A DNA stretch of 64,000 nt from Calditrichaceae bacterium (GCA_050178385.1 JBFXGD010000001.1:5802-69801), one strand, 5' to 3'. Shown: positions 1-64,000, counted from the stretch's first letter. A program made the numbers and translations. Notes: generated by a model from the sequence alone, not told the origin.

Positions 1-189
1 GAGCTTAAATAGACAAAAAAAACCGATTATTCGTATTGCATTTACAAATTGGTCATGCTATATTTTATTTCGTTTATTCTTAATGGTTTATAAGCAGATT
101 GATGATGTCAGGATTTTTCGGGATATAGGCTACATAATTATTATAAGAAAATAATTTTCAGAAATAATTCAAAAAGCGAGGAGGTTCTG

Positions 190-1503
190 ATGGAGCGCAC
201 AAAAATCATTATTATGGGCGCAGCCGGACGTGATTTTCACAATTTCAATACTTTTTTCAGAGATAATGAAATGTATAATGTGGTTGCCTTTACTGCTACC
301 CAAATACCGAATATCGACGATCGTAAATATCCGGCCCAACTGGCGGGTTCATTATATCCGGAAGGGATCAAAATTTATCCTGAGTCCGAACTCGTTAATC
401 TAATCAAAGAATTTGATGTGGATGAGGTAGTCTTTTCATACAGTGATGTTCCGTATGATTACCTGATGAGTCGTTCCGCGGTCGTTAATGCAGCCGGGGC
501 CGATTTTAAACTGATGGGGCCGAAGCATACTCAGATTAAAAGCACTAAACCGGTTGTTTCGGTCTGCGCGGTTCGCACAGGCTGCGGAAAAAGTCAGACA
601 ACCCGCAAAGTCGCTGAGATATTTCAGAAAGCCGGTAAAAAAGTTGTCGCTATCCGTCATCCGATGCCGTATGGCAATTTAATCGAACAAAAAGTACAGC
701 GGTTTGCACAGCTTTCCGATCTCGATAAACATAAATGTACGATTGAAGAGAGAGAAGAGTACGAACCGCATATCGTTGCAGGCACCATCATTTACGCCGG
801 TGTGGATTATGAAGCGATCCTTCGCGAGGCCGAAAAAGAAGCGGATATTATTCTTTGGGACGGCGGGAACAATGATCTTTCATTTTACAAATCGGATCTG
901 TTGATAACTGTTGTGGATCCGCATCGTCCCGGTGATGAATTGTACTATTATCCCGGTGAGGCGAATTTACGCGCGGCGGATGTTGTAGTGATCAACAAAA
1001 TAGATTCGGCGGATTCAGAAAATATTCTGGAAGTCCGGCAAAATATTCAGGAAGTAAATCCGGATGCGATGATCATCGACGGTGCTTCCCCGATCTTCGT
1101 TCAGAATTATGAGCAAATAAAAGGAAAGCGTGTGCTTGTTGTTGAAGATGGTCCAACATTGACTCATGGTGAAATGACTTACGGCGCCGGTGTTGTCGCG
1201 GCCGAAAAATTTGGCGCATCCGAGCTTGTAGATCCTCGTCCTTACACCGTCGGCACGATTACCGAAACGTTTGAAAAATATCCGGAGATCGGTGAACTTC
1301 TTCCAGCAATGGGATACGGTGATCAACAGATAAAAGATCTGGAAGATACAATTAACAACACGGATTGTGATCTCGTCATTATTGGTACGCCGATAGATTT
1401 GCGTAAACTGGTGAAAATAAATAAACCGGCTTTACGAGTTACTTATGAACTGCAGGAAATCGGGAAACCTGATTTACACGACGCCTTACAAAAATTACTC
1501 TAG
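190..1503 (+). CDS. COG2403-type P-loop NTPase (cyclic 2,3-diphosphoglycerate synthetase-like family); bacterial function unknown
   Basis: 437-aa ORF behind a strong SD, GAGGAGG (179-185). It has an N-terminal Rossmann-like IIIMGAAGRDFHNFN and a Walker-A-like AVRTGCGKSQTT. The family assignment comes from memory of these motifs, not a search. A hairpin terminator follows at 1532-1571. Confidence 0.5.
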   Translation: MERTKIIIMGAAGRDFHNFNTFFRDNEMYNVVAFTATQIPNIDDRKYPAQLAGSLYPEGIKIYPESELVNLIKEFDVDEVVFSYSDVPYDYLMSRSAVVNAAGADFKLMGPKHTQIKSTKPVVSVCAVRTGCGKSQTTRKVAEIFQKAGKKVVAIRHPMPYGNLIEQKVQRFAQLSDLDKHKCTIEEREEYEPHIVAGTIIYAGVDYEAILREAEKEADIILWDGGNNDLSFYKSDLLITVVDPHRPGDELYYYPGEANLRAADVVVINKIDSADSENILEVRQNIQEVNPDAMIIDGASPIFVQNYEQIKGKRVLVVEDGPTLTHGEMTYGAGVVAAEKFGASELVDPRPYTVGTITETFEKYPEIGELLPAMGYGDQQIKDLEDTINNTDCDLVIIGTPIDLRKLVKINKPALRVTYELQEIGKPDLHDALQKLL

Positions 1504-1531
1504 TATCCGGATTTTTGATTATATAAAACTC

Positions 1532-1571
1532 GAGTTCCTGCCTGATTATGGTGGGAACTCTTTTATTTTTT
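1532..1571 (+). terminator. Rho-independent terminator after the COG2403-like gene
   Basis: GAGTTCC (1532-1538) pairs with GGAACTC (1554-1560). The stem can extend inward by 2 G-U and 2 G-C pairs. It is followed directly by TTTTATTTTTT (1561-1571). Confidence 0.6.
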
Positions 1572-1580
1572 GGAGAACGA

Positions 1581-2528
1581 ATGGAAAAGAAAACTGTTGT
1601 AGTCGCTCTTGGGGGTAATGCTATCTCTCGTGAATTTGAGGAGGGGAATATCACACAGCAATTTGAAAACACGAGAAGAAGCCTTGTGAGTGTTATCGAG
1701 TTTATAAAGCAGGGTTATAATGTTATCATTACACACGGAAACGGCCCGCAGGTTGGAAACGCATTGATTCGTGTTGAGGAAACGCGTCACCTGGTTCCGC
1801 CGCTTCCTTTGGGCGTTATCGTCGCGGATCTGGAAGGTGGTATGGGCTACATGATTGAGCAGTGTTTAATGAACAAATTGCATGATCACGGGGTTAATCG
1901 AAAAGTCACAACGATCCTTACACAGGTTATCGTGGATAAAGATGATCCATCTATTCTTGATCCTACAAAGTTTGTCGGACCGTTCTACAAAGAAGAGCAA
2001 GTAGCGAATCTTGAAAAAGAACGGGGCTGGACCGTAAAAGAGGATAAGGGCAGGGGATATCGCCGGGTAGTTGCCTCGCCGGTGCCGAAAGGGATTGTTG
2101 AAAAAGATATCATTAAAATGATGGTCGATCAGGGGATCATTGTTATCGCCGCGGGTGGTGGTGGTATTCCGGTGTATTATGACGAAAGGGGCTGGCTGGA
2201 AGGAGTTGACGGGGTAATTGATAAGGATTTGGCTTCCGCGGTTCTCGCGGCCGAAATCGGCGCCGAAAAACTGGTGATATTAACCGGTGTTGACCGTGTG
2301 GCGATAAAATTCGGAACTCCCGAACAAAAAGATCTCTCTGAACTCACTATAAGTGACGCAAAAAAATATCTTGCAGCAGGAGAATTTCCAAAAGGGAGCA
2401 TGGGGCCAAAAATAAAAGCAGCGGTTGATTTTATAGAACAAGGCGGCTCGGAAGTGTTGATTACGTCAATTGAAAAGGTAAGCGATGCTCTGAAAGGCAT
2501 GTCCGGAACAAGGATTAAAGGGGATTGA
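1581..2528 (+). CDS. arcC: carbamate kinase
   Basis: KTVVVALGGNAI, ITHGNGPQVG and IAAGGGGIPV are carbamate kinase hallmarks. The start is moved from the track's 1548 to ATG 1581, because 1548 lies inside the upstream terminator hairpin. ATG 1581 has a GGAG SD at 1572-1575. Confidence 0.85.
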   Translation: MEKKTVVVALGGNAISREFEEGNITQQFENTRRSLVSVIEFIKQGYNVIITHGNGPQVGNALIRVEETRHLVPPLPLGVIVADLEGGMGYMIEQCLMNKLHDHGVNRKVTTILTQVIVDKDDPSILDPTKFVGPFYKEEQVANLEKERGWTVKEDKGRGYRRVVASPVPKGIVEKDIIKMMVDQGIIVIAAGGGGIPVYYDERGWLEGVDGVIDKDLASAVLAAEIGAEKLVILTGVDRVAIKFGTPEQKDLSELTISDAKKYLAAGEFPKGSMGPKIKAAVDFIEQGGSEVLITSIEKVSDALKGMSGTRIKGD

Positions 2529-2696
2529 TTGTTTAAATGGATTTCGGCCTGAAAAATTGATCTCCCGAGAACTATTAGGTGTGTGTTTTTGTTTTACATA
2601 TACAAGATAAATCCTTATATTTGAAAATCGACAATAATTGAACACACGGACCAAGATCAGTTAATTTTTCATAAATAAAATTTTAGGAGTTTTAGG

Positions 2697-3860
2697 ATGA
2701 AAATTCATGAATATCAGGCCAAGGAGATCTTAAGAAAGTATAATGTGCCTGTACCAGAGGGATATGTCGCTTTTTCTCCGGATGAAGCTGTCCAGTCGGC
2801 TAAAAAGCTTGGTACGAAGGTCGTTGTTGTAAAAGCGCAGATTCATGCCGGCGGCCGTGGAAAAGGCGGTGGTGTAAAAATAGCAAAAAGCACCGATGAA
2901 GTGCGTGAACTTTCGAAGCAAATACTGGGTATGAACCTGGTCACGCACCAAACCGGTCCTGAAGGCAAAGAAGTCAAGAAATTGTTGATTGAGCAGGGAA
3001 TGGACATTGCCCGGGAACTTTATCTTGGAATGGTCCTTGACAGGGCAACTTCCCGTTTCGTCATGATGGCGAGTACAGAAGGTGGAGTGGAAATCGAAAA
3101 AGTAGCCGCTGAAACTCCGGAAAAAATTTTGAAGGAATGGATTGATCCCCGTGTAGGGTTACAACCTTTTCAGGCCAGAAAACTGGCATTTGGACTCGGG
3201 TTGGAAGGAAAACAGGTGGGGAACGCCGTAAAATTTATGTTATCGCTTTATAACGCGTTCAAATCAAATGACTGTTCATTGGCAGAAATTAATCCTCTGG
3301 TCATCACCGGTGAAGGGGATGTTATCGCGCTGGACGCGAAGATAAATTTTGATGACAGCGCGATGTATCGCCATAAAGACTTACTGGATTTAAGAGATCT
3401 TGATGAGGAAGAGCCGCTGGAAGTGGAAGCTTCAAAGTATGATCTAAACTATATAAAACTGGATGGCAATGTCGGTTGTATGGTTAATGGCGCGGGACTG
3501 GCCATGGCAACAATGGATATTATTAAATTAGCCGGCGGTGAACCTGCAAACTTTTTGGATGTGGGCGGTAGCGCGAATGTGGACACTGTCCGGAACGGTT
3601 TTAAGATCATATTAAGCGATAAAAATGTCAAAGCGATCCTGATCAATATCTTTGGTGGAATTGTACGTTGTGATCGTGTCGCGCAGGGGGTAATTGAAGC
3701 GGTTAAATCAATTGATGTAAGTGTTCCTGTTGTCGTTCGTCTTGAAGGCACAAACGCCAAAGAAGCGGGTGTGATGCTGGATAATTCAGGTCTTGATTTT
3801 GTAGTTGCAAAATCTATTCAGGATGCCGCGGAAAAAGTGGTCAATCAGATAAAAAATTAA
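2697..3860 (+). CDS. sucC: succinyl-CoA synthetase (ADP-forming) beta subunit
   Basis: The N-terminus [20 protein letters not shown] and the ATP-grasp layout are typical. [15 protein letters not shown] and [11 protein letters not shown] are characteristic SucC blocks. Confidence 0.95.
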
Positions 3861-3905
3861 ATCGGATTTGGATTTTATCCACTTTAGAGATAAGGGAGTT
3901 TAAGA

Positions 3906-4784
3906 ATGAGTATCTTATTAAATAAAAATACAAAAGTACTTGTCCAGGGGATCACAGGTTCCGAGGGATCATTTCATACAACACAGATGCTGGAATACAA
4001 TACCAAGGTGGTCGCCGGGGTAACGCCGGGAAAAGGCGGACAGAAATTTATGGATACAGTGCCTATTTTCAATACGGTGGCAGAGGCGGTAAAAAAGACC
4101 GGCGCCAATGCATCGGTAATTTTTGTGCCGCCGGCATTCGCGAAAGATGCTATCATGGAAGCCGCAGACGCCGGAATGGGACTGATCGTGTGTATCACCG
4201 AAGGTATTCCGGCAATGGATATGGTAGATGTTTATGAATATATCAGTGATAAAAATACACATTTGGTCGGACCGAACTGTCCTGGAGTGATTTCACCGGG
4301 AATCGGAAAAATGGGAATTATGCCCGGTTTTATTCACAAACAGGGTCATGTGGGTGTCATCAGCCGCTCCGGTACGCTAACCTATGAAGCTGTAGGCCAG
4401 TTAACCGGACTCGGAATCGGTCAGTCGACCTGTATCGGTATCGGAGGCGATCCTGTCATCGGAACCCGTTTTATCGACGCGCTTAAGTTGTTTAAAGATG
4501 ATGATGACACAAAAGCGGTTGTACTCATTGGTGAAATCGGCGGTACCGCTGAAGAAGAAGCCGCAGCCTGGATTAAGGCGAATTTTAATAAGCCTGTCGT
4601 CAGCTTTATCGCCGGCCAGACAGCGCCTCCGGGAAGAAGAATGGGTCATGCGGGCGCTATCATCAGTGGCGGACAGGGAACAGCGGCTGACAAAATGAAA
4701 GCGCTTGAAGCAGCAGGTATTCATGTTTGCAAAAGTCCGGCTGAAATTGGCTTAACTATGCAAAAAGTATTGGCAAAAAAATAA
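3906..4784 (+). CDS. sucD: succinyl-CoA synthetase alpha subunit
   Basis: [14 protein letters not shown]oA-binding N-terminus, SRSGTLTYE, and the catalytic His context [11 protein letters not shown]. It lies directly downstream of sucC. Confidence 0.95.
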
Positions 4785-4813
4785 TCAGATAGATGAAAAG
4801 AACAGGAGTCAGA

Positions 4814-5239
4814 GTGAAAGAAAGAACATTGGCAATTCTGAAACCGGATTGTGTTCAGAATAATAATACAGGCAAAGTGATTGATCATTTATTAAACGCG
4901 GGATTCAAAATAATCGCGATGAAAATGACGAAATTGACACCGGCAACCGCGGGCGAATTTTACGCTGTCCATAAGGAAAGACCTTTTTATGGTGAACTGG
5001 TTGATTTTATGACCGAGAGTCGTGTGGTTCCGCTGGTTCTCGAAAAAGAAAATGCGGTCGCCGAACTTCGAAAAACGATTGGAGCAACGGATCCTGCAGA
5101 AGCCGAGGCCGGGACTGTAAGAAAATTATATGCTGAGAGTAAGGGAAGAAATGTCATTCACGCATCCGATTCACCTGAGAATGCGATAATCGAAATTAAG
5201 TTTTTCTTTTCTGAGCAGGAATTAATTGAAAACAATTAA
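4814..5239 (+). CDS. ndk: nucleoside diphosphate kinase
   Basis: [10 protein letters not shown] and NVIHASDS (active-site His) motifs. GTG 4814 sits 5 nt behind AGGAG (4804-4808) and gives the canonical Ndk N-terminus. The track start at 4793 is less likely. Confidence 0.9.
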
Positions 5240-5242
5240 TTA

Positions 5243-5276
5243 AAAGCGCTGGAAACAGCGCTTTTAATTGTTTTTA
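5243..5276 (+). terminator. Rho-independent terminator after ndk
   Basis: A perfect 10-bp stem, AAAAGCGCTG (5243-5252) / CAGCGCTTTT (5257-5266), with a GAAA loop. A T-rich tail runs to 5276. Confidence 0.75.
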
Positions 5277-5286
5277 GGAGGTGGCT

Positions 5287-6207
5287 ATGGCAGAAAATAT
5301 TATGGATATCGAGATTCTGCGTCAGACTGAGATTGCTGCAAATGATCAAATGGATGTGATCAAGAAAGTAGTTGTGTTTGGAGCCGGCATAATGGGGAGA
5401 GGTATCTCTCAATTGGTGGCGTCAAAAGGTATGGATGTGATTTTGATCGAAAGAGATAAAGAATCTGCCAAAAAGGGACTTTCTGAGTTACAAAAGAATA
5501 TTGATGCTGAAATCGCCAGATGGACGATGACCGAGAGTGAAAAAAGGGCCATTCTCAGCAGAACAAGTGTTTCGAGCAAAGTTGATGATGCGGTCTATGG
5601 CGACATCGTGATAGAATCAATTTCCGAGAATCTGTCCGTCAAGCAAAATTTGTTAAATAAGATCGATAAAATTTGCGAACCGGATACTATTTTTATCACA
5701 AACACATCGGCTTTGAGTATTACTGAAATAGCCTCTGTCACAGAGCGTCAGGACAGGATTATCGGTATGCATTTTCTAAATCCCGTTCCCAAAATACCTC
5801 TGGTTGAGATTGTCCGCGGTTTAAAAACATCAAATGAAACGTATCAGTTTATTAAAACGTTTGCTGAAACATTAGATAAAACAGCGGTTGAAGTCTTTGA
5901 ATATCCCGGTTATATCACCACCCGCATAATTGTGCCGATGATCAATGAGGCAATCCACATTTTAATGGAAGGTGTCGCGACCGCGGAACATATTGATACA
6001 GCCATGAAACTGGGTTATAATTTTTCAAAAGGACCTCTTGCGCTAGCGGATGCAATTGGATTAGATGAACTCATGACCTGGATGGAGACACTCTTCCGTG
6101 AACTGGGAGATTCAAAATACCGGCCCTGTCCGCTCTTAAGAAAACTTGTTCGAGCCGGACATTTAGGACAAAAAACCGGTAGAGGATTCTTTCAGTATGC
6201 TAAATAA
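5287..6207 (+). CDS. hbd: 3-hydroxyacyl/3-hydroxybutyryl-CoA dehydrogenase
   Basis: NAD-binding VVVFGAGIMGRGISQ, HFLNPVP, and C-terminal 3HCDH-type blocks (PGYITTRI, GYNFSKGPLALADAIGLD). ATG 5287 is 6 nt after AGGAGG (5275-5280). The track's GTG 5281 abuts the SD. The protein has a ~25-aa N-terminal extension compared with typical Hbd. Confidence 0.75.
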   Translation: MAENIMDIEILRQTEIAANDQMDVIKKVVVFGAGIMGRGISQLVASKGMDVILIERDKESAKKGLSELQKNIDAEIARWTMTESEKRAILSRTSVSSKVDDAVYGDIVIESISENLSVKQNLLNKIDKICEPDTIFITNTSALSITEIASVTERQDRIIGMHFLNPVPKIPLVEIVRGLKTSNETYQFIKTFAETLDKTAVEVFEYPGYITTRIIVPMINEAIHILMEGVATAEHIDTAMKLGYNFSKGPLALADAIGLDELMTWMETLFRELGDSKYRPCPLLRKLVRAGHLGQKTGRGFFQYAK

Positions 6208-6255
6208 TGTCACGGCGGCGATTAGAAAGTAAATTTAATTTTGGGGAAAACGAAG

Positions 6256-7464
6256 ATGATCGTGCTGGTTATAAATGCAGGTAGTTCATCTGTAAAGTAC
6301 CAGGTAGTTAATCCGGAGAGCAGCGTGGTTCTGGCAAAAGGTATTGTCGAGCGAATCGGAATGTCCGGTGCGATATTGACTCACAAGCCTTTTGATCGTG
6401 AAGAAATACGTCTTTCGGGAGAAATACTTGATCATAAGATGGCCATAGAATATGTCATAAGCATCCTGATGAGCAAGAACCACGGGGTGATTAAAGACAA
6501 AAAAGAAATCGAAGCTGTTGGACATCGCGTGGTGCACGGAGGTGAATCATTCAGCGGTTCTGTTTTGATTACTGAAGATGTGATTAAAGAGATTCGCCGC
6601 TGTATAGATTATGCGCCTCTGCACAATCCGCCAAATCTCAAGGGTATCGCCGCCGCCATGCAGATTTTACCGGATACGCTGCAGGTAGGCGTATTTGACA
6701 CGGCTTTTCATCAGACAATGCCGGTACATGCCTATCTTTATGGTCTGCCATATGTGTTATATAAACGACATGGGATAAGACGATACGGATTCCACGGAAC
6801 CTCTCACCGATATGTCTCAGAGCGAGCGATCGAGATTTTAAAAAAACCAGGTGATCAGCTGAAAATTATTACCTGTCATCTTGGGAACGGCGCTTCGGCA
6901 GCCGCGGTGAAAAATGGTCAGTCTGTTGATACTTCGATGGGATTCACACCGCTCGAGGGGCTGCTGATGGGTACGCGCAGCGGAGATCTGGATCCGGCGA
7001 TCATTCTGCAGATAATGGGTAAGGAAGAATTGACTATGAACGACGCGACCACCATGCTCAACAAACACAGCGGGCTGCAGGGTGTGAGCGGAATCAGCAG
7101 CGATATGCGCGAGATTGAAAATGAGTACAAAGAAAGCGGGCGGGCCAGGTTAGCGCACGACATTTTTACATACAGACTAAAAAAATATATTGGCGCTTAC
7201 GCGGCGGCGATGGGTGGTCTGGACGCGATTGTTTTTACAGGCGGTATCGGTGAAAATTCTTCGCTTGTCAGAAAAAATTCACTTGAAGGACTCGAATTTC
7301 TCGGAGTCAAACTGGATAACCTGAAGAATGAAGCCAAATCGAAAGAAGAACGGACTATAAGCAGTGATGATTCCAAAGTGACCTGTCTCGTAATCCCGAC
7401 TAACGAAGAACTGGTAATTGCTATCGATACAATGAGGATAGTCAACGAAAATAAGGGCGCATAA
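6256..7464 (+). CDS. ackA: acetate kinase
   Basis: The N-terminus from ATG 6256, MIVLVINAGSSSVKY, is canonical. HRVVHGG, FDTAFHQTMP, GFHGTSH and TGGIGENS are present. The track's TTG 6241 adds 5 unlikely residues. Confidence 0.9.
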   Translation: MIVLVINAGSSSVKYQVVNPESSVVLAKGIVERIGMSGAILTHKPFDREEIRLSGEILDHKMAIEYVISILMSKNHGVIKDKKEIEAVGHRVVHGGESFSGSVLITEDVIKEIRRCIDYAPLHNPPNLKGIAAAMQILPDTLQVGVFDTAFHQTMPVHAYLYGLPYVLYKRHGIRRYGFHGTSHRYVSERAIEILKKPGDQLKIITCHLGNGASAAAVKNGQSVDTSMGFTPLEGLLMGTRSGDLDPAIILQIMGKEELTMNDATTMLNKHSGLQGVSGISSDMREIENEYKESGRARLAHDIFTYRLKKYIGAYAAAMGGLDAIVFTGGIGENSSLVRKNSLEGLEFLGVKLDNLKNEAKSKEERTISSDDSKVTCLVIPTNEELVIAIDTMRIVNENKGA

Positions 7465-7550
7465 AGTCAAATGACTCAAAATAAATATTTTGAGGTTTTA
7501 TCATATAAATTTGAATTACAAAGGTTCTTTTTATATATTTCCGCTTTGCT

Positions 7551-8045
7551 ATGAAGATCAATATTCAAAATATTAAAAATAATCTCATTGAGATTGAAGA
7601 TTCGATTGAAACAGGGTTTCTGAAAGAAGAATTAAGAACCTATTACCCTGAGCCGTTTTGGGTTCATGTATGGGTGGACCGATTTGATCATGATTACCGG
7701 ATAAAAGTTGTTGTGAAAACAACCGGATATTATAATTGTGATCGCTGTCTGGCACCGTATTCAGAACCATTTGAAGGAATGCTGGAACATATCTATCAAA
7801 TAGGAAAGGGCCGTCTGGCTGAGACGGAAGATGTGACTCAGCTGCCCGGCGACGCGATAGAGATAGATATTTCACCGTTGATAACAGAAATTATTACTCT
7901 TAATCACCCGGTGAAAATGATCTGCAAAAACGAATGTATGGGTCTTTGTCCCGGTTGCGGAGCGGACCTGAATATCGAAAAATGTAGTTGTTCAGAAAAA
8001 AAAATAGATCCCAGATGGGAAGATTTAAGAAAATTTATTAAGTAG
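7551..8045 (+). CDS. yceD: YceD/DUF177 family protein (large-subunit rRNA accumulation protein)
   Basis: 164-aa acidic protein with the C-terminal Cys cluster CKNECMGLCPGCGADLN..CSC. It sits immediately upstream of rpmF, the conserved position of this family. Confidence 0.8.
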   Translation: MKINIQNIKNNLIEIEDSIETGFLKEELRTYYPEPFWVHVWVDRFDHDYRIKVVVKTTGYYNCDRCLAPYSEPFEGMLEHIYQIGKGRLAETEDVTQLPGDAIEIDISPLITEIITLNHPVKMICKNECMGLCPGCGADLNIEKCSCSEKKIDPRWEDLRKFIK

Positions 8046-8054
8046 GAGCATAAA

Positions 8055-8243
8055 ATGGCTAATCCAAAACGAAAGATTTCCCGCTCAAAAAGAGATATGC
8101 GCCGCGCGCAGTGGGCAAATCTTTTAAAATCCAAAACACTTGTTAAATGTGATCACTGCGGAGAGCAAAAATTACCTCATCACGCATGCCCTGCTTGTGG
8201 TTACCACAAAGGCAAAAGTGTATTTATTCCTAAATCCGCTTAG
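8055..8243 (+). CDS. rpmF: 50S ribosomal protein L32
   Basis: MANPKRKISRSKRDMRRA N-terminus and the CxxC...CxxC zinc ribbon (CDHCGEQKLPHHACPACG). Confidence 0.95.
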   Translation: MANPKRKISRSKRDMRRAQWANLLKSKTLVKCDHCGEQKLPHHACPACGYHKGKSVFIPKSA

Positions 8244-8266
8244 TATAATCGTATCGGGTTAAATTA

Positions 8267-9268
8267 GTGCGCATAGCATTAGATATTCTTGGAGGAGATT
8301 TGGGGCCCCGCGCTACGGTCGAAGGGGCTTATTTATATATCAAGGAATCCCATGATGACGATGAGATTGTGCTTGTCGGTGACCGGGATTTAATCCAGGA
8401 TCAATTACAACATATTCCTCTGAAATTTCATGAACGGTTTTCAATCGTCCATGCCCCTGAAAATATTGAGATGAATGAGTCACCTACCGAAGCTCTTAAG
8501 AAAAAGAAAAACTCTTCGATGGTTGTGGGTCTGGATCTACATAAACGAGGTGAAGTTTCTGCTTTTGTGAGCGCAGGCAGCACAGGCGCCCAAATGGCCG
8601 GAAGTCTTTTTGCACTAGGTCGTATCGAAGGTGTGAAGCGTCCCGCGATAGGTGCGTTTCTGCCAAGTGAACACGGCATGGTGTTTGTTATAGATGTGGG
8701 AGCAAACGCTGACTCCAAACCCAATCATCTCTTGCAATTTGCCGTGATGGGTAATATTTTTGTCAGTAAAGTATTCAATGCGCCGAACTCAACAATCGGA
8801 TTGCTCAGTATAGGTGAAGAGGAAAAAAAGGGGAATGAGTTAACGGTCGCCGCGCATCAGCTTCTTAAACAAAAATTGCGCAATTTCACCGGTAATGTTG
8901 AAGGTGGAGATATCCTTAAAGGAAAATGCGACATCATTGTTTGTGATGGATTTGTCGGCAATATTCTTCTGAAAATGGCTGAGAGTGTGATGGGAGTAAT
9001 TGTTAAGGGCATTAAGAAGAATATCGGGAATAATTTATTTACAAATTTGGGCGCTCTTCTTGTAAAACCGGCATTTTCTGAACTAAAACGTAGTTATGAC
9101 TATGAAGAATATGGCGGTGTCCCTCTGCTTGGAGTTGATGGCATCTCGATTATCTGTCATGGTAAATCAACCGCCAAAGCTATAAAAAACGCAATTAAAG
9201 TTGCAAAAAACATGCAGCAGAAAAACGTGAACAAACTCATCGCGGAGCGATTAAATACAGAGGATTAA
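8267..9268 (+). CDS. plsX: phosphate acyltransferase PlsX
   Basis: GTG start giving MRIALDILGGD. SAGSTGA, VCDGFVGNILLK and GKSTAKAIKNAI blocks are present. The position is the conserved rpmF-plsX-fabH order. Confidence 0.9.
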   Translation: MRIALDILGGDLGPRATVEGAYLYIKESHDDDEIVLVGDRDLIQDQLQHIPLKFHERFSIVHAPENIEMNESPTEALKKKKNSSMVVGLDLHKRGEVSAFVSAGSTGAQMAGSLFALGRIEGVKRPAIGAFLPSEHGMVFVIDVGANADSKPNHLLQFAVMGNIFVSKVFNAPNSTIGLLSIGEEEKKGNELTVAAHQLLKQKLRNFTGNVEGGDILKGKCDIIVCDGFVGNILLKMAESVMGVIVKGIKKNIGNNLFTNLGALLVKPAFSELKRSYDYEEYGGVPLLGVDGISIICHGKSTAKAIKNAIKVAKNMQQKNVNKLIAERLNTED

Positions 9269-9270
9269 AT

Positions 9271-10278
9271 ATGTCTATTCGTGCCAAGATCAGTGCCGTA
9301 AGTCACTATGTGCCGGACAAAGTCCTTACTAATTTCGACCTCGAAAAACTCGTTGACACAAATGATGAATGGATCCGTACGCGTACAGGTATCAGGGAAA
9401 GAAGAATTTTAGGGCCCGGGAAGGCGACATCCGATATGGCCGCCGAGGCCGTTAAAAATCTCTGCAAGCAGCGTAAAATTGATCCGCTTGATATAGAAGT
9501 TATTATTGTTGCCACCGTAACTCCGGATATGTTCTTTCCCAGCACCGGAAATCTTGTTCAGGAGAAGGCCGGGGCAAAAAACGCCTGGTCCTTTGATGTG
9601 GCCGCCGCATGCTCGGGATTTCTGTTCGCGCTTACTATCGGCACCCAGTTTATTCAGGCCGGAACTCATAAAAAAGTGGTTGTGGTCGGTTCAGATAAAA
9701 TGAGTTCAATTGTTAACTATACGGACCGTAATACCTGCGTACTTTTCGGTGATGCAGCAGGAGCGGTTCTTCTGGAGCCATCAGAAGACGATCATCTCGG
9801 AATAATTGATTCCATGTCGTTTTCCGATGGAAGCGGCGCTGAGTACCTGATGATGAAGGGTGGAGGAAGTCTGTTCCCCGCATCGCTTGAGACCGTCGCC
9901 AAAGACTGGCATTTTATCTATCAGGATGGGAAATCCGTTTTTAAATTTGCTGTACAGAAAATGTCGGAAGTTTCCGTTAATATATTAAAAAAGCATAATT
10001 ATACAGGTGATGACCTGAAATTATTTGTACCGCATCAGGCAAATCTTCGCATCATAGACAGCGCCGTTAAAAAACTCGGTATTGATTACAATAAAGTGAT
10101 GATAAATATTGATCGGTATGGAAATACAACGGCAGCCACCATACCGCTGGCACTTTCAGAAGCCTTTTTGCAGGGAAAACTGGAAAAAGGAGATTTGGTT
10201 CTGTTCGCCACATTCGGCGGTGGATTTACATGGGCGAGTACATTAGTCAAATGGGCGATCGACAAACCATCGAATTAG
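9271..10278 (+). CDS. fabH: 3-oxoacyl-ACP synthase III
   Basis: TNDEWIRTRTGIRERR, active-site context AACSGF, HQANLRI and GNTTAATIPL. Confidence 0.9.
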   Translation: MSIRAKISAVSHYVPDKVLTNFDLEKLVDTNDEWIRTRTGIRERRILGPGKATSDMAAEAVKNLCKQRKIDPLDIEVIIVATVTPDMFFPSTGNLVQEKAGAKNAWSFDVAAACSGFLFALTIGTQFIQAGTHKKVVVVGSDKMSSIVNYTDRNTCVLFGDAAGAVLLEPSEDDHLGIIDSMSFSDGSGAEYLMMKGGGSLFPASLETVAKDWHFIYQDGKSVFKFAVQKMSEVSVNILKKHNYTGDDLKLFVPHQANLRIIDSAVKKLGIDYNKVMINIDRYGNTTAATIPLALSEAFLQGKLEKGDLVLFATFGGGFTWASTLVKWAIDKPSN

Positions 10279-10446
10279 TTTTTTTCAAGACTGCGTATCC
10301 GGTCTGAATAAATTTATCGCGAAGACACAGTTAACTATAAACCGAAAATGAATGCAAGATAGAGATATCTCATTCAAAATAAACAAAGTTAAACAGCTCT
10401 TCAATCTTGAGTCGGAAAACCAACGGAAGAAGGAAATTACCCGTAT

Positions 10447-11373
10447 ATGGACAGAGCTTTTATTTTTCCCGGACAGGCTTCTCAGTATGTAGGCATGGGA
10501 CAGGATTTGTATGAAAAATACGATTTAGCCCGAAAGTATTTCGATAAAGCGAATGAAGTTATGAACCTGGATCTGAAAAAAATCTGTTTCGAAGGTCCGG
10601 AAGATGATTTAAAACAAACTTTTATTACTCAGCCGGCCATTTATGTGCACAGCACAATAGTGTATAATTTAATGAGACTGGAAGGCCGCGTGCCTTTAGC
10701 GGTCGCGGGTCACAGTCTTGGAGAGTACAGCGCTCTGGTAGCAGCGGAATCGATTTCGTTTGAAGACGGTTTAAAGCTGGTAAAAAAACGCAGCGAGCTG
10801 ATGCACAAAGCGGGTCAGGAAAAGCCGGGTACGATGGCCGCGCTTATCGGAATGAATCCTGATCAGGTGAATGAATTATGCGATAAACTTTATAGTAAAG
10901 GGATCATTCAGCCGGCTAATTTTAATTGTCCCGGACAGATTGCCGTATCCGGTGACAGGCATGTCATACTTGATGCTATAAATGTCGCAAAGGAAATGGG
11001 CGCGAAAATGGCGGTTGAATTAGTGGTTTCAGGCGCTTTTCACAGCCCCCTGATGCAAAGCGCGGCGGAAGGTTTGCGGGAAGAGCTGAATGCTACAGTT
11101 TTTAAAAATACCACGATACCATTTTATTCAAATGTTGATGCCAATCCTACCCAGGACAGTGCTAAGATAAAGGAATTGCTGCTGAAACAACTCACCAGCC
11201 CGGTACTGTGGCAAAATTTAACTGAAAATATGATAAGGGACGGATACAGGGAATTTTATGAAGTTGGACCCGGTAATGTACTAAAAGGACTTTTGAAACG
11301 TATTAACCGGTCGGTATCCTGTGATACAGTAGGCAAAATCACTGAATTGGAAAAATCCGAGGGAGAAGCATGA
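10447..11373 (+). CDS. fabD: malonyl CoA-ACP transacylase
   Basis: FIFPGQASQYVGMG, active-site GHSLGEYSAL and SGAFHSPLM. Confidence 0.9.
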   Translation: MDRAFIFPGQASQYVGMGQDLYEKYDLARKYFDKANEVMNLDLKKICFEGPEDDLKQTFITQPAIYVHSTIVYNLMRLEGRVPLAVAGHSLGEYSALVAAESISFEDGLKLVKKRSELMHKAGQEKPGTMAALIGMNPDQVNELCDKLYSKGIIQPANFNCPGQIAVSGDRHVILDAINVAKEMGAKMAVELVVSGAFHSPLMQSAAEGLREELNATVFKNTTIPFYSNVDANPTQDSAKIKELLLKQLTSPVLWQNLTENMIRDGYREFYEVGPGNVLKGLLKRINRSVSCDTVGKITELEKSEGEA

Positions 11374-12110
11374 ATTTAAGCGGCAGGGTGGCTATCGTAA
11401 CCGGATCATCAAGAGGAATAGGCAAGTCAATCGCGTTGGAGCTGGCGGCAAGAGGAGCGAATATTGTACTGAGCGGCAGGAACAAAGAGAGTCTGGATAA
11501 AGTTTCGAAAGAAATCATAGAAAAAGGTCCCGATGTTCTTGCAGTCGCCGGAGATGTTGGAAATGCATCAGATGCACAGAATTTAATCGACAGCGCTTTA
11601 GAGAAATTCGGGAAGATTGATATTTTAATAAATAACGCGGGTATCACGCGGGATAATCTTTTGCTGCGTATGTCGGAAGAAGACTGGGATATAGTATTAA
11701 AAACAAATTTGAAAGGCGCGTATAACTGCATACGCAGTATTACAAAACCATACATGAAACAGCGGAATGGCGTGATCATTAATATAACCTCGGTGATAGG
11801 CCAGGTCGGGAATGCGGGACAGGTAAATTATGCGGCATCAAAAGCCGGAGTTATCGGTCTTACAAAGAGTGTTGCAAAAGAATTGTCGGGAAGAAATATC
11901 CGCGTAAATGCGGTAGCGCCAGGATTTATTGAGACAGAGATGACGGAAAATTTACCTCAGCAGGTAAAAGATGAATTGCTTAAATCAATTCCATTAGCTA
12001 AGTTAGGCCAGCCTGAAGATGTTGCTAAATTAGTATCATTTTTAGTTTCTGATGATGCTGCTTATATTACAGGGCAGGTCATCAATGTTGACGGCGGCAT
12101 GGTAATGTAA
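11370..12110 (+). CDS. fabG: 3-oxoacyl-ACP reductase
   Basis: VTGSSRGIGKSIA, NNAGITRD, YAASKAG (YxxxK) and NVDGGMVM C-terminus. A 4-nt ATGA overlap links it to fabD. Confidence 0.9.
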   Translation: MNLSGRVAIVTGSSRGIGKSIALELAARGANIVLSGRNKESLDKVSKEIIEKGPDVLAVAGDVGNASDAQNLIDSALEKFGKIDILINNAGITRDNLLLRMSEEDWDIVLKTNLKGAYNCIRSITKPYMKQRNGVIINITSVIGQVGNAGQVNYAASKAGVIGLTKSVAKELSGRNIRVNAVAPGFIETEMTENLPQQVKDELLKSIPLAKLGQPEDVAKLVSFLVSDDAAYITGQVINVDGGMVM

Positions 12111-12159
12111 AAATGTAAATTCGAATAGTAGCTAACATTAAATAATGAAGGAGAATAAA

Positions 12160-12396
12160 ATGGCTATTGAAGAAAAAGTCAAAGAGATTATCATCGATCA
12201 GTTGGGCGTTGATGAAGCACAAGTAAAACCAGAAGCTTCTTTTATAGATGATCTTGGCGCGGATAGTCTGGATACTGTTGAACTGGTCATGGCATTTGAA
12301 GAAAAATTCGAAATTGAAATTCCTGATGAAGACGCGGAAAAGATGCGTACGGTTGGGGATGCCATTTCATATCTGACTGAAAAATTAGGCAATTAA
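12160..12396 (+). CDS. acpP: acyl carrier protein
   Basis: [17 protein letters not shown] phosphopantetheine-attachment motif. ATG 12160 is 6 nt after AAGGAG (12148-12153). The track's ATG 12145 overlaps that SD. Confidence 0.95.
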
Positions 12397-12421
12397 TCTG
12401 ACAATTGATCTATAAATTGAG

Positions 12422-12449
12422 GCAATTCTGTTGATATCAACCGGATTGC
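12422..12449 (+). terminator. possible attenuator/terminator hairpin after acpP
   Basis: GCAAT (12422-12426) / ATTGC (12445-12449) encloses the perfect palindrome GTTGATATCAAC (12430-12441). TTCTATTTATTTAT follows. The stem is weak and the T-tract is not clean. Confidence 0.3.
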
Positions 12450-12483
12450 TTCTATTTATTTATATTCCTGTAAGTAGAACAAA

Positions 12484-13740
12484 ATGGATTATGAGGTCAT
12501 GGCAAAAAGACGAGTAGTAGTGACAGGTTTTGGGGCCATTACGCCGGTGGGCTTAAATGCATCCGAAACCTGGGAAAATCTATTAAAGGGCAAAAGCGGC
12601 GTCAATTCTATCACCTTGTTTGACCCGGACAGTTTCACCACAAAAATCGCCGCTCAAGTTAAAGGCTATGATCCTTTAAATTATTTTGACAGTAAAGAAT
12701 CCAGAAAACTGGATCGGTATACGCAGTTCGCATTAATTTCCGCAAAAGAAGCAATTGAAATGTCCGGTCTTGATTTGGAAAAAGAAGATCGTGACCGAAT
12801 CGGAGTAATCGTGGGATCCGGTATCGGAGGTATGTCCTCATTCGAGAATGAACATGAGAAACTTCTGACTCAGGGACCGAGAAGGGTTAGCCCGTATTTT
12901 ATTCCGCAAATGATTGCTGATATTGCCGCCGGTCAAATTTCCATGGCATATAACCTCAAAGGCCCGAATTATTCAACGGTTTCGGCCTGCGCCACTTCCG
13001 GGCACAGTATAGGCATCAGTATGCGTACCATTCAATATGGCGATGCTGATATAATGGTGGCCGGAGGCTCCGAAGCATCTATTACTCCAATGGGAGTCGC
13101 CGGATTTAACTCCATGAAAGCGCTTTCGACCCGTAATGACGATCCTGAAAAGGCCAGTCGTCCTTTCGATCTTGGGCGTGACGGGTTTGTTATGGGGGAA
13201 GGCGCCGGGATTGTCATTATTGAAGAACTGGAGCATGCTCTCAGGCGGGGCGCGACCATCTATGCCGAATTAGGAGGTATCGGATTCACCGCGGATGCTT
13301 ATCACATCACACAACCGGCCCCGGGTGGGGAAGGCGCGATTCGCGCAATCCGAAATTGCGTTAAAGATTCTGACTTTGAATTGACTGATATTCAATATAT
13401 AAATGCTCATGGGACCTCAACGCCCTTTAATGACAAAAATGAAAGCGCGGCCATTAAAACACTATTTGGCGACCACGCCTATAAAATGAATATAAGCTCG
13501 ACTAAATCAATGACCGGCCATCTGTTGGGCGCCGCAGGCGGTATAGAAATGATTATATCGACGCTTGTTGTAAAAAATGATATTATTCCACCGACAATAA
13601 ATTATGAGACACCTGATCCGGAATGTGATTTAAACTATACACCGAACAAAGCGGTAGAAAGGGTTGTAAATGCCGCGGTGAGTAATTCTTTTGGGTTTGG
13701 CGGCCATAATGCCTGTTTGTGTGTCAAAAAATATGCATAA
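12484..13740 (+). CDS. fabF: 3-oxoacyl-ACP synthase II
   Basis: RRVVVTGFGAITPVG, active-site SACATSGH, NAHGTSTP and GHLLGAAGG. The start could instead be ATG 12499 (MAKRRVVV). Confidence 0.9.
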   Translation: MDYEVMAKRRVVVTGFGAITPVGLNASETWENLLKGKSGVNSITLFDPDSFTTKIAAQVKGYDPLNYFDSKESRKLDRYTQFALISAKEAIEMSGLDLEKEDRDRIGVIVGSGIGGMSSFENEHEKLLTQGPRRVSPYFIPQMIADIAAGQISMAYNLKGPNYSTVSACATSGHSIGISMRTIQYGDADIMVAGGSEASITPMGVAGFNSMKALSTRNDDPEKASRPFDLGRDGFVMGEGAGIVIIEELEHALRRGATIYAELGGIGFTADAYHITQPAPGGEGAIRAIRNCVKDSDFELTDIQYINAHGTSTPFNDKNESAAIKTLFGDHAYKMNISSTKSMTGHLLGAAGGIEMIISTLVVKNDIIPPTINYETPDPECDLNYTPNKAVERVVNAAVSNSFGFGGHNACLCVKKYA

Positions 13741-13831
13741 TTCATGCTGCGGGTTACTGGTGTGAACTATTTGCGATGGGTTATTCAGAGAGTTAACGGT
13801 AATCTTAATACTGACATGTGCAAATTAAAAT

Positions 13832-14614
13832 ATGATAAAAGAAATAATCCAAAGGATTGGAATTCCGCTTCCTGAGAAGGAGAAATTTCCGGTAGATTTA
13901 AAAAAATTAGAAAAAATACTTGAATATACATTTCAGGACAAAGAATTAATACTTAAAGCTTTAAGGCATCGATCATACCTTAGTTTAACCCATGAAGATA
14001 ATATTGAGTCAAATGAAAGGCTGGAGTTTTTAGGAGATGCCGTTCTCGATCTGATAGTCACGGAACATCTTTATAAAGATTTTAAAGGGCAGAGCGAAGG
14101 AGTATTATCCAAAAAGAAATCCATTCTTGTTTCACGTCAGGTGTTGGGCCATCTCACGGACAAACTTGGTCTCGGTGAGTATCTTCTCATCAATAAGGGA
14201 GAAGAAAAGACCGGAGGAAGAAGAAGGCTCTCCAATCTTGCTAATCTTTTTGAAGCCTTATTGGGTGCTATTTATCTCGACTCCGGTATCAAATCCGCTG
14301 AAAATTTTGTTTACCGGAATCTCCTGGACCAGCGTGATGAATTTCTGAAAACAAAATCCTATTTTAATTATAAATCATCCTTATTGGAATTTGCCCAGGC
14401 CAAAGGCTGGGGATTTCCAAAGTATGAAATTTTGGCTGAAGAAGGTCCTGATCATGAAAAACAATTTATTATTCAGGTAAATGTTAATGATAAATGGTCA
14501 GCAACGGGAACCGGGAGAAGCAAAAAAAATGCCGAACAACGCGCGGCGCAAAATGTTTTGAAAAAGATTGAGGAATCATCAGAAAAAATTTCTAAATATT
14601 TGAAAGACGAATAA
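13832..14614 (+). CDS. rnc: ribonuclease III
   Basis: RNase III signature NERLEFLGDAVL and a C-terminal dsRBD (PKYEI..GPDHEKQF..GRSKKNAEQRAA). Confidence 0.9.
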   Translation: MIKEIIQRIGIPLPEKEKFPVDLKKLEKILEYTFQDKELILKALRHRSYLSLTHEDNIESNERLEFLGDAVLDLIVTEHLYKDFKGQSEGVLSKKKSILVSRQVLGHLTDKLGLGEYLLINKGEEKTGGRRRLSNLANLFEALLGAIYLDSGIKSAENFVYRNLLDQRDEFLKTKSYFNYKSSLLEFAQAKGWGFPKYEILAEEGPDHEKQFIIQVNVNDKWSATGTGRSKKNAEQRAAQNVLKKIEESSEKISKYLKDE

Positions 14615-14644
14615 TATCATAAAAGATAAAGGTGTAATCTGTCA

Positions 14645-15733
14645 ATGAAAATTATTAATGTTGTTGGTGCGCGACCAAATTTCATGAAAATAGCCCCGAT
14701 ACAGCGTGTCATGTCCGGGTATAAAAATATAGAAACAAGGCTTGTGCATACCGGTCAGCATTATGATGAGCGTATGTCTAAATTGTTTTTTGAAGATTTG
14801 CAATTACCTAAACCGGATGTATATTTAAATGTCGGTTCCGGGAGTCATGCTGTGCAGACAGCAAAGGTTATGATGGAATTTGAACAGGTACTCCTGTCGG
14901 AGAAACCGGACCTTGTTGTTGTTGTCGGAGATGTAAATTCAACCGCGGCCTGCAGCATAGTCGCCGCAAAATTAGGCGTGAAAGTCGCGCATGTGGAAGC
15001 CGGACTCAGGTCTTTTGACAGAACAATGCCTGAAGAAATTAATCGTATTCTTACGGATGCCATTTCGGATTTTTTGTTTGTAACCGAGCAAAGCGGTCTT
15101 ATGCATTTAAAGAATGAAGGCATAGATGATTCAAAAGTACACTTTGTCGGGAACGTAATGATTGACTCTCTTGTATATTTTCTTGAGAAAGCCAGACAGT
15201 CAAAAATTATGAGTGATCTGAAATTGGATCAAAAAAACTTTGCTCTTGTTACCCTTCATCGTCCAAGCAATGTTGACAACAAAGATCACTTTTTAAATTT
15301 GCTGCATGCGTTCGAAGTTATCGAAAAAGATATCAATATTGTATTCCCAATCCATCCGCGATCGCGGAAAATGATCGAATCATTCGGATTGCAGGATAAA
15401 ATAGATCGTATGAAGAATCTGATGCTTTTAGAGCCGCTGGGTTATCTCGATTTCATGAATCTTATGCAGAATGCGCGACTGGTTTTGACTGATTCAGGAG
15501 GCATCCAGGAAGAAACGACTTATCTTGGAACCCCGTGCATCACGCTGCGTGAAAATACCGAGCGACCGGTGACAATTGAAGTGGGAACGAATGTGATGGT
15601 TGGGAACGATACCAAGCGTATCATCGATGAGGCGCAAAAAGTGATCTCTGGAAACGGCAAACACGGAAAAATTCCGGATTTATGGGATGGAAAAGCCGCC
15701 GAACGAATAGTTGAAATAATAGCCGGGGAATAA
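14645..15733 (+). CDS. wecB: UDP-N-acetylglucosamine 2-epimerase (non-hydrolysing)
   Basis: VVGARPNFMK, HTGQHYD, VVVVGDVNST, HVEAGLRSFD..MPEEINR and DSGGIQEE are the WecB/MnaA family blocks. Confidence 0.85.
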   Translation: MKIINVVGARPNFMKIAPIQRVMSGYKNIETRLVHTGQHYDERMSKLFFEDLQLPKPDVYLNVGSGSHAVQTAKVMMEFEQVLLSEKPDLVVVVGDVNSTAACSIVAAKLGVKVAHVEAGLRSFDRTMPEEINRILTDAISDFLFVTEQSGLMHLKNEGIDDSKVHFVGNVMIDSLVYFLEKARQSKIMSDLKLDQKNFALVTLHRPSNVDNKDHFLNLLHAFEVIEKDINIVFPIHPRSRKMIESFGLQDKIDRMKNLMLLEPLGYLDFMNLMQNARLVLTDSGGIQEETTYLGTPCITLRENTERPVTIEVGTNVMVGNDTKRIIDEAQKVISGNGKHGKIPDLWDGKAAERIVEIIAGE

Positions 15734-15735
15734 TA

Positions 15736-17007
15736 TTGAAAAAATTTATCTGTTTTCTGTTTATTCTTGTCAACTCGCTAATGGCGCAGGTAAGTATCAA
15801 TCAGGATAATCCGGATCTTGTTGAACGGGAAGGCCAAAAGTATAAAACATCTCTGGAGAAGTTTTATAAAAACAGAACTATTCTGCGTACTGTGACACCA
15901 CAGATCCTGGAAGATGAACTGGAAGCGGATGCTTATCTTGTTGGGCCCGGAGATGAGTTCAGCCTGAATTTTTTTGGTGAGATTAACGAAGAACTAAGAT
16001 TTTCAGTACTCCCTGAGGGCAATGTTGTAATTCCGACTGTCGGCGCGGTAAATATCAACGGTATGGATTTGACAAATGCCAAAAAAACCATTTCCGCGGC
16101 GATCAGGAAATATTATAATGATTCCGATTTCTCGATCAATATTGTCGGCTTGAGAAAATTCAGAGTCTATCTGACGGGTGAAGTAAAAACGCCCGGGACA
16201 TATTTTGTACAGGGATCAGACCGGGTATCCGACGTAATTGAAATTGCGAGTGGTTTAACTGACTGGGCCGATGAGACAGCAATCGAAATACGTCATCTGG
16301 ATAGCACCATTGATACACTGAATATATCAAAATATTACCGTGACGCCGATAAAGATCAGAACCTTTTTTTGCGCGGGGGTGATGTAATCCATATTCCTGC
16401 AATCAATCTGTCGGATCCGTATGTGATAGTGGAGAGCCGGATCGAAAAAATTGTCGGCAGCAAGATTGACGAAAACTCATCCTACACCGAGAAACGAAGC
16501 ACCAGAAAGATTTATCGCCTCATGGATGATGAGACCGTAACTATGTTCCTGCGCAGAATATCCGCTTTTACCGCGGAGATTGATCTTTCCACAATCACGC
16601 TGGTGCGGGACGAGAATAGTACCATTATTAATCTGCTCAACGGATATGAAGAGTATGAAGGGTTTTTGCTTAAAAACAAGGATGTACTGAATATACCCGA
16701 TTTGAACAGAGAAGTCTATGTACAGGGTGAAGTCCGGATCCCGGGAGCTTATGTGTTTAATGTAAATCTCCGGGCAAATGATTATATTGGAAAAGCCGGA
16801 GTCCTTGAAAGAGCAAAGAACAGTGATGAGGTGATTATAATACGCGCCGGAACTAAAGAAGTACTCAAAGGCGGTAATACAATTATTGAAAAAGGCGATA
16901 CGATCATTGTCCCGAGAAAGAGAAGGGAGCTGGTGAGGGATTATGTCTCGATCATAATACCTGTATTGAGCATAGTAATATCAACTATTGCGATTGTTAC
17001 CAGATGA
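15736..17007 (+). CDS. outer-membrane polysaccharide export protein (Wza/OPX family)
   Basis: Signal peptide MKKFICFLFILVNSLMAQ. Poly_export block LVGPGDEFSLNFFGE..GNVVIPTVGAVNINGMDL. Two SLBB-like blocks (YLTGEVKTPGTY, YVQGEVRIPGAY). C-terminal hydrophobic helix. TTG start. Confidence 0.75.
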   Translation: MKKFICFLFILVNSLMAQVSINQDNPDLVEREGQKYKTSLEKFYKNRTILRTVTPQILEDELEADAYLVGPGDEFSLNFFGEINEELRFSVLPEGNVVIPTVGAVNINGMDLTNAKKTISAAIRKYYNDSDFSINIVGLRKFRVYLTGEVKTPGTYFVQGSDRVSDVIEIASGLTDWADETAIEIRHLDSTIDTLNISKYYRDADKDQNLFLRGGDVIHIPAINLSDPYVIVESRIEKIVGSKIDENSSYTEKRSTRKIYRLMDDETVTMFLRRISAFTAEIDLSTITLVRDENSTIINLLNGYEEYEGFLLKNKDVLNIPDLNREVYVQGEVRIPGAYVFNVNLRANDYIGKAGVLERAKNSDEVIIIRAGTKEVLKGGNTIIEKGDTIIVPRKRRELVRDYVSIIIPVLSIVISTIAIVTR

Positions 17008-17057
17008 TCGTGGTTAGTTAATAGAACCCGCCATTAAAATAAATCCGGAAGAGAATA

Positions 17058-18326
17058 ATGACTGAAAACAATCGACAGCCTAAACAAGATGAAGTCAATC
17101 TACTCGATTATTTATCGATCCTGTTGAAATGGCGTAAAATAATAATTTATTCTCTTATCATATTTAGCGTGACCGCTATTTTTTTTAGTCTCATTATTCC
17201 AAAGACATACCGCGCATCGTCAATCATAATGCCATCCACCGATCAGGGAGGAATGATGTCCGGATTCCCCATAAACTTGCCTTCCGGCGGGTTATTGAGC
17301 AGCTTTGGCGGGCTATTCGGGGGAGCATCGGATGAATCCTATACACTGCTCGCGATACTAGACAGCCGCACCATCGCCGAAAATACGATCAAACATTTTG
17401 ATTTAATGAAACGGTATGATAGTGACAACATGGAGCAGGCGATTAAGACATTTAAGGAACAGCTTGATTTCACCATGGAAGAGGAGGGAACCATTGAGAT
17501 CACTTTTGATGTGGAAACCGGATATCTTCATTTTGACAAAGATGAAGAAGAAGCCCGTCAGCTGTCAGCCGAAATTGCTAATTATATCGTAAGTGAATTA
17601 AACCGGATCTTTACGGAATTACAGACTTCCCAGGCAAAATCTTTTCGTGTTTTCATTGAGAAGCGATACGATGAAAGCAAACACGATATAAGTGTCCTGG
17701 AACAGCAGATAAAGGATTTCAGCCAGACTTCGGGTATGATTTCTCTTCCGGATCAAATTTCTGCCGCCATCACCGCCGCGGCTGAGATTGAGGGTGAGAT
17801 TATGTCCAAGGAAATTGAAATCGAAGCTCTAAAGCAGTCTCTAAACCCGAACCATTCCTTTGTCAAAAAATTAAATATTGAGCTGATCGAACTCAGAAAA
17901 AAAATGAAGGAATTAAGGCTTGGCACGGCTAAAAAAGATTCAATGGCCATATTCCCTGTTTTTTCTGAAGCCCCGGAGCTTGGAATTAAATATCTGAGAC
18001 TAAAAAGGGAAGCGGAAGTACAGGAAATTATCTATCAGTTTGTAACTCAGCAATACGAACAAGCCAAACTGCAGGAGGCAAAAAATACACCATCCATTCA
18101 GATTATTGACGCAGCCGTTCCTCCTGTAAAGAAATTTAAACCGATACGTTGGTTAATCGTAGTTGTTTCTGGTTTACTGGGAATATTAATCGGAATCTTT
18201 ATTTCATTTCTAAATGAATATATGAGCCGTTTAAAGGTACATGATCCTGAAAGGTATTTAAGCTTCTCAAGTCTTGTCAAAGAAACCAGATTAGATCTGT
18301 TTGGCAGAAAATCAAACAGGAACTGA
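17058..18326 (+). CDS. polysaccharide chain-length determinant (Wzz/PCP family, no kinase domain)
   Basis: N-terminal Wzz block (VNLLDYLSILLKWRKIII + TM), a long coiled-coil periplasmic region, and a second TM near the C-terminus (RWLIVVVSGLLGILIGIFISFL). No Walker-A tyrosine-kinase domain. Confidence 0.7.
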   Translation: MTENNRQPKQDEVNLLDYLSILLKWRKIIIYSLIIFSVTAIFFSLIIPKTYRASSIIMPSTDQGGMMSGFPINLPSGGLLSSFGGLFGGASDESYTLLAILDSRTIAENTIKHFDLMKRYDSDNMEQAIKTFKEQLDFTMEEEGTIEITFDVETGYLHFDKDEEEARQLSAEIANYIVSELNRIFTELQTSQAKSFRVFIEKRYDESKHDISVLEQQIKDFSQTSGMISLPDQISAAITAAAEIEGEIMSKEIEIEALKQSLNPNHSFVKKLNIELIELRKKMKELRLGTAKKDSMAIFPVFSEAPELGIKYLRLKREAEVQEIIYQFVTQQYEQAKLQEAKNTPSIQIIDAAVPPVKKFKPIRWLIVVVSGLLGILIGIFISFLNEYMSRLKVHDPERYLSFSSLVKETRLDLFGRKSNRN

Positions 18327-18379
18327 GTCAAAGTTTGGCAACAACTCTTTCTGTTTACTCCGCAATGAAATTATATCAG

Positions 18380-18418
18380 ATCCATTCACGGCGAATAAAA
18401 AGATTCCCGTCGATGGAT
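18380..18418 (+). terminator. hairpin in the 267-nt gap after the Wzz-like gene (possible terminator without U-tract)
   Basis: ATCCAT (18380-18385) / ATGGAT (18413-18418), plus an inner ACGG/CCGT stem separated by one mismatch. An A/T-rich tail (TAATTAAAATATATT) follows, not a clean T-run. Confidence 0.3.
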
Positions 18419-18644
18419 TAATTAAAATATATTGGCATTTTTTAATTCATTCTTACTTCCGTCGCGGTAAATTTCCCTTTTTTCTCCGAATTTTAACAGC
18501 ATATCTAATCAATATAAACTTTTTGCATTCAAATTTTGGTAAGAGACACAAAAAGTCCTAAATTTGATAGTTTATTAAATAAATATAAGGCCAATGGTTT
18601 TAATCAAACCGGAAATTGAATTAGAGCGGATTCTGGAGGAGATA

Positions 18645-20156
18645 ATGAAAGCTATCATATTGGCGGCCGGAACAGGAAGCCGGCTGCGACCCCTGACTGA
18701 AAAACTACCAAAATCCATGGTGCGTGTCAACGGGAAACAGATTCTCGCGCACCAGATAGATGCATATCTGAATGCGGGCCTGAAGAAGGAATCAATTTAT
18801 ATCGCGGTTGGCTATAAATCAGAATTTATTGTCGATTTTATCAGTCAGAATTACAAAGGAGTAAATGTGGTTGTCAATCAGGAATATAGCACAACCAATA
18901 ATATGTACTCATTGTATCTTTCCCTGGAAGAGATCGGATTTGACAATAAAAATGGTTTATTTATCAGCAATGGTGACTGTGTCTATTCCGTGCCGGTAAT
19001 AAAGAAATTAATGGATGATCCACGGCCAAATCTTATCGCGGCGGAAAAAGGCGTTCATAATGAAGAATCTATGAAAATCACTCTGCAAAACGGAAAAATA
19101 AATGATATATCAAAGCAGATAACAGACCAGGTGGCTTACGGGGTCTCGATTGATCTTTATAAATTGGGTTCGCAGGCGGTCCGAAACCTGACCAAAATTA
19201 TCGAAGATTATATTTTTAATCAAAAACAGCGAAATTTATGGACGGAAGTCGCTTTAAAAAATTTGTTAGGCAAAGAAGACTTCGAACCGATGGATATCAG
19301 GGGAGAGAAATGGGTTGAGATTGACAACATGGACGATTTGACACTCGCAGACCGGCTGTTTAGTGATTTCAACCTAAAAAGCAAGAGATGTTTTATTTTC
19401 GATCTGGACGGGACGGTGTATCTTGGAACTGAACCGATCACAGGAACGATTAATTTTATTCGTGATCATATGAGAGACGGAAAAGATATTTATTTCATGA
19501 CAAATAACACATCCAAATTACCGGCGGATTATGTGAAAAGACTGAAGAACTTCGATCTGGAGATTGAGCAGAATATGGTCATTTCTCCAGTCTTCCCGCT
19601 TATAGAACATCTTAAAAATAACGAGTTGAAAAATATCTTTCTTGTTGCTAATTCCGGTTTTTCCAGCTATTTAAAGGCAGCGATCCCGGGGATAAAACTA
19701 ACTGATGAGTCATCTGATTGTCAGGCGATTGTTCTGGCGTATGACACAGAGCTGACCTATGAAAAACTAAGGGCCGCGTCTATTTTGCTGCAAAACAATA
19801 AAAACCTGATTTATCTTGCGACCCATAGTGACATGGTCTGCCCGACAGAGAGCGGCAACATTCCTGATATCGGCACGATGATTACAACAATAGAATTGAC
19901 AACAGGGAAAAAACCCGATCTGATCTTTGGAAAACCGAATCCTGAACTGCTTCAGCATCTCGGCGCGAAGTATAAATCGGATGAGATGGTGCTGGTGGGA
20001 GACAGGTTGTACACCGATAAAAAGCTGGCTGATAACATTGGTTGTGATTTCGTTTGTGTATTAAGCGGCGAGACCCGGAGAGAAGATGTGGAGGATCTCA
20101 GAGATGAAAAATTTCCCGCGCTAATCGTAAAGCATCTTGGTGAAATAATCGATTAA
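18645..20156 (+). CDS. fusion: LicC-type phospho-alcohol cytidylyltransferase (N) + HAD-IIA/NagD-like phosphatase domain (C)
   Basis: N-half: MKAIILAAGTGSRLRPLTEKLPK, NNMYSLYL and WVEIDNMDDL resemble LicC as I remember it. C-half: HAD motifs FIFDLDGTVYLG, MTNNTS, GKPNP and VGDRLYTD. ATG 18645 lies behind GGAGGAG (18635-18641). The track start at 18594 is less likely. Confidence 0.7.
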   Translation: MKAIILAAGTGSRLRPLTEKLPKSMVRVNGKQILAHQIDAYLNAGLKKESIYIAVGYKSEFIVDFISQNYKGVNVVVNQEYSTTNNMYSLYLSLEEIGFDNKNGLFISNGDCVYSVPVIKKLMDDPRPNLIAAEKGVHNEESMKITLQNGKINDISKQITDQVAYGVSIDLYKLGSQAVRNLTKIIEDYIFNQKQRNLWTEVALKNLLGKEDFEPMDIRGEKWVEIDNMDDLTLADRLFSDFNLKSKRCFIFDLDGTVYLGTEPITGTINFIRDHMRDGKDIYFMTNNTSKLPADYVKRLKNFDLEIEQNMVISPVFPLIEHLKNNELKNIFLVANSGFSSYLKAAIPGIKLTDESSDCQAIVLAYDTELTYEKLRAASILLQNNKNLIYLATHSDMVCPTESGNIPDIGTMITTIELTTGKKPDLIFGKPNPELLQHLGAKYKSDEMVLVGDRLYTDKKLADNIGCDFVCVLSGETRREDVEDLRDEKFPALIVKHLGEIID

Positions 20157-20187
20157 TTTTCTGTTACTATGATTTCGGAAAAGCTGG

Positions 20188-21468
20188 ATGACAACCATTG
20201 TGAGTCTCATTAAACAAATATATTTCTTTGGCAAAAAAATAACAGTTTATCTGTTGTTGCTTTTTCCTTACTGGTTTGGGTTTTTTGTCCCCAGAAATAA
20301 AAATCTTTGGGTGTTCGGGGCTTGGTTCGGGGAAAGATATTCGGATAACAGCCGCTATGTTTTTGAATATGTAAATAAAAATGAACCTTCGATAAAAGCG
20401 GTTTGGCTGACCAGAAAAAAAGAAATAATCGATGAAGTGCGCAATCAGTCAAGCTCAGCTGAGATGATACGATCCTGGAAGGGATACTGGATGTCATGCC
20501 GGGCAGGCGCGGTAATCGTTACCTGCGATTTAAGGGATGTGAATAGAATCGGTTTATCAAGGGCAAAAATCATTCAGCTCTGGCACGGAACTCCCTTAAA
20601 AAAAATCGGGTTTGACGATAAAATAACCACGAATCCTGACCGGCCGGTCTTTTACACATTACTTAAAAAAATCTGGTATATTCTTTTTCCATTTATGGAA
20701 GACAGATGGGATATGCTTATTTCTCCGAGTGAATTTGTGAGTCAGCGATTATCGTCCGCGTTTAATTTGGATTTATCCAAAATTCCGGTCACCGGATATC
20801 CCCGCGGAGATGTAATTCTTAACCATACGTCCGATCCCCATGTTGAGATCTTCAGAAGTGTAAGGTTTGAGTACAATGTCAAAAACATAATATTCTTTTT
20901 ACCAACCCTTAGGGAAAGGACAACAGGTAAAATAGATCTGTTTCATGATTTAGATTTTGATGCTTTTAATAAGTTTTTAATTGAAAATGATGCCTGGTTT
21001 TTTGTGAAAATGCATTTCTACCATCTCAAAGCTAATAAACCCGGCCTCATGGAAAGAGATCATTCCAGAATCTGGTTTCTTACTGAGCGTGAACTGCCTG
21101 ATATTAATTACGCGCTTCCTGATACGGATATATTGATTACAGATTATTCAAGCGTATTCTTTGATTTTGTGCTTCTCAACCGGCCTGTAATCTTTACTCC
21201 GTTTGATATAAATGATTATCTGGCGAAGGACAGGGAATTTTATGACGATTATGATCGGTTAATCCCGGGGCCTCAGTGCAGAAACTGGGATGAAGTCATG
21301 GAAAAATTATCAGACTTAATAAAGGGAAAAGATAATTATATAGAAAAAAGACTTCATGCGCAGAAACTGTTTAATACTTTTATTGATACGGATAATTCAA
21401 GAAGAGTTGTAAGAGAGATTAATTACATTTTAGGCAAAAACCGGGTTTCAAGGGAACAGCATGATTGA
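20188..21468 (+). CDS. CDP-glycerol/alcohol-phosphate glycerophosphotransferase family protein (TagB/TagF-like)
   Basis: WVFGAWFGERYSDNSRYVFEY, LWHGTPLKKIG and ITDYSSVFFDF are the Glyphos_transf family blocks. Confidence 0.8.
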   Translation: MTTIVSLIKQIYFFGKKITVYLLLLFPYWFGFFVPRNKNLWVFGAWFGERYSDNSRYVFEYVNKNEPSIKAVWLTRKKEIIDEVRNQSSSAEMIRSWKGYWMSCRAGAVIVTCDLRDVNRIGLSRAKIIQLWHGTPLKKIGFDDKITTNPDRPVFYTLLKKIWYILFPFMEDRWDMLISPSEFVSQRLSSAFNLDLSKIPVTGYPRGDVILNHTSDPHVEIFRSVRFEYNVKNIIFFLPTLRERTTGKIDLFHDLDFDAFNKFLIENDAWFFVKMHFYHLKANKPGLMERDHSRIWFLTERELPDINYALPDTDILITDYSSVFFDFVLLNRPVIFTPFDINDYLAKDREFYDDYDRLIPGPQCRNWDEVMEKLSDLIKGKDNYIEKRLHAQKLFNTFIDTDNSRRVVREINYILGKNRVSREQHD

Positions 21469-21565
21469 GTTCTCCTGGCTTTCAAAAATATTGTTTATTA
21501 TTAGTTTTTATTGTGTTCAAAGCGAAAATATCTTTAAATAAAAATGATATTTGGAATTATAAAAG

Positions 21566-22897
21566 ATGACCAAATTTACAAAAATTAGTCTTGGTTTTAT
21601 CATTTTCGCACTACCGCTTCAAATAATTTCCATCTATGTCGGATTCAGTATAATCCTTGTTCGTGTTCTTTTTCTGTCCAGTTTCTTTGTCGCTGTTTTT
21701 CTGATGCTCATAAGAGGGGAGTTGAACATTCCCAAAACTTACATTGATTTAAATATTTTACTTCTTATAATCGCAAATTTTATTATCACATTGTTCGCGA
21801 TAGACGTTCTGCTCAGTCTTAAAGATGCTCTATTGCAGATGTATATAATATTCTTTTTTTACTATATCTACTGGTTGATGAATACAGAAAAATCACTGGA
21901 ATTCGCGGTAAACGCCTATATTTATACTGCAATCATTCTATCTCTGTACGGTGCATTCCAGCAGATTGGTTTTCTATTGGGGTGGGACACAAGAATTCCT
22001 TTCCTGGATTATTTTTCGTACAATGAAGCTCTCAAAGATCCCGCCTCGAAAGATTGGGCTATGGAAGAAATAAGTAGTTTTTTCATTCGTATAAGGGGAA
22101 CATTTTTTGATACAAATACTTTTGCGGGTTATATAGTTAGCGCATTCGGCTTGGCAATCACAAAACTTATCTACTCATATAAGGAAAGAAAAGCTGGAAG
22201 TAAGTTCAAATATTGGTTAATAATTTTCATCTTCTTAATAACGATTCTTTTGACTATGTCGCGTTCAGCCTTGGTGGGTCTCTTCCTATTGTTTATGGTG
22301 ATTCTTTTTTATTATCATAAAGAATTGTTTGGCAGGTTTTTATGGTTGAGGATAATTGTGCCTTTCGTTGTTGTTGCAATATTTGGCATCCTGCTCATAC
22401 CTGATCTTTTAGATCTGATCATTGGGGTTGTTACATCGTTTAGCATGGACAATAAAAACCCTCTTCGGACGAAATCGACAATGCTTCACCTGAAAATAGC
22501 CTTACAGGGAATTGAAATGTTCATTGAGAATCCGATTACCGGTGTCGGCTTAAATAATTTTCGTATAAGCTATGCACACAGTAATCACCTTTGGTACACA
22601 GGATTCACAAATAAAAACATGATGGCTCATAGCGTGTTTTTGTCCTTCTTTTCAGAAGGTGGAATTATAGGTGCAATAGCCAATTATTCAATTATCGGTA
22701 CAATAATATTAAAATCACATAGCCGGATTAAATCGATTTTATCTTCATATAAGAAATCTCAAATGGTAGGCATTTTTGCAGCTTATATTGGTATTCTGGG
22801 ATCGAATATATTTTATCAATATTATTTAAATGAGTTCGTTTGGTTCTTGATTGCGGCAAATGTGGCGGCATTCTATGTATTAAAACCCGATGATTAA
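21566..22897 (+). CDS. O-antigen polymerase/ligase family membrane protein (Wzy-like)
   Basis: 443 aa and very hydrophobic, with at least 10 predicted TM segments. It has the Wzy_C-like block LLTMSRSALVGLFLLF and a large loop before the last TMs. This is the most AT-rich gene in the locus. Confidence 0.6.
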   Translation: MTKFTKISLGFIIFALPLQIISIYVGFSIILVRVLFLSSFFVAVFLMLIRGELNIPKTYIDLNILLLIIANFIITLFAIDVLLSLKDALLQMYIIFFFYYIYWLMNTEKSLEFAVNAYIYTAIILSLYGAFQQIGFLLGWDTRIPFLDYFSYNEALKDPASKDWAMEEISSFFIRIRGTFFDTNTFAGYIVSAFGLAITKLIYSYKERKAGSKFKYWLIIFIFLITILLTMSRSALVGLFLLFMVILFYYHKELFGRFLWLRIIVPFVVVAIFGILLIPDLLDLIIGVVTSFSMDNKNPLRTKSTMLHLKIALQGIEMFIENPITGVGLNNFRISYAHSNHLWYTGFTNKNMMAHSVFLSFFSEGGIIGAIANYSIIGTIILKSHSRIKSILSSYKKSQMVGIFAAYIGILGSNIFYQYYLNEFVWFLIAANVAAFYVLKPDD

Positions 22898-23065
22898 ATT
22901 CATCATAATAATGTATGCTTTAATGTTTTGGAACAGAATAATATTATATCATTCCGATCGTGTGTAAGGCTGATGATGTATAGATTGGCAATAAATGGGA
23001 ATTGAAAATTATGATAATCATTTTTGAGTTACGATCAACAAAAGAAAATATATCAGTTTTCCATA

Positions 23066-24016
23066 ATGAAAAAAAAGATGAGAGATATTAAAGTTAAAAA
23101 GGCTCCAAAAGTCGCCATTGTTATTTTAAATTACATGCGCGCAAATGATACTATCGAATGTATGGAATCGATTCTTAATATTGATTATAAGAACTATGAG
23201 ATTATACTGGTGGATAATCATTCCCGGGATGATTCGGTCGCAAAATTAAAAATGCGTTTTCCGGAATCAGATATTTTTTCAACGGGTGAAAATCTTGGGT
23301 ACACCGGTGGTATAAACTTCGGAGTCAGGAAGGCGCAATCTTTAAAGCCCGAATACATTCTGCTGCTCAATAATGACACCATTGTAGAAAAGACATTCCT
23401 GACAGAACTGGTTCATTCGATGGAGACTTTTCCCGAAGCCGCCGCCATGGGCGGACTGATTCTTGCAGAGCATGACAGACGGACCGTGTGGTATGCGGGT
23501 GGCACGATGATTCCGTGGAGAGGACTAGCGGTTCATAATCACAAAGGGAAAAATATCGAAGATCTTCAATTAAAATCAATCCGGCCGGTCAGCTTTATCA
23601 CAGGATGTATGATCATGTTCAGAGCGGAAAAACTGGATGAAGTTGGCCTTCAGGATGAACGTTTCTTCATGTATCTTGACGATATAGAATACTCAGCAAG
23701 GATGAAAAATAAAGGATTACAGCTTCTTTTCAATCCAAAAGCAATAATTTATCACAAAGTTTTGAACGAGACCGAGAATCCGTTCAAATTGTATTATTCA
23801 GTAAGAAACCGGCTTTTATTGATATCTGTCTCGTGGAAAGGGCTGACACGCTGGAGCGCGGTAATATACTTTCTGACGGTCATATTAGCAAAACTCATAT
23901 GGTGGCGCTTTACAAACAGAAGTTTTTACTCGGCGGGACGTAAAGGGCTGGCCGATTATTTTAATAAAAATTTTTACAAAGGCAACGGCTTCAATTTTCT
24001 GGCATCGGATTTTTAG
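23066..24016 (+). CDS. glycosyltransferase family 2 (COG1216 rhamnosyltransferase-like)
   Basis: VAIVILNYMRANDT, LVDNHSRDDS, LLLNNDTIV and FFMYLDDIEYSARM. ATG 23066 is preferred over the track's TTG 23024. Confidence 0.8.
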   Translation: MKKKMRDIKVKKAPKVAIVILNYMRANDTIECMESILNIDYKNYEIILVDNHSRDDSVAKLKMRFPESDIFSTGENLGYTGGINFGVRKAQSLKPEYILLLNNDTIVEKTFLTELVHSMETFPEAAAMGGLILAEHDRRTVWYAGGTMIPWRGLAVHNHKGKNIEDLQLKSIRPVSFITGCMIMFRAEKLDEVGLQDERFFMYLDDIEYSARMKNKGLQLLFNPKAIIYHKVLNETENPFKLYYSVRNRLLLISVSWKGLTRWSAVIYFLTVILAKLIWWRFTNRSFYSAGRKGLADYFNKNFYKGNGFNFLASDF

Positions 24017-24019
24017 AAT

Positions 24020-24952
24020 ATGACAAAGATGAAACTCACAGATAAAGAAATCGGATCTGTCGCGGCAATTATCCTTAACTATAACGGGTATGAGGATACG
24101 GAAGCCTGCATAAATTCAATCCAGAAGATTTACGGTGATCGGCTGGCAATATATTTGATTGATAACGCGTCAACGGATGGGAGCGGTTTAAAGCTCAAAA
24201 AGAAATTTAGCGCAGTCTCATTTTATGAGCTCGAAGAGAATCGCGGCTATGCCGCCGGGAATAATCTTGGTATTCAAAAAGCGCTATCTGACGGATTTAA
24301 AAATTTTCTTGTACTAAATAATGATATTATTCTTACAGAGGATGTACTGACTCCGTTTCTCGATGAATTTCACTCCGATCCGCAGACAGGAATTGTCACT
24401 TGTAAGGTGTTTTTTACCGGGCCCGAAAAAATAATATACTCAGCCGGCGGCCGCTTTAATAGGTGGATATGCACCGGGGAGAATTTAAAAATTGGTAAAG
24501 CGGATGACGGAATATCTGAAAGGAAAATCATTGATTTTTTTCCGGGAGCTATTTTTCTCATTAAAAAGGAAGTTGTGGATAATGTCGGATTTATGAAAGA
24601 ACACTTTTTCATGTATTATGAAGATCTGGAATATTCTTTTCGTGTGAACCAAATGTACAAAATGGTTTATTTTTCAGATGTAAGTGTTCTCCATGGTTGC
24701 GGCGGTGGAAAAAAAGGCATGGCTTACTCTGCTCTTTATCTATATTATCACACACGTAACCGATTATGGTTATTCAGAGAACGGTCTTTTTTCTATTTCA
24801 TTTATGTTGTATTATTTACGTTTGCGAATTGCATCTGGAAAACCACGGTTGTTTTCAGGGCAGAAAGCGCTAAAAAAGACCGGATGCATAAATTAAAAAA
24901 ACTCTGGAGCGGTTATTTCCATGGGTTATTTGCTCCAACGGTAAAAAAATGA
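24020..24952 (+). CDS. glycosyltransferase family 2 (COG1216-like), paralog of the previous gene
   Basis: AAIILNYNGYEDT, LIDNASTDGS, LVLNNDIIL and FFMYYEDLEYSFRV. Confidence 0.8.
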   Translation: MTKMKLTDKEIGSVAAIILNYNGYEDTEACINSIQKIYGDRLAIYLIDNASTDGSGLKLKKKFSAVSFYELEENRGYAAGNNLGIQKALSDGFKNFLVLNNDIILTEDVLTPFLDEFHSDPQTGIVTCKVFFTGPEKIIYSAGGRFNRWICTGENLKIGKADDGISERKIIDFFPGAIFLIKKEVVDNVGFMKEHFFMYYEDLEYSFRVNQMYKMVYFSDVSVLHGCGGGKKGMAYSALYLYYHTRNRLWLFRERSFFYFIYVVLFTFANCIWKTTVVFRAESAKKDRMHKLKKLWSGYFHGLFAPTVKK

Positions 24953-26169
24953 AAAACGATCAAATAAAAAAACAGCCAGGAATTCGGAAACACCATACAC
25001 CAATGAAAATATTGTTTTTAACATCACGTCTGCCATTTCCTCCAATCGGGGGCGATAAATTGCGGACTTTTAATTTCCTAAGGTATCTAAAGCAAAAATA
25101 TGAAGTAACTCTTATTTCCTTTATAGAAAATGAGACGGAATTGCAAAATATTTCTGAATATCGTAAATACTACGATAAGCTGATCAGTGTCACATTACCA
25201 AAAGTAAATTCGTATAAAAATTCATTTATCGGGTTATTTTCATCAAAACCTCTGCAGGTGCATTATTACAATTCGGATAAAATGCGGAAAGTAATGGAAA
25301 ATGAGCTTAAAAATGGCTATGATGCCGTTTTTTGTCATCTGATCCGTATGGCTCAGTATCTCCCGGAAAGCAAAAACATCAGGAAAGTGGTGGATTTTAC
25401 AGATGCCATTTCATTGAATTATGAGCGGAGTAAACAATTCCGGAAAGGATTGTTCTCCATTATTAATTATGTGGAAGCAAAGCGCGTTTACCATTACGAA
25501 CAATCAGTGATAAAAAAATCGTACAGATCAATATTTATATCAGACATAGATGCGGATTTCCTCAGAAATGATCAAAATACAGACAAGATAAATATTGTAG
25601 CAAACGGGGTTGATCTGGATATGTTTCAGTTCTACGCAGGCGCTTACAAGCCTAATCAGATTTGTTTTGTCGGTAATATGAGAACATTTCCCAATACGGA
25701 CGCGGTAAACTATTTTGTAAAAGAAGTGTTTCCAATACTAAAAAGGGTAAATAAAGAGCTGAAATTTTATATCGTCGGCAATGAGCCTCCGGCTGAAATA
25801 AGGAATTTGCATAATGCTAAAGATATTATTGTCACAGGATTTGTGGAATCAGTAATTCCCCATATCACCAATTCCGCGGTTTTAGTCGCGCCGATGAGAG
25901 TAGGCGCGGGAATACAGAACAAGATATTGGAAGCAATGGCCCTGGGCACGCCGGTGGTGACAACCACAATCGGGGCGGAAGGGCTGAATAATGATATGGC
26001 GCTTATCGGGGACACTCCCGAAGAGCTGTCGGATAAGATATTATCCATCTTAAATGACAGAGAGTTACGGAGGGATAAAGCCCGGGCAGCAAGGGAATAT
26101 ATTGAGAAAAATTTCAGATGGGAAAAAGTATTTAAAGATCTTGAAGAAAATTTTGTTTATTCTGATTGA
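24949..26169 (+). CDS. glycosyltransferase family 4 (GT-B, Glycos_transf_1)
   Basis: MKILFLTSRLPFPPIGGDKLR N-terminal block and the C-terminal GT-B EX7E region (APMRVGAGIQNKILEAMALGTPVV). An ATGA overlap links it to the upstream GT2. ATG 25003 is an alternative start. Confidence 0.8.
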   Translation: MKNDQIKKQPGIRKHHTPMKILFLTSRLPFPPIGGDKLRTFNFLRYLKQKYEVTLISFIENETELQNISEYRKYYDKLISVTLPKVNSYKNSFIGLFSSKPLQVHYYNSDKMRKVMENELKNGYDAVFCHLIRMAQYLPESKNIRKVVDFTDAISLNYERSKQFRKGLFSIINYVEAKRVYHYEQSVIKKSYRSIFISDIDADFLRNDQNTDKINIVANGVDLDMFQFYAGAYKPNQICFVGNMRTFPNTDAVNYFVKEVFPILKRVNKELKFYIVGNEPPAEIRNLHNAKDIIVTGFVESVIPHITNSAVLVAPMRVGAGIQNKILEAMALGTPVVTTTIGAEGLNNDMALIGDTPEELSDKILSILNDRELRRDKARAAREYIEKNFRWEKVFKDLEENFVYSD

Positions 26170-26215
26170 AACCGAAATTAAAAATAGTAAACATTAATGG
26201 AATAATTGCTGGAGA

Positions 26216-27910
26216 ATGGATTTGAAAAAACTATTTATTGTGCTGGTTCTGCTGATAAATCTCTCGGTTTATGCCGGTAATCCGGTAAGCGTGCCCATTA
26301 ATCATCCAATTTATGATTTTTTTGATCGTATGGAAACGATGGGGTATCTAAATCGCCTTTTGGACGGAATTCGGCCATACAGCCGTGGCCGGGCGGCGGA
26401 TATACTGCTGCAGCTTAATGAGAAACGCGACGAATTAACTTCAATCGATAGACGAAGACTGGATGATTATTTACTGGATTTCAGATTTGAAATAGATCGT
26501 TCTCAAAAATATTCGGAAGCGCCTGATGGCAAAAACTGGTATTCGGTGTTTTCCGGATGGGGAACTTTCAAGAAAGACTTTAACCGGTTCTTTAAACAGA
26601 ATCACCCCGAGGAAGAAAATCACGTATTTCTGTGGGAATCGGGAGGAAGTAACTTCTATTTTGATTATCAGCAAAATTTTACATATGAACAGAGATCGGA
26701 TGATGTGACGAGGGATGCCAATTGGCAGACCTACCAGGTGCGGGGGTTGATTGATGATAATTTCGGGTATGCCGTGGAGGTTAGTCTTTATGCCTTGCGC
26801 GGTGACGAGTCCTATGTCGGGGAACATCCAATACTCAAAGGCGCGTGGAGCAAGCTTCATGAAAATGAAACCAGATATGCGGACAGAACCGGCGGGGAAC
26901 TGGCCTGGCATAACAGGTATTTTGATTTTACCTTTGCTCAGCAGGAAATTGAATGGGGGCCGGGTGAATCAGGTAAATTAACACTTTCCAATAACCCGGA
27001 GCACTATCCCTACGTGAGTATTTCGAAGGATTGGGGATGGGGGAAGTTTATCGCTTTGCACGGGAAATTACAATCGTTTCCCGAGGACACAAGTACTAGC
27101 GGGGAACCGCTGTATCCGGATAAGTGGCTGGCCGCTCATCGTCTTGAGTTTGCTCCCTGGAAAAGTTTGACTATTGGTATCAATGAAAATTTTATTTACG
27201 GCTACCGATACGCGGACTGGTCCTATCTGGTGCCTTTTAACTTTTACAGAGCAACACAGCATAATTTGCGCGACCGCGATAATGCCACAATTTCCATTGA
27301 TTTCGAATGGGTTGCGCGCTCGGGAAGCAAACTCTACGGTACGTTATTTCTGGATGAGTTCAAACGAAGTAAATTATTCACGGACTGGTATGGAAATAAG
27401 CACGCCTTTTTAATCGGTTTGCATCAGACTGATCCGTTCGGGATCGAAAACTTATCTGTGCGGTTGGAATACACGGCCATTATGCCATGGGTATATACGC
27501 ATAAGTATCCCATTAACAGTTACACAACTGATTATCAATCTCTTGGTCACTGGGCCGGTCCTAATTCTGAAGTGTATTATGCCCATGTGTCCAAAGACTG
27601 GCACCAGCGTTTAACAACCGGATTTATATTTCAGCAGTATAAACATGGCGATAATTATGAGAATGAAAATATCGGCGGTGATATTCTGCTGGGGCACAAT
27701 GATTTGTTGGGTGAACAGGAAAGCGCGAGGGAAACCCGGGATTTTCTTGAAGGTAATTTGACCACAGAACAAAAGTATGAAGCATATCTAAAATATGAAG
27801 TTTTTAATGATCTGTTTTTAACATTCGTCTATGATCATTTTGATATAGAAAGCGGCGGAACCAAAACCAAATTAGATGAATTTCATTTTGGGTTTGAATT
27901 ACGATATTAG
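26216..27910 (+). CDS. outer-membrane beta-barrel protein, probably capsule-assembly Wzi family
   Basis: Signal peptide, then an N-terminal helical block (HPIYDFFDRMETMGYLNRLL..IRPYSRGRAADILL) as I remember for Wzi-family proteins. Aromatic-rich alternating beta-strand pattern, and a C-terminus FGFELRY ending in an aromatic residue. At 564 aa it is longer than classical Wzi. Confidence 0.5.
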   Translation: MDLKKLFIVLVLLINLSVYAGNPVSVPINHPIYDFFDRMETMGYLNRLLDGIRPYSRGRAADILLQLNEKRDELTSIDRRRLDDYLLDFRFEIDRSQKYSEAPDGKNWYSVFSGWGTFKKDFNRFFKQNHPEEENHVFLWESGGSNFYFDYQQNFTYEQRSDDVTRDANWQTYQVRGLIDDNFGYAVEVSLYALRGDESYVGEHPILKGAWSKLHENETRYADRTGGELAWHNRYFDFTFAQQEIEWGPGESGKLTLSNNPEHYPYVSISKDWGWGKFIALHGKLQSFPEDTSTSGEPLYPDKWLAAHRLEFAPWKSLTIGINENFIYGYRYADWSYLVPFNFYRATQHNLRDRDNATISIDFEWVARSGSKLYGTLFLDEFKRSKLFTDWYGNKHAFLIGLHQTDPFGIENLSVRLEYTAIMPWVYTHKYPINSYTTDYQSLGHWAGPNSEVYYAHVSKDWHQRLTTGFIFQQYKHGDNYENENIGGDILLGHNDLLGEQESARETRDFLEGNLTTEQKYEAYLKYEVFNDLFLTFVYDHFDIESGGTKTKLDEFHFGFELRY

Positions 27911-27978
27911 GCAATAATGTTTCATCGATTATCAAAAAAGCGTAATTTCATGTGTACCGGGATAATATGTAAGAATAT

Positions 27979-30411
27979 ATGACATTTATAATGGTTTTCA
28001 TTTTCGGATTGGCAATGGCGTTGCTGGCGACTTATTTAACGCAAAAAATTGCCACAAAGCATTCCATCGGAACTTATCCGGACGGGAGGATGGTGCATCT
28101 GGGATTTATCCCGCATATGGGAGGTATAGGCTTCATTTCCGGATTTGCGGGGGGAATACTTCTGCTGTTTGGATTAAATGAACAATTGTTTTTTGAAATT
28201 ATTTCCGGATATGGGGCCATACTTACCGGCTCACTTCTCATAGTTATTCTGGGTGTTTATGATGATCTAAAGGGATTAAATGCTGTTAAAAAATTTTCAG
28301 GACAGTTTATAGCCGCTTCAATTGTTATTTTTATGGGCTGTAAAATTGATATTCTTGTTTTTCCCATGGGACACTCAATATCCCTGGGGATTATGTCGGT
28401 TCCATTTACTTACCTCTGGTTCATAGGTGTCAGCAATGCGGTCAATCTGCTCGATGGACTGGATGGATTGGCAGCCGGCGCGGGAATCATCGCGTCTTCA
28501 GCCATCGCGTTAATCGCCTGGCAATCAGCGGATTATGTAACATTCGCGGTGATTATTTCATTGATTGCCGGTCTGCTGGGGTTTTTAAAATTCAATCATC
28601 ATCCGGCTTCCATTTTTATGGGTGATACGGGTTCATTATTCTTAGGATTTATTCTCGCCGCAATTTCAATAAGAGGATTTGAGAGTCAGCCGGGAAATAT
28701 TTCGCTGTTGATTCCATCCATCGCGCTGGCAGTACCGATAAGTGATACAAGTCTGGCCTTTTTCAGGCGGCTAAATGGAGGACATCATCCTTTTAAAGCT
28801 GACAAAGATCACCTCCATCACCGACTAATATTTTTAGGTTTGACCCACAGTCAGGCTGTTTATATCATCTACGGCATTTCGGCCTTATCCGCTTTAACGG
28901 CATTTACAGTGGCGACCCAGTCTACCGTTGCGGGTGGTGTAATGTTTATATTAACCTTAACACTGTCAGTCCTGGGTCTTAAACGTCTGGGTTATCTTGA
29001 AGCGCAAAAAAGTAAGACCTATTACGGGGATGAAAAAATTATCCGGGCCAGACACCAGATCGCTCCGCTGTCAATGCGCCGGATACAGCATCGTTTAATG
29101 ATTGGAATATCCGATGTTATTATGATAAACACAGCGCTGGTTGTTACCTGGTGGGTCAGATTTCAATCCGGTATGATTAAAGTCAGCAGACCTGTTCCGT
29201 TGGATGAATTTATCTTTACGCCCGTTACACTGATCATTACTCTGCTCTGGATAACTTTATTTCTTGTCAATAATCTCTATAACATGTACTGGGATGTTTC
29301 CCGGTTTGATAAAGTACAACGCGTTAACAAGACTGTTTTGTTTGGGATTGTCATTCTGTATTTAGTGACCCTGGACCCCAGTAACATGTTTACTGAAGGA
29401 CGGATCGCGATTCTGATTTACGGTTTTTGCGTAATTTTCTTCGTAAATTTCGGCAGGCTGAATATAATTGGTTTTGAAAAAAGATATAAACTGCTCGAAT
29501 ACGCGCCGCATAACACGCTGCTGATCGGCTCATCCGAGAAGGGAAAGAAGATATTAAAGGACATTAGAAAAAATCCGCATTTACTCTATAACATTGTCGG
29601 ATATATTTCTAAAAATCCATCAGAGAAAAAATTTTATGAACTGGATTCACTGGGAGTCTATAAAGACATTCCTGATATCATAAGAAAATTTGAAATAGAA
29701 GAAGTGGTTATCGCAATTAATGAGCGCTCCAGGGATGAGGTTTTGAATATCGTTTCTTTTGCTGAAAATATGAATGTAGTATTCAAAATTGTCCCGGAGA
29801 TATACGACGTGGTATCCGGTCTTAAGACGGAAGAAGTCATAGGCCATCCGCTGATCCGTTTATTCCCGGAACATATGTTTTTATGGCAATGGATATTAAA
29901 AAGAATTTATGATGTGATACTGGCTGCTGCGGTAGCGCTGATATTTAGCCCTGTCGCCTTGCTCATAATTTTCCTTCTGTTTCTATCCGGAAATTATCCG
30001 CCTCTGATCATTCAAAATATGGTTGGCAGAAATGGCCGTCTTTTCGGGAAGCTCAATTTTAACGTCGGAGAAAAGAACACCTATGTCCAAAAGCTGCTTT
30101 TCAATACACGATTGTACAAAGTTCCCGAAATTATGAATGTTTTGCTTGGTCAGATGAGTTTTGTCGGGCCGCGTCCTGAGATGCCGGAAGAGGTTGACCA
30201 TTTAAGAGGAAAAATTAAGTTTTATAATCGCCGTTTTCAGATCCGGCCGGGAATTACCGGATGGGCACAGGTGAAATTCCGGTATGATGAATCATTGCAT
30301 CATAAAAGAGAGCAATTCAAACAAGATCTGTTTTATCTGGAAAATATGTCACTGACATTTGATTTTAGAATATTATTGCGCTCGACAGTCATATTCTTAA
30401 CGAACCGATGA
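27979..30411 (+). CDS. fusion: WecA/MraY-type polyprenyl-phosphate GlcNAc-1-P transferase (N) + WbaP-type 4TM/Rossmann/sugar-transferase module with degenerate catalytic motifs (C)
   Basis: aa 1-340: about 10 TM segments with VYDDLKG, NAVNLLDGLDGLA, MGDTGSLFLGF and DKDHLHHRL. aa 370-810: 4 TM segments, LLIGSSEKGKKILKDI..VVIAINE, KRIYDVILAAAVALIFSPV, SFVGPRPE and RPGITGWAQV. However, KFRTM reads KLNFNV and the DE-dyad segment reads LYKVPE. Confidence 0.75.
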   Translation: MTFIMVFIFGLAMALLATYLTQKIATKHSIGTYPDGRMVHLGFIPHMGGIGFISGFAGGILLLFGLNEQLFFEIISGYGAILTGSLLIVILGVYDDLKGLNAVKKFSGQFIAASIVIFMGCKIDILVFPMGHSISLGIMSVPFTYLWFIGVSNAVNLLDGLDGLAAGAGIIASSAIALIAWQSADYVTFAVIISLIAGLLGFLKFNHHPASIFMGDTGSLFLGFILAAISIRGFESQPGNISLLIPSIALAVPISDTSLAFFRRLNGGHHPFKADKDHLHHRLIFLGLTHSQAVYIIYGISALSALTAFTVATQSTVAGGVMFILTLTLSVLGLKRLGYLEAQKSKTYYGDEKIIRARHQIAPLSMRRIQHRLMIGISDVIMINTALVVTWWVRFQSGMIKVSRPVPLDEFIFTPVTLIITLLWITLFLVNNLYNMYWDVSRFDKVQRVNKTVLFGIVILYLVTLDPSNMFTEGRIAILIYGFCVIFFVNFGRLNIIGFEKRYKLLEYAPHNTLLIGSSEKGKKILKDIRKNPHLLYNIVGYISKNPSEKKFYELDSLGVYKDIPDIIRKFEIEEVVIAINERSRDEVLNIVSFAENMNVVFKIVPEIYDVVSGLKTEEVIGHPLIRLFPEHMFLWQWILKRIYDVILAAAVALIFSPVALLIIFLLFLSGNYPPLIIQNMVGRNGRLFGKLNFNVGEKNTYVQKLLFNTRLYKVPEIMNVLLGQMSFVGPRPEMPEEVDHLRGKIKFYNRRFQIRPGITGWAQVKFRYDESLHHKREQFKQDLFYLENMSLTFDFRILLRSTVIFLTNR

Positions 30412-30417
30412 GATATC

Positions 30418-32505
30418 ATGTCAAGTCAGAAAACAGTAATCAGTATAATTATCGTTAACTACAATGTGCGGGATTTTCTTGAGCAGGCGTTGATTTCAGT
30501 AAAACGGGCGCTTGAGAACATTACATCAGAGATTATTGTTGTCGATAATGCATCCATCGACGGATCTGTACAGATGCTCCAGAATCGATTCCCTGATGTA
30601 AAAATTATCGAAAACGATAAAAATTTGGGCTTTTCCGCCGCTAACAATCTCGCGTTGAAAGATGCCCATGGGGAATACATTGTATTATTGAATCCGGATA
30701 CGTTGGTTCAGGAAGACACCTTTAAAAAGCTGATTCAATTTTTTGAACAAAATCCTGATGCTTCGGCCGCCACTTGTAAAATTTTGAATCCTGACGGGAC
30801 TTTCTCTATAGACTGCCGCCATAGTATTCCCACACCAATGACGGCATTCTGGAAACTGATAGGATTTAATCGTCTTTTTCCAAAAAGTAAAATATTCGGC
30901 CGTTATAACCTGACCTGGCTTGATGAAAATCAAATCTACCAGGTTGAGGCAATATCAGGTTCATTCATGATGATAAAGAGCGGGGTTGTTCAGAAAGTCG
31001 GGTTGCTGGATGACCGGTTTTTTATGTATTGCGAAGACATTGATTACTGTCACCGGATAAATCAGTCCGGCGGAAAAATCTATTATGTTCCGACATCTCA
31101 GCTAATCCACTATAAAGGAGAAAGTACAAAGAAAAACAATCTGGATTATGTCGTCACGTTTAACAAATCGCTCTATTTGTTTTACAAAAAACACTATCAG
31201 CAAAAATATATCTATCCCTTTAAATGGTTAATTCTTCTTGGAGTCATCTTGAGGGGGATGATGATCTTTATCAGAAATTTTGCCGCCGCTTTTTATCCAT
31301 TTATGCTGGATTTGCTGATAATGAACGGAACGTTGTTTTTAAGTTTCTATCTCCGTTATGAAATTAGAGGAGATTTTACTCTCCATGATTTTTTCAGTGA
31401 CTATATTATTATTAACTTAATAACATCGGCCGCCTACTTCATCTCATCCCTGTTTTTCGACAGTATGGACAGAGACAGATATTCTTTGATTAAAGTGTTT
31501 AAGGCCAACCTGCTCACCTATACGTTTGTCTCAGCATTGACATTTTTTTTCAAACAGTTTGCCTTCTCGAGGCTTGTAGTGCTTTTTACGGCATTTATCA
31601 GCACATCGTTGATGCTTATCTGGAGGATCGGTCTTAGATATTACGGCAGAAAGTATTCGGAAGTTCTCAGAAAAGATTTGTTCGCAAAACGGGCGCTGAT
31701 AGTAGGATTGGATGATGATACGCAAAACCTGCTTATAAAATTAAATAAACGCGTCGATTCTTCAATTGAAATTGTCGGATTGATTTCTCCTGACCGGAAA
31801 GATATCGGCAAAAAAATCGCGGGGTTTCCAATCGTCAGCTCCATACAACAACTACCTGAATTTTTAAGACTTAACAAGATTAACCTGGTCATTTTCTCCA
31901 CACATAATATTTCATATAAATCCATTTTAACCGCCATGGCAAATGTTGAAAACTCTCATATCGAGTTTAAAATGGTACCCGGACATCTGGAATTTATGGT
32001 AGGTAAATCAAATATTGAGCGGCTTGACAATATGCCGCTGGTGGATATAGAATACGCGTATGGTAAACTTTTCAACCGCTTTGTAAAAAGATCTGCCGAT
32101 ATTTTTACATCGTTTATAATCCTGATCTTTCTTCTGCCTGTCGCTTTGCTTTTCCTGCCGTTTAAAATTGGAAAAATAGGCAGAAAACAGGTCCATCAAG
32201 GTAAGAATAATATCAAAACCATTTTGTGGGACCCCCATAAAGGATTTTTCCGCTTTATTTTAAATCTGATAAATATATTATCCGGAAAAATATCACTGGT
32301 GGGCGCGCCGATGGAGAAGGATGGGAAACGGGAGCAGCAGTTTGATTATAAACCCGGGCTGACGGGGATCATTCAAATCAATAAAAACAAGATTACGGAT
32401 GATCAGATATTTGAGAATTTTGAACTGCATTATCTCAAAAATCAGAATTTTTTGCTCGATGTCGAAATTATATACAGGGCGCTATTTTTAAGAAAAGAAA
32501 GATGA
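30418..32505 (+). CDS. fusion: GT2 glycosyltransferase (N) + WbaP-like 4-5TM/Rossmann/vestigial sugar-transferase module (C)
   Basis: aa 1-250: ISIIIVNYN, VVDNASIDGS, LLNPDTLV and FFMYCEDIDYCHR. aa 260-695: TM segments, ALIVGLDDDTQNLLIKL..IVGLISPD, FKMVPGHLEFMVG and KRSADIFTSFIILIFLLPVALL. The tail is shortened, with LVGAPME in place of LVGPRPE, followed by KPGLTGIIQI. Confidence 0.7.
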   Translation: MSSQKTVISIIIVNYNVRDFLEQALISVKRALENITSEIIVVDNASIDGSVQMLQNRFPDVKIIENDKNLGFSAANNLALKDAHGEYIVLLNPDTLVQEDTFKKLIQFFEQNPDASAATCKILNPDGTFSIDCRHSIPTPMTAFWKLIGFNRLFPKSKIFGRYNLTWLDENQIYQVEAISGSFMMIKSGVVQKVGLLDDRFFMYCEDIDYCHRINQSGGKIYYVPTSQLIHYKGESTKKNNLDYVVTFNKSLYLFYKKHYQQKYIYPFKWLILLGVILRGMMIFIRNFAAAFYPFMLDLLIMNGTLFLSFYLRYEIRGDFTLHDFFSDYIIINLITSAAYFISSLFFDSMDRDRYSLIKVFKANLLTYTFVSALTFFFKQFAFSRLVVLFTAFISTSLMLIWRIGLRYYGRKYSEVLRKDLFAKRALIVGLDDDTQNLLIKLNKRVDSSIEIVGLISPDRKDIGKKIAGFPIVSSIQQLPEFLRLNKINLVIFSTHNISYKSILTAMANVENSHIEFKMVPGHLEFMVGKSNIERLDNMPLVDIEYAYGKLFNRFVKRSADIFTSFIILIFLLPVALLFLPFKIGKIGRKQVHQGKNNIKTILWDPHKGFFRFILNLINILSGKISLVGAPMEKDGKREQQFDYKPGLTGIIQINKNKITDDQIFENFELHYLKNQNFLLDVEIIYRALFLRKER

Positions 32506-32707
32506 TTAATTGTACATTCGGTACAAAATCCGCGTTCAGCTCTGCCACAATATAAATAACATCAACAGGTATGAAACCGGGCTAAACATGGAACCGATTA
32601 TACCTTGCTCTAAAATACAGAATTCGTTAAATTAAAAAATGGCTTAAATTTAATTTAAAGTTTTAAACCGGAACATTGAATACTTTGAAAAAACAGGATC
32701 TGAAATA

Positions 32708-33988
32708 ATGCTGGATATTAAACTTATTAGGGATGACGCGGAAAAAGTAAAGGCAGGAATACGCGCCAAGGGAGAAATGGGAGATGTCGAACAGCTTCTT
32801 GAAATGGATAAAAGAAGGCGTTCAATTATTTTCCAGGTTGAAGAATTAAAGAAGCAGCGGAATGAAAATTCAAAAGTTGTTTCTCAATATAAACGTGAAG
32901 GCAAAGATGCCGGAGACTTGATCGAGTCCACAAAAAAGATTTCTGAGAATATCAAAAATTTTGATGAAGAACTCGCCGAACTGGAGAATAAAATCTTCCA
33001 TGAGCAGAGCCGAATACCAAATCTGCCTCATGAATCGACTCCTTTTGGCAAAGATGCCTCTGATAATGTCGAAGTTAGAAAATGGGGCAAGATTCAGGAT
33101 TTTGATTTCAAAATTCTAAATCACCTGGAGCTTGCTGAACATCTTGACATCATGGATTTCAAACGCGGCGGCAAGGTAACCGGCAGCGGATTCCCGGTAT
33201 ATAAGGGCGCAGGCGCCCGTTTAGAAAGGGCTTTGATTAATTTCATGCTGGATTTACATATTGAAAAGCACGACTATACGGAAATATTTCCTCCGTTTCT
33301 TGCAAACAGAGACAGCATGTTCGGTACGGGGCAGCTGCCCAAGCTTGAAGATGATATGTATTATATGGAAAAAGATGATTTATTCCTGATCCCCACCGCG
33401 GAAGTTCCGGTCACAAATTTACATAGAAATGAAGTTCTTTCCGGTGAAGATCTTCCCGTTAAATATGCGGCATATTCAGCCTGCTTTAGAAGGGAAGCGG
33501 GGTCATACGGCAAGGATACCCGGGGATTTTTAAGAGTACATCAGTTTAATAAGGTTGAAATGGTCAATTTTGTAAAACCGGAAGATTCTTACAATTTCCA
33601 TGAGCAGTTGTTGAATGAAGCAACCGAAATTCTTGAGTTATTGGAAATTCCATACCGTGTGATGCTTCTGTGTACAGGCGATCTTAGTTTCTCCGCGGCA
33701 AAATGTTATGATATTGAAACCTGGTCACCTGCTGAAGATAAATGGCTTGAAGCGTCGAGTGTAAGTAATTTTGAAGATTTCCAGGCGCGTCGCGCACAGA
33801 TACGTTTCAAACGTGATGGGGGGGCTAAACCCGAATATGTTCACACATTAAACGGGTCGGGGCTGGCCACATCAAGACTAATGGTATCCTTACTTGAGAA
33901 TTATCAAACTGATGAGAACACGGTCATTGTACCGGAAGTTTTACGCAAATATATGGGCGGCATGGATATAATTAAACGGAAATATTGA
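32708..33988 (+). CDS. serS: seryl-tRNA synthetase
   Basis: MLDIKLIRDD N-terminus, a coiled-coil arm, and class II motifs (FRREAGSYGKDTRGFLRVHQFNKVE, GSGLATSR). Confidence 0.95.
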   Translation: MLDIKLIRDDAEKVKAGIRAKGEMGDVEQLLEMDKRRRSIIFQVEELKKQRNENSKVVSQYKREGKDAGDLIESTKKISENIKNFDEELAELENKIFHEQSRIPNLPHESTPFGKDASDNVEVRKWGKIQDFDFKILNHLELAEHLDIMDFKRGGKVTGSGFPVYKGAGARLERALINFMLDLHIEKHDYTEIFPPFLANRDSMFGTGQLPKLEDDMYYMEKDDLFLIPTAEVPVTNLHRNEVLSGEDLPVKYAAYSACFRREAGSYGKDTRGFLRVHQFNKVEMVNFVKPEDSYNFHEQLLNEATEILELLEIPYRVMLLCTGDLSFSAAKCYDIETWSPAEDKWLEASSVSNFEDFQARRAQIRFKRDGGAKPEYVHTLNGSGLATSRLMVSLLENYQTDENTVIVPEVLRKYMGGMDIIKRKY

Positions 33989-33990
33989 TT

Positions 33991-34614
33991 ATGACCGAAA
34001 GACAGGCCAGATTAAAAATTGTGGAAATTGGCCGTTTAATGTATCAATTCAGATATATTGTCGCCGGCGATGGAAATATCAGTATCCGGCTTGGTGATCA
34101 TATTCTGATCACACCCAGGGGGGCCTGTAAAGGTCTTTTGTCAGCGGATGAATTATCGTTGATCAGTTTATCCGGGAAAGTTATTCGTGGACGCGCTGAA
34201 CCATCATCCGAAAAAGAGATGCATCTGACAGTATATAATTCAAGACCGGAGATAAAAGCGGTTGTTCACGGTCATCCTCTCTTTGCTACATCCTTCGCTT
34301 CCGCGGGATTGTCGCTAAAAGATTCAGTCTTGCCCGAAATCATCCTGACACTGGGTAAAATTCCGCTGGCGGAATACGGTACTCCGGGAACATCTGAAGT
34401 CGGGAATTCGATTTCTGATTTGATCCGTGAATCTGATGCCATTTTACTTGAGAATCATGGAGTATTGGCTATAGGACGTGACATTGAAACCGCATACTTC
34501 AATCTGGAAAGGGTTGAACACTATGCCCAGATCGCGTTCCAGGCAAAGATGCTGGGCGGTTATACCGTCCTTCCGGATGAAAAAGTCAGGAAGTTGCGGG
34601 AAACTGTGTCCTGA
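33991..34614 (+). CDS. class II aldolase/adducin family protein
   Basis: GDGNISIRL, ITPRGACKG, PSSEKEMHL, VVHGHP and LENHGVLAIG match the FucA/MtnB-type fold. The substrate cannot be called. The start is ATG 33991 or TTG 33985. Confidence 0.75.
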   Translation: MTERQARLKIVEIGRLMYQFRYIVAGDGNISIRLGDHILITPRGACKGLLSADELSLISLSGKVIRGRAEPSSEKEMHLTVYNSRPEIKAVVHGHPLFATSFASAGLSLKDSVLPEIILTLGKIPLAEYGTPGTSEVGNSISDLIRESDAILLENHGVLAIGRDIETAYFNLERVEHYAQIAFQAKMLGGYTVLPDEKVRKLRETVS

Positions 34615-34646
34615 AATCGGAAAATAATAAAGGTAATTTTAATCCG

Positions 34647-35384
34647 ATGAAAATTATTGAATCGTTTATCCGAACCATTCTGACTTATGTAGTACTTTTT
34701 TTTGCCACCGGGATTGCAGCCACGCTGTCAATTATCGGCGGTACTTTGATAGATCCTTATTGTGAATTTAATAATCGCGTCATCAAGATATGGGCGCGCT
34801 CCATTCTCTGGATTTCCGGGACAAAAATAATCATAGAAGGTCTGGAAAATGTAAAACCCGGACAGTCTTATATATTTGTAGCCAATCATCAGAGCAATTT
34901 TGATGTGCTTGCCGCCGCGGCTGCAATTCCGGAGACGGTTCGTTTTATCGCAAAGAAGGAACTATTCAGAATACCGTTATTTTCTCAGGGTATGAAAGCT
35001 GCCGGAGTGATCAAAATTGACCGGGGCAACAGCGCTTCAGCTAAAAAAAGTATCGATGAAGCGGTAGATATCGTAAGACACGGAGTTTCGGTAATTGTAT
35101 TTCCGGAGGGGACCAGGAGTAAAGACGGAAAAATCCATCCATTTAAAAAAGGAGGATTTATTCTGGCTCTCAACGGTGAAATCCCCATCATGCCGATGGT
35201 GATCTCGGGAAGTAAGTATGTTCTAAAAAAACACTGGTTTATTCTTAAACCGGGAAAAATTAAGACGCGATTTTTAAAAGAGATTCCGACTAAAGATTTA
35301 AGTTATGACAGCAGGAATCAGCTGGTTGAACAAGCCAGAAATCAAATTGTGGAAATGTACGAGCCTGAATTTAATAAGGAATAA
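34647..35384 (+). CDS. plsC: 1-acyl-sn-glycerol-3-phosphate acyltransferase
   Basis: N-terminal TM segment. Acyltransferase motifs ANHQSNFD (HX4D), FIAKKEL, FPEGTRS and IPIMPMVI. Confidence 0.8.
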   Translation: MKIIESFIRTILTYVVLFFATGIAATLSIIGGTLIDPYCEFNNRVIKIWARSILWISGTKIIIEGLENVKPGQSYIFVANHQSNFDVLAAAAAIPETVRFIAKKELFRIPLFSQGMKAAGVIKIDRGNSASAKKSIDEAVDIVRHGVSVIVFPEGTRSKDGKIHPFKKGGFILALNGEIPIMPMVISGSKYVLKKHWFILKPGKIKTRFLKEIPTKDLSYDSRNQLVEQARNQIVEMYEPEFNKE

Positions 35385-35386
35385 TA

Positions 35387-36019
35387 ATGGAATTTACAAA
35401 TTTAACAATACTTGATCACCCTCTTATTCAGCAAAAATTATATTATATTCGTGATAAAAACACCAATAATCTGAATTTTCGTTCCATGCTCAATGAAATA
35501 TCGGGATTGATGGTCTATGAAGTAACAAGAAACTTACCCGTGACAAATAGGGAAGTTATAACACCTATGGAGAATACGATCGGCAGCGTACTTGAACGGC
35601 CGGTAACACTTGTGCCGATACTGAGAGCCGGGCTTGCTATGTGCGATGGCATTCTGAGTTTAATTCCGCACGCCCGGGTCGGGCATATCGGTTTGTATCG
35701 TGATAAAGAAACTCTCAGGCCGGTAGAGTATTATTTAAAATTTCCCAGTGATATTGCGGAATCCGAAATAATAGTTATCGATCCAATGCTCGCGACCGGC
35801 GGGAGCGCATCCGCTGCCATAGATTATGTAAAAGAGCGCGGAGGTCATTCAATTTTGTTTGTATGTCTCGTTGCAGCGCCTGAAGGGGTTCGTTATTTAG
35901 AAGAACATCATCCCGATGTTCCCATTTATGCGGCGGCTTTAGACAGGGAACTTAATGATCATGGATATATTTTGCCGGGGCTTGGCGACGCGGGAGACAG
36001 GATATACGGAACTGAATAA
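35387..36019 (+). CDS. upp: uracil phosphoribosyltransferase
   Basis: LDHPLIQQKL, LVPILRAG, the PRPP loop VIDPMLATGGSA, and YILPGLGDAGDRIYGT at the C-terminus. Confidence 0.9.
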   Translation: MEFTNLTILDHPLIQQKLYYIRDKNTNNLNFRSMLNEISGLMVYEVTRNLPVTNREVITPMENTIGSVLERPVTLVPILRAGLAMCDGILSLIPHARVGHIGLYRDKETLRPVEYYLKFPSDIAESEIIVIDPMLATGGSASAAIDYVKERGGHSILFVCLVAAPEGVRYLEEHHPDVPIYAAALDRELNDHGYILPGLGDAGDRIYGTE

Positions 36020-36030
36020 TTATTGACAAG

Positions 36031-36067
36031 GTCAGGCGATACAAACTCTGTTTCTGCCTGACTTTTT
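36031..36067 (+). terminator. Rho-independent terminator of upp, embedded in the last codons of the convergent GGDEF gene
   Basis: GTCAGGC (36031-36037) / GCCTGAC (36056-36062) with an inner AAAC/GTTT mini-stem, then TTTTT (36063-36067). The same bases read on the minus strand encode ...AKKSGRNRVCIA-stop. Confidence 0.55.
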
Positions 36068-37675
36068 CGCTTTATAGAGAGCCTGATCAGCGCGTTCGAT
36101 AAGATCCTCCATATCGGTTCCGTCATCAGGAAAATTAGCCAGACCGATACTGACTGTCAGTTTTCCAAGAGGCTGATATTGCTGCAGGTTGAATTCGAAA
36201 TCTTCTATTAAGTTGTGAAGCTTTTGGGCAATCCAGATGGCGTTCTGTTTATCCAGACCCGGAAGTATAATTACAAATTCTTCCCCTCCGTATCTCGCTA
36301 CCGTATCAATACTCCTGGTGTTCTCTGACAGAATTAGGCTGACCTGACAGAGAATTTTATCTCCTTCGGGATGCCCGTGACGGTCATTGTAATCCTTAAA
36401 ATGATCGATATCGATGATCAAAAGGGAAAATGGGGTTCTGAAACGCTTTCCGCGATTCATTTCCCGTTCCAGCTGCTGTATAAAATAGCGGTAATTGTAT
36501 ATTTTCGTGAGCCCGTCGGTGATTGCCTGTTGTTCCTTTATCTTATACAATTTCATCAATTTATGATAGAGAATCATATTTTCATAAATAATTCCGATGG
36601 TTTGAATAAAGGATTTTAGAATCCGTACTTCGTATGTTGCAAAATCCTGTTCTGTTTTACCCTTATCTATAAAGATTAAATAACGTTTTGGCATCTGCAG
36701 CTCGAGTTTCTCGTCGGACGTCACATTTGACGCGATATTCGCAAATATTTCAGTGGTCTCTTTTTTTACAGCCAGATTAGATAGATTGCCTAAAATAAAT
36801 GACTCTGTCTGCAAATTTTTTGCGAGGCTCAAGAGTGATGGTTCAAGGATTTCAGAGAGATTTTTGATCCAGATAATTCCGCCGTCGTTTTTAAGATATG
36901 TCAAAAATTCAGGCTTATATTTAAAACTTTTCTTATGAATTGATGGACCCGTGACGCCTTCGAATGAAAAGGGGATGAGCCTCCTCTTAACAGTGTCAAG
37001 CTCAAAAGAAATACACCTGTCAACCTTAAAACCCTCAATAATTTTTTCAGGCAGTATTTTCAGAAGCGCTGCCGGATCTCTTTGTGTCCTCAAAAAATTA
37101 GCCACGTTGTTAAGATAAAATAACCGGTCATTGTACCGGGCAAGATCCTGATGTGACTCATACAATTCTTTGTTGACCTTTGTAAGATTTTCATTGAGAG
37201 ATTCCAATTCAAGAAGTTTTCTGCGTAATTTCTCAACAAGCTGGACATTATACTTCTGTAAAAATTTCTTTTCTTTTTCAGGTGAGATAAAATCTTTTTT
37301 ACCGGAAAGATATTCTTCGATCTTAAATAAAAACTCGGTGACATTTATAGGTTTTGAGATATAACCGTCGCACCCCGCGGCGAGAGTTAAGTTCCTGGCA
37401 TCACGATGCATTTCTCCTGTCAGGGCTATTATGGGTGTGTCCTTGATATCCGACAGACTTTTTAAATGGGTAGTGACCTCGTATCCCTGCATATCGGGCA
37501 GTCGTAAATCCACAAGAATTAAATCCGGTTTATGTTCAATGGCCATCTGGATACCATCCAGACCCCGGGCAGCCTCATAAAACTGATAGCCTTTATACCT
37601 GATGATATCAGCCATTAATGATCTGGTTTCCGGATCGTCCTCGATATAGAGTATTTTTTTTGTGTCGATACTCAT
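36032..37675 (-). CDS. response regulator with REC, GAF-like and GGDEF (diguanylate cyclase) domains
   Basis: REC: ILYIEDD, LILVDLRLPDMQG, ALTG and KPI. A coiled-coil and a GAF-like middle region follow. The GGDEF domain has an intact RYGGEEF and the I-site RSID five residues upstream. Confidence 0.85.
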   Translation of the reverse strand: MSIDTKKILYIEDDPETRSLMADIIRYKGYQFYEAARGLDGIQMAIEHKPDLILVDLRLPDMQGYEVTTHLKSLSDIKDTPIIALTGEMHRDARNLTLAAGCDGYISKPINVTEFLFKIEEYLSGKKDFISPEKEKKFLQKYNVQLVEKLRRKLLELESLNENLTKVNKELYESHQDLARYNDRLFYLNNVANFLRTQRDPAALLKILPEKIIEGFKVDRCISFELDTVKRRLIPFSFEGVTGPSIHKKSFKYKPEFLTYLKNDGGIIWIKNLSEILEPSLLSLAKNLQTESFILGNLSNLAVKKETTEIFANIASNVTSDEKLELQMPKRYLIFIDKGKTEQDFATYEVRILKSFIQTIGIIYENMILYHKLMKLYKIKEQQAITDGLTKIYNYRYFIQQLEREMNRGKRFRTPFSLLIIDIDHFKDYNDRHGHPEGDKILCQVSLILSENTRSIDTVARYGGEEFVIILPGLDKQNAIWIAQKLHNLIEDFEFNLQQYQPLGKLTVSIGLANFPDDGTDMEDLIERADQALYKAKKSGRNRVCIA

Positions 37676-37838
37676 GGATCTCTGATTATTTTGATGGTCT
37701 GGATATGACAGCCGAACAAGAATGCAAACAATTTTACCGGAATTCGGATTTTCAATTCAAGAAAGTAAACTATCCTGGTTAAAAAATCAAGCAGGATCGC
37801 TTGCAGGGGACATTTATTTATTAAATATCCCTTGTTGC

Positions 37839-39755
37839 TCAGAGATGTTTGCAAATCAACAAAGTAATATCGTCTGCCGGATTTTCAAATTCAGCAAAAT
37901 CTCTCAGTGCATTAGTGATTTCTTGTTTAATCTGATGCACTGACATCTCTTGATTGGATTTAACGATTTCAATAATGCGGTTTTCTCCAAATTCTTCCTC
38001 AAGATGATTCATGGTTTCGCTGACGCCATCGGTATAAGCGACAAGAATATCACCTTGTTTAAATTCAACCTCTTCCTGGATATAATCCTGATCGCCTATA
38101 AAACCGAGAACGATACCGCCTTTGGTGAGATGTTTAACCTCTCCGCCCGCACTGATTAGTATCGGGGGATTATGTCCGGCATTGGTATATATCACCTTAT
38201 GATTTTCCATGTCTATAATACCATAGAACAGTGTGGCGTATTTGCCTTCTATTGTGGTCTGACAGAGCAGATTGTTTAATCGGTTGACCACATCGCAGGC
38301 GGTCATAAAAGTCTTGTTTTGCGTGCGGAAGCCCGCGAGTATCAAAGTCATCATCAGTGCCGCTGGCGCGCCTTTGCCGGAAACATCACCGATAATAAAA
38401 CCGAGAGTAGTTTCATTGAATTTGATAACATCGTAGAGATCACCGCTTACGAGTTTACTTGGTATGTTCTCGGCCGTCAGCCGGAGATCTTTTAGTTTCG
38501 GAAGCTGTTTTATAAGTAAATCCCGCTGAACCATACTGGCGTTTATCAACTCATGTTCATAAGCTTGTTTTGCGAGTCTTATATCAAGCTGGCGGGCGTT
38601 GTGTATTGCTATAGCCGCCTGATTGGCAAAAATATTCAGTATGTCCACCTGGTTTTCGTTAAAGTAATTTAATTTGTTACTTTCCATGCATATGACCCCA
38701 AGAACAGTTTCTTCAAATATCATCGGAATAGAGATCTGGGATTTTGTATTTTTACGTATTTCGAGATAATGCTCTGACATACGAACATCATCAATGATGT
38801 CAATTTTTTTTGATTCAACGACCCAGCCGCAGGCGCCCTGGCCGACTTTAAGATGAAGCCGGTCGGCTACTCCTGAATCATAGCCCCGGCTGCTTGTGTT
38901 TAATAGATTTTTACCTGATTTATCCACAAGGAAAATGGCGGCGGCATCAAAATTAATCAATGACTGAAGAGAATTGAGTATAAAATCGAGAATATCTTTG
39001 GTATTTAAAGATGAAAGGATGCGCTGACTGACTTCAATCAGTTTACGTGTTTCAAAGTTTTTTTTCTCCAAATCAACAAAGAGTCCGGTGTTTTCAAGTA
39101 TTAATCCGCCCTTACGCTGTATTTTTTGGAATAGCAACCGGGTCGGTTTGTCCCGGTAAAAACGAACTTTTTTAATATTCACCAATAGAAAAGCAAATGT
39201 CTGATTATGGCCATGAAAAGGCAGCAGCGCGTATAATTTGGACTTTTTAAATTCAAGGGCAAAGGATTCCGGCAGCCGCAAGGTGGTGATATAATCTTCA
39301 ATCAGAAGGGTTTCCGGCTGGATTGGTCTGAAGTATGAAGCGTCAAGACCAAGAGTCATCAACTCACCGTCATTCAGATTACCCGAGAAAGCCGGATAGA
39401 ATTTGTTGTTCTCGAAGATATAAAAGGCATAAGCGACATCCCTGAATATTTTCTTAAACGAATCTTCAAGCTCATGCGTCACCTCGTGGTAGCGGAAGGA
39501 GCGGTTTAGCTTCATATTCAGGGTTTCGAGAGTCTGCTGAACATGATTGAGCAGATAATAGTAGTGCTTGTTTACAAATCGTCTGACAATCAGCTTTAAT
39601 TTATCATGAAACAGGATAATCAAGGCCAGTGTAATGGCTATCGGCGGCAGAAAAGACAGGTTGTCAGCTGCTGCCTGTACCAGATAAAGGAGTAATGTTA
39701 AGAGGAGATATATCAGATAGAGAATTATTGACTCAATAATATCATATTTCGACAA
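37839..39755 (-). CDS. membrane-anchored GAF + PP2C/SpoIIE-type serine phosphatase (RsbU-like)
   Basis: Two N-terminal TM segments, an unassigned region of about 200 aa, a GAF domain (ILDFILNSLQSL..AAAIFLVD), then a PP2C domain (GDLYDV, GDVSGKGAPAALMM, YTDGVSE, DDITLL). TTG start 5 nt behind AAGGAG. Confidence 0.8.
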   Translation of the reverse strand: MSKYDIIESIILYLIYLLLTLLLYLVQAAADNLSFLPPIAITLALIILFHDKLKLIVRRFVNKHYYYLLNHVQQTLETLNMKLNRSFRYHEVTHELEDSFKKIFRDVAYAFYIFENNKFYPAFSGNLNDGELMTLGLDASYFRPIQPETLLIEDYITTLRLPESFALEFKKSKLYALLPFHGHNQTFAFLLVNIKKVRFYRDKPTRLLFQKIQRKGGLILENTGLFVDLEKKNFETRKLIEVSQRILSSLNTKDILDFILNSLQSLINFDAAAIFLVDKSGKNLLNTSSRGYDSGVADRLHLKVGQGACGWVVESKKIDIIDDVRMSEHYLEIRKNTKSQISIPMIFEETVLGVICMESNKLNYFNENQVDILNIFANQAAIAIHNARQLDIRLAKQAYEHELINASMVQRDLLIKQLPKLKDLRLTAENIPSKLVSGDLYDVIKFNETTLGFIIGDVSGKGAPAALMMTLILAGFRTQNKTFMTACDVVNRLNNLLCQTTIEGKYATLFYGIIDMENHKVIYTNAGHNPPILISAGGEVKHLTKGGIVLGFIGDQDYIQEEVEFKQGDILVAYTDGVSETMNHLEEEFGENRIIEIVKSNQEMSVHQIKQEITNALRDFAEFENPADDITLLICKHL

Positions 39756-39837
39756 AACTACTCCTTTGTTCTGGGCGTAAATATAGAGAAAACCCGGATT
39801 ATATTCAATAATTGATGGGTGGCGAACAAAGATTCTT

Positions 39838-41610
39838 TCAGGCTGATATATCTAATTTTAGGGTTAAAATGGTGACATCATCGTATTTGGTTGGATCACC
39901 AGAATACTCTGTCAAAACATCATAAAGTTTCAGGTTTAGATCATGACTGTTGAATGCCGCCATATTTTCCTGGAAAAAACGGATCAGGGCCGGTTCGTCA
40001 AAGGGTTCTTCATCATCATTCATTGCTTCGGTGACGCCGTCGGTGAACATTGTCAGACATAGGGTATCTTTAAGATCCGCTTTCCCTGTCTCATAATGTA
40101 CATCCGGCATCATACCGAGAATTATTCCACCCTTATCCAAAGCGCTATAACTCCCGTCATGCTTAAACAAGTAGGGAGGATTGTGGCCCGCGTTAACATA
40201 TTCCAGCTGATGGTTTTTAGTGTTTAATTTTGCTATAAAAAAAGTGATGTATTTATCGACCGATGTATTTTTATAGATCAGATTATTTAGTTTGGATGTG
40301 ATTTCATCCAATTCATATTGTTCACCAGCCAGGGTCTGTAAACCCGCTTGCAGATTGGACATCAGGAGCGAGGCGGGCATCCCTTTTCCGGAAACATCCG
40401 CAATGGTCAGTATGTATACATCATGACTTATTTTGATGATATCGAAATAATCTCCGCCCACATGTTTACTTGGTATGTTAAGGCCATGGATATCGTACCC
40501 ACTGATCACCGGCATGGATTTGGGTAAGAGCTGTACCTGAATTTTCTTTGCCAGGTTAAGTTCTTCTTCCATACGTTTTTTTTCCAGCATCTCCTGGAAA
40601 AGACGCGCGTTTTCTAAGGATATGATGGCGATGTTTGCCAGTGTCGACATAAAATCGATATTGGATTTGCTGAAGGGGCCTTTATCTAATTTTTCACCCA
40701 GAAATATAAATCCGCGAACCTGATCCTGATTTACCATAGGCGAAATTACACGAATCCCCAGATCATATAGTTCGGAATATTGATTTTGATCTTCGGAGAG
40801 AATCATAGGGGTACTGAAGTCGGGCAGATTTCGGCACTGATCGATGCATTTCCTGATGGCGGCATCATTAAATAATGATCCCTTTCTGTAGACGATCTCC
40901 AGTTTGCCGGCCACGTGCTGGGCAACAAAAAACTGGTTAACCAGCATTTGTCCCATGAGTGAATAGGACAGCTGCCGGAGAATTAGGTCCGTGTCAAAAA
41001 GCCGGTTTAGCTCGTTCCCTATTTCGAATAAGGTATTCAGTTCCTGAATTTTTTGATCAAGCTGCCTGTTTACCTGATTCAGCTCCTCAAATACCAGGGC
41101 ATTTTCAATAGATGGCACAGCGATATTTGAAAGCGACGACAAAAATTCAATTTCCTCATCGGTATAATCTGATTTAACAAGCCGGGCTCCATAAGCGACG
41201 ATTCCTTTAAATTCACGCATGGAAGTCAACGGAAGAATCAATTCAATCTTGAATTTTTTAAAGAAGTCGATCCACTCTTCATCACCCTCATACCGGCTGA
41301 TCAGAAAAGGGTGTTTTGGTAAAGATGAGATAGATATTTCCTTGTCAATCAGCGAAAACGGCAGACCTTTCAGCGTCTCGACGCGGTAAACATCGGATTT
41401 TTGCTGAAATAAAACAAGACCCCTGCCGATCGCCATTCTTCCCATTGGCACAAGCAGAATGGTATCAAGAATAGATTTCAGATTCAGCGATGAGTTGAGA
41501 GTCTGGCTTATTTCAAATAGTGCGGAGAGTTCGAGCAGCCTTTTATCCAGTTCATCTGAATTTAATTCGTTTTGATGGCGGTGCCGAAAACTGTTAAGAT
41601 GGTTATTCAT
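39838..41610 (-). CDS. soluble double-GAF + PP2C/SpoIIE-type serine phosphatase
   Basis: Two GAF-like blocks, then PP2C (GGDYFDI, ADVSGKGMPASLLMS, FTDGVTE, DDVTILTL). The ATG is 2 nt after the stop of the RsbW-like gene. Confidence 0.8.
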   Translation of the reverse strand: MNNHLNSFRHRHQNELNSDELDKRLLELSALFEISQTLNSSLNLKSILDTILLVPMGRMAIGRGLVLFQQKSDVYRVETLKGLPFSLIDKEISISSLPKHPFLISRYEGDEEWIDFFKKFKIELILPLTSMREFKGIVAYGARLVKSDYTDEEIEFLSSLSNIAVPSIENALVFEELNQVNRQLDQKIQELNTLFEIGNELNRLFDTDLILRQLSYSLMGQMLVNQFFVAQHVAGKLEIVYRKGSLFNDAAIRKCIDQCRNLPDFSTPMILSEDQNQYSELYDLGIRVISPMVNQDQVRGFIFLGEKLDKGPFSKSNIDFMSTLANIAIISLENARLFQEMLEKKRMEEELNLAKKIQVQLLPKSMPVISGYDIHGLNIPSKHVGGDYFDIIKISHDVYILTIADVSGKGMPASLLMSNLQAGLQTLAGEQYELDEITSKLNNLIYKNTSVDKYITFFIAKLNTKNHQLEYVNAGHNPPYLFKHDGSYSALDKGGIILGMMPDVHYETGKADLKDTLCLTMFTDGVTEAMNDDEEPFDEPALIRFFQENMAAFNSHDLNLKLYDVLTEYSGDPTKYDDVTILTLKLDISA

Positions 41611-41612
41611 AA

Positions 41613-42056
41613 CTATGCGGATTTTTTGTTTAAGTATTTTATCATAGTGACCTGGTTTTTTGTGCCCGGATTAAATGTGTAATTTACCTCGTCCATGATC
41701 GTCTTCATCAGATAAATACCCAAACCCCCCATTTTAGCTTCATGAATGTATTGTCGTAAATCGGGTTTTGGAAGTTTCGAAGGATCAAATCCTTTGCCTG
41801 TATCGGAGATGATAATTTCAATTTTTTCGTTATCCAGATATACAATAATGTCTATCATACGCCTTGAATCAAATTTATGCGCATGCTTAATGACATTTGT
41901 GCAGGCCTCATCTACGGCAAGAGCAATCTGATCCGAAGTGGACGGATCGAATCCCGTCTTCAACGCCAGGCGGTTTACGAATTCTCGGATGATCTCCAGA
42001 TTATCTGTCATACTTGGAAACCGGAGTTTGAATTTTTGTTTTCGACTTTTTTTCAT
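41613..42056 (-). CDS. anti-sigma-factor-type serine kinase (RsbW/SpoIIAB family, HATPase_c_2)
   Basis: N-box AVDEACTNVIKHA, G1 box SDTGKGF and G2 box GGLGIYLM. Its 147-aa length is typical of the family. Confidence 0.8.
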   Translation of the reverse strand: MKKSRKQKFKLRFPSMTDNLEIIREFVNRLALKTGFDPSTSDQIALAVDEACTNVIKHAHKFDSRRMIDIIVYLDNEKIEIIISDTGKGFDPSKLPKPDLRQYIHEAKMGGLGIYLMKTIMDEVNYTFNPGTKNQVTMIKYLNKKSA

Positions 42057-42099
42057 ATCGGACTCTAATTAGGAATTCGAATTAATTTTACAAAAGTTG

Positions 42100-42453
42100 C
42101 TATTTAGCCTGAAAAAATTTTGATTTAGCCTGCGTTTCTTCATCGAAAATCTCGTAAAGTGATGGAAATCCAAGTAAGTCAAAAACTTTATATACTTTTG
42201 GTGATAAATTTGATAATTTAATATCACCTCCTTTTTCACGTATTTCTTCGATAAAACCCATAAATACTCCCAGGCCCGCACTGCTTATATAATCAAGCTT
42301 ATGAAGGTTCACAATGATATTTACCCTTTCCTCCTTTAATAATCGATCGAGCGCATCCTCAAATTTGGGAGCTGTATGGGCATCAAGAAATCCAGCCAGA
42401 TGTAAGACTGAAATTTTTTCCTGATCATTTCGTGAAATTTCAAAACCACTCAT
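42100..42453 (-). CDS. STAS-domain anti-sigma-factor antagonist (RsbV/SpoIIAA family)
   Basis: 117 aa. LDYISSAGLGV contains the conserved phosphorylatable Ser context. Typical STAS length and beta-alpha pattern. Confidence 0.8.
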   Translation of the reverse strand: MSGFEISRNDQEKISVLHLAGFLDAHTAPKFEDALDRLLKEERVNIIVNLHKLDYISSAGLGVFMGFIEEIREKGGDIKLSNLSPKVYKVFDLLGFPSLYEIFDEETQAKSKFFQAK

Positions 42454-42551
42454 TAATTACCTCCGGGACTGTAATAGGATAATTTATTCGAATAGCCTCC
42501 GCGGGGCGGGGGATACTTCTATCTGAATTTTTATCCCTATTATAAGCAATC

Positions 42552-44633
42552 TTAAATTTTTATCAAAATTAATGTTAAATCATCATGTAAGTTCTGGCCA
42601 TCCATGAATCCAAGAATCTCATCTATTATTTTATCTTTAATTTCTTCAACGCTCAGGTGATTATTATTCTTTACAACGTTACAAAGCCGTTCTTCTCCAA
42701 ATTCATCGCCGTTGCCTGTCCTCGCTTCGGAAAGGCCGTCTGTAAAAAACACGAGGATATCATTCGGACAAAGCTTTACTTCCTGTTCTTCCAGCGTTTT
42801 ATCAAAGATGTCGCCATTATCAAGCCCAACGGCGACACCGGATGGCTGGAGTAATGATGTCCGGTCTTCATTCGAATTATAATATAAAACAGGGCAGTGT
42901 CCCGCGCGGGCGAATCTCAATATGTTTGTTTTTGCATCCAGATGAGCGGCCAGAAGACTTATGAATGTCTTTTTCTCAAGTGACTCGTATAATATTTTAT
43001 TTGTATTTATCAGAATTTCTTTCGGAGATGTCTGATTTCTGATGAGGGATTGGATAATTCCCTTTGTTTCTGCCATATAGAACGCGGCGGATGTCCCTTT
43101 ACCGCTCACATCACCGATTACCAATCCGAGTTCTGAATCGGGATATGTATAAAAATCGTAATAGTCACCGCCAACTTCATAGGCAGTGATCGTTAGTGTA
43201 TCAATTTGAAAATTCCCGACTTGCGGAATTTCCTGCGGCAGTAGTTTGAGCTGAACCTCACGGGCTATTTTTAGTTCCTGTTCCATCCGTTCACGTTCGA
43301 ATGAATTTCGGAGAAGTTTTACATTTTCGAGAGCGATGGCGGCTTGATTGGCATAAGCCTCCAGCATGTTTACATCATCCGGGTCAAAGCCGAATACATG
43401 GGTTTTAACCGCGTACAATATTCCCATAACCTGACCATTGGCGCCAAGAAGCGGGGCGCCGGCGAACGACCCGATTCCGTTTTTCAGAATTTTGATGTTC
43501 TGATATTCCTTGTTCTTGGTCAGATCATTCATTATGAGGGGTTTTTTATTTAGCAGAATTTGATTGCTTATTCTTTGATTGGTTTTTGAATTAAATTCCA
43601 GGAGCTCATCACCGTTTATGTGTTTTGATGCCGCGACATATAAATTTTCAGATCGCTCATCAAATAGTTCCAGCCATGTATAGGATGATTCTGTGACCTC
43701 GGCGGTCATTTCTGTTACCAATTGGACTAATTTTTCATGATCGTATTCGACCGACATAACTCTGCTCAAATGATGCAGGGATGAAACCTCTTTCATTTTG
43801 CGGTCAAACACCCTGGCTGTAGGGAGATGCAGCAGAAAATTCAAATTGGCAAAAATGGAATAAAACACAAGAAAATACCAGCTGATATTTGTAAAAACGG
43901 CTAATGAGAGACTATGGGCAGGTACAGAAACCTTGAATGCGAGATCGAAGAGGTATAAAACCGCCCAGATAAGCACAAATGAGATAAGAAAATAGTAATA
44001 TTTTTCTTTTCGTGATAAATAAGTGATCCAGCTGTTCCTGGTGGATAGCCCGGCAAGGAATATTAATGTCCCTAAAAATGCAGCATTGTTAAATTTGCCG
44101 TTACCGGTAAAGCTAAGGTCGAGCGGCGTTTCAAAGACAACGGTTAAAATCATTGTTGCCAATGTTCCCGCGAGCGCGATGGCAATATAAAGATTTGTTC
44201 TTTTTCTGAATTTATAATGAAGCAGATTTTTAATACTGATCAGGATAGGCAACAGCAGAAGTATTGCCGCGAGGGAAACCAGGTTTGAATAAATCAGACT
44301 GAGAAAGGTTTCAGGTTGCTGCGGAAATGTAGCCGGAGAGAAGCCGGGTGAAAGAGCCTGTTTCAGCACGATCACGAGAATGTATAATATCGCTAAATAT
44401 TTTATTATATTTTTTAGATTGGTTTGAACATCCGAAACCGAAAAAAAAGATTTTCTCTTTAGATAAAGGTAATATATATAAATAGTTAAAACAGAAAAGC
44501 TTTCATGAAAATAATTCCACGGCTGGATGTTTAAAGAACTGAAATACTGTATGATATCATAAGCAAACGTGATTAGGCTATCGAATACGATAATTCCAAT
44601 AAGAACTTGCGTTGGCAAATGTATCCGTTTCAT
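42552..44633 (-). CDS. polytopic-membrane (about 10 TM) GAF + PP2C/SpoIIE-type serine phosphatase
   Basis: The N-terminal ~290 aa are almost entirely TM segments. A GAF domain follows, then PP2C (GGDYYDF, GDVSGKGTSAAFYM, FTDGLSE, DDLTLILI). Its start overlaps the upstream lipoprotein stop (ATGA at 44633-44630). Confidence 0.8.
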   Translation of the reverse strand: MKRIHLPTQVLIGIIVFDSLITFAYDIIQYFSSLNIQPWNYFHESFSVLTIYIYYLYLKRKSFFSVSDVQTNLKNIIKYLAILYILVIVLKQALSPGFSPATFPQQPETFLSLIYSNLVSLAAILLLLPILISIKNLLHYKFRKRTNLYIAIALAGTLATMILTVVFETPLDLSFTGNGKFNNAAFLGTLIFLAGLSTRNSWITYLSRKEKYYYFLISFVLIWAVLYLFDLAFKVSVPAHSLSLAVFTNISWYFLVFYSIFANLNFLLHLPTARVFDRKMKEVSSLHHLSRVMSVEYDHEKLVQLVTEMTAEVTESSYTWLELFDERSENLYVAASKHINGDELLEFNSKTNQRISNQILLNKKPLIMNDLTKNKEYQNIKILKNGIGSFAGAPLLGANGQVMGILYAVKTHVFGFDPDDVNMLEAYANQAAIALENVKLLRNSFERERMEQELKIAREVQLKLLPQEIPQVGNFQIDTLTITAYEVGGDYYDFYTYPDSELGLVIGDVSGKGTSAAFYMAETKGIIQSLIRNQTSPKEILINTNKILYESLEKKTFISLLAAHLDAKTNILRFARAGHCPVLYYNSNEDRTSLLQPSGVAVGLDNGDIFDKTLEEQEVKLCPNDILVFFTDGLSEARTGNGDEFGEERLCNVVKNNNHLSVEEIKDKIIDEILGFMDGQNLHDDLTLILIKI

Positions 44634-45895
44634 TCAATAAATACCTTAAAAGGATAAATAGCGTTTGAGAAAACTCCGATCAGTGTAGAATCACTCCGAA
44701 AATGTTTCACCAGCCGGGTGCCCGTGTCGCTCACTATGAGATTGCCGTTTTTCGGATTAATTCTCAAGTCTGACGGAGAAATAAAACCTATACGTTGACT
44801 GAGACGTAATCCGTTGTATGAAAGTTGCATTATTTCTGAATTTATATCATTAAAAATTATTATCCAAATAGTCTGATTTTTTTCATCAATTCTGAATTTT
44901 CCAAGATTATCCGATCTGTAAATTTCTTCGGCTTCCCCGCTCGCAAGATCATATTTATACAGAATATCTTCGACCGGAGTCTGATCGGTAAGAAAAAGAA
45001 TTTGGTTTGCCTGGTCTATCTGAAAAAATTCCGGATCCATAAGGGTTTGATTTTCAAGAGCTGAAAGCGAATATTGTAAAACGCCCTCCAGATTATAAAC
45101 AAGTATTTGGTGATTCCTGTCATCGAGTATAAAAAGAAGTTTTTCTTCTGAAAGCTCAATCTGTATTGGATTCCCGAGATTTGTCGCCACTAAGGCTGCT
45201 GTCCCTGTCACAGGGTTGATCTCATATAGTTTTCCTGAAGAGTCAGTCAGCCAGAAGCTTTGGTTGAATCGATCATAAAGACAATCAAAGGGATTTTCAA
45301 TGCCGAATTCACTGAAAAGCACTTCCCCGTTTTCCAGATCAAAAATATCGAAACTGTTTATTGTCGGATAAGTTGCCATCGCGCGGTTGTGGTCATGGTC
45401 GAATGCAAGCGCCTCAGGGATCCACACGCCATAGACAATTAAATTGACTGTCTTCAGGTCATACGCGAGATTGAGAAATGTTTCAAGGCCCCACCTGTCG
45501 ATCAGCCATATATCTCCGGGTCCGGCCATGACCTCGACAATATTTGTTGGCGGAGAATCGGAATTTTCACCAATCAATGTCAGATAATAACTGTACTTGA
45601 TATCGTATTCAATATCAGTGTCCTGATATGACGTTTGGTTTTTTAAAAATGAAGATAAGAGGGTGAACTGATTTTCAAATTCAGTTTTTTTGTACAATTT
45701 GTAACCAGTAAAATCAACCGTTTGCGGCGGTCTCCATCTAATCTGCACCGTAGAATCGGCAGTTGAGACAAAAAGGTTTAAATCTATATTAGTTATACCG
45801 CTGCCGGGGTCAAATATATTGTCTTTATCCCTGTCTGAACAGCCGGTCAGAATGACTGTCACAAGCAGGTAAATTATTATACTAAGATATTTCAC
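44630..45895 (-). CDS. lipoprotein with an Fn3-like domain and a beta-propeller-like repeat region; function unknown
   Basis: Lipobox VILTGC-SD after a hydrophobic signal sequence. Fn3-like block (VQIRWRPPQTVDFTGYKLYKK..YSYYLTLIG). The remainder shows repeated beta-strand blades with LxD/Y patterns (NHL/YVTN-like by eye). Confidence 0.55.
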   Translation of the reverse strand: MKYLSIIIYLLVTVILTGCSDRDKDNIFDPGSGITNIDLNLFVSTADSTVQIRWRPPQTVDFTGYKLYKKTEFENQFTLLSSFLKNQTSYQDTDIEYDIKYSYYLTLIGENSDSPPTNIVEVMAGPGDIWLIDRWGLETFLNLAYDLKTVNLIVYGVWIPEALAFDHDHNRAMATYPTINSFDIFDLENGEVLFSEFGIENPFDCLYDRFNQSFWLTDSSGKLYEINPVTGTAALVATNLGNPIQIELSEEKLLFILDDRNHQILVYNLEGVLQYSLSALENQTLMDPEFFQIDQANQILFLTDQTPVEDILYKYDLASGEAEEIYRSDNLGKFRIDEKNQTIWIIIFNDINSEIMQLSYNGLRLSQRIGFISPSDLRINPKNGNLIVSDTGTRLVKHFRSDSTLIGVFSNAIYPFKVFIE

Positions 45896-45935
45896 ACGCT
45901 GTCTGTCTTAGTGATACTAATATTTTGCTAACCGG

Positions 45936-46583
45936 TTAATTAAATGAAAGTTTCTTTAATATCTCTTTGTAAACCTGTTTAACTTCATTATTTCCGTTAA
46001 TCGAGTAAAAATGATTCAGATTTTCATAATACTTTTTAACGGGTTCTGTTTGTTCTCTGTAAATATCGAGGCGTTTCTGAATGGTCTCTACATTGTCATC
46101 ACGCCTGGTTATTATTTCACCGCCGCAGATAGTGCATTTGTTGTCAGTGGGGGCCGGATTTGTAGCTGAATTATAATCCGCTCCACAGCTGTGACAGATT
46201 TTACGGATTGAGAGTCTCCTGATGATTTGGCTGTCCGGAACGGTGATTTCAATACAAACAAACGCGGGGAGTTTTAGTTTTGTCATTAAATCAGACAGAT
46301 GTTTGGCCTGTGGGATGGTTCTGGGAAATCCGTCAAGGATAAAACCATTTTTACAGTCATCTCTTTGGATGCGATCTTTAATAATTCCAAGCATCAGATC
46401 ATCGGGGACCAGTTCGCCCCTTTCCATGACTGACTTTGCTTTTTTCCCGAGTTCAGTTTCAGTTCTTACCGCCTCACGAAGCATATCGCCGGTAGATATT
46501 TGTGGAATCCCGAAATTAGTGCTTAACAGTTTCGCCTGAGTACCTTTTCCAACTCCCGGTGCGCCGAATAAAATAAGATGCAT
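45936..46583 (-). CDS. adk: adenylate kinase (zinc-lid type)
   Basis: LILFGAPGVGKGTQA P-loop, GFILDGFPRT, and the lid CHSCG...CTICGG. Confidence 0.95.
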   Translation of the reverse strand: MHLILFGAPGVGKGTQAKLLSTNFGIPQISTGDMLREAVRTETELGKKAKSVMERGELVPDDLMLGIIKDRIQRDDCKNGFILDGFPRTIPQAKHLSDLMTKLKLPAFVCIEITVPDSQIIRRLSIRKICHSCGADYNSATNPAPTDNKCTICGGEIITRRDDNVETIQKRLDIYREQTEPVKKYYENLNHFYSINGNNEVKQVYKEILKKLSFN

Positions 46584-46671
46584 CCTAAAGCTCCTTCAGT
46601 TTTTCGTTAAAGTATGCCTGATCTATGTTGTCAAACAGGTTTCTGAACCCGTTGCTGTTTTGTTCGTGCAT

Positions 46672-47730
46672 CTAAATATTTAAGGATTTAACGCTGATTC
46701 TTTTCTTTCGCTCATTTTCAGCATACAGCTGACCGCAGGCGGCCTGAATTTCCCATCCCTTCCTGCGGCGGATGGTAATGGTCCTGTGATTGTCATTAAC
46801 CAGGATGTCAAAGCGCTTTATCTGCTCATCAGTTGGTGGTTTGAACTGCGGATCATCTGAATTGCAGGGAATGATATTAATTTTGCAGGTGATGCCCTGT
46901 GTTAACTGTACCAGGAGTTGCGCATCTTCTTCAGATGAGTTCAATCCGTCGATTAAAACGTATTCGAATGTGACGCGTTTTTTTGTATTTTGGTTATAAT
47001 ATCTTGCCGCGTCAAGAAGTTTCTCAAGCGGATATTTTTTTGAAATCGGCATAATCTGTTCCCGGATGATATCTTTTACGCTATTCAGCGAAATAGCCAG
47101 TGAATAGGGTTGATTTTCATCAGCCATTCTATAGATGGCCGGGATGATTCCGCTGGTGGATATGGTTATTCGCTTACGGCTGAATGCCATTCCTTCCGGA
47201 TCAGACATAATATCTGCCGATTTTATAACCGCATCATAATTCAGCATGGGTTCTCCCATCCCCATAAAAACAATATTTGTGGGGGGATAGAGGCTGCGCT
47301 CCTTCATTTGAATCACCTGCTCAATGATTTCTCCGGATGTAAGGTTTCTTAATAACCCCATTTTACCGGTCGCGCAAAATTTGCAATCCAGGGGACAACC
47401 GATCTGTGATGAGATGCAGAAAGTTACTCTTTTTCCTTCATAAATAATCACGCTTTCAATTTTCATGCCGTCAGACAGCTTCCAAAGGTATTTTGTGGTG
47501 CCGTCCTTTTTTGATTTTATTTCATCTATTAAACTGAAGGTTCTGAGTGAAAATTGATTTCTTAGCAGCTCTCTGAAAGACTTTGGCAGTGTGCTGAATT
47601 CGATAAAATCTTGCCAGTTTTTTGAGTAAATCCCCTTATAGATCTGATTCGCCCGGTATCTGGGTTGATCAATCTCGGACATGTAATCTTCGAGTTCCTG
47701 CTCTGTAAAATCCAGGATATGTTGTATCAT
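46672..47730 (-). CDS. rlmN: 23S rRNA/tRNA (adenine-C2)-methyltransferase, radical SAM
   Basis: YRANQIY N-terminal block, radical-SAM cluster motif GCPLDCKFCATG, GMGEPMLNY, and the C-terminal catalytic Cys context AACGQL. Confidence 0.9.
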   Translation of the reverse strand: MIQHILDFTEQELEDYMSEIDQPRYRANQIYKGIYSKNWQDFIEFSTLPKSFRELLRNQFSLRTFSLIDEIKSKKDGTTKYLWKLSDGMKIESVIIYEGKRVTFCISSQIGCPLDCKFCATGKMGLLRNLTSGEIIEQVIQMKERSLYPPTNIVFMGMGEPMLNYDAVIKSADIMSDPEGMAFSRKRITISTSGIIPAIYRMADENQPYSLAISLNSVKDIIREQIMPISKKYPLEKLLDAARYYNQNTKKRVTFEYVLIDGLNSSEEDAQLLVQLTQGITCKINIIPCNSDDPQFKPPTDEQIKRFDILVNDNHRTITIRRRKGWEIQAACGQLYAENERKKRISVKSLNI

Positions 47731-47836
47731 CTATTTCTCATTTGCATTTAAGCCGATCTGTATGTAAAATTTAATCTGTTATCATCAAATAAAATTTATT
47801 AAATTATTGGTTCAATCTCAAGGAAATTAATGGTCT

Positions 47837-48844
47837 ATGGATAAAGGAATTCCAAATTCTCCTGCTGATTTAGAGATCGCTGACTTAATTCTTGCCAAAT
47901 ATGAAAAAATTAAGAAAGAACTCTCAAAAATTATCATAGGCCAGGATGATATCATTGAACATTTGTTGATCTCCCTTTTTACGCGCGGGCACAGTCTTCT
48001 TGTTGGTGTACCGGGTTTGGCAAAAACTTTGCTTATACGCACTCTCGGCCAGATCCTGGATATGCAGTTTTCAAGGATTCAATTTACTCCGGATCTGATG
48101 CCTTCTGATATTACAGGAACTGAAATTCTGGAGGAAGACCGTTCTACCGGTCAAAAATCCTTCAAATTTATAAAAGGCCCCATATTTGCCAATCTGATAC
48201 TCGCGGATGAGATTAACAGAACTCCGCCAAAAACTCAATCCGCTTTGCTTGAGGCTATGCAGGAGTATCGGGTAACCGCTGCCGGTCAGTCGCATATCCT
48301 TGATGAACCTTTTTTTGTTTTGGCGACTCAAAATCCCATCGAACAGGAAGGAACTTACCCGCTTCCCGAGGCTCAGTTAGACCGTTTTATGTTCAGCCTC
48401 TGGTTGGATTATCCCGATTTCGCCGATGAGCTGGAAATTGTTAAACGAACAACAGCCAATTTTAATTTCGAACCTGAGACCGTTGTTTCCAAACAGGATA
48501 TACTGGAATTTCAGAATCTAATCAGACGCGTACCCGTGGCCGACAATGTGGTCGATTATACGGTCCGGCTTGTCAGTTCGACCCGCAGGGGACATCCATT
48601 GTCGGATGAAAAAATATCTGAATGGATCCGCTGGGGCGCAGGACCAAGGGCATCGCAGTTTCTGATCCTCGGAGCGAAAGCGAGAGCGATACTTCACCAT
48701 CGTTACACTCCTGATGTCGATGATATTCGCAGTCTGGCATTACCTGTACTCAGGCATCGTCTTGTCACGTCATTTAGCGCCGAAGCAGAAGGTATTTCTA
48801 TAGAACAGATCATCGATTATGTTTTAGAAAAAGTGGATCATTGA
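47837..48844 (+). CDS. MoxR-family AAA+ ATPase
   Basis: IIGQDDIIEHLLISL, Walker A LLVGVPGLAKT, FTPDLMPSDITG, Walker B LADEINR and ATQNPIEQEGTYPLPEAQLDRF. Confidence 0.85.
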   Translation: MDKGIPNSPADLEIADLILAKYEKIKKELSKIIIGQDDIIEHLLISLFTRGHSLLVGVPGLAKTLLIRTLGQILDMQFSRIQFTPDLMPSDITGTEILEEDRSTGQKSFKFIKGPIFANLILADEINRTPPKTQSALLEAMQEYRVTAAGQSHILDEPFFVLATQNPIEQEGTYPLPEAQLDRFMFSLWLDYPDFADELEIVKRTTANFNFEPETVVSKQDILEFQNLIRRVPVADNVVDYTVRLVSSTRRGHPLSDEKISEWIRWGAGPRASQFLILGAKARAILHHRYTPDVDDIRSLALPVLRHRLVTSFSAEAEGISIEQIIDYVLEKVDH

Positions 48845-48963
48845 AAGGGAAAAGAAACTTTACGGTAATCATTCTCTGGTTTAAACCAATGAATTGACTA
48901 CTTTTATGGATTTCCGGGGGGACAAGTTTCTAAAGAGTGGTATTTTAATTAGGATTTACCAAA

Positions 48964-51900
48964 ATGTATTGGAAAATTCGTTCAACCGGTGTTTACTGGT
49001 ATAATATTCTGCTTGTCTTATTCGCGTATCTGACTATCACCTATTCTCAAACGATCCCTTTGCGCGTTTACTCCATTGAAGAAGGCCTTATACAAACGCA
49101 GGTACAGACCATTACCCAGGATCCCGATGGATACTTGTGGATCGGAACCAAGGACGGCGTATCTAAATTTGATGGCCTCCATTTTTATAATTACAGCAAA
49201 AATAGCGGATTAGCCGAAAACTTTGTATTGACCTCCATTTGCGATAAAAATGGCAATATTTGGTTCGGACATTTTAGCGGTAATCTGAGTGTTTTTGATT
49301 ACAGGGAAAACACCTTTAGATCACATTCGCTCAATGATAAACTCCCCAGCAGTCCCATCACCGGTCTCTACATCGATCCTGCCGACAGACTCTGGATAGC
49401 CACCCTGGAAAAGGGATTGTTCTATGCTTCGGGAGATTCACTCATTAATGTTTCGGAACAGTTAAATATTAATTTTGGGACGATTCAGAGGCTCTTCGCG
49501 GATAAGGAAAATAATATCTGGATTGCTACTAAAAAAGGCGTCGTCACCATCAGTTTCGATGATACCAGTTCTCTTGAAACAATGAAAATGCGTTTTTATA
49601 CAGAAATGGATGGTCTTGCTGATGATGGCATTCTTGCAATCTGCGAAGATAGTGATGGCTTCATATGGTTAGGAACCTCAAATAACGGTGTTCTTAAGTT
49701 CAGGAGAGATATAAAGACCGGCGATCTCTATGATCTGAAAAAAATAAACAAAAACGATGGTTTGCTGTCGGATCAGATAAATGTAATATTTGAGGATTCG
49801 AAAAAGAATGTATGGCTTGGTACGAACAGTGGCGGAGTTTCAAAGTACAAGCCCGGAAGCGCCAATAAAAACGAAGCGATAGCCTGCACTATTACCCCTG
49901 CTCAAGGACTTGGGCATCTGAATGTAAGCGCGATCTTTGAAGACAGGGAGGGTAATATATGGATTGGAACGGATAATGGTATTACTCAATATCGGGGTGA
50001 GCGCTTTGAGATGTTTGGAGCAGCCGACGGATTGTCAAATAAATCGGTTTGGGCGGTTTATGAAGACAGTCAGCACAGAATCTGGCTGGGAACGGAAGAC
50101 GGAATAACCAGAATCAGCGGTATCTATGATCACCCTCGCCAACTTAAAATTAGAAATTACAAGATGGCGGACGGACTTCCCACCCAGATGATTGTATCCA
50201 TTATTGAGGATAAATTCGGCCGGATCTGGGCGGGGACAGAAAAAGCAGGAATTGCCGTTATTGATCCCATAACAAATAATATCACTATCCTTTCTGAATC
50301 AGACGGACTGCCAAGTAACTTTATTTTATCCATGACAGTTGATTCGGACAAGAATATCTGGGTAGGAACGGCCTTGGGAGGCCTGGTAAAATGCGAGCTT
50401 CCTGAAACGCGCCGGCCCGGCGGTAAAATTTTAAAAAACCTAAAAAATTATACAACCGATGATGGTCTTTTTTCAAATAACGTCTACGTGGTCAGTGCTG
50501 GCCGGAACGGCAACATCTGGATCGGTTCTGAAGATATGGTTCTCACACGTTGGAATGGCCGGGAATTTAACAGATTTTCAATGGACAGGAGACCCAATAT
50601 CTCCCATATCACTTCGCTGTCAGAAGATGATCTCGGTAATATATGGTTTGGCACGACCAGTGGCGGAATTTTTGAATTTGACGGTGAAAAAATATCGAAG
50701 ATATCTTTGCAGAATATACTCGATGATAAAATAATTTATGCCGTCAAGCATGATGACTCGGGTAATCTCTGGATTGCAGCCACATCAGGAGTTTATAAGT
50801 ATAACAGTAAGGATTCAACCTTATTGCACTACGGCAAGCATGAGGGCTTTCTGGGTATTGAGTCTAATGAAAATGCGGTTGCCCGGGATCACGAAGGAAA
50901 TCTCTGGTTTGGTACAATTTCCGGGGCGATTAAATATAATCCTGATAAAGATCAGATAAATAAGCTGCCTCCGCAGATAAAAATCACGGATGTTAAAATT
51001 TATTTCAAAGAAACTCCGGATATACGTGAATCTAAACTGCAGTATAATCAAAATCATCTGACATTTAATTTTATCGGAATTTGTCTTTCAACACCGGAAA
51101 AGGTTCGATACCGTTACTTTCTGGAAGGATTTGATTCAGAATGGTCGCCGGTTACCTCGGATAATCGCGCTACTTACTCCAATTTGCCACCCGGTGAATA
51201 TGTTTTTAAGGTAAGTGCAGTCAATAATGATGGAATCTGGACCAAAGAGCCGGTTAGCTATGCTTTTGAAATATTGACCCCATTCTGGAAGACCTGGTGG
51301 TTTATAGGCCTGGGTTTGATGACAATTCTATTTGGCGCGGTTATTTCACATAGAAGAAGAGTTTATCAGTTTGAAAAACAAAACTCCCTGCTTGAGTTGA
51401 AAGTGGATCACCGGACAGCTCAGCTGAAGAAGGAGAAGGAGAAAGTTGAATTCGCGCTTGAAAAATTAAACAGGCAGGAAAATCAATTACAAAAAATTGC
51501 TGAAAACGCCACTCTGCTGCTCAGAAATCCATATTACGTGCAGTCGATCCGCGAAGCTCTTCAGGTCATCGGCGATACATCAGGTGTGGATCATATTTAT
51601 ATATTCCAAAATCAGTCCACTCTCAATGAAAAAGTGTCGGTCCGGTTTAAAATGCATTTTAAATGGGATAAAAATGAGGATCCTGGAGTTGGAGAACAAC
51701 AGGCCTATAAAATGCAGATTTTTGATGATACTGATTTATTCAAAATTTATGAACTTCTAAAAAATTCGGAGTTGATCACAGACCGTTATCCTGCTTTTAC
51801 TCTTTCCCAGGATTCAAAAAAAGCAAAAGTCTCCCGGCTGGCTATTCCCGTAACCATTAGTAAACAGTTCTGGGGATTTATTATGCTGGATGATTCAAAT

Positions 51901-53514
51901 TACAGGCGTGTCTGGGAAAAAAATGATTTGGCCATCATGAAAACGGCTGTCGCAAATATTGGCGGGGCCATAGAGAGACACGAAACTGAAGGAGAACTGA
52001 GCAGGCTGTCTCTGGCCGTAAAAACATCAACAGACAGTATTTTTATAGGTGATATAAAGGGACGGATTACGGATTTAAATGAATCTGCCATGAAACTTAT
52101 GGAGGTGGATGAAAAGTACGATATTATCGGATGCCGGGGGGTCGCGTTTATTGATCCTGATGACCGGAAAAGATTTATGCAGGATGTGTTCAGGGCCATC
52201 AATACAGATGAGACAAAAACACGCGAATATTTAATGATCACGAAACTAAAAAAGCGGATTCCGGTGGAAATCAGTCTCTCATTGCTCAGAGAGCCGAATG
52301 GTTATCTGCTCGGATTTGTGCTTTTTTGCAGGGATGTCTCGGAACGCAATAAAATGGAAGAAGAGCTGTTGAAAGCACGAAAACTTGAATCATTAGGCAT
52401 ACTCGCGGGAGGCATTGCCCATGATTTCAATAATATTCTTACGGCGATTCTGGGAAATATATCATTGGCTAAAATTTTTGCGCAGTCAGATACGAAAATA
52501 TTATCAAGACTTACAGAGTCAGAAAGAGCGACAATGCGCGCCAAAGATCTCACTCAGCAATTACTCACATTTTCCAAAGGCGGCACTCCAATTAAGAAAA
52601 CGGCATCAATAGCCGATCTGATCAGGGAAAATGCCGGATTTGTTCTTCACGGATCAAAAATTCTCTGCAATTATTCCATACAGGATGATATCTGGAATGT
52701 GGAGATAGATGAAGGACAGATTAGCCAGGTGATTAATAATTTGACTATAAACGCCCTGCAGGCCATGCCGGAGGGGGGCGTTCTGGATGTCAGCGCGGAA
52801 AACTATGTGATTGGAAAAGAGACAGACCTTCCGCTGAAACAAGGTGACTGCGTCAAACTGTCCTTTAAGGATAACGGAATCGGAATATCAAAAGGATACA
52901 TTGATAAAATTTTTGACCCTTACTTTACGACAAAACAGAGGGGAAGCGGTCTGGGACTTGCAACGACGTATTCGATTATACAGAAACATGAAGGACACAT
53001 CACTGTCGAATCGTCTCTTGGTTTGGGAACAACCTTTTATATTTATCTGCCGGCTTCAAGAAAGAGCCGTATCTTAAAAATGGAATCCGGTACAGGTATA
53101 GAAATGAAAGGTCAGGGTACCATTCTTGTGATGGATGATGATGTTCTTATTTTGGAAGTCGCCTGCAGTCTGTTGAACAATCTGGGTTTCGAAGTGGAAA
53201 CAGCAAAAGACGGGTGGGAAGCTGTTCAAATGTATCAGGAAAGATCCGCTAAAAACGAACGATATGATGCGGTCATCGTTGATCTGACGGTGCCCGGCGG
53301 AATGGGCGGCGCGGATACGGTAAGGGAAATATTAAAAATAGATCATCAGGCAAGAGTAATTGTTTCAAGCGGATATTCAAATGATCCGATAATGGCTAAC
53401 TACCGGGATTACGGATTTTGCGGTGTGGTGGCAAAACCTTACAGACTTGAAGATCTGAAGAATATGCTGTTACGGATATTTGAGCGCGATCCGTCAGCAT
53501 GGTTAAAAAATTAG
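48964..53514 (+). CDS. hybrid sensor histidine kinase: periplasmic two-component-regulator propeller repeats + Y_Y_Y, TM, coiled coil, GAF-like, PAS, HisKA-HATPase, REC
   Basis: There are many repeats of the G..W.GT..G. type (LWIGTKDGV, IWIATKKGV, IWIGTDNGI...). Y_Y_Y block RYRYFLEGFDSEWS..YSNLPPGEYVF. TM segment WWFIGLGLMTILFGAVI. H-box AHDFNNILT, G2 box GSGLGLA, and REC (ILVMDDD, VDLTVPGGMGG, AKPY). Confidence 0.85.
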   Translation: MYWKIRSTGVYWYNILLVLFAYLTITYSQTIPLRVYSIEEGLIQTQVQTITQDPDGYLWIGTKDGVSKFDGLHFYNYSKNSGLAENFVLTSICDKNGNIWFGHFSGNLSVFDYRENTFRSHSLNDKLPSSPITGLYIDPADRLWIATLEKGLFYASGDSLINVSEQLNINFGTIQRLFADKENNIWIATKKGVVTISFDDTSSLETMKMRFYTEMDGLADDGILAICEDSDGFIWLGTSNNGVLKFRRDIKTGDLYDLKKINKNDGLLSDQINVIFEDSKKNVWLGTNSGGVSKYKPGSANKNEAIACTITPAQGLGHLNVSAIFEDREGNIWIGTDNGITQYRGERFEMFGAADGLSNKSVWAVYEDSQHRIWLGTEDGITRISGIYDHPRQLKIRNYKMADGLPTQMIVSIIEDKFGRIWAGTEKAGIAVIDPITNNITILSESDGLPSNFILSMTVDSDKNIWVGTALGGLVKCELPETRRPGGKILKNLKNYTTDDGLFSNNVYVVSAGRNGNIWIGSEDMVLTRWNGREFNRFSMDRRPNISHITSLSEDDLGNIWFGTTSGGIFEFDGEKISKISLQNILDDKIIYAVKHDDSGNLWIAATSGVYKYNSKDSTLLHYGKHEGFLGIESNENAVARDHEGNLWFGTISGAIKYNPDKDQINKLPPQIKITDVKIYFKETPDIRESKLQYNQNHLTFNFIGICLSTPEKVRYRYFLEGFDSEWSPVTSDNRATYSNLPPGEYVFKVSAVNNDGIWTKEPVSYAFEILTPFWKTWWFIGLGLMTILFGAVISHRRRVYQFEKQNSLLELKVDHRTAQLKKEKEKVEFALEKLNRQENQLQKIAENATLLLRNPYYVQSIREALQVIGDTSGVDHIYIFQNQSTLNEKVSVRFKMHFKWDKNEDPGVGEQQAYKMQIFDDTDLFKIYELLKNSELITDRYPAFTLSQDSKKAKVSRLAIPVTISKQFWGFIMLDDSNYRRVWEKNDLAIMKTAVANIGGAIERHETEGELSRLSLAVKTSTDSIFIGDIKGRITDLNESAMKLMEVDEKYDIIGCRGVAFIDPDDRKRFMQDVFRAINTDETKTREYLMITKLKKRIPVEISLSLLREPNGYLLGFVLFCRDVSERNKMEEELLKARKLESLGILAGGIAHDFNNILTAILGNISLAKIFAQSDTKILSRLTESERATMRAKDLTQQLLTFSKGGTPIKKTASIADLIRENAGFVLHGSKILCNYSIQDDIWNVEIDEGQISQVINNLTINALQAMPEGGVLDVSAENYVIGKETDLPLKQGDCVKLSFKDNGIGISKGYIDKIFDPYFTTKQRGSGLGLATTYSIIQKHEGHITVESSLGLGTTFYIYLPASRKSRILKMESGTGIEMKGQGTILVMDDDVLILEVACSLLNNLGFEVETAKDGWEAVQMYQERSAKNERYDAVIVDLTVPGGMGGADTVREILKIDHQARVIVSSGYSNDPIMANYRDYGFCGVVAKPYRLEDLKNMLLRIFERDPSAWLKN

Positions 53515-53640
53515 GATTAACCACAGGTTTTTCGGAATAAAATTGATGATAAAGAATCAGAATTGATCCTTATTTGAAAGTTGGGCAGGGGGCAGAAATT
53601 TAATCAGGGATAATTTAGAAATACTCAGTTATAATGTTTT

Positions 53641-53675
53641 ATTAATCCGGCATAGCTAGTACCAGCCGGATTAAT
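53641..53675. terminator. perfect 11-bp inverted repeat between convergent genes (possible bidirectional terminator)
   Basis: ATTAATCCGGC (53641-53651) / GCCGGATTAAT (53665-53675) with a 13-nt loop. The plus-strand tail is CGCTTAGTTTTCTG. There is no clean U-tract on either strand. Confidence 0.4.
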
Positions 53676-53727
53676 CGCTTAGTTTTCTGTGCTGATAAAG
53701 TGTTTTACGCGAATATTGCTTCATTCA

Positions 53728-56700
53728 TCATTTGAGTACGACCATCTTTTCTATCACTTCTTTTGACGCGCTGTTATACTTTAAAATAATTTTATAAAGA
53801 TATACACCGTTGGCGAGTTCATCACCATCCCGGTCCCGCCCGTCCCATGATATCTGATTATATCCGGGAACCGTCAGATAGCCGTCGATCTCCTGGATGA
53901 TCCGCCCGCTGATAGTGTAGATTTTTATTTTTACCTCCGCGCCGCTCTGGTTTGTCTGGAATGTGAAATCGGTCTGTCCGCGGAACGGATTTGGGTAATT
54001 GATTACATCTGTGATAATAAGTTGCGCGCTTTCGGCGATATCAAAATGAATGGTTTCATCCGAAGGGTTGTTCAGATTATCAAACGCCGTAATTTTCAGT
54101 TCATGTGTCCCCGGTTTGAGAGAACTCAGCGGATAGGTGATAATTCCTTTTTTATAGCTGTCTTTTTCATAGACAAAAAAACCTGAAATATCTTTTGGAT
54201 TTTCCGTGTCGATTTGTAATGAAATATTATGTCCTACCTGTCCGGTCATGTTGATTCCGTTTTCATCATCAATTTTTGCCAGAAGAACAGGATTTTGGGC
54301 GATAAGATCACCCGAAGAAAAATTTTCCTGATCTTTAAAGTATAGATCAATAAACGGCCCCTTCTCATCTGAAATATTAGAGGACGAGCCATTGATGAGG
54401 AGAGTATCGTTGTAGCCCAGGGCTGTGTTCAACGCCGTTCCGTCGGATGCATAGACGGTGATTCTCCCGGTTGGCTTTTTCTGATAGCGGATTGATTTTG
54501 GAACAATGAATTGCCCTGTAAACGTACCTTCGTTGACAGAGACTTCACCCTTGAATAATAACGGCCCCCCGAGTGTATAGTACAGGCCTCCTCCTGTCGT
54601 CACAGAATCGTATCTGGCATCGTTAACGATAAGGATGGCATCTCCGTCAAAACTGCTGTTAATCTGATTGTTTTTTAAAATATTTCCCGTTACCTCTATT
54701 CTGCTCAATGCTTTTAGAGTATCGGGGGTTATGGACGTAATCTGAATATTCTCCCGGGGATCGGCGAGTGTCATGGTAGGATCGGCAAAGAGGTGATACT
54801 TCTGGTCATTGACTCCGGAGTATGTCGCCAGCAGTTTGGCAATCCCTAATTCAACGGACGGCTGGTTATTCTGAAATAAAAATTTATAAAATCTCTCATT
54901 AAAAGCGGCATTCTGACCGGAATAAACAAGTCTTGTTGAAGCGAGTACACCGATGGCGCCGCTGTTTTTTTTCCAGATCAGCGCTTCTGAAAAGCTGGGT
55001 TCATGCGGATCGTCGTATTTCCCGAAATCGCAGGTTGCCGCTATCAGAAAGGTCAGTCTGTCTTCGTTGTTAATTCTGTTCAGATCACGACCCATGTTAA
55101 ACACATCTTCATGCGCCCACACTTCAGGGGATCCGTGTCCCACATAATTGATAAGCAGTGTACCCTGATTGATATAATCAATGATCGCCTGATTGGCCTG
55201 AGGTTTAATCCGGTACAATCCTCCCGGGACTGAAGGGTATGCTGACAGATAGACTTTTTTAATGTTAAATCTTGATAATTCAGGAAGCGTGGCAAGATTT
55301 TCGGTTTGCGACTGATGGATCCATTCTCCTGTTGATTGAGTAGTGACTTCATCATCCGCCACAAAAGTCGCGACAGTCTGCCAACCGTCAGGCTCCATAT
55401 TGCTTTCATAATTTTTTAATTTTTCGATCATCCGTTCGGCATCGGTATGAGTTTCCACGGGTATCCGTCCGATGGCCAGATCCGGCGTGATATAATCAAA
55501 CAGGTCGGTTGATGCGTAATTAACATCGACGTAAAAATTGTCCGATGTACGGCTGTCAATTTCATGGTCATCATAAATTTCAAACGGAATAACACGGTTC
55601 GAGTCGGTTATTGCGATATTCCTGTAATCATAGTGTCCATCGCCGAATAATAGCACGTAGGAAGGTTTCGCGCCGCTCCAGTTATAATATGCGTAACGGA
55701 TAAAATTCCGGATGGCGGTAGGATCTGTTACTCCGTTGTTAAAATAGAAGAAGATATCCTCTGTCGTAACTATTTTGCTTGTAAGATGCTGCCTGAGCCT
55801 CGAAATTTCTTCTGCGTAGGGCGTGAAGGATTTATCCGTAATGATAAGAAAATCCGCCTGATTCAGTGAGCTTACCAGGTTATCAGAAGGGGTGAATTTT
55901 GAGAGGGAGGTTATCTGTCTGATCCTGGAAGACGTAAGATTGCTCACAAAAATATTTTGTGTGGTCGCTGACGCGGGAAGATCAAATTGAACTTCGCCTC
56001 CCTGAGGAACTGTGTTGCTCAGAATCAGTTTGGGAGAAACCGGATTGGTTACGTCAAAGGCGTATACCCCGCCGGTTTGTGTAAAATTGCGGAGCCGGTA
56101 TCGGACAGGCTGATTCGTTATATGTGTGTAAAAATTAAGCTGGTTATCGGTAACAGAAAAATTTTTCGGGTAGAAAAACTCAAACCAGTCTAGATAGGCA
56201 TTACAGCCGTCATAATTACCGGTGTACTGAACAGAGAATGTATTGTTGCCGTTTTTCAGCCATGATTGATCCGTGATGATTGTTTCATAACTTCGGCGAA
56301 ACTGTTTGGTAAAACTAACCTTATTCAATAATATAAAATTATTGATCAATGCTGTAAATTCATACCGGTAATCCGGATCGAGATCGTCTCCGTATCTGAT
56401 TCCGGAACCTCCCTTAAGCTGAATCCTGAAAAATGGAATCGCTCCTGCTGAAGTTACCGGGTCTATGGAAAAAGTATTGGTATAACCGGCCGATTTGCCA
56501 AAAAAACGAAATCCGTACCAGTCCGGTCCGGAGGCGAGCAGATTGTATTTATCTTCTTCAAAATGATAACGCTCATAATAAAATGATGATTCAACTGCTC
56601 CCGGCTCTTCGGTCAGAGTCTGCTGCTGCATTCTCAGCCCGTTTGTTCCGGAAGTGCTGAGCCAGTAATAATTGACCCTGGCATAGGGATGGTTCTGGTA

Positions 56701-57729
56701 TCTAAAATCATTGGAGCCGGAGTTATAGAACCAGCTGTTTAGGCTTTTGCCGTAAAACAGCAGATAATCATCACTGTCAAACAGTCCATTTTGATTCTGG
56801 TCGAAGACAAGTATGGGGATTTCCTGTGTAAACGGATAATTGTTTTCCGAACTGTCCGTGCGGTAATTAAGCGTATGTCCGCCATTGTTAAACATCTGGA
56901 TAGAAGCGGTGCTGAGACCGCTAATATTTATACCGGAACTTGCTAATGTTGACCCGGTAATTTTACATAAACCGTCGGTTTCCACACTCATACGGTAAAA
57001 CGGACCGGAGGGCATGGCCGCCGCTTTCCCGAGCTTTTTTGCGTCAGACTGGCGCCAGTTTCTGGCCACATCAAAATTTATCAGAAGCTGATTGTAAACC
57101 GCATCAATCGCGCTTCTTGCCGATGAACTTCCGGTTAAATTTACGGAACCGTGGTATACAATTTTCAGGCGTATTTTATTGATGAAAGTTAGCGAATTTT
57201 GAGCGGCCTGATACCGGAATGGAATGATCGATATGTTTTGAATCTCACTGTCCCTGAATTTTGCGGGCTCCTGCAGATGTATAATATCATCCGGAAAAGA
57301 CTGGCCGGAGTTATAAATTTCACTTTTGTAGTTACGATCGAGAACATTGATGCCGCGGCTGTCTTTATATATTCTGGGGACGGGAATTATATTTATTCCC
57401 GGGAGTGTTGATGATTCTAGATGCAGAATCTCGACTGTCACATGACCCGCCACAGGGATTCCGACCGTAATTCTTCTTTGAGGAAGATCAGGCGCTCCGG
57501 GCGTCATTCCGTAATCGCCCTGATCAAATGAGACGGAATGCCAAATACCGGAATCAGTTATCAGTGTATCAATGCTAAATTTTCCCGGTTCCCATTCCAG
57601 GATCATTGATTGCTGAGTGCTCTCAATAATTCTGAAATCTGGATATGCAATGCTGCCGGCGAGCAAGTTTCTGATACCAAAAACAGAGATCAAAAAAAAT
57701 AATACAGTTGCCTGTTTGTATTTTGTCAT
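53728..57729 (-). CDS. C25 (gingipain-family) peptidase-like protein with a T9SS-type C-terminal domain; PorU-like
   Basis: Signal peptide. C25-type catalytic contexts YVGHGSPEVW (His) and LIAATCDFGKY (Cys). The C-terminal ~80 aa (NYPNPF..VKIKIYTISGRII..WDGRDRDGDELANGVYLYKI) match the Por_Secre_tail/FlgD-Ig-like sorting domain as I remember it. Confidence 0.65.
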   Translation of the reverse strand: MTKYKQATVLFFLISVFGIRNLLAGSIAYPDFRIIESTQQSMILEWEPGKFSIDTLITDSGIWHSVSFDQGDYGMTPGAPDLPQRRITVGIPVAGHVTVEILHLESSTLPGINIIPVPRIYKDSRGINVLDRNYKSEIYNSGQSFPDDIIHLQEPAKFRDSEIQNISIIPFRYQAAQNSLTFINKIRLKIVYHGSVNLTGSSSARSAIDAVYNQLLINFDVARNWRQSDAKKLGKAAAMPSGPFYRMSVETDGLCKITGSTLASSGINISGLSTASIQMFNNGGHTLNYRTDSSENNYPFTQEIPILVFDQNQNGLFDSDDYLLFYGKSLNSWFYNSGSNDFRYQNHPYARVNYYWLSTSGTNGLRMQQQTLTEEPGAVESSFYYERYHFEEDKYNLLASGPDWYGFRFFGKSAGYTNTFSIDPVTSAGAIPFFRIQLKGGSGIRYGDDLDPDYRYEFTALINNFILLNKVSFTKQFRRSYETIITDQSWLKNGNNTFSVQYTGNYDGCNAYLDWFEFFYPKNFSVTDNQLNFYTHITNQPVRYRLRNFTQTGGVYAFDVTNPVSPKLILSNTVPQGGEVQFDLPASATTQNIFVSNLTSSRIRQITSLSKFTPSDNLVSSLNQADFLIITDKSFTPYAEEISRLRQHLTSKIVTTEDIFFYFNNGVTDPTAIRNFIRYAYYNWSGAKPSYVLLFGDGHYDYRNIAITDSNRVIPFEIYDDHEIDSRTSDNFYVDVNYASTDLFDYITPDLAIGRIPVETHTDAERMIEKLKNYESNMEPDGWQTVATFVADDEVTTQSTGEWIHQSQTENLATLPELSRFNIKKVYLSAYPSVPGGLYRIKPQANQAIIDYINQGTLLINYVGHGSPEVWAHEDVFNMGRDLNRINNEDRLTFLIAATCDFGKYDDPHEPSFSEALIWKKNSGAIGVLASTRLVYSGQNAAFNERFYKFLFQNNQPSVELGIAKLLATYSGVNDQKYHLFADPTMTLADPRENIQITSITPDTLKALSRIEVTGNILKNNQINSSFDGDAILIVNDARYDSVTTGGGLYYTLGGPLLFKGEVSVNEGTFTGQFIVPKSIRYQKKPTGRITVYASDGTALNTALGYNDTLLINGSSSNISDEKGPFIDLYFKDQENFSSGDLIAQNPVLLAKIDDENGINMTGQVGHNISLQIDTENPKDISGFFVYEKDSYKKGIITYPLSSLKPGTHELKITAFDNLNNPSDETIHFDIAESAQLIITDVINYPNPFRGQTDFTFQTNQSGAEVKIKIYTISGRIIQEIDGYLTVPGYNQISWDGRDRDGDELANGVYLYKIILKYNSASKEVIEKMVVLK

Positions 57730-57889
57730 TCATTAACTCCAGCTGATGAAAGGAAAATTTACTTAAGACACCGTTTTTTATCAACACTAAATTCTAAATC
57801 CGTTCCGACGCGCCGGATTATTTAATAGATTATTTCAGATACAACATGAATCACTCATGAGTTGTTCCTGAAATGTCCATTGGTTTGGT

Positions 57890-59668
57890 TTAGAAATTGT
57901 AATATAATTTGATTTGTCCGGTACTGTAATTTGTCTTGGCCGATTGTGAGTCATCAAGTGTCGATAAAGCGGCATATGCCGAAAAATCAAGGCGTTCCGA
58001 GTGATGGTATAACAGTGTCAGATAGGGTCCCTGATTGATGATATCCCTGACTTTCTTTTTCACCGGAAAATGTCTCCATTCCTGTCTGGCGTAAAGCGAA
58101 AATCCCGCGGTTACGCGCATCTGGAATATTTTTTCATGGTAAAGAAAAATATTTAAAAACTGGGACCTGTGTGACTGAATTTTATTTTGCGCGAACTCAT
58201 CCTTAAAAAAGCTGCCTTTTTCTTCCATTTCGAATCGGGAATGAACACCGATATTCAATTTTTTGTAAAAAGGCGTTATCAGTGAATCAGAAATGGTATA
58301 CTTTCTAAATATATAGCTTCTTATCTGTTCAGATTTTGGATCGAAATCATAAACGGTATAGTTTGCCTGAACACTGGTGCTCAGCGTATTTGTGGTTTTT
58401 TTGTATTTATAAATGACCTGTGGGTTCAGACGGAATACCCGGTTCCAGTTATTGTTCGCGCTCTGTTCCCGGAAAATATATATCTGATGAAAGAGATATG
58501 TATATGCCTGCCATCGCATTTCGAGTACTGGGCTGAAACGGTGCGTGTAATTAAGATGAATCACAAAACGCTGCTCGTCCCGGTCATCATTATTATTGAC
58601 GGAATCAGGTGTATCGTACTGTAGTTTAACATAGTCAAAGTCAATGCTGAAATGGTTGTTCTGATCGATATGACAGGAGCTTTGCAGTCCCACAGCTGTC
58701 TGACGGGTACGGCTGTCGGTTCGGATACCTGTATTATCCTGTGTTTCATCGTTAGTCCACAATGATAAATTATACGAGAGTTTCCGGCCGATACGATAAA
58801 ATCGGATCCGATTCTCAAATTGCAGTACATCGCGGCTGCTCACAGTCGAGATGTTTTTTGAAATAATCCTTGTGTCCAGTGTGATCATTTTGCCTGATGA
58901 TAACTGGTACACAAGACGGTTGTCGATGCTGCGGTTATAAAGGGTCAAATGAATTAAATCAGATGATGTTGCGCCATAATATTGTTTGCTGGTTTCACTG
59001 TATGAAAGACTTAGAGAATCACTGGTAAAATTATTGAATTTTGTTCCTACCTGCATCCCGATCTGATTTTCAAAATTCTGACGTGATTTGTAAAAGTCAT
59101 AATCCGAATCGAACTGCATATTTGTCCGGTAATCACCGAGCTCATAATTATTCAGAGAGCCTTTAACCCCAACATCCCATCCCCAGTCTGTGTTGGACCT
59201 GTTAACAGACTGCTGATAACCAGAGTAGGGTTTTATTGAGAAACCGGGCGTATCGTCATACTTTGCGCTCACTCCGAAAATATGATTTTCAAACCGGTTC
59301 TCACTGGAAACCTGACGGTCACTCTGGATCCAGCTTTTGCCGTAAATTCCCAGATCAATGACTGATAACGGGTAATAATATAATCCATCGAATTTATGTT
59401 CGTCTTTCCATTGTTTTTTACCTTCGGAAGGGATTAATAAATTGCTGTTAAATGATTCACTGACATTCCATTCCCAAACGCTTTTCTCAGGATTTGACAA
59501 ATTAATTTTACCAAACCAGTTCCATGTGGTGTTCTGTTTTGAAAATTCAGTTGTCCAGACAGGTTGCGGGTTTCCCATGTTCTGGGCATATAAAAACTGA
59601 GTAAGGGATAAGATTACAGGAAGAAGGTATATTCGGCTTTTTGATAAAACTGAGGGTGTTTTATGCAA
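57890..59668 (-). CDS. outer-membrane beta-barrel protein, unknown function
   Basis: Signal peptide ending LYAQ. There are long runs of alternating hydrophobic and polar residues rich in Y, N, S and T. The C-terminus is IKLYYNF, the aromatic-terminal OMP signature. I recognise no family motif. Confidence 0.5.
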   Translation of the reverse strand: MHKTPSVLSKSRIYLLPVILSLTQFLYAQNMGNPQPVWTTEFSKQNTTWNWFGKINLSNPEKSVWEWNVSESFNSNLLIPSEGKKQWKDEHKFDGLYYYPLSVIDLGIYGKSWIQSDRQVSSENRFENHIFGVSAKYDDTPGFSIKPYSGYQQSVNRSNTDWGWDVGVKGSLNNYELGDYRTNMQFDSDYDFYKSRQNFENQIGMQVGTKFNNFTSDSLSLSYSETSKQYYGATSSDLIHLTLYNRSIDNRLVYQLSSGKMITLDTRIISKNISTVSSRDVLQFENRIRFYRIGRKLSYNLSLWTNDETQDNTGIRTDSRTRQTAVGLQSSCHIDQNNHFSIDFDYVKLQYDTPDSVNNNDDRDEQRFVIHLNYTHRFSPVLEMRWQAYTYLFHQIYIFREQSANNNWNRVFRLNPQVIYKYKKTTNTLSTSVQANYTVYDFDPKSEQIRSYIFRKYTISDSLITPFYKKLNIGVHSRFEMEEKGSFFKDEFAQNKIQSHRSQFLNIFLYHEKIFQMRVTAGFSLYARQEWRHFPVKKKVRDIINQGPYLTLLYHHSERLDFSAYAALSTLDDSQSAKTNYSTGQIKLYYNF

Positions 59669-59715
59669 TGTATTCGTTATTTGTAAAGGGTGTTTAAATC
59701 ATCAACAATTAAAGA

Positions 59716-60051
59716 TTATTTTACAATAATCTGGTATACTTTTTCGTCCTTTTTTTTCATCTTGTACTTTTCACGCGCGATTTTTTCGATATATTCCGAA
59801 TCATTATTCAGTTTTGCTTTCTCGATGAGCAATTCTTCTTTCTTTTGTTTCAATGCCTCAATTTCATTCATAATTTCCTGTTTCGCGCGATAATTTCGAT
59901 AGAACTCTATGGTGCCCCGGGAGCCCTGCAGAAAATAAAAGTAAATGAGGCCGACCACAATTAGGCCCACTACCCATTTCTTGTTTACAGAACCGAGTTT
60001 TAGTTTTCCCGTTTTACGTCTGGAAGTGACTCTTTTAATATTTTTTTTCAT
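59716..60051 (-). CDS. septum formation initiator family protein (FtsB/DivIC-like)
   Basis: 111 aa. Basic N-terminus, a single TM (WVVGLIVVGLIYFYFL), a coiled coil (IEALKQKKEELLIEKAKL), and the C-terminal block YIEKIAREKYKMKKKDEKVY typical of this family. Confidence 0.65.
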   Translation of the reverse strand: MKKNIKRVTSRRKTGKLKLGSVNKKWVVGLIVVGLIYFYFLQGSRGTIEFYRNYRAKQEIMNEIEALKQKKEELLIEKAKLNNDSEYIEKIAREKYKMKKKDEKVYQIIVK

Positions 60052-60066
60052 ATAATTATTTAAATC

Positions 60067-60096
60067 GCCCGGTTTCGTGTTGAGTTAAAACCGGGC
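60067..60096 (-). terminator. hairpin between eno and the ftsB-like gene (possible attenuator)
   Basis: A 9-bp GC-rich stem, GCCCGGTTT (60067-60075) / AAACCGGGC (60088-60096), with a 12-nt loop. On the minus strand GATTTAAATAATTATA follows, then the ftsB-like ATG. The U-tract is not canonical. Confidence 0.35.
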
Positions 60097-60105
60097 TGAT
60101 TAGAT

Positions 60106-61422
<1,317 letters not shown>

Positions 61423-61491
61423 TCAAATTAATAGCCGCAAGTTACATATAAGCAAAAAAAAGTTCAAGCTATTATTTCCAAAGCTGTTGGA

Positions 61492-62265
61492 CTAGGAATT
61501 CCTGTGTAAAACGCTTGAAGATGCCTGGTCCGTCGGAAAAACAATGACCTCAGCAATCTGAACATGTGCGGGTCGTGATGTGATGAATATGATAACATCG
61601 GCAATATCATCTCCGCGAAGAGGTGTCAGATTCTTATAAACAGACTCGGCTTTGTCTTTATCACCGCGGAAGCGCACCATGCTGAATTCGGTCTCAACCA
61701 AACCCGGATCAACCGTCGATACTCTGATGGGTGTTTCAACCAATTCAATACGCAGAGCTTTTGTCAAAGCGTCAACCGCGTGTTTTGTGGCGCAGTAAAC
61801 GTTTCCTCCCGGATAAACTTCGTGACCGGCAATGGAACCAAGGTTAACCACATGCCCTTTATTTCTCTTAATCATACCAGGAACTACCGCCCTGGTGATA
61901 TATAACAATCCCTTAACATTTGTATCGATCACCTCATCATAATCTTCGGCCGTCATCTCAAATACTTTGCTCACTCCTCTCGCAAGTCCGGCGTTATTGA
62001 TCAGAATATCAATTGATTGCCATTCCTCGGGTAATGAGGATATTTTTTCTGAAACCTTTGATTTATCCCGAATGTCGAATGAGAGTAAAAAGCAGTTAAT
62101 ATTATGATTTTTCTGTAACTCTTTAGAAAGTTTCTCAAGCCTGTCCCCACGTCTGCCGGTTAAGATTAGATTGCTGCCTTCCTTCGCGAATGCGCGGGCG
62201 CATGCTTCGCCGATTCCGCTTGTGGCCCCGGTAATCAAAACAATTTTATTTTTCAGTTTTGTCAT
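61492..62265 (-). CDS. short-chain dehydrogenase/reductase (YdfG-like NADP-dependent)
   Basis: ITGATSGIGEA cofactor motif with the downstream TGRR (NADP preference), NNAG, and YCATKHA (YxxxK). Confidence 0.85.
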   Translation of the reverse strand: MTKLKNKIVLITGATSGIGEACARAFAKEGSNLILTGRRGDRLEKLSKELQKNHNINCFLLSFDIRDKSKVSEKISSLPEEWQSIDILINNAGLARGVSKVFEMTAEDYDEVIDTNVKGLLYITRAVVPGMIKRNKGHVVNLGSIAGHEVYPGGNVYCATKHAVDALTKALRIELVETPIRVSTVDPGLVETEFSMVRFRGDKDKAESVYKNLTPLRGDDIADVIIFITSRPAHVQIAEVIVFPTDQASSSVLHRNS

Positions 62266-62608
62266 GGCAATACTCCATAATATTGTAAGTTTCTAAGGTT
62301 TATTTTTGTATGATTGAGAATACCTGCTATAATAACGATATTACAGTCAAAATATTTATCATAATTTTGATTAATGAAATATAATAAGATTTATCAACAA
62401 TAAAACTTAAAAATTCATTTCAGAAGCAATGCCAGGTACTCTGAAAACGAAAATGAAATAACGGGAGCGCCTAAATATTTAAGAATAAGGGATAAAGGCT
62501 GAAAGGGATGTATTGTAAAAATTCGAAAGCTGTCCCGGCGGCGATTATCCTTTTGAATAAAATGAATATTTGATTGTATATAATAGTGAGAAAGCGGGAA
62601 AGGATTTC

Positions 62609-63169
62609 ATGACGACAGACCGGGAGGCCATTGTGGCTTGTCAGGAGGGATTAAAAGAAAGTTACAGGTTTCTTGTTGAAAAATACAAGGTGCGCGCCTA
62701 TCATGCCGCTTTTGCCTGGACCGGAAACGCCGAGGAGGCGATGGACATATCCCAGGAAGCGTTTTATCGCGCTTATCGTTCTCTAAAAAAGGTGGATCCC
62801 GAAAAAAATTTTTATACCTGGCTTTATAAAATCATAAAAAATCTGAGCATCAATTATCTTAAAAAATCAGAGTTGGTAAACAGAATAAACAGGCCGGCTG
62901 ACGGATTGACAATAGACAGCAATTATTCGAATATGGCAGATACGCCGGATTGGATCTATGAAGAAAATGAAAAGAAACAACTCTTGTGGCGCGCGATAAA
63001 TATCCTTGATTTAAGAGATAAAGAGATAATTATCCTTAAGGAATTTCAGGAAATGAGCTATCAGGAGATTGCGGATACATTGGAGATTCCCATTGGGAGT
63101 GTGATGTCCCGGTTGTATTACGCGAGAAAAAAATTAATAAAAACAGTGGGATTTTTAATTGATGAATAA
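62609..63169 (+). CDS. ECF-type RNA polymerase sigma-70 factor
   Basis: Region 2 (YKVRAYHAAFAWTGNAEEAMDISQEAFYRAY, FYTWLYKII) and the region 4 HTH (MSYQEIADTLEIPIGSVMSRLYYARKKL). ATG 62609 behind GGAAAGGA is preferred over the track's TTG 62570. Confidence 0.85.
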   Translation: MTTDREAIVACQEGLKESYRFLVEKYKVRAYHAAFAWTGNAEEAMDISQEAFYRAYRSLKKVDPEKNFYTWLYKIIKNLSINYLKKSELVNRINRPADGLTIDSNYSNMADTPDWIYEENEKKQLLWRAINILDLRDKEIIILKEFQEMSYQEIADTLEIPIGSVMSRLYYARKKLIKTVGFLIDE

Positions 63170-63620
63170 TAATCTGACATGCGAAGAGATCAGACCTTTG
63201 ATGATGGGACTGATTGACAATGAATTGGATCAGATGCAGATTAAAAATGTACGATCACATCTGGAGAATTGCAGCTCATGCAAACTGCAATATGAATCCT
63301 TTTTAAACTTAAAGAAGGAGACAGAGGTCATGAAAAGTATAAAATATCCGGAAGATTACTGGGACGGCTATTGGGAAACTATTTATAACAGGATTGAAAG
63401 AGGAATAAGCTGGCTGCTTATTTCAATCGGCGCCGTTCTGATTCTTGGATTCGGAGCTTATGAAGCGTTACGCGAATTTTTTAATGATACGCAAATACCG
63501 CTGCTTCTTAGAGCGGGAATCGGTGTTTTTGTTATCGGGACGATCATGTTAGTTGTATCTGTGATACGTGAAAAAATTACAACAAGAAAACAGGATATCT
63601 ACAGGAGGATTAAGCGATGA
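63162..63620 (+). CDS. membrane anti-sigma factor (zf-HC2 type)
   Basis: The N-terminal zf-HC2 pattern HLENCSSCKLQYE follows CEEIRPLMMGLIDNEL. There are two C-terminal TM segments. It overlaps the sigma gene end by 8 nt. Confidence 0.7.
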   Translation: MNNNLTCEEIRPLMMGLIDNELDQMQIKNVRSHLENCSSCKLQYESFLNLKKETEVMKSIKYPEDYWDGYWETIYNRIERGISWLLISIGAVLILGFGAYEALREFFNDTQIPLLLRAGIGVFVIGTIMLVVSVIREKITTRKQDIYRRIKR

Positions 63621-63931
63621 TATGTGTAACAAGCAATGAAATCCCGGGTAAGGAAATCGTCAGTGTTCTCGGTTTGGTAAGAGGTAATACGATCCGCGCC
63701 AGAAATATAGGCCGCGATATTATAGCGGTTTTTAAAAATATTATCGGGGGTGAAATTGAGGAATACACGAAATTAATGGCGGAATCAAGAGACCAGTCTT
63801 TGGACAGGATGATGAAACAGGCGGAGGAGATGGGGGCTAATGCGGTAGTCGGGCTCAGGATTTCCACATCATATATTATGGCGAACGCCGCCGAAATTCT
63901 TGTATATGGAACCGCGGTTGTTGTAAAATAA
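63617..63931 (+). CDS. YbjQ/UPF0145 family protein
   Basis: 104 aa. LGLVRGNTIRARNIGRDI, GGEIEEYTKLMAESRDQSLDRM, GANAVVGLR and YGTAVVV are the family pattern. An ATGA overlap links it to the anti-sigma gene. Confidence 0.8.
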   Translation: MICVTSNEIPGKEIVSVLGLVRGNTIRARNIGRDIIAVFKNIIGGEIEEYTKLMAESRDQSLDRMMKQAEEMGANAVVGLRISTSYIMANAAEILVYGTAVVVK

Positions 63932-64000
63932 AAATAATGGCTTGAATGTTTACAAAAAGAAATATTTCACTTGACTTTTGCTGACATGTGATGCTATTTT

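Follow-up and report, generated by a model that had tools for sequence, protein, structure and literature searches.

Partner switching as such is a well-known kind of bacterial switch. In the well-studied systems whose target is a sigma factor, the sigma gene usually lies right after the kinase gene. Other switches act on cyclic di-GMP. In SiaABCD of Pseudomonas aeruginosa, the diguanylate cyclase is activated by the unphosphorylated switch protein (PMC7647112, PMC8457831). In systems of the HsbA and BgrV type, the phosphorylation state of the STAS protein picks the partner, including a diguanylate cyclase encoded nearby (PMC5085249, PMC8256260, PMC8457831, PMC13438883). A partner switch that governs a diguanylate cyclase (SiaABCD, HsbA-HsbD, BgrV-BgrR) is an already published kind, and so is not new. 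For the RsbU-RsbV1/V2-RsbW switch of Chlamydia trachomatis, the proposed target is encoded elsewhere and is the primary sigma factor (PMC8256260).

The cluster described here lies in a 64-kb window, that is, the whole stretch of 64,000 nucleotides analysed from a Calditrichaceae bacterium, and it is real and conserved. An earlier sequence-only reading had reported seven co-directional minus-strand genes, and all seven ORFs are present; they form two juxtaposed signalling modules, A (from a lipoprotein gene to a 590-aa phosphatase gene) and B (a 638-aa phosphatase gene and a cyclase gene). An iterative HMM search of the window ORFs returned one sigma-70-family, one STAS, one RsbW-like, three PP2C and one GGDEF protein, in agreement with the claim of a single STAS and a single RsbW-like protein. 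No sigma-70-family ORF lies within 10 kb of the cluster, in line with that reading's statement that none lies in or next to it; the window's only one is an ECF sigma (ORF at 62570-63169), followed by a zf-HC2 protein. The three phosphatase paralogues said to share a GAF and PP2C module each match Pfam GAF and SpoIIE, and the motifs quoted for the cluster were all found in the translations (GDVSGKG/ADVSGKG, (Y/F)TDG, DD(L/I/V)T, DYISSAGLG, EACTNVIKHA, DTGKGF and GGLGIYL).

The closest comparison for module A is the RsbU/RsbP-RsbV-RsbW-sigmaB switch of Bacillus subtilis. Both have a single-domain STAS protein with a conserved Ser, an RsbW-type kinase, more than one PP2C input with differing sensor domains, and a STAS gene directly before the kinase gene. 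The 117-aa STAS protein of the window (42100..42453, minus strand; Pfam STAS E 1e-20) is of the anti-sigma-factor-antagonist type; it passes the cutoff of NCBIfam ant_ant_sig (81.8 bits, cutoff 53.45), and its closest PDB relatives are SpoIIAA and RsbV. Its YISSAGLG motif with the phosphorylatable Ser (Ser58 in the window protein) is invariant in 86 of 86 core STAS proteins. The STAS gene has a strong GGAGG ribosome-binding site, and in the window a gap of 43 bp separates it from the gene of a 147-aa, anti-sigma-like GHKL serine kinase of the RsbW/SpoIIAB type (41613..42056, minus strand; Pfam HATPase_c_2 E 1.5e-30). In this kinase, the N, G1 and G2 boxes are invariant (E50, N54, D85-G87-G89, G111-G113), as are S15, T17, N19, L20, R24, P98, E106, M121 and D122, which lie outside the ATP-binding motifs. 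The anti-sigma-type PDB matches of the kinase family profile are only B. subtilis RsbW, SpoIIAB and mycobacterial RsbW, and the closest solved relative is B. subtilis RsbW (E 3.6e-25, 34% identity, N-terminal region included).

The locus also departs from the B. subtilis switch in several respects. The kinase falls below the RsbW equivalog cutoffs (NCBIfam NF003144, 97.3 vs 145 bits; TIGR01924, 84.8 vs 155 bits) and, judged by sequence, is an RsbW homologue and not an equivalog. A GAF-GAF-PP2C gene, never a sigma gene, follows the kinase gene, and the sensors are GAF, 8TM and lipoprotein modules instead of the RsbU N-domain or PAS. With a STAS protein bearing the conserved Ser, an adjacent RsbW/SpoIIAB-type kinase and SpoIIE-type PP2C domains bearing the metal-binding Asp motifs, the gene set is nevertheless predicted to hold everything needed for a partner switch.

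Three phosphatases may feed this switch. Their SpoIIE domains match Pfam at E 1e-42 to 1e-47, with all four PP2C motifs in each, and the PP2C metal-binding motifs are kept in >83% of orthologues in every class and in >94% in the two core classes. The first is a 693-aa 8TM-GAF-PP2C sensor phosphatase of module A (42552..44633, minus strand; Pfam GAF and SpoIIE), in which GDYYD, GDVSGKG, FTDGL and DDLT are present. About 10 TM segments had been proposed for it; family-averaged hydropathy over 38 homologues gives 8 conserved hydrophobic segments instead, and the TM domain has no Pfam family match across the 38 homologues. The cluster's first gene, left undescribed in the sequence-only reading, encodes a 421-aa lipoprotein with fn3-like and NHL beta-propeller domains (44630..45895, minus strand; module A). 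In the window protein both Pfam matches are weak (fn3 E 2.5e-4, NHL E 3e-4), and the NHL propeller is clear in homologues (E 2.4e-15). The protein has an N-terminal hydrophobic segment or signal peptide and a lipobox, LTGC. The stop codon of its gene and the start codon of the 693-aa gene share a 4-bp ATGA in the window and in every Calditrichota locus examined; the two genes are translationally coupled, and the lipoprotein is a probable extracytoplasmic co-sensor of the 693-aa phosphatase. The region's best sigma-70-like promoter match (TTGATA-16-TATAAT, 11/12; 42539..42566, minus strand) lies ahead of the STAS gene, in overlap with the 3' end of the 693-aa gene, and is tentative only as an internal promoter because the gaps of relatives are much shorter there.

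The second phosphatase, of 590 aa (39838..41610, minus strand; Pfam SpoIIE and GAF; module A), had been described as a soluble double-GAF protein, and it is one: hhalign clearly identifies a GAF domain in its N-terminal region (P 100%), and its PP2C motifs are intact. Its gene begins 2 nt past the end of the kinase gene in the window, and in all informative loci the 590-type gene directly follows the kinase gene, usually after 1-4 bp. The third phosphatase, of 638 aa, is encoded by the first gene of module B (37839..39755, minus strand; Pfam GAF and SpoIIE). Its two TM segments, a hairpin at residues 10-50, are as first described, while the region once called unassigned (residues 75-238) bears a weak resemblance to GAF domains (hhalign P 41-47%, E about 2e-4). 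A small-molecule cue shared by the four GAF-bearing proteins had also been suggested, but their GAF domains are too divergent to lend this support, with identities of at most about 31% and mostly local alignments.

The last gene of the cluster (36032..37675, minus strand; Pfam Response_reg and GGDEF; module B) encodes a 547-aa response-regulator diguanylate cyclase with REC, coiled coil, GAF and GGDEF regions. PleD and WspR are its top PDB matches, and at the motif level it resembles them in its phosphorylatable REC domain, active GG(D/E)EF site and RxxD I-site: D56, K108, GG(D/E)EF (GGEEF in the window) and the I-site (R454-D457) are invariant in 12 cyclase orthologues. It differs from them in that REC and GGDEF are separated by a coiled coil and by a GAF domain that is highly divergent, and it misses the PleD equivalog cutoff (234 vs 474 bits). 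Pfam misses this GAF domain even at E<=5, and the hhalign signal is weak. An AlphaFold2 model of residues 180-380 (pLDDT 83, pTM 0.80), however, matches only GAF domains in the PDB by Foldseek (prob 1.0, E about 5e-7), and the REC-GAF-GGDEF assignment made earlier is therefore correct, with the GAF domain visible only by structure prediction. The best 120 cyclase homologues are 47-100% identical, and all the source names given are Calditrichota.

The gap 5' of the cyclase gene, at 163 bp the largest in the window cluster, holds a significantly structured, terminator-like element just 3' of the 638-aa gene. The RNA of 37740..37838 (minus strand) has an MFE of -25.4 kcal/mol (z = -3.8; 0/200 shuffles fold as well), and a hairpin and T-run at 37803-37788 resemble a terminator; the promoter and terminator scan lists a terminator-like site and, at 37760-37731, a promoter-like one. 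The element may mark a transcript boundary ahead of the cyclase gene, a reading that is suggestive only, because the promoter and terminator scan totals are near chance.

With a cyclase at its end, the cluster invites comparison with SiaABCD, which likewise groups the genes of a membrane-sensor PP2C, a kinase, a STAS-like protein that can be phosphorylated, and a diguanylate cyclase. The differences are considerable: SiaC belongs to the DUF1987 family and carries its phosphate on Thr, whereas a canonical STAS protein is found here; there is one phosphatase there and three here; SiaD has no REC or GAF; the window proteins are far under the Sia cutoffs (SiaD 159 vs 290 bits; SiaA 21-32 vs 700); and the conserved core here can do without the cyclase. 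The Pseudomonas HptB-HsbR-HsbA (FlgM, HsbD) and Sinorhizobium meliloti BgrR/BgrV systems are similar in having no dedicated sigma gene in the cluster. In HsbR, though, REC, PP2C and kinase are fused in one phosphorelay-fed protein, while here the kinase is free-standing, the three GAF-PP2C proteins are separate and REC sits on the cyclase. The Chlamydia switch is alike in its membrane-sensor PP2C and in the lack of an adjoining dedicated alternative sigma gene, and unlike in having one phosphatase and two STAS proteins, against three phosphatases, one STAS, a lipoprotein and a cyclase here. The last parallel, with RsbK-RsbY of Bacillus cereus, concerns relatives of the cluster: in KSB1-type loci, the 590-type gene is directly followed by one for a REC-PP2C protein of about 381 aa, the architecture that PMC9912610 gives for RsbY. 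The window cluster, by contrast, has no REC-PP2C gene, and its cyclase REC shows no special kinship with the KSB1-type REC domains (20-38 bits).

The domains, catalytic motifs and conservation, together with gene order and lineage distribution, are observed directly. The full seven-gene order is found again across the phylum Calditrichota, in species-level genomes with RsbW-like proteins of only 51-71% identity, far more than chance could account for. In 86 loci of Calditrichota, KSB1-type and Ignavibacteriota genomes, the core genes stand in the order 693-type phosphatase, STAS, kinase and 590-type phosphatase. Module A is an ancient, vertically inherited core of these lineages; module B is a Calditrichota-specific add-on. 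The kinase tree divides into three blocks, in keeping with the accessory genes (cyclase, REC-PP2C and ECF), and no neighbouring gene family common to all lineages was found.

None of the KSB1-type and Ignavibacteriota loci has the cyclase, and in these sister lineages its slot is filled by further phosphatases, i.e., inputs. Among the kinase-anchored informative loci of Calditrichota, it is present in 13/18 and absent from 5/18, with module B missing from the same count. Five cyclase-anchored loci comprise three full clusters and two with the 638-type phosphatase and the cyclase but without the core; two genomes, one of them CM137749.1, thus have module B apart from the core. The 638-type phosphatase, itself Calditrichota-specific, remains beside the cyclase where the cluster is split, and the junction of the 590-type and 638-type genes is also the site of gaps of 594-815 bp or of insertions. 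At one downstream rearrangement (upp-plsC-serS vs a lipid A acyltransferase gene), the cyclase is kept on the cluster side. Synteny is generally strong in the phylum, with the unrelated rlmN and adk linked just as tightly, which makes gene order a weak argument in both directions.

No sigma gene was found within 10 kb of any Calditrichota or KSB1-type locus. The arrangement does include one in 13 Ignavibacteriota loci, where an ECF sigma gene lies directly upstream in the same orientation. These sigma-linked loci are confined to one clade, in which the membrane anti-sigma of the adjoining ECF sigma has mostly lost its sigma-binding domain. A second STAS gene, divergently transcribed, is found near the Ignavibacteriota loci.

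Our leading, though still tentative, explanation is a partner switch with several inputs that acts on a target encoded elsewhere, the cyclase being accessory. We infer who phosphorylates whom, which cues the sensors report and what the target is as follows. The RsbW-type kinase would phosphorylate the STAS protein on Ser58. The 8TM-GAF-PP2C phosphatase would remove this phosphate, probably reporting an envelope or extracellular cue via the NHL-propeller lipoprotein, and the soluble GAF-GAF-PP2C would do the same, probably in response to a cytoplasmic ligand. Dephosphorylated STAS protein would then capture the kinase, thereby freeing the kinase's other partner, encoded outside the cluster and most likely a sigma factor or another regulator elsewhere in the genome. 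The module B phosphatase may supply a third input to the same STAS protein. The module B cyclase, predicted from its motifs to be active, product-inhibitable and phosphorylation-controlled, would tie the neighbourhood to c-di-GMP as an accessory, and not as an ancestral or obligatory output.

The restriction of the kinase's PDB matches to true anti-sigma kinases and the nearness of the STAS protein to SpoIIAA/RsbV support a target encoded in trans. Counting against it, the slot after the kinase always holds a phosphatase gene here, and in three published cyclase-output systems the cyclase adjoins the switch genes (PMC7647112, PMC8457831); so does the fact that the cyclase kept its place with the cluster at the downstream rearrangement noted above. 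The sequence-only reading, a multi-input switch with an output other than a dedicated sigma factor, thus stands in part: the parts are complete and Calditrichota and KSB1-type loci have no sigma gene within 10 kb, but the exclusion of a sigma target sits poorly with a kinase whose only solved relatives are anti-sigma kinases.

That reading had named the adjacent GGDEF protein as the best output candidate. Under such direct control, the REC-GAF-GGDEF protein would be bound by the kinase or by one phosphorylation form of the STAS protein, and c-di-GMP synthesis would be gated in this way. In most Calditrichota the co-directional cluster ends with the cyclase gene, the catalytic motifs of the cyclase are intact with an I-site, and SiaC-SiaD, HsbA-HsbD and BgrV-BgrR are three experimental precedents with the cyclase encoded beside the switch. 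Exopolysaccharide production is a typical c-di-GMP target, and an 18-kb exopolysaccharide cluster lies 3.5 kb from the switch genes in the window; several relatives share some of its genes (those for a glycosyltransferase, a sugar transferase and Wzi), located beyond serS. The candidate is weakened, however, by the Calditrichota-only distribution of the cyclase, by cores that lack any GGDEF gene in KSB1-type, Ignavibacteriota and five Calditrichota loci, by the two genomes in which it is split off, by the terminator-like element in the gap before its gene, and by the distance of these proteins from the Sia family. The cyclase also has REC and GAF control domains of its own and, with these inputs predicted to be intact, can be regulated without the switch. 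We consider direct control unlikely.

Somewhat less probable again is an RsbS-RsbT-RsbU logic, in which the kinase, once released by the STAS protein, would bind and activate the coupled GAF-GAF-PP2C, and this phosphatase would act on a second-tier substrate encoded elsewhere. In B. subtilis operons, the gene after the switch kinase encodes the binding partner of that kinase (sigB, sigF or rsbU). All informative loci, from three phylum-level lineages, keep the STAS, kinase and PP2C genes in this order, and the 1-4 bp kinase-phosphatase junction in Calditrichota loci and the second, divergent STAS gene near the Ignavibacteriota loci fit as well. As an upstream tier, the cluster would need no sigma gene, which would explain its absence. 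On the other hand, the kinase family is clearly nearer RsbW than RsbT in hhalign profile comparisons (E 2.2e-23 over 136 columns including the N-terminus for RsbW, vs E 1e-11 over 111 columns for RsbT, whose query sequence may be inexact), and the 590-aa protein has GAF domains in place of the RsbT-binding N-domain of RsbU.

In a more specific form, which we regard as quite doubtful, the core would not be anti-sigma at all: the kinase would toggle between the STAS protein and the coupled GAF-GAF-PP2C, following RsbS/RsbT/RsbU logic without a stressosome, and the core would be a self-contained phosphatase-activation cascade in Calditrichota, KSB1-type and Ignavibacteriota genomes, ending in Calditrichota at the pair of GAF-PP2C and REC-GAF-GGDEF proteins. 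Least probable is that the STAS protein itself would be the output on a non-sigma target, with kinase and phosphatases merely setting its phosphorylation: such outputs exist, namely unphosphorylated SypA in Vibrio fischeri and BtrV in Bordetella (PMC8256260), the STAS protein is extremely conserved and most lineages have no linked sigma gene, but the kinase is as strongly conserved outside its ATP-binding motifs, which suggests that it too has a conserved protein partner, and no candidate target is linked in any lineage.

In a reading related to the phosphatase-activation cascade, the core that lies behind the ECF sigma gene in one Ignavibacteriota clade would be an RsbW-type switch for an ECF sigma; in the 2021 ECF classification paper, a term search found no mention of RsbW, STAS or HATPase. 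If the phosphatase-activation cascade is true, Ser/Thr partner switching would be wired into c-di-GMP synthesis in Calditrichota.

Between positions 36032 and 45895 of the window lie seven ORFs, all on the minus strand and in the same direction. In reading order, and with domains assigned by Pfam, they encode a 421-aa protein with weak fn3 and NHL matches (44630-45895), a 693-aa protein with GAF and SpoIIE/PP2C domains (42552-44633), a 117-aa STAS protein (42100-42453), a 147-aa HATPase_c_2 protein of the RsbW type, hereafter the kinase (41613-42056), two further GAF and PP2C proteins of 590 aa (39838-41610) and 638 aa (37839-39755), and a 547-aa REC and GGDEF protein, hereafter the cyclase (36032-37675). 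Across all ORFs of the window, iterative HMM search found one sigma-70-family, one STAS, one RsbW-like and one GGDEF protein, together with three PP2C proteins and two REC domains. The motifs quoted in the earlier sequence-only reading are present in the translations, and its description of a seven-gene cluster without a sigma factor is borne out, since ORFs, domains, motifs and HMM counts agree.

Several details of the sensory proteins had to be revised. The 693-aa protein, previously given about ten transmembrane (TM) segments, has eight conserved hydrophobic segments, which would place its N-terminus and its GAF-PP2C part both in the cytoplasm. Its 8-TM N-terminal domain (residues 1-295; window 43749-44633, minus strand) matched no Pfam family in any of 38 homologues and carries the conserved motifs NSFRxSWIxYLxRKEK and LFHLPTAxxFDRK; it is thus an uncharacterised membrane sensor domain. 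The first gene encodes a lipoprotein (421 aa; lipobox LTGC) in whose homologues NHL propellers are clear; the gene's stop codon and the start of the 693-aa gene share an ATGA overlap. In one relative the lipoprotein gene is broken into two ORFs of 230 and 216 aa (L014:~6100-7400), and in another it is absent, with only 233 bp between adk and the 8TM-PP2C gene (L171:3007-3241), so the lipoprotein is dispensable or decaying in some lineages.

The four metal-binding motifs are complete in each of the three PP2C paralogues. Among their orthologues, over 83% retain them in every class, and over 94% do so in the two core classes (the 693- and 590-type). Identity among the three PP2C domains is only 27-36%, which argues for old paralogues rather than recent copies. 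The region of the 638-aa protein that had been left unassigned is weakly GAF-like. In the cyclase, the middle domain gave no Pfam GAF match even at E<=5; an AlphaFold2 model of it (pLDDT 83, pTM 0.80) matched only GAF domains in the PDB. Between the four proteins, GAF-domain identity reaches about 31% at most, mostly over local alignments only, and the GAF domain of the cyclase is divergent enough to be missed by Pfam, so the earlier suggestion that they share a small-molecule cue finds no support.

The best homologues of the kinase and of the cyclase are in Calditrichota metagenome-assembled genomes. Where kinase homologues lie on long contigs, the same seven genes recur in the same order, with rlmN and adk ahead, at 57-71% kinase identity. 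A scan with the kinase alignment, covering one genome per species (185,579 species), gave 80 loci, which were annotated by phmmer, querying with the proteins of the window and with reference sigma factors. The unit that persists, consisting of the 8TM-GAF-PP2C, STAS, kinase and GAF-GAF-PP2C genes, with or without the NHL lipoprotein gene, was found in Calditrichota, in KSB1-type genomes and in genomes labelled Ignavibacteriota or Bacteroidota, with a kinase identity of 44-71%. A core of four to five genes therefore keeps its order in at least three phylum-level lineages of FCB-related bacteria.

What lies 3' of this core depends on the lineage: the 638-type phosphatase and the cyclase in Calditrichota, a REC-PP2C of ~381 aa in the KSB1-type (23 loci), and a PDZ-GAF-PP2C of ~851 aa in Ignavibacteriota. 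The KSB1-type protein matches the architecture of RsbY of B. cereus (loci L017-L048 and L062, e.g., L026:12226-16765), with a radical-SAM/B12-binding protein and a HAMP-GAF-PP2C often encoded next. In some KSB1-type loci there is an additional PP2C gene (~800 aa), to which a second NHL lipoprotein gene is translationally coupled (L020:1914-5713). In a neighbour-joining tree, the kinase sequences form three blocks that match the accessory sets of the lineages, which points to a vertically inherited core with lineage-specific accessories. In search of a linked target, every unannotated neighbour in the 86 loci was included in a clustering, and no family proved common to all lineages.

The boundary between core and accessories also runs through the seven genes of the window. 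In the Calditrichota clade, 18 kinase-anchored loci have downstream sequence that is informative: both the 638-type phosphatase and the cyclase are present in 11, the cyclase without the phosphatase in two (L007, L008), and neither in five (L009, L011, L037, L041, L043). Five further contexts are anchored on the cyclase; three contain the full cluster (L089, L090, and L171, the last without the lipoprotein gene), and in the other two the 638-type and cyclase genes are adjacent behind unrelated genes with no core nearby: on a complete 4.9-Mb chromosome (L087) at 8081-11635, 9 bp apart and with plsC-serS retained downstream, and in L172 at 7986-11626, 107 bp apart and with upp-plsC-serS retained downstream. 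The junction between the 590-type and 638-type genes is, moreover, a site of gaps of 594-815 bp or of insertions. On the evidence of the cyclase-less loci, the split loci and this junction, the seven genes are read as two modules: module A, the core, syntenic with rlmN-adk, and module B, the 638-aa phosphatase and the cyclase, syntenic with upp-plsC-serS and polysaccharide genes.

This bears on the proposal that the cyclase is the direct output of the switch. Published precedents exist in SiaC-SiaD, HsbA-HsbD and BgrV-BgrR, and the REC Asp and Lys, the GG(D/E)EF motif and the RxxD I-site are invariant throughout 12 orthologues of the cyclase. The concept of a switch driving a cyclase is, however, already established in Pseudomonas and Sinorhizobium, so it would not be new here, and the comparative data do not back it well; we regard it as unlikely. 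Adjacency alone is weak evidence of function in this phylum, because synteny is strong throughout and the unrelated rlmN and adk are linked as tightly as the signalling genes. An origin of the cyclase by domain swap from the KSB1-type REC-PP2C at the same position was rejected, as the two REC domains score only 20-38 bits against each other, below unrelated single-domain REC proteins. A metagenome scan seeded with the cyclase alignment relied on generic GGDEF and REC patterns, yielding unrelated GGDEF proteins that matched the GGDEF domain alone and no orthologues, and was useless for linkage statistics.

The flanks of the cluster are housekeeping or otherwise unrelated genes. On one side are rlmN and adk (same strand), moxR, a hybrid histidine kinase and a C25 (gingipain-type) peptidase of 1333 aa with a propeptide and a T9SS sorting tail (53728-57729, minus strand), followed by a 592-aa ORF without Pfam match (57890-59668, minus strand). 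The hybrid histidine kinase (1516 aa; 48964-53514, plus strand; Reg_prop/Y_Y_Y propeller, PAS, HisKA, HATPase, REC), situated between moxR and the peptidase gene, carries the window's second REC domain. It is missing from this position in L001-L005, and is thus inserted, or retained, only in the window; it could phosphorylate the REC domain of the cyclase, though nothing links the two. On the other side are upp, plsC, an aldolase gene and serS, and then an 18-kb polysaccharide or capsule cluster (14645-32505, plus strand), separated from the cyclase gene by 3.5 kb. Its products are a UDP-GlcNAc 2-epimerase, a Wza-like exporter, Wzz/GNVR, a glycerophosphotransferase, Wzy, several glycosyltransferases, Wzi and two large fused sugar-transferase proteins; the serS-proximal part of the cluster keeps its position in L006, L090, L171 and L172.

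Within the cluster, two intergenic stretches stand ahead of the cyclase and STAS genes. The gap before the cyclase gene (163 bp) contains a terminator-like hairpin at 37788-37803 and a promoter-like site by sequence scan, the scan totals being near shuffled expectation, and folds significantly better than shuffles (z = -3.8). The spacer before the STAS gene is 98 bp (42454-42551, minus strand), compared with 8-39 bp in most relatives, and holds a GC-rich element (CCCCCGCCCCGCGGAGG) in an AT-rich context; its fold is no better than that of shuffles (z = -1.0). Upstream of the two genes no conserved motif was found except the ribosome-binding site of the STAS gene. Rfam gave no match at gathering thresholds across the whole window, and hence no c-di-GMP riboswitch.

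The only sigma-70-family ORF in the window is an ECF sigma (62570-63169), and a zf-HC2 protein is encoded directly behind it. To see whether a sigma gene is ever part of the arrangement, all 4,424 ORFs of loci L001-L086 were searched iteratively; 15 sigma-70-family ORFs were found, none of them in Calditrichota or KSB1-type loci. Thirteen fall in one contiguous Ignavibacteriota clade (L050, L052-L054, L057-L059, L069, L070, L073, L077, L081 and L085; e.g., L058:5612-7507), so sigma linkage does occur, in that clade. Of the remaining two, one is an ECF that has a zf-HC2 partner of its own (L051), and one is a partial ECF at the end of a locus (L072). The order in the clade is purA, a divergent second STAS gene, an ECF gene (~199 aa), a gene for a one-TM protein (~430 aa) and the core, the last three running in a single direction; in L073 there is a 4-bp overlap between the ECF gene and the start of the 8TM-PP2C gene. 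The second single-domain STAS gene (L058:5040-5378, minus strand; ~113 aa; motif KFMNSSGLG), which adjoins purA and is divergent from the ECF gene, has equivalents in 13 loci. In L053 and L077 the one-TM protein is a membrane anti-sigma factor with an 85-residue N-terminus containing LSAYLDGELS; in ten other loci only 9-39 residues (~16 in most) precede the TM helix, and the sigma-binding domain appears to have been lost there. The ECF beside the Ignavibacteriota core could reflect plain synteny, or an RsbW-type switch could have taken over control of the ECF; the available text of the 2021 ECF classification paper does not mention the terms RsbW, STAS or HATPase. The window's ECF was rejected as a relocated orthologue of the Ignavibacteriota one, to which it is only 28-32% identical, and it has its own zf-HC2 partner. 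Caldithrix abyssi is described as having a full flagellar gene set (PMC5317091), and sigma-28 is therefore expected in the phylum; in the accessible literature, including the available text of that genome paper, neither sigma factors nor partner switches of Calditrichota came up.

The kinase and STAS protein themselves bear on the nature of the partner. In 35 kinase homologues the ATP-lid and catalytic residues E50, N54, D85xGxG and G111-L-G113 are invariant, as are several residues outside these motifs, and YISSAGLG is invariant across 86 core STAS proteins. Against solved structures, the kinase family profile matched B. subtilis RsbW (E 3.6e-25), SpoIIAB (~5e-12) and mycobacterial RsbW (2e-4), its other matches being weak ones to histidine-kinase-type ATPase domains; in NCBIfam, RsbW equivalogs rank first, under the cutoff (97 vs 145 bits). 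The best solved relatives of the STAS protein are SpoIIAA and RsbV. These matches favour an anti-sigma-type function with a target encoded elsewhere. An RsbS-RsbT-RsbU logic, with the translationally coupled 590-aa phosphatase as the alternative partner of the kinase, would fit the STAS, kinase, PP2C order seen in all informative loci and the 1-4 bp kinase-phosphatase junctions of Calditrichota loci. By hhalign, the kinase is apparently closer to RsbW (E 2.2e-23) than to RsbT (E 1e-11), the RsbT query being a provisional sequence that had no match among PDB sequences; we consider this logic quite unlikely. A model in which the output is the STAS protein, on the pattern of SypA or BtrV, is very improbable.

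Our preferred reading, held tentatively and at somewhat less than even confidence, is that module A is a multi-input partner switch whose partner is encoded elsewhere. The kinase would phosphorylate Ser58 of the STAS protein, and the phosphate would be removed by the lipoprotein-coupled 8TM-GAF-PP2C in response to an envelope cue and by the soluble GAF-GAF-PP2C in response to a cytoplasmic one; the 638-aa membrane-anchored phosphatase may act likewise. Dephosphorylated STAS would then titrate the kinase off its partner, and the cyclase would be an accessory.

Individually, these features are already known: several PP2C inputs from RsbU and RsbP, REC-PP2C inputs, and switches without a linked sigma gene from Chlamydia, Bordetella, Vibrio and Pseudomonas. 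Genomes commonly contain partner switches with no sigma gene linked to them, and few of these have a known output. Judging from the literature examined and the lack of a Pfam family for the sensor domain, the core with its NHL lipoprotein and uncharacterised 8-TM domain appears to be undescribed, as does its spread over several FCB-related phyla with lineage-specific accessories. The evolutionary structure of this switch is unusually clear, the accessories being a c-di-GMP cyclase in Calditrichota, a REC-PP2C in the KSB1-type and an ECF sigma in one Ignavibacteriota clade. As the cluster type occurs in a metagenome-assembled relative of the cultivated Caldithrix abyssi, the target may be findable by pull-down in cultivated Calditrichota such as that species; the cultivated Ignavibacteriota Melioribacter roseus and Ignavibacterium album, of which uncultured relatives were covered here, are also candidates. 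What is learned about the target would probably hold for many sediment bacteria, most of them uncultured.
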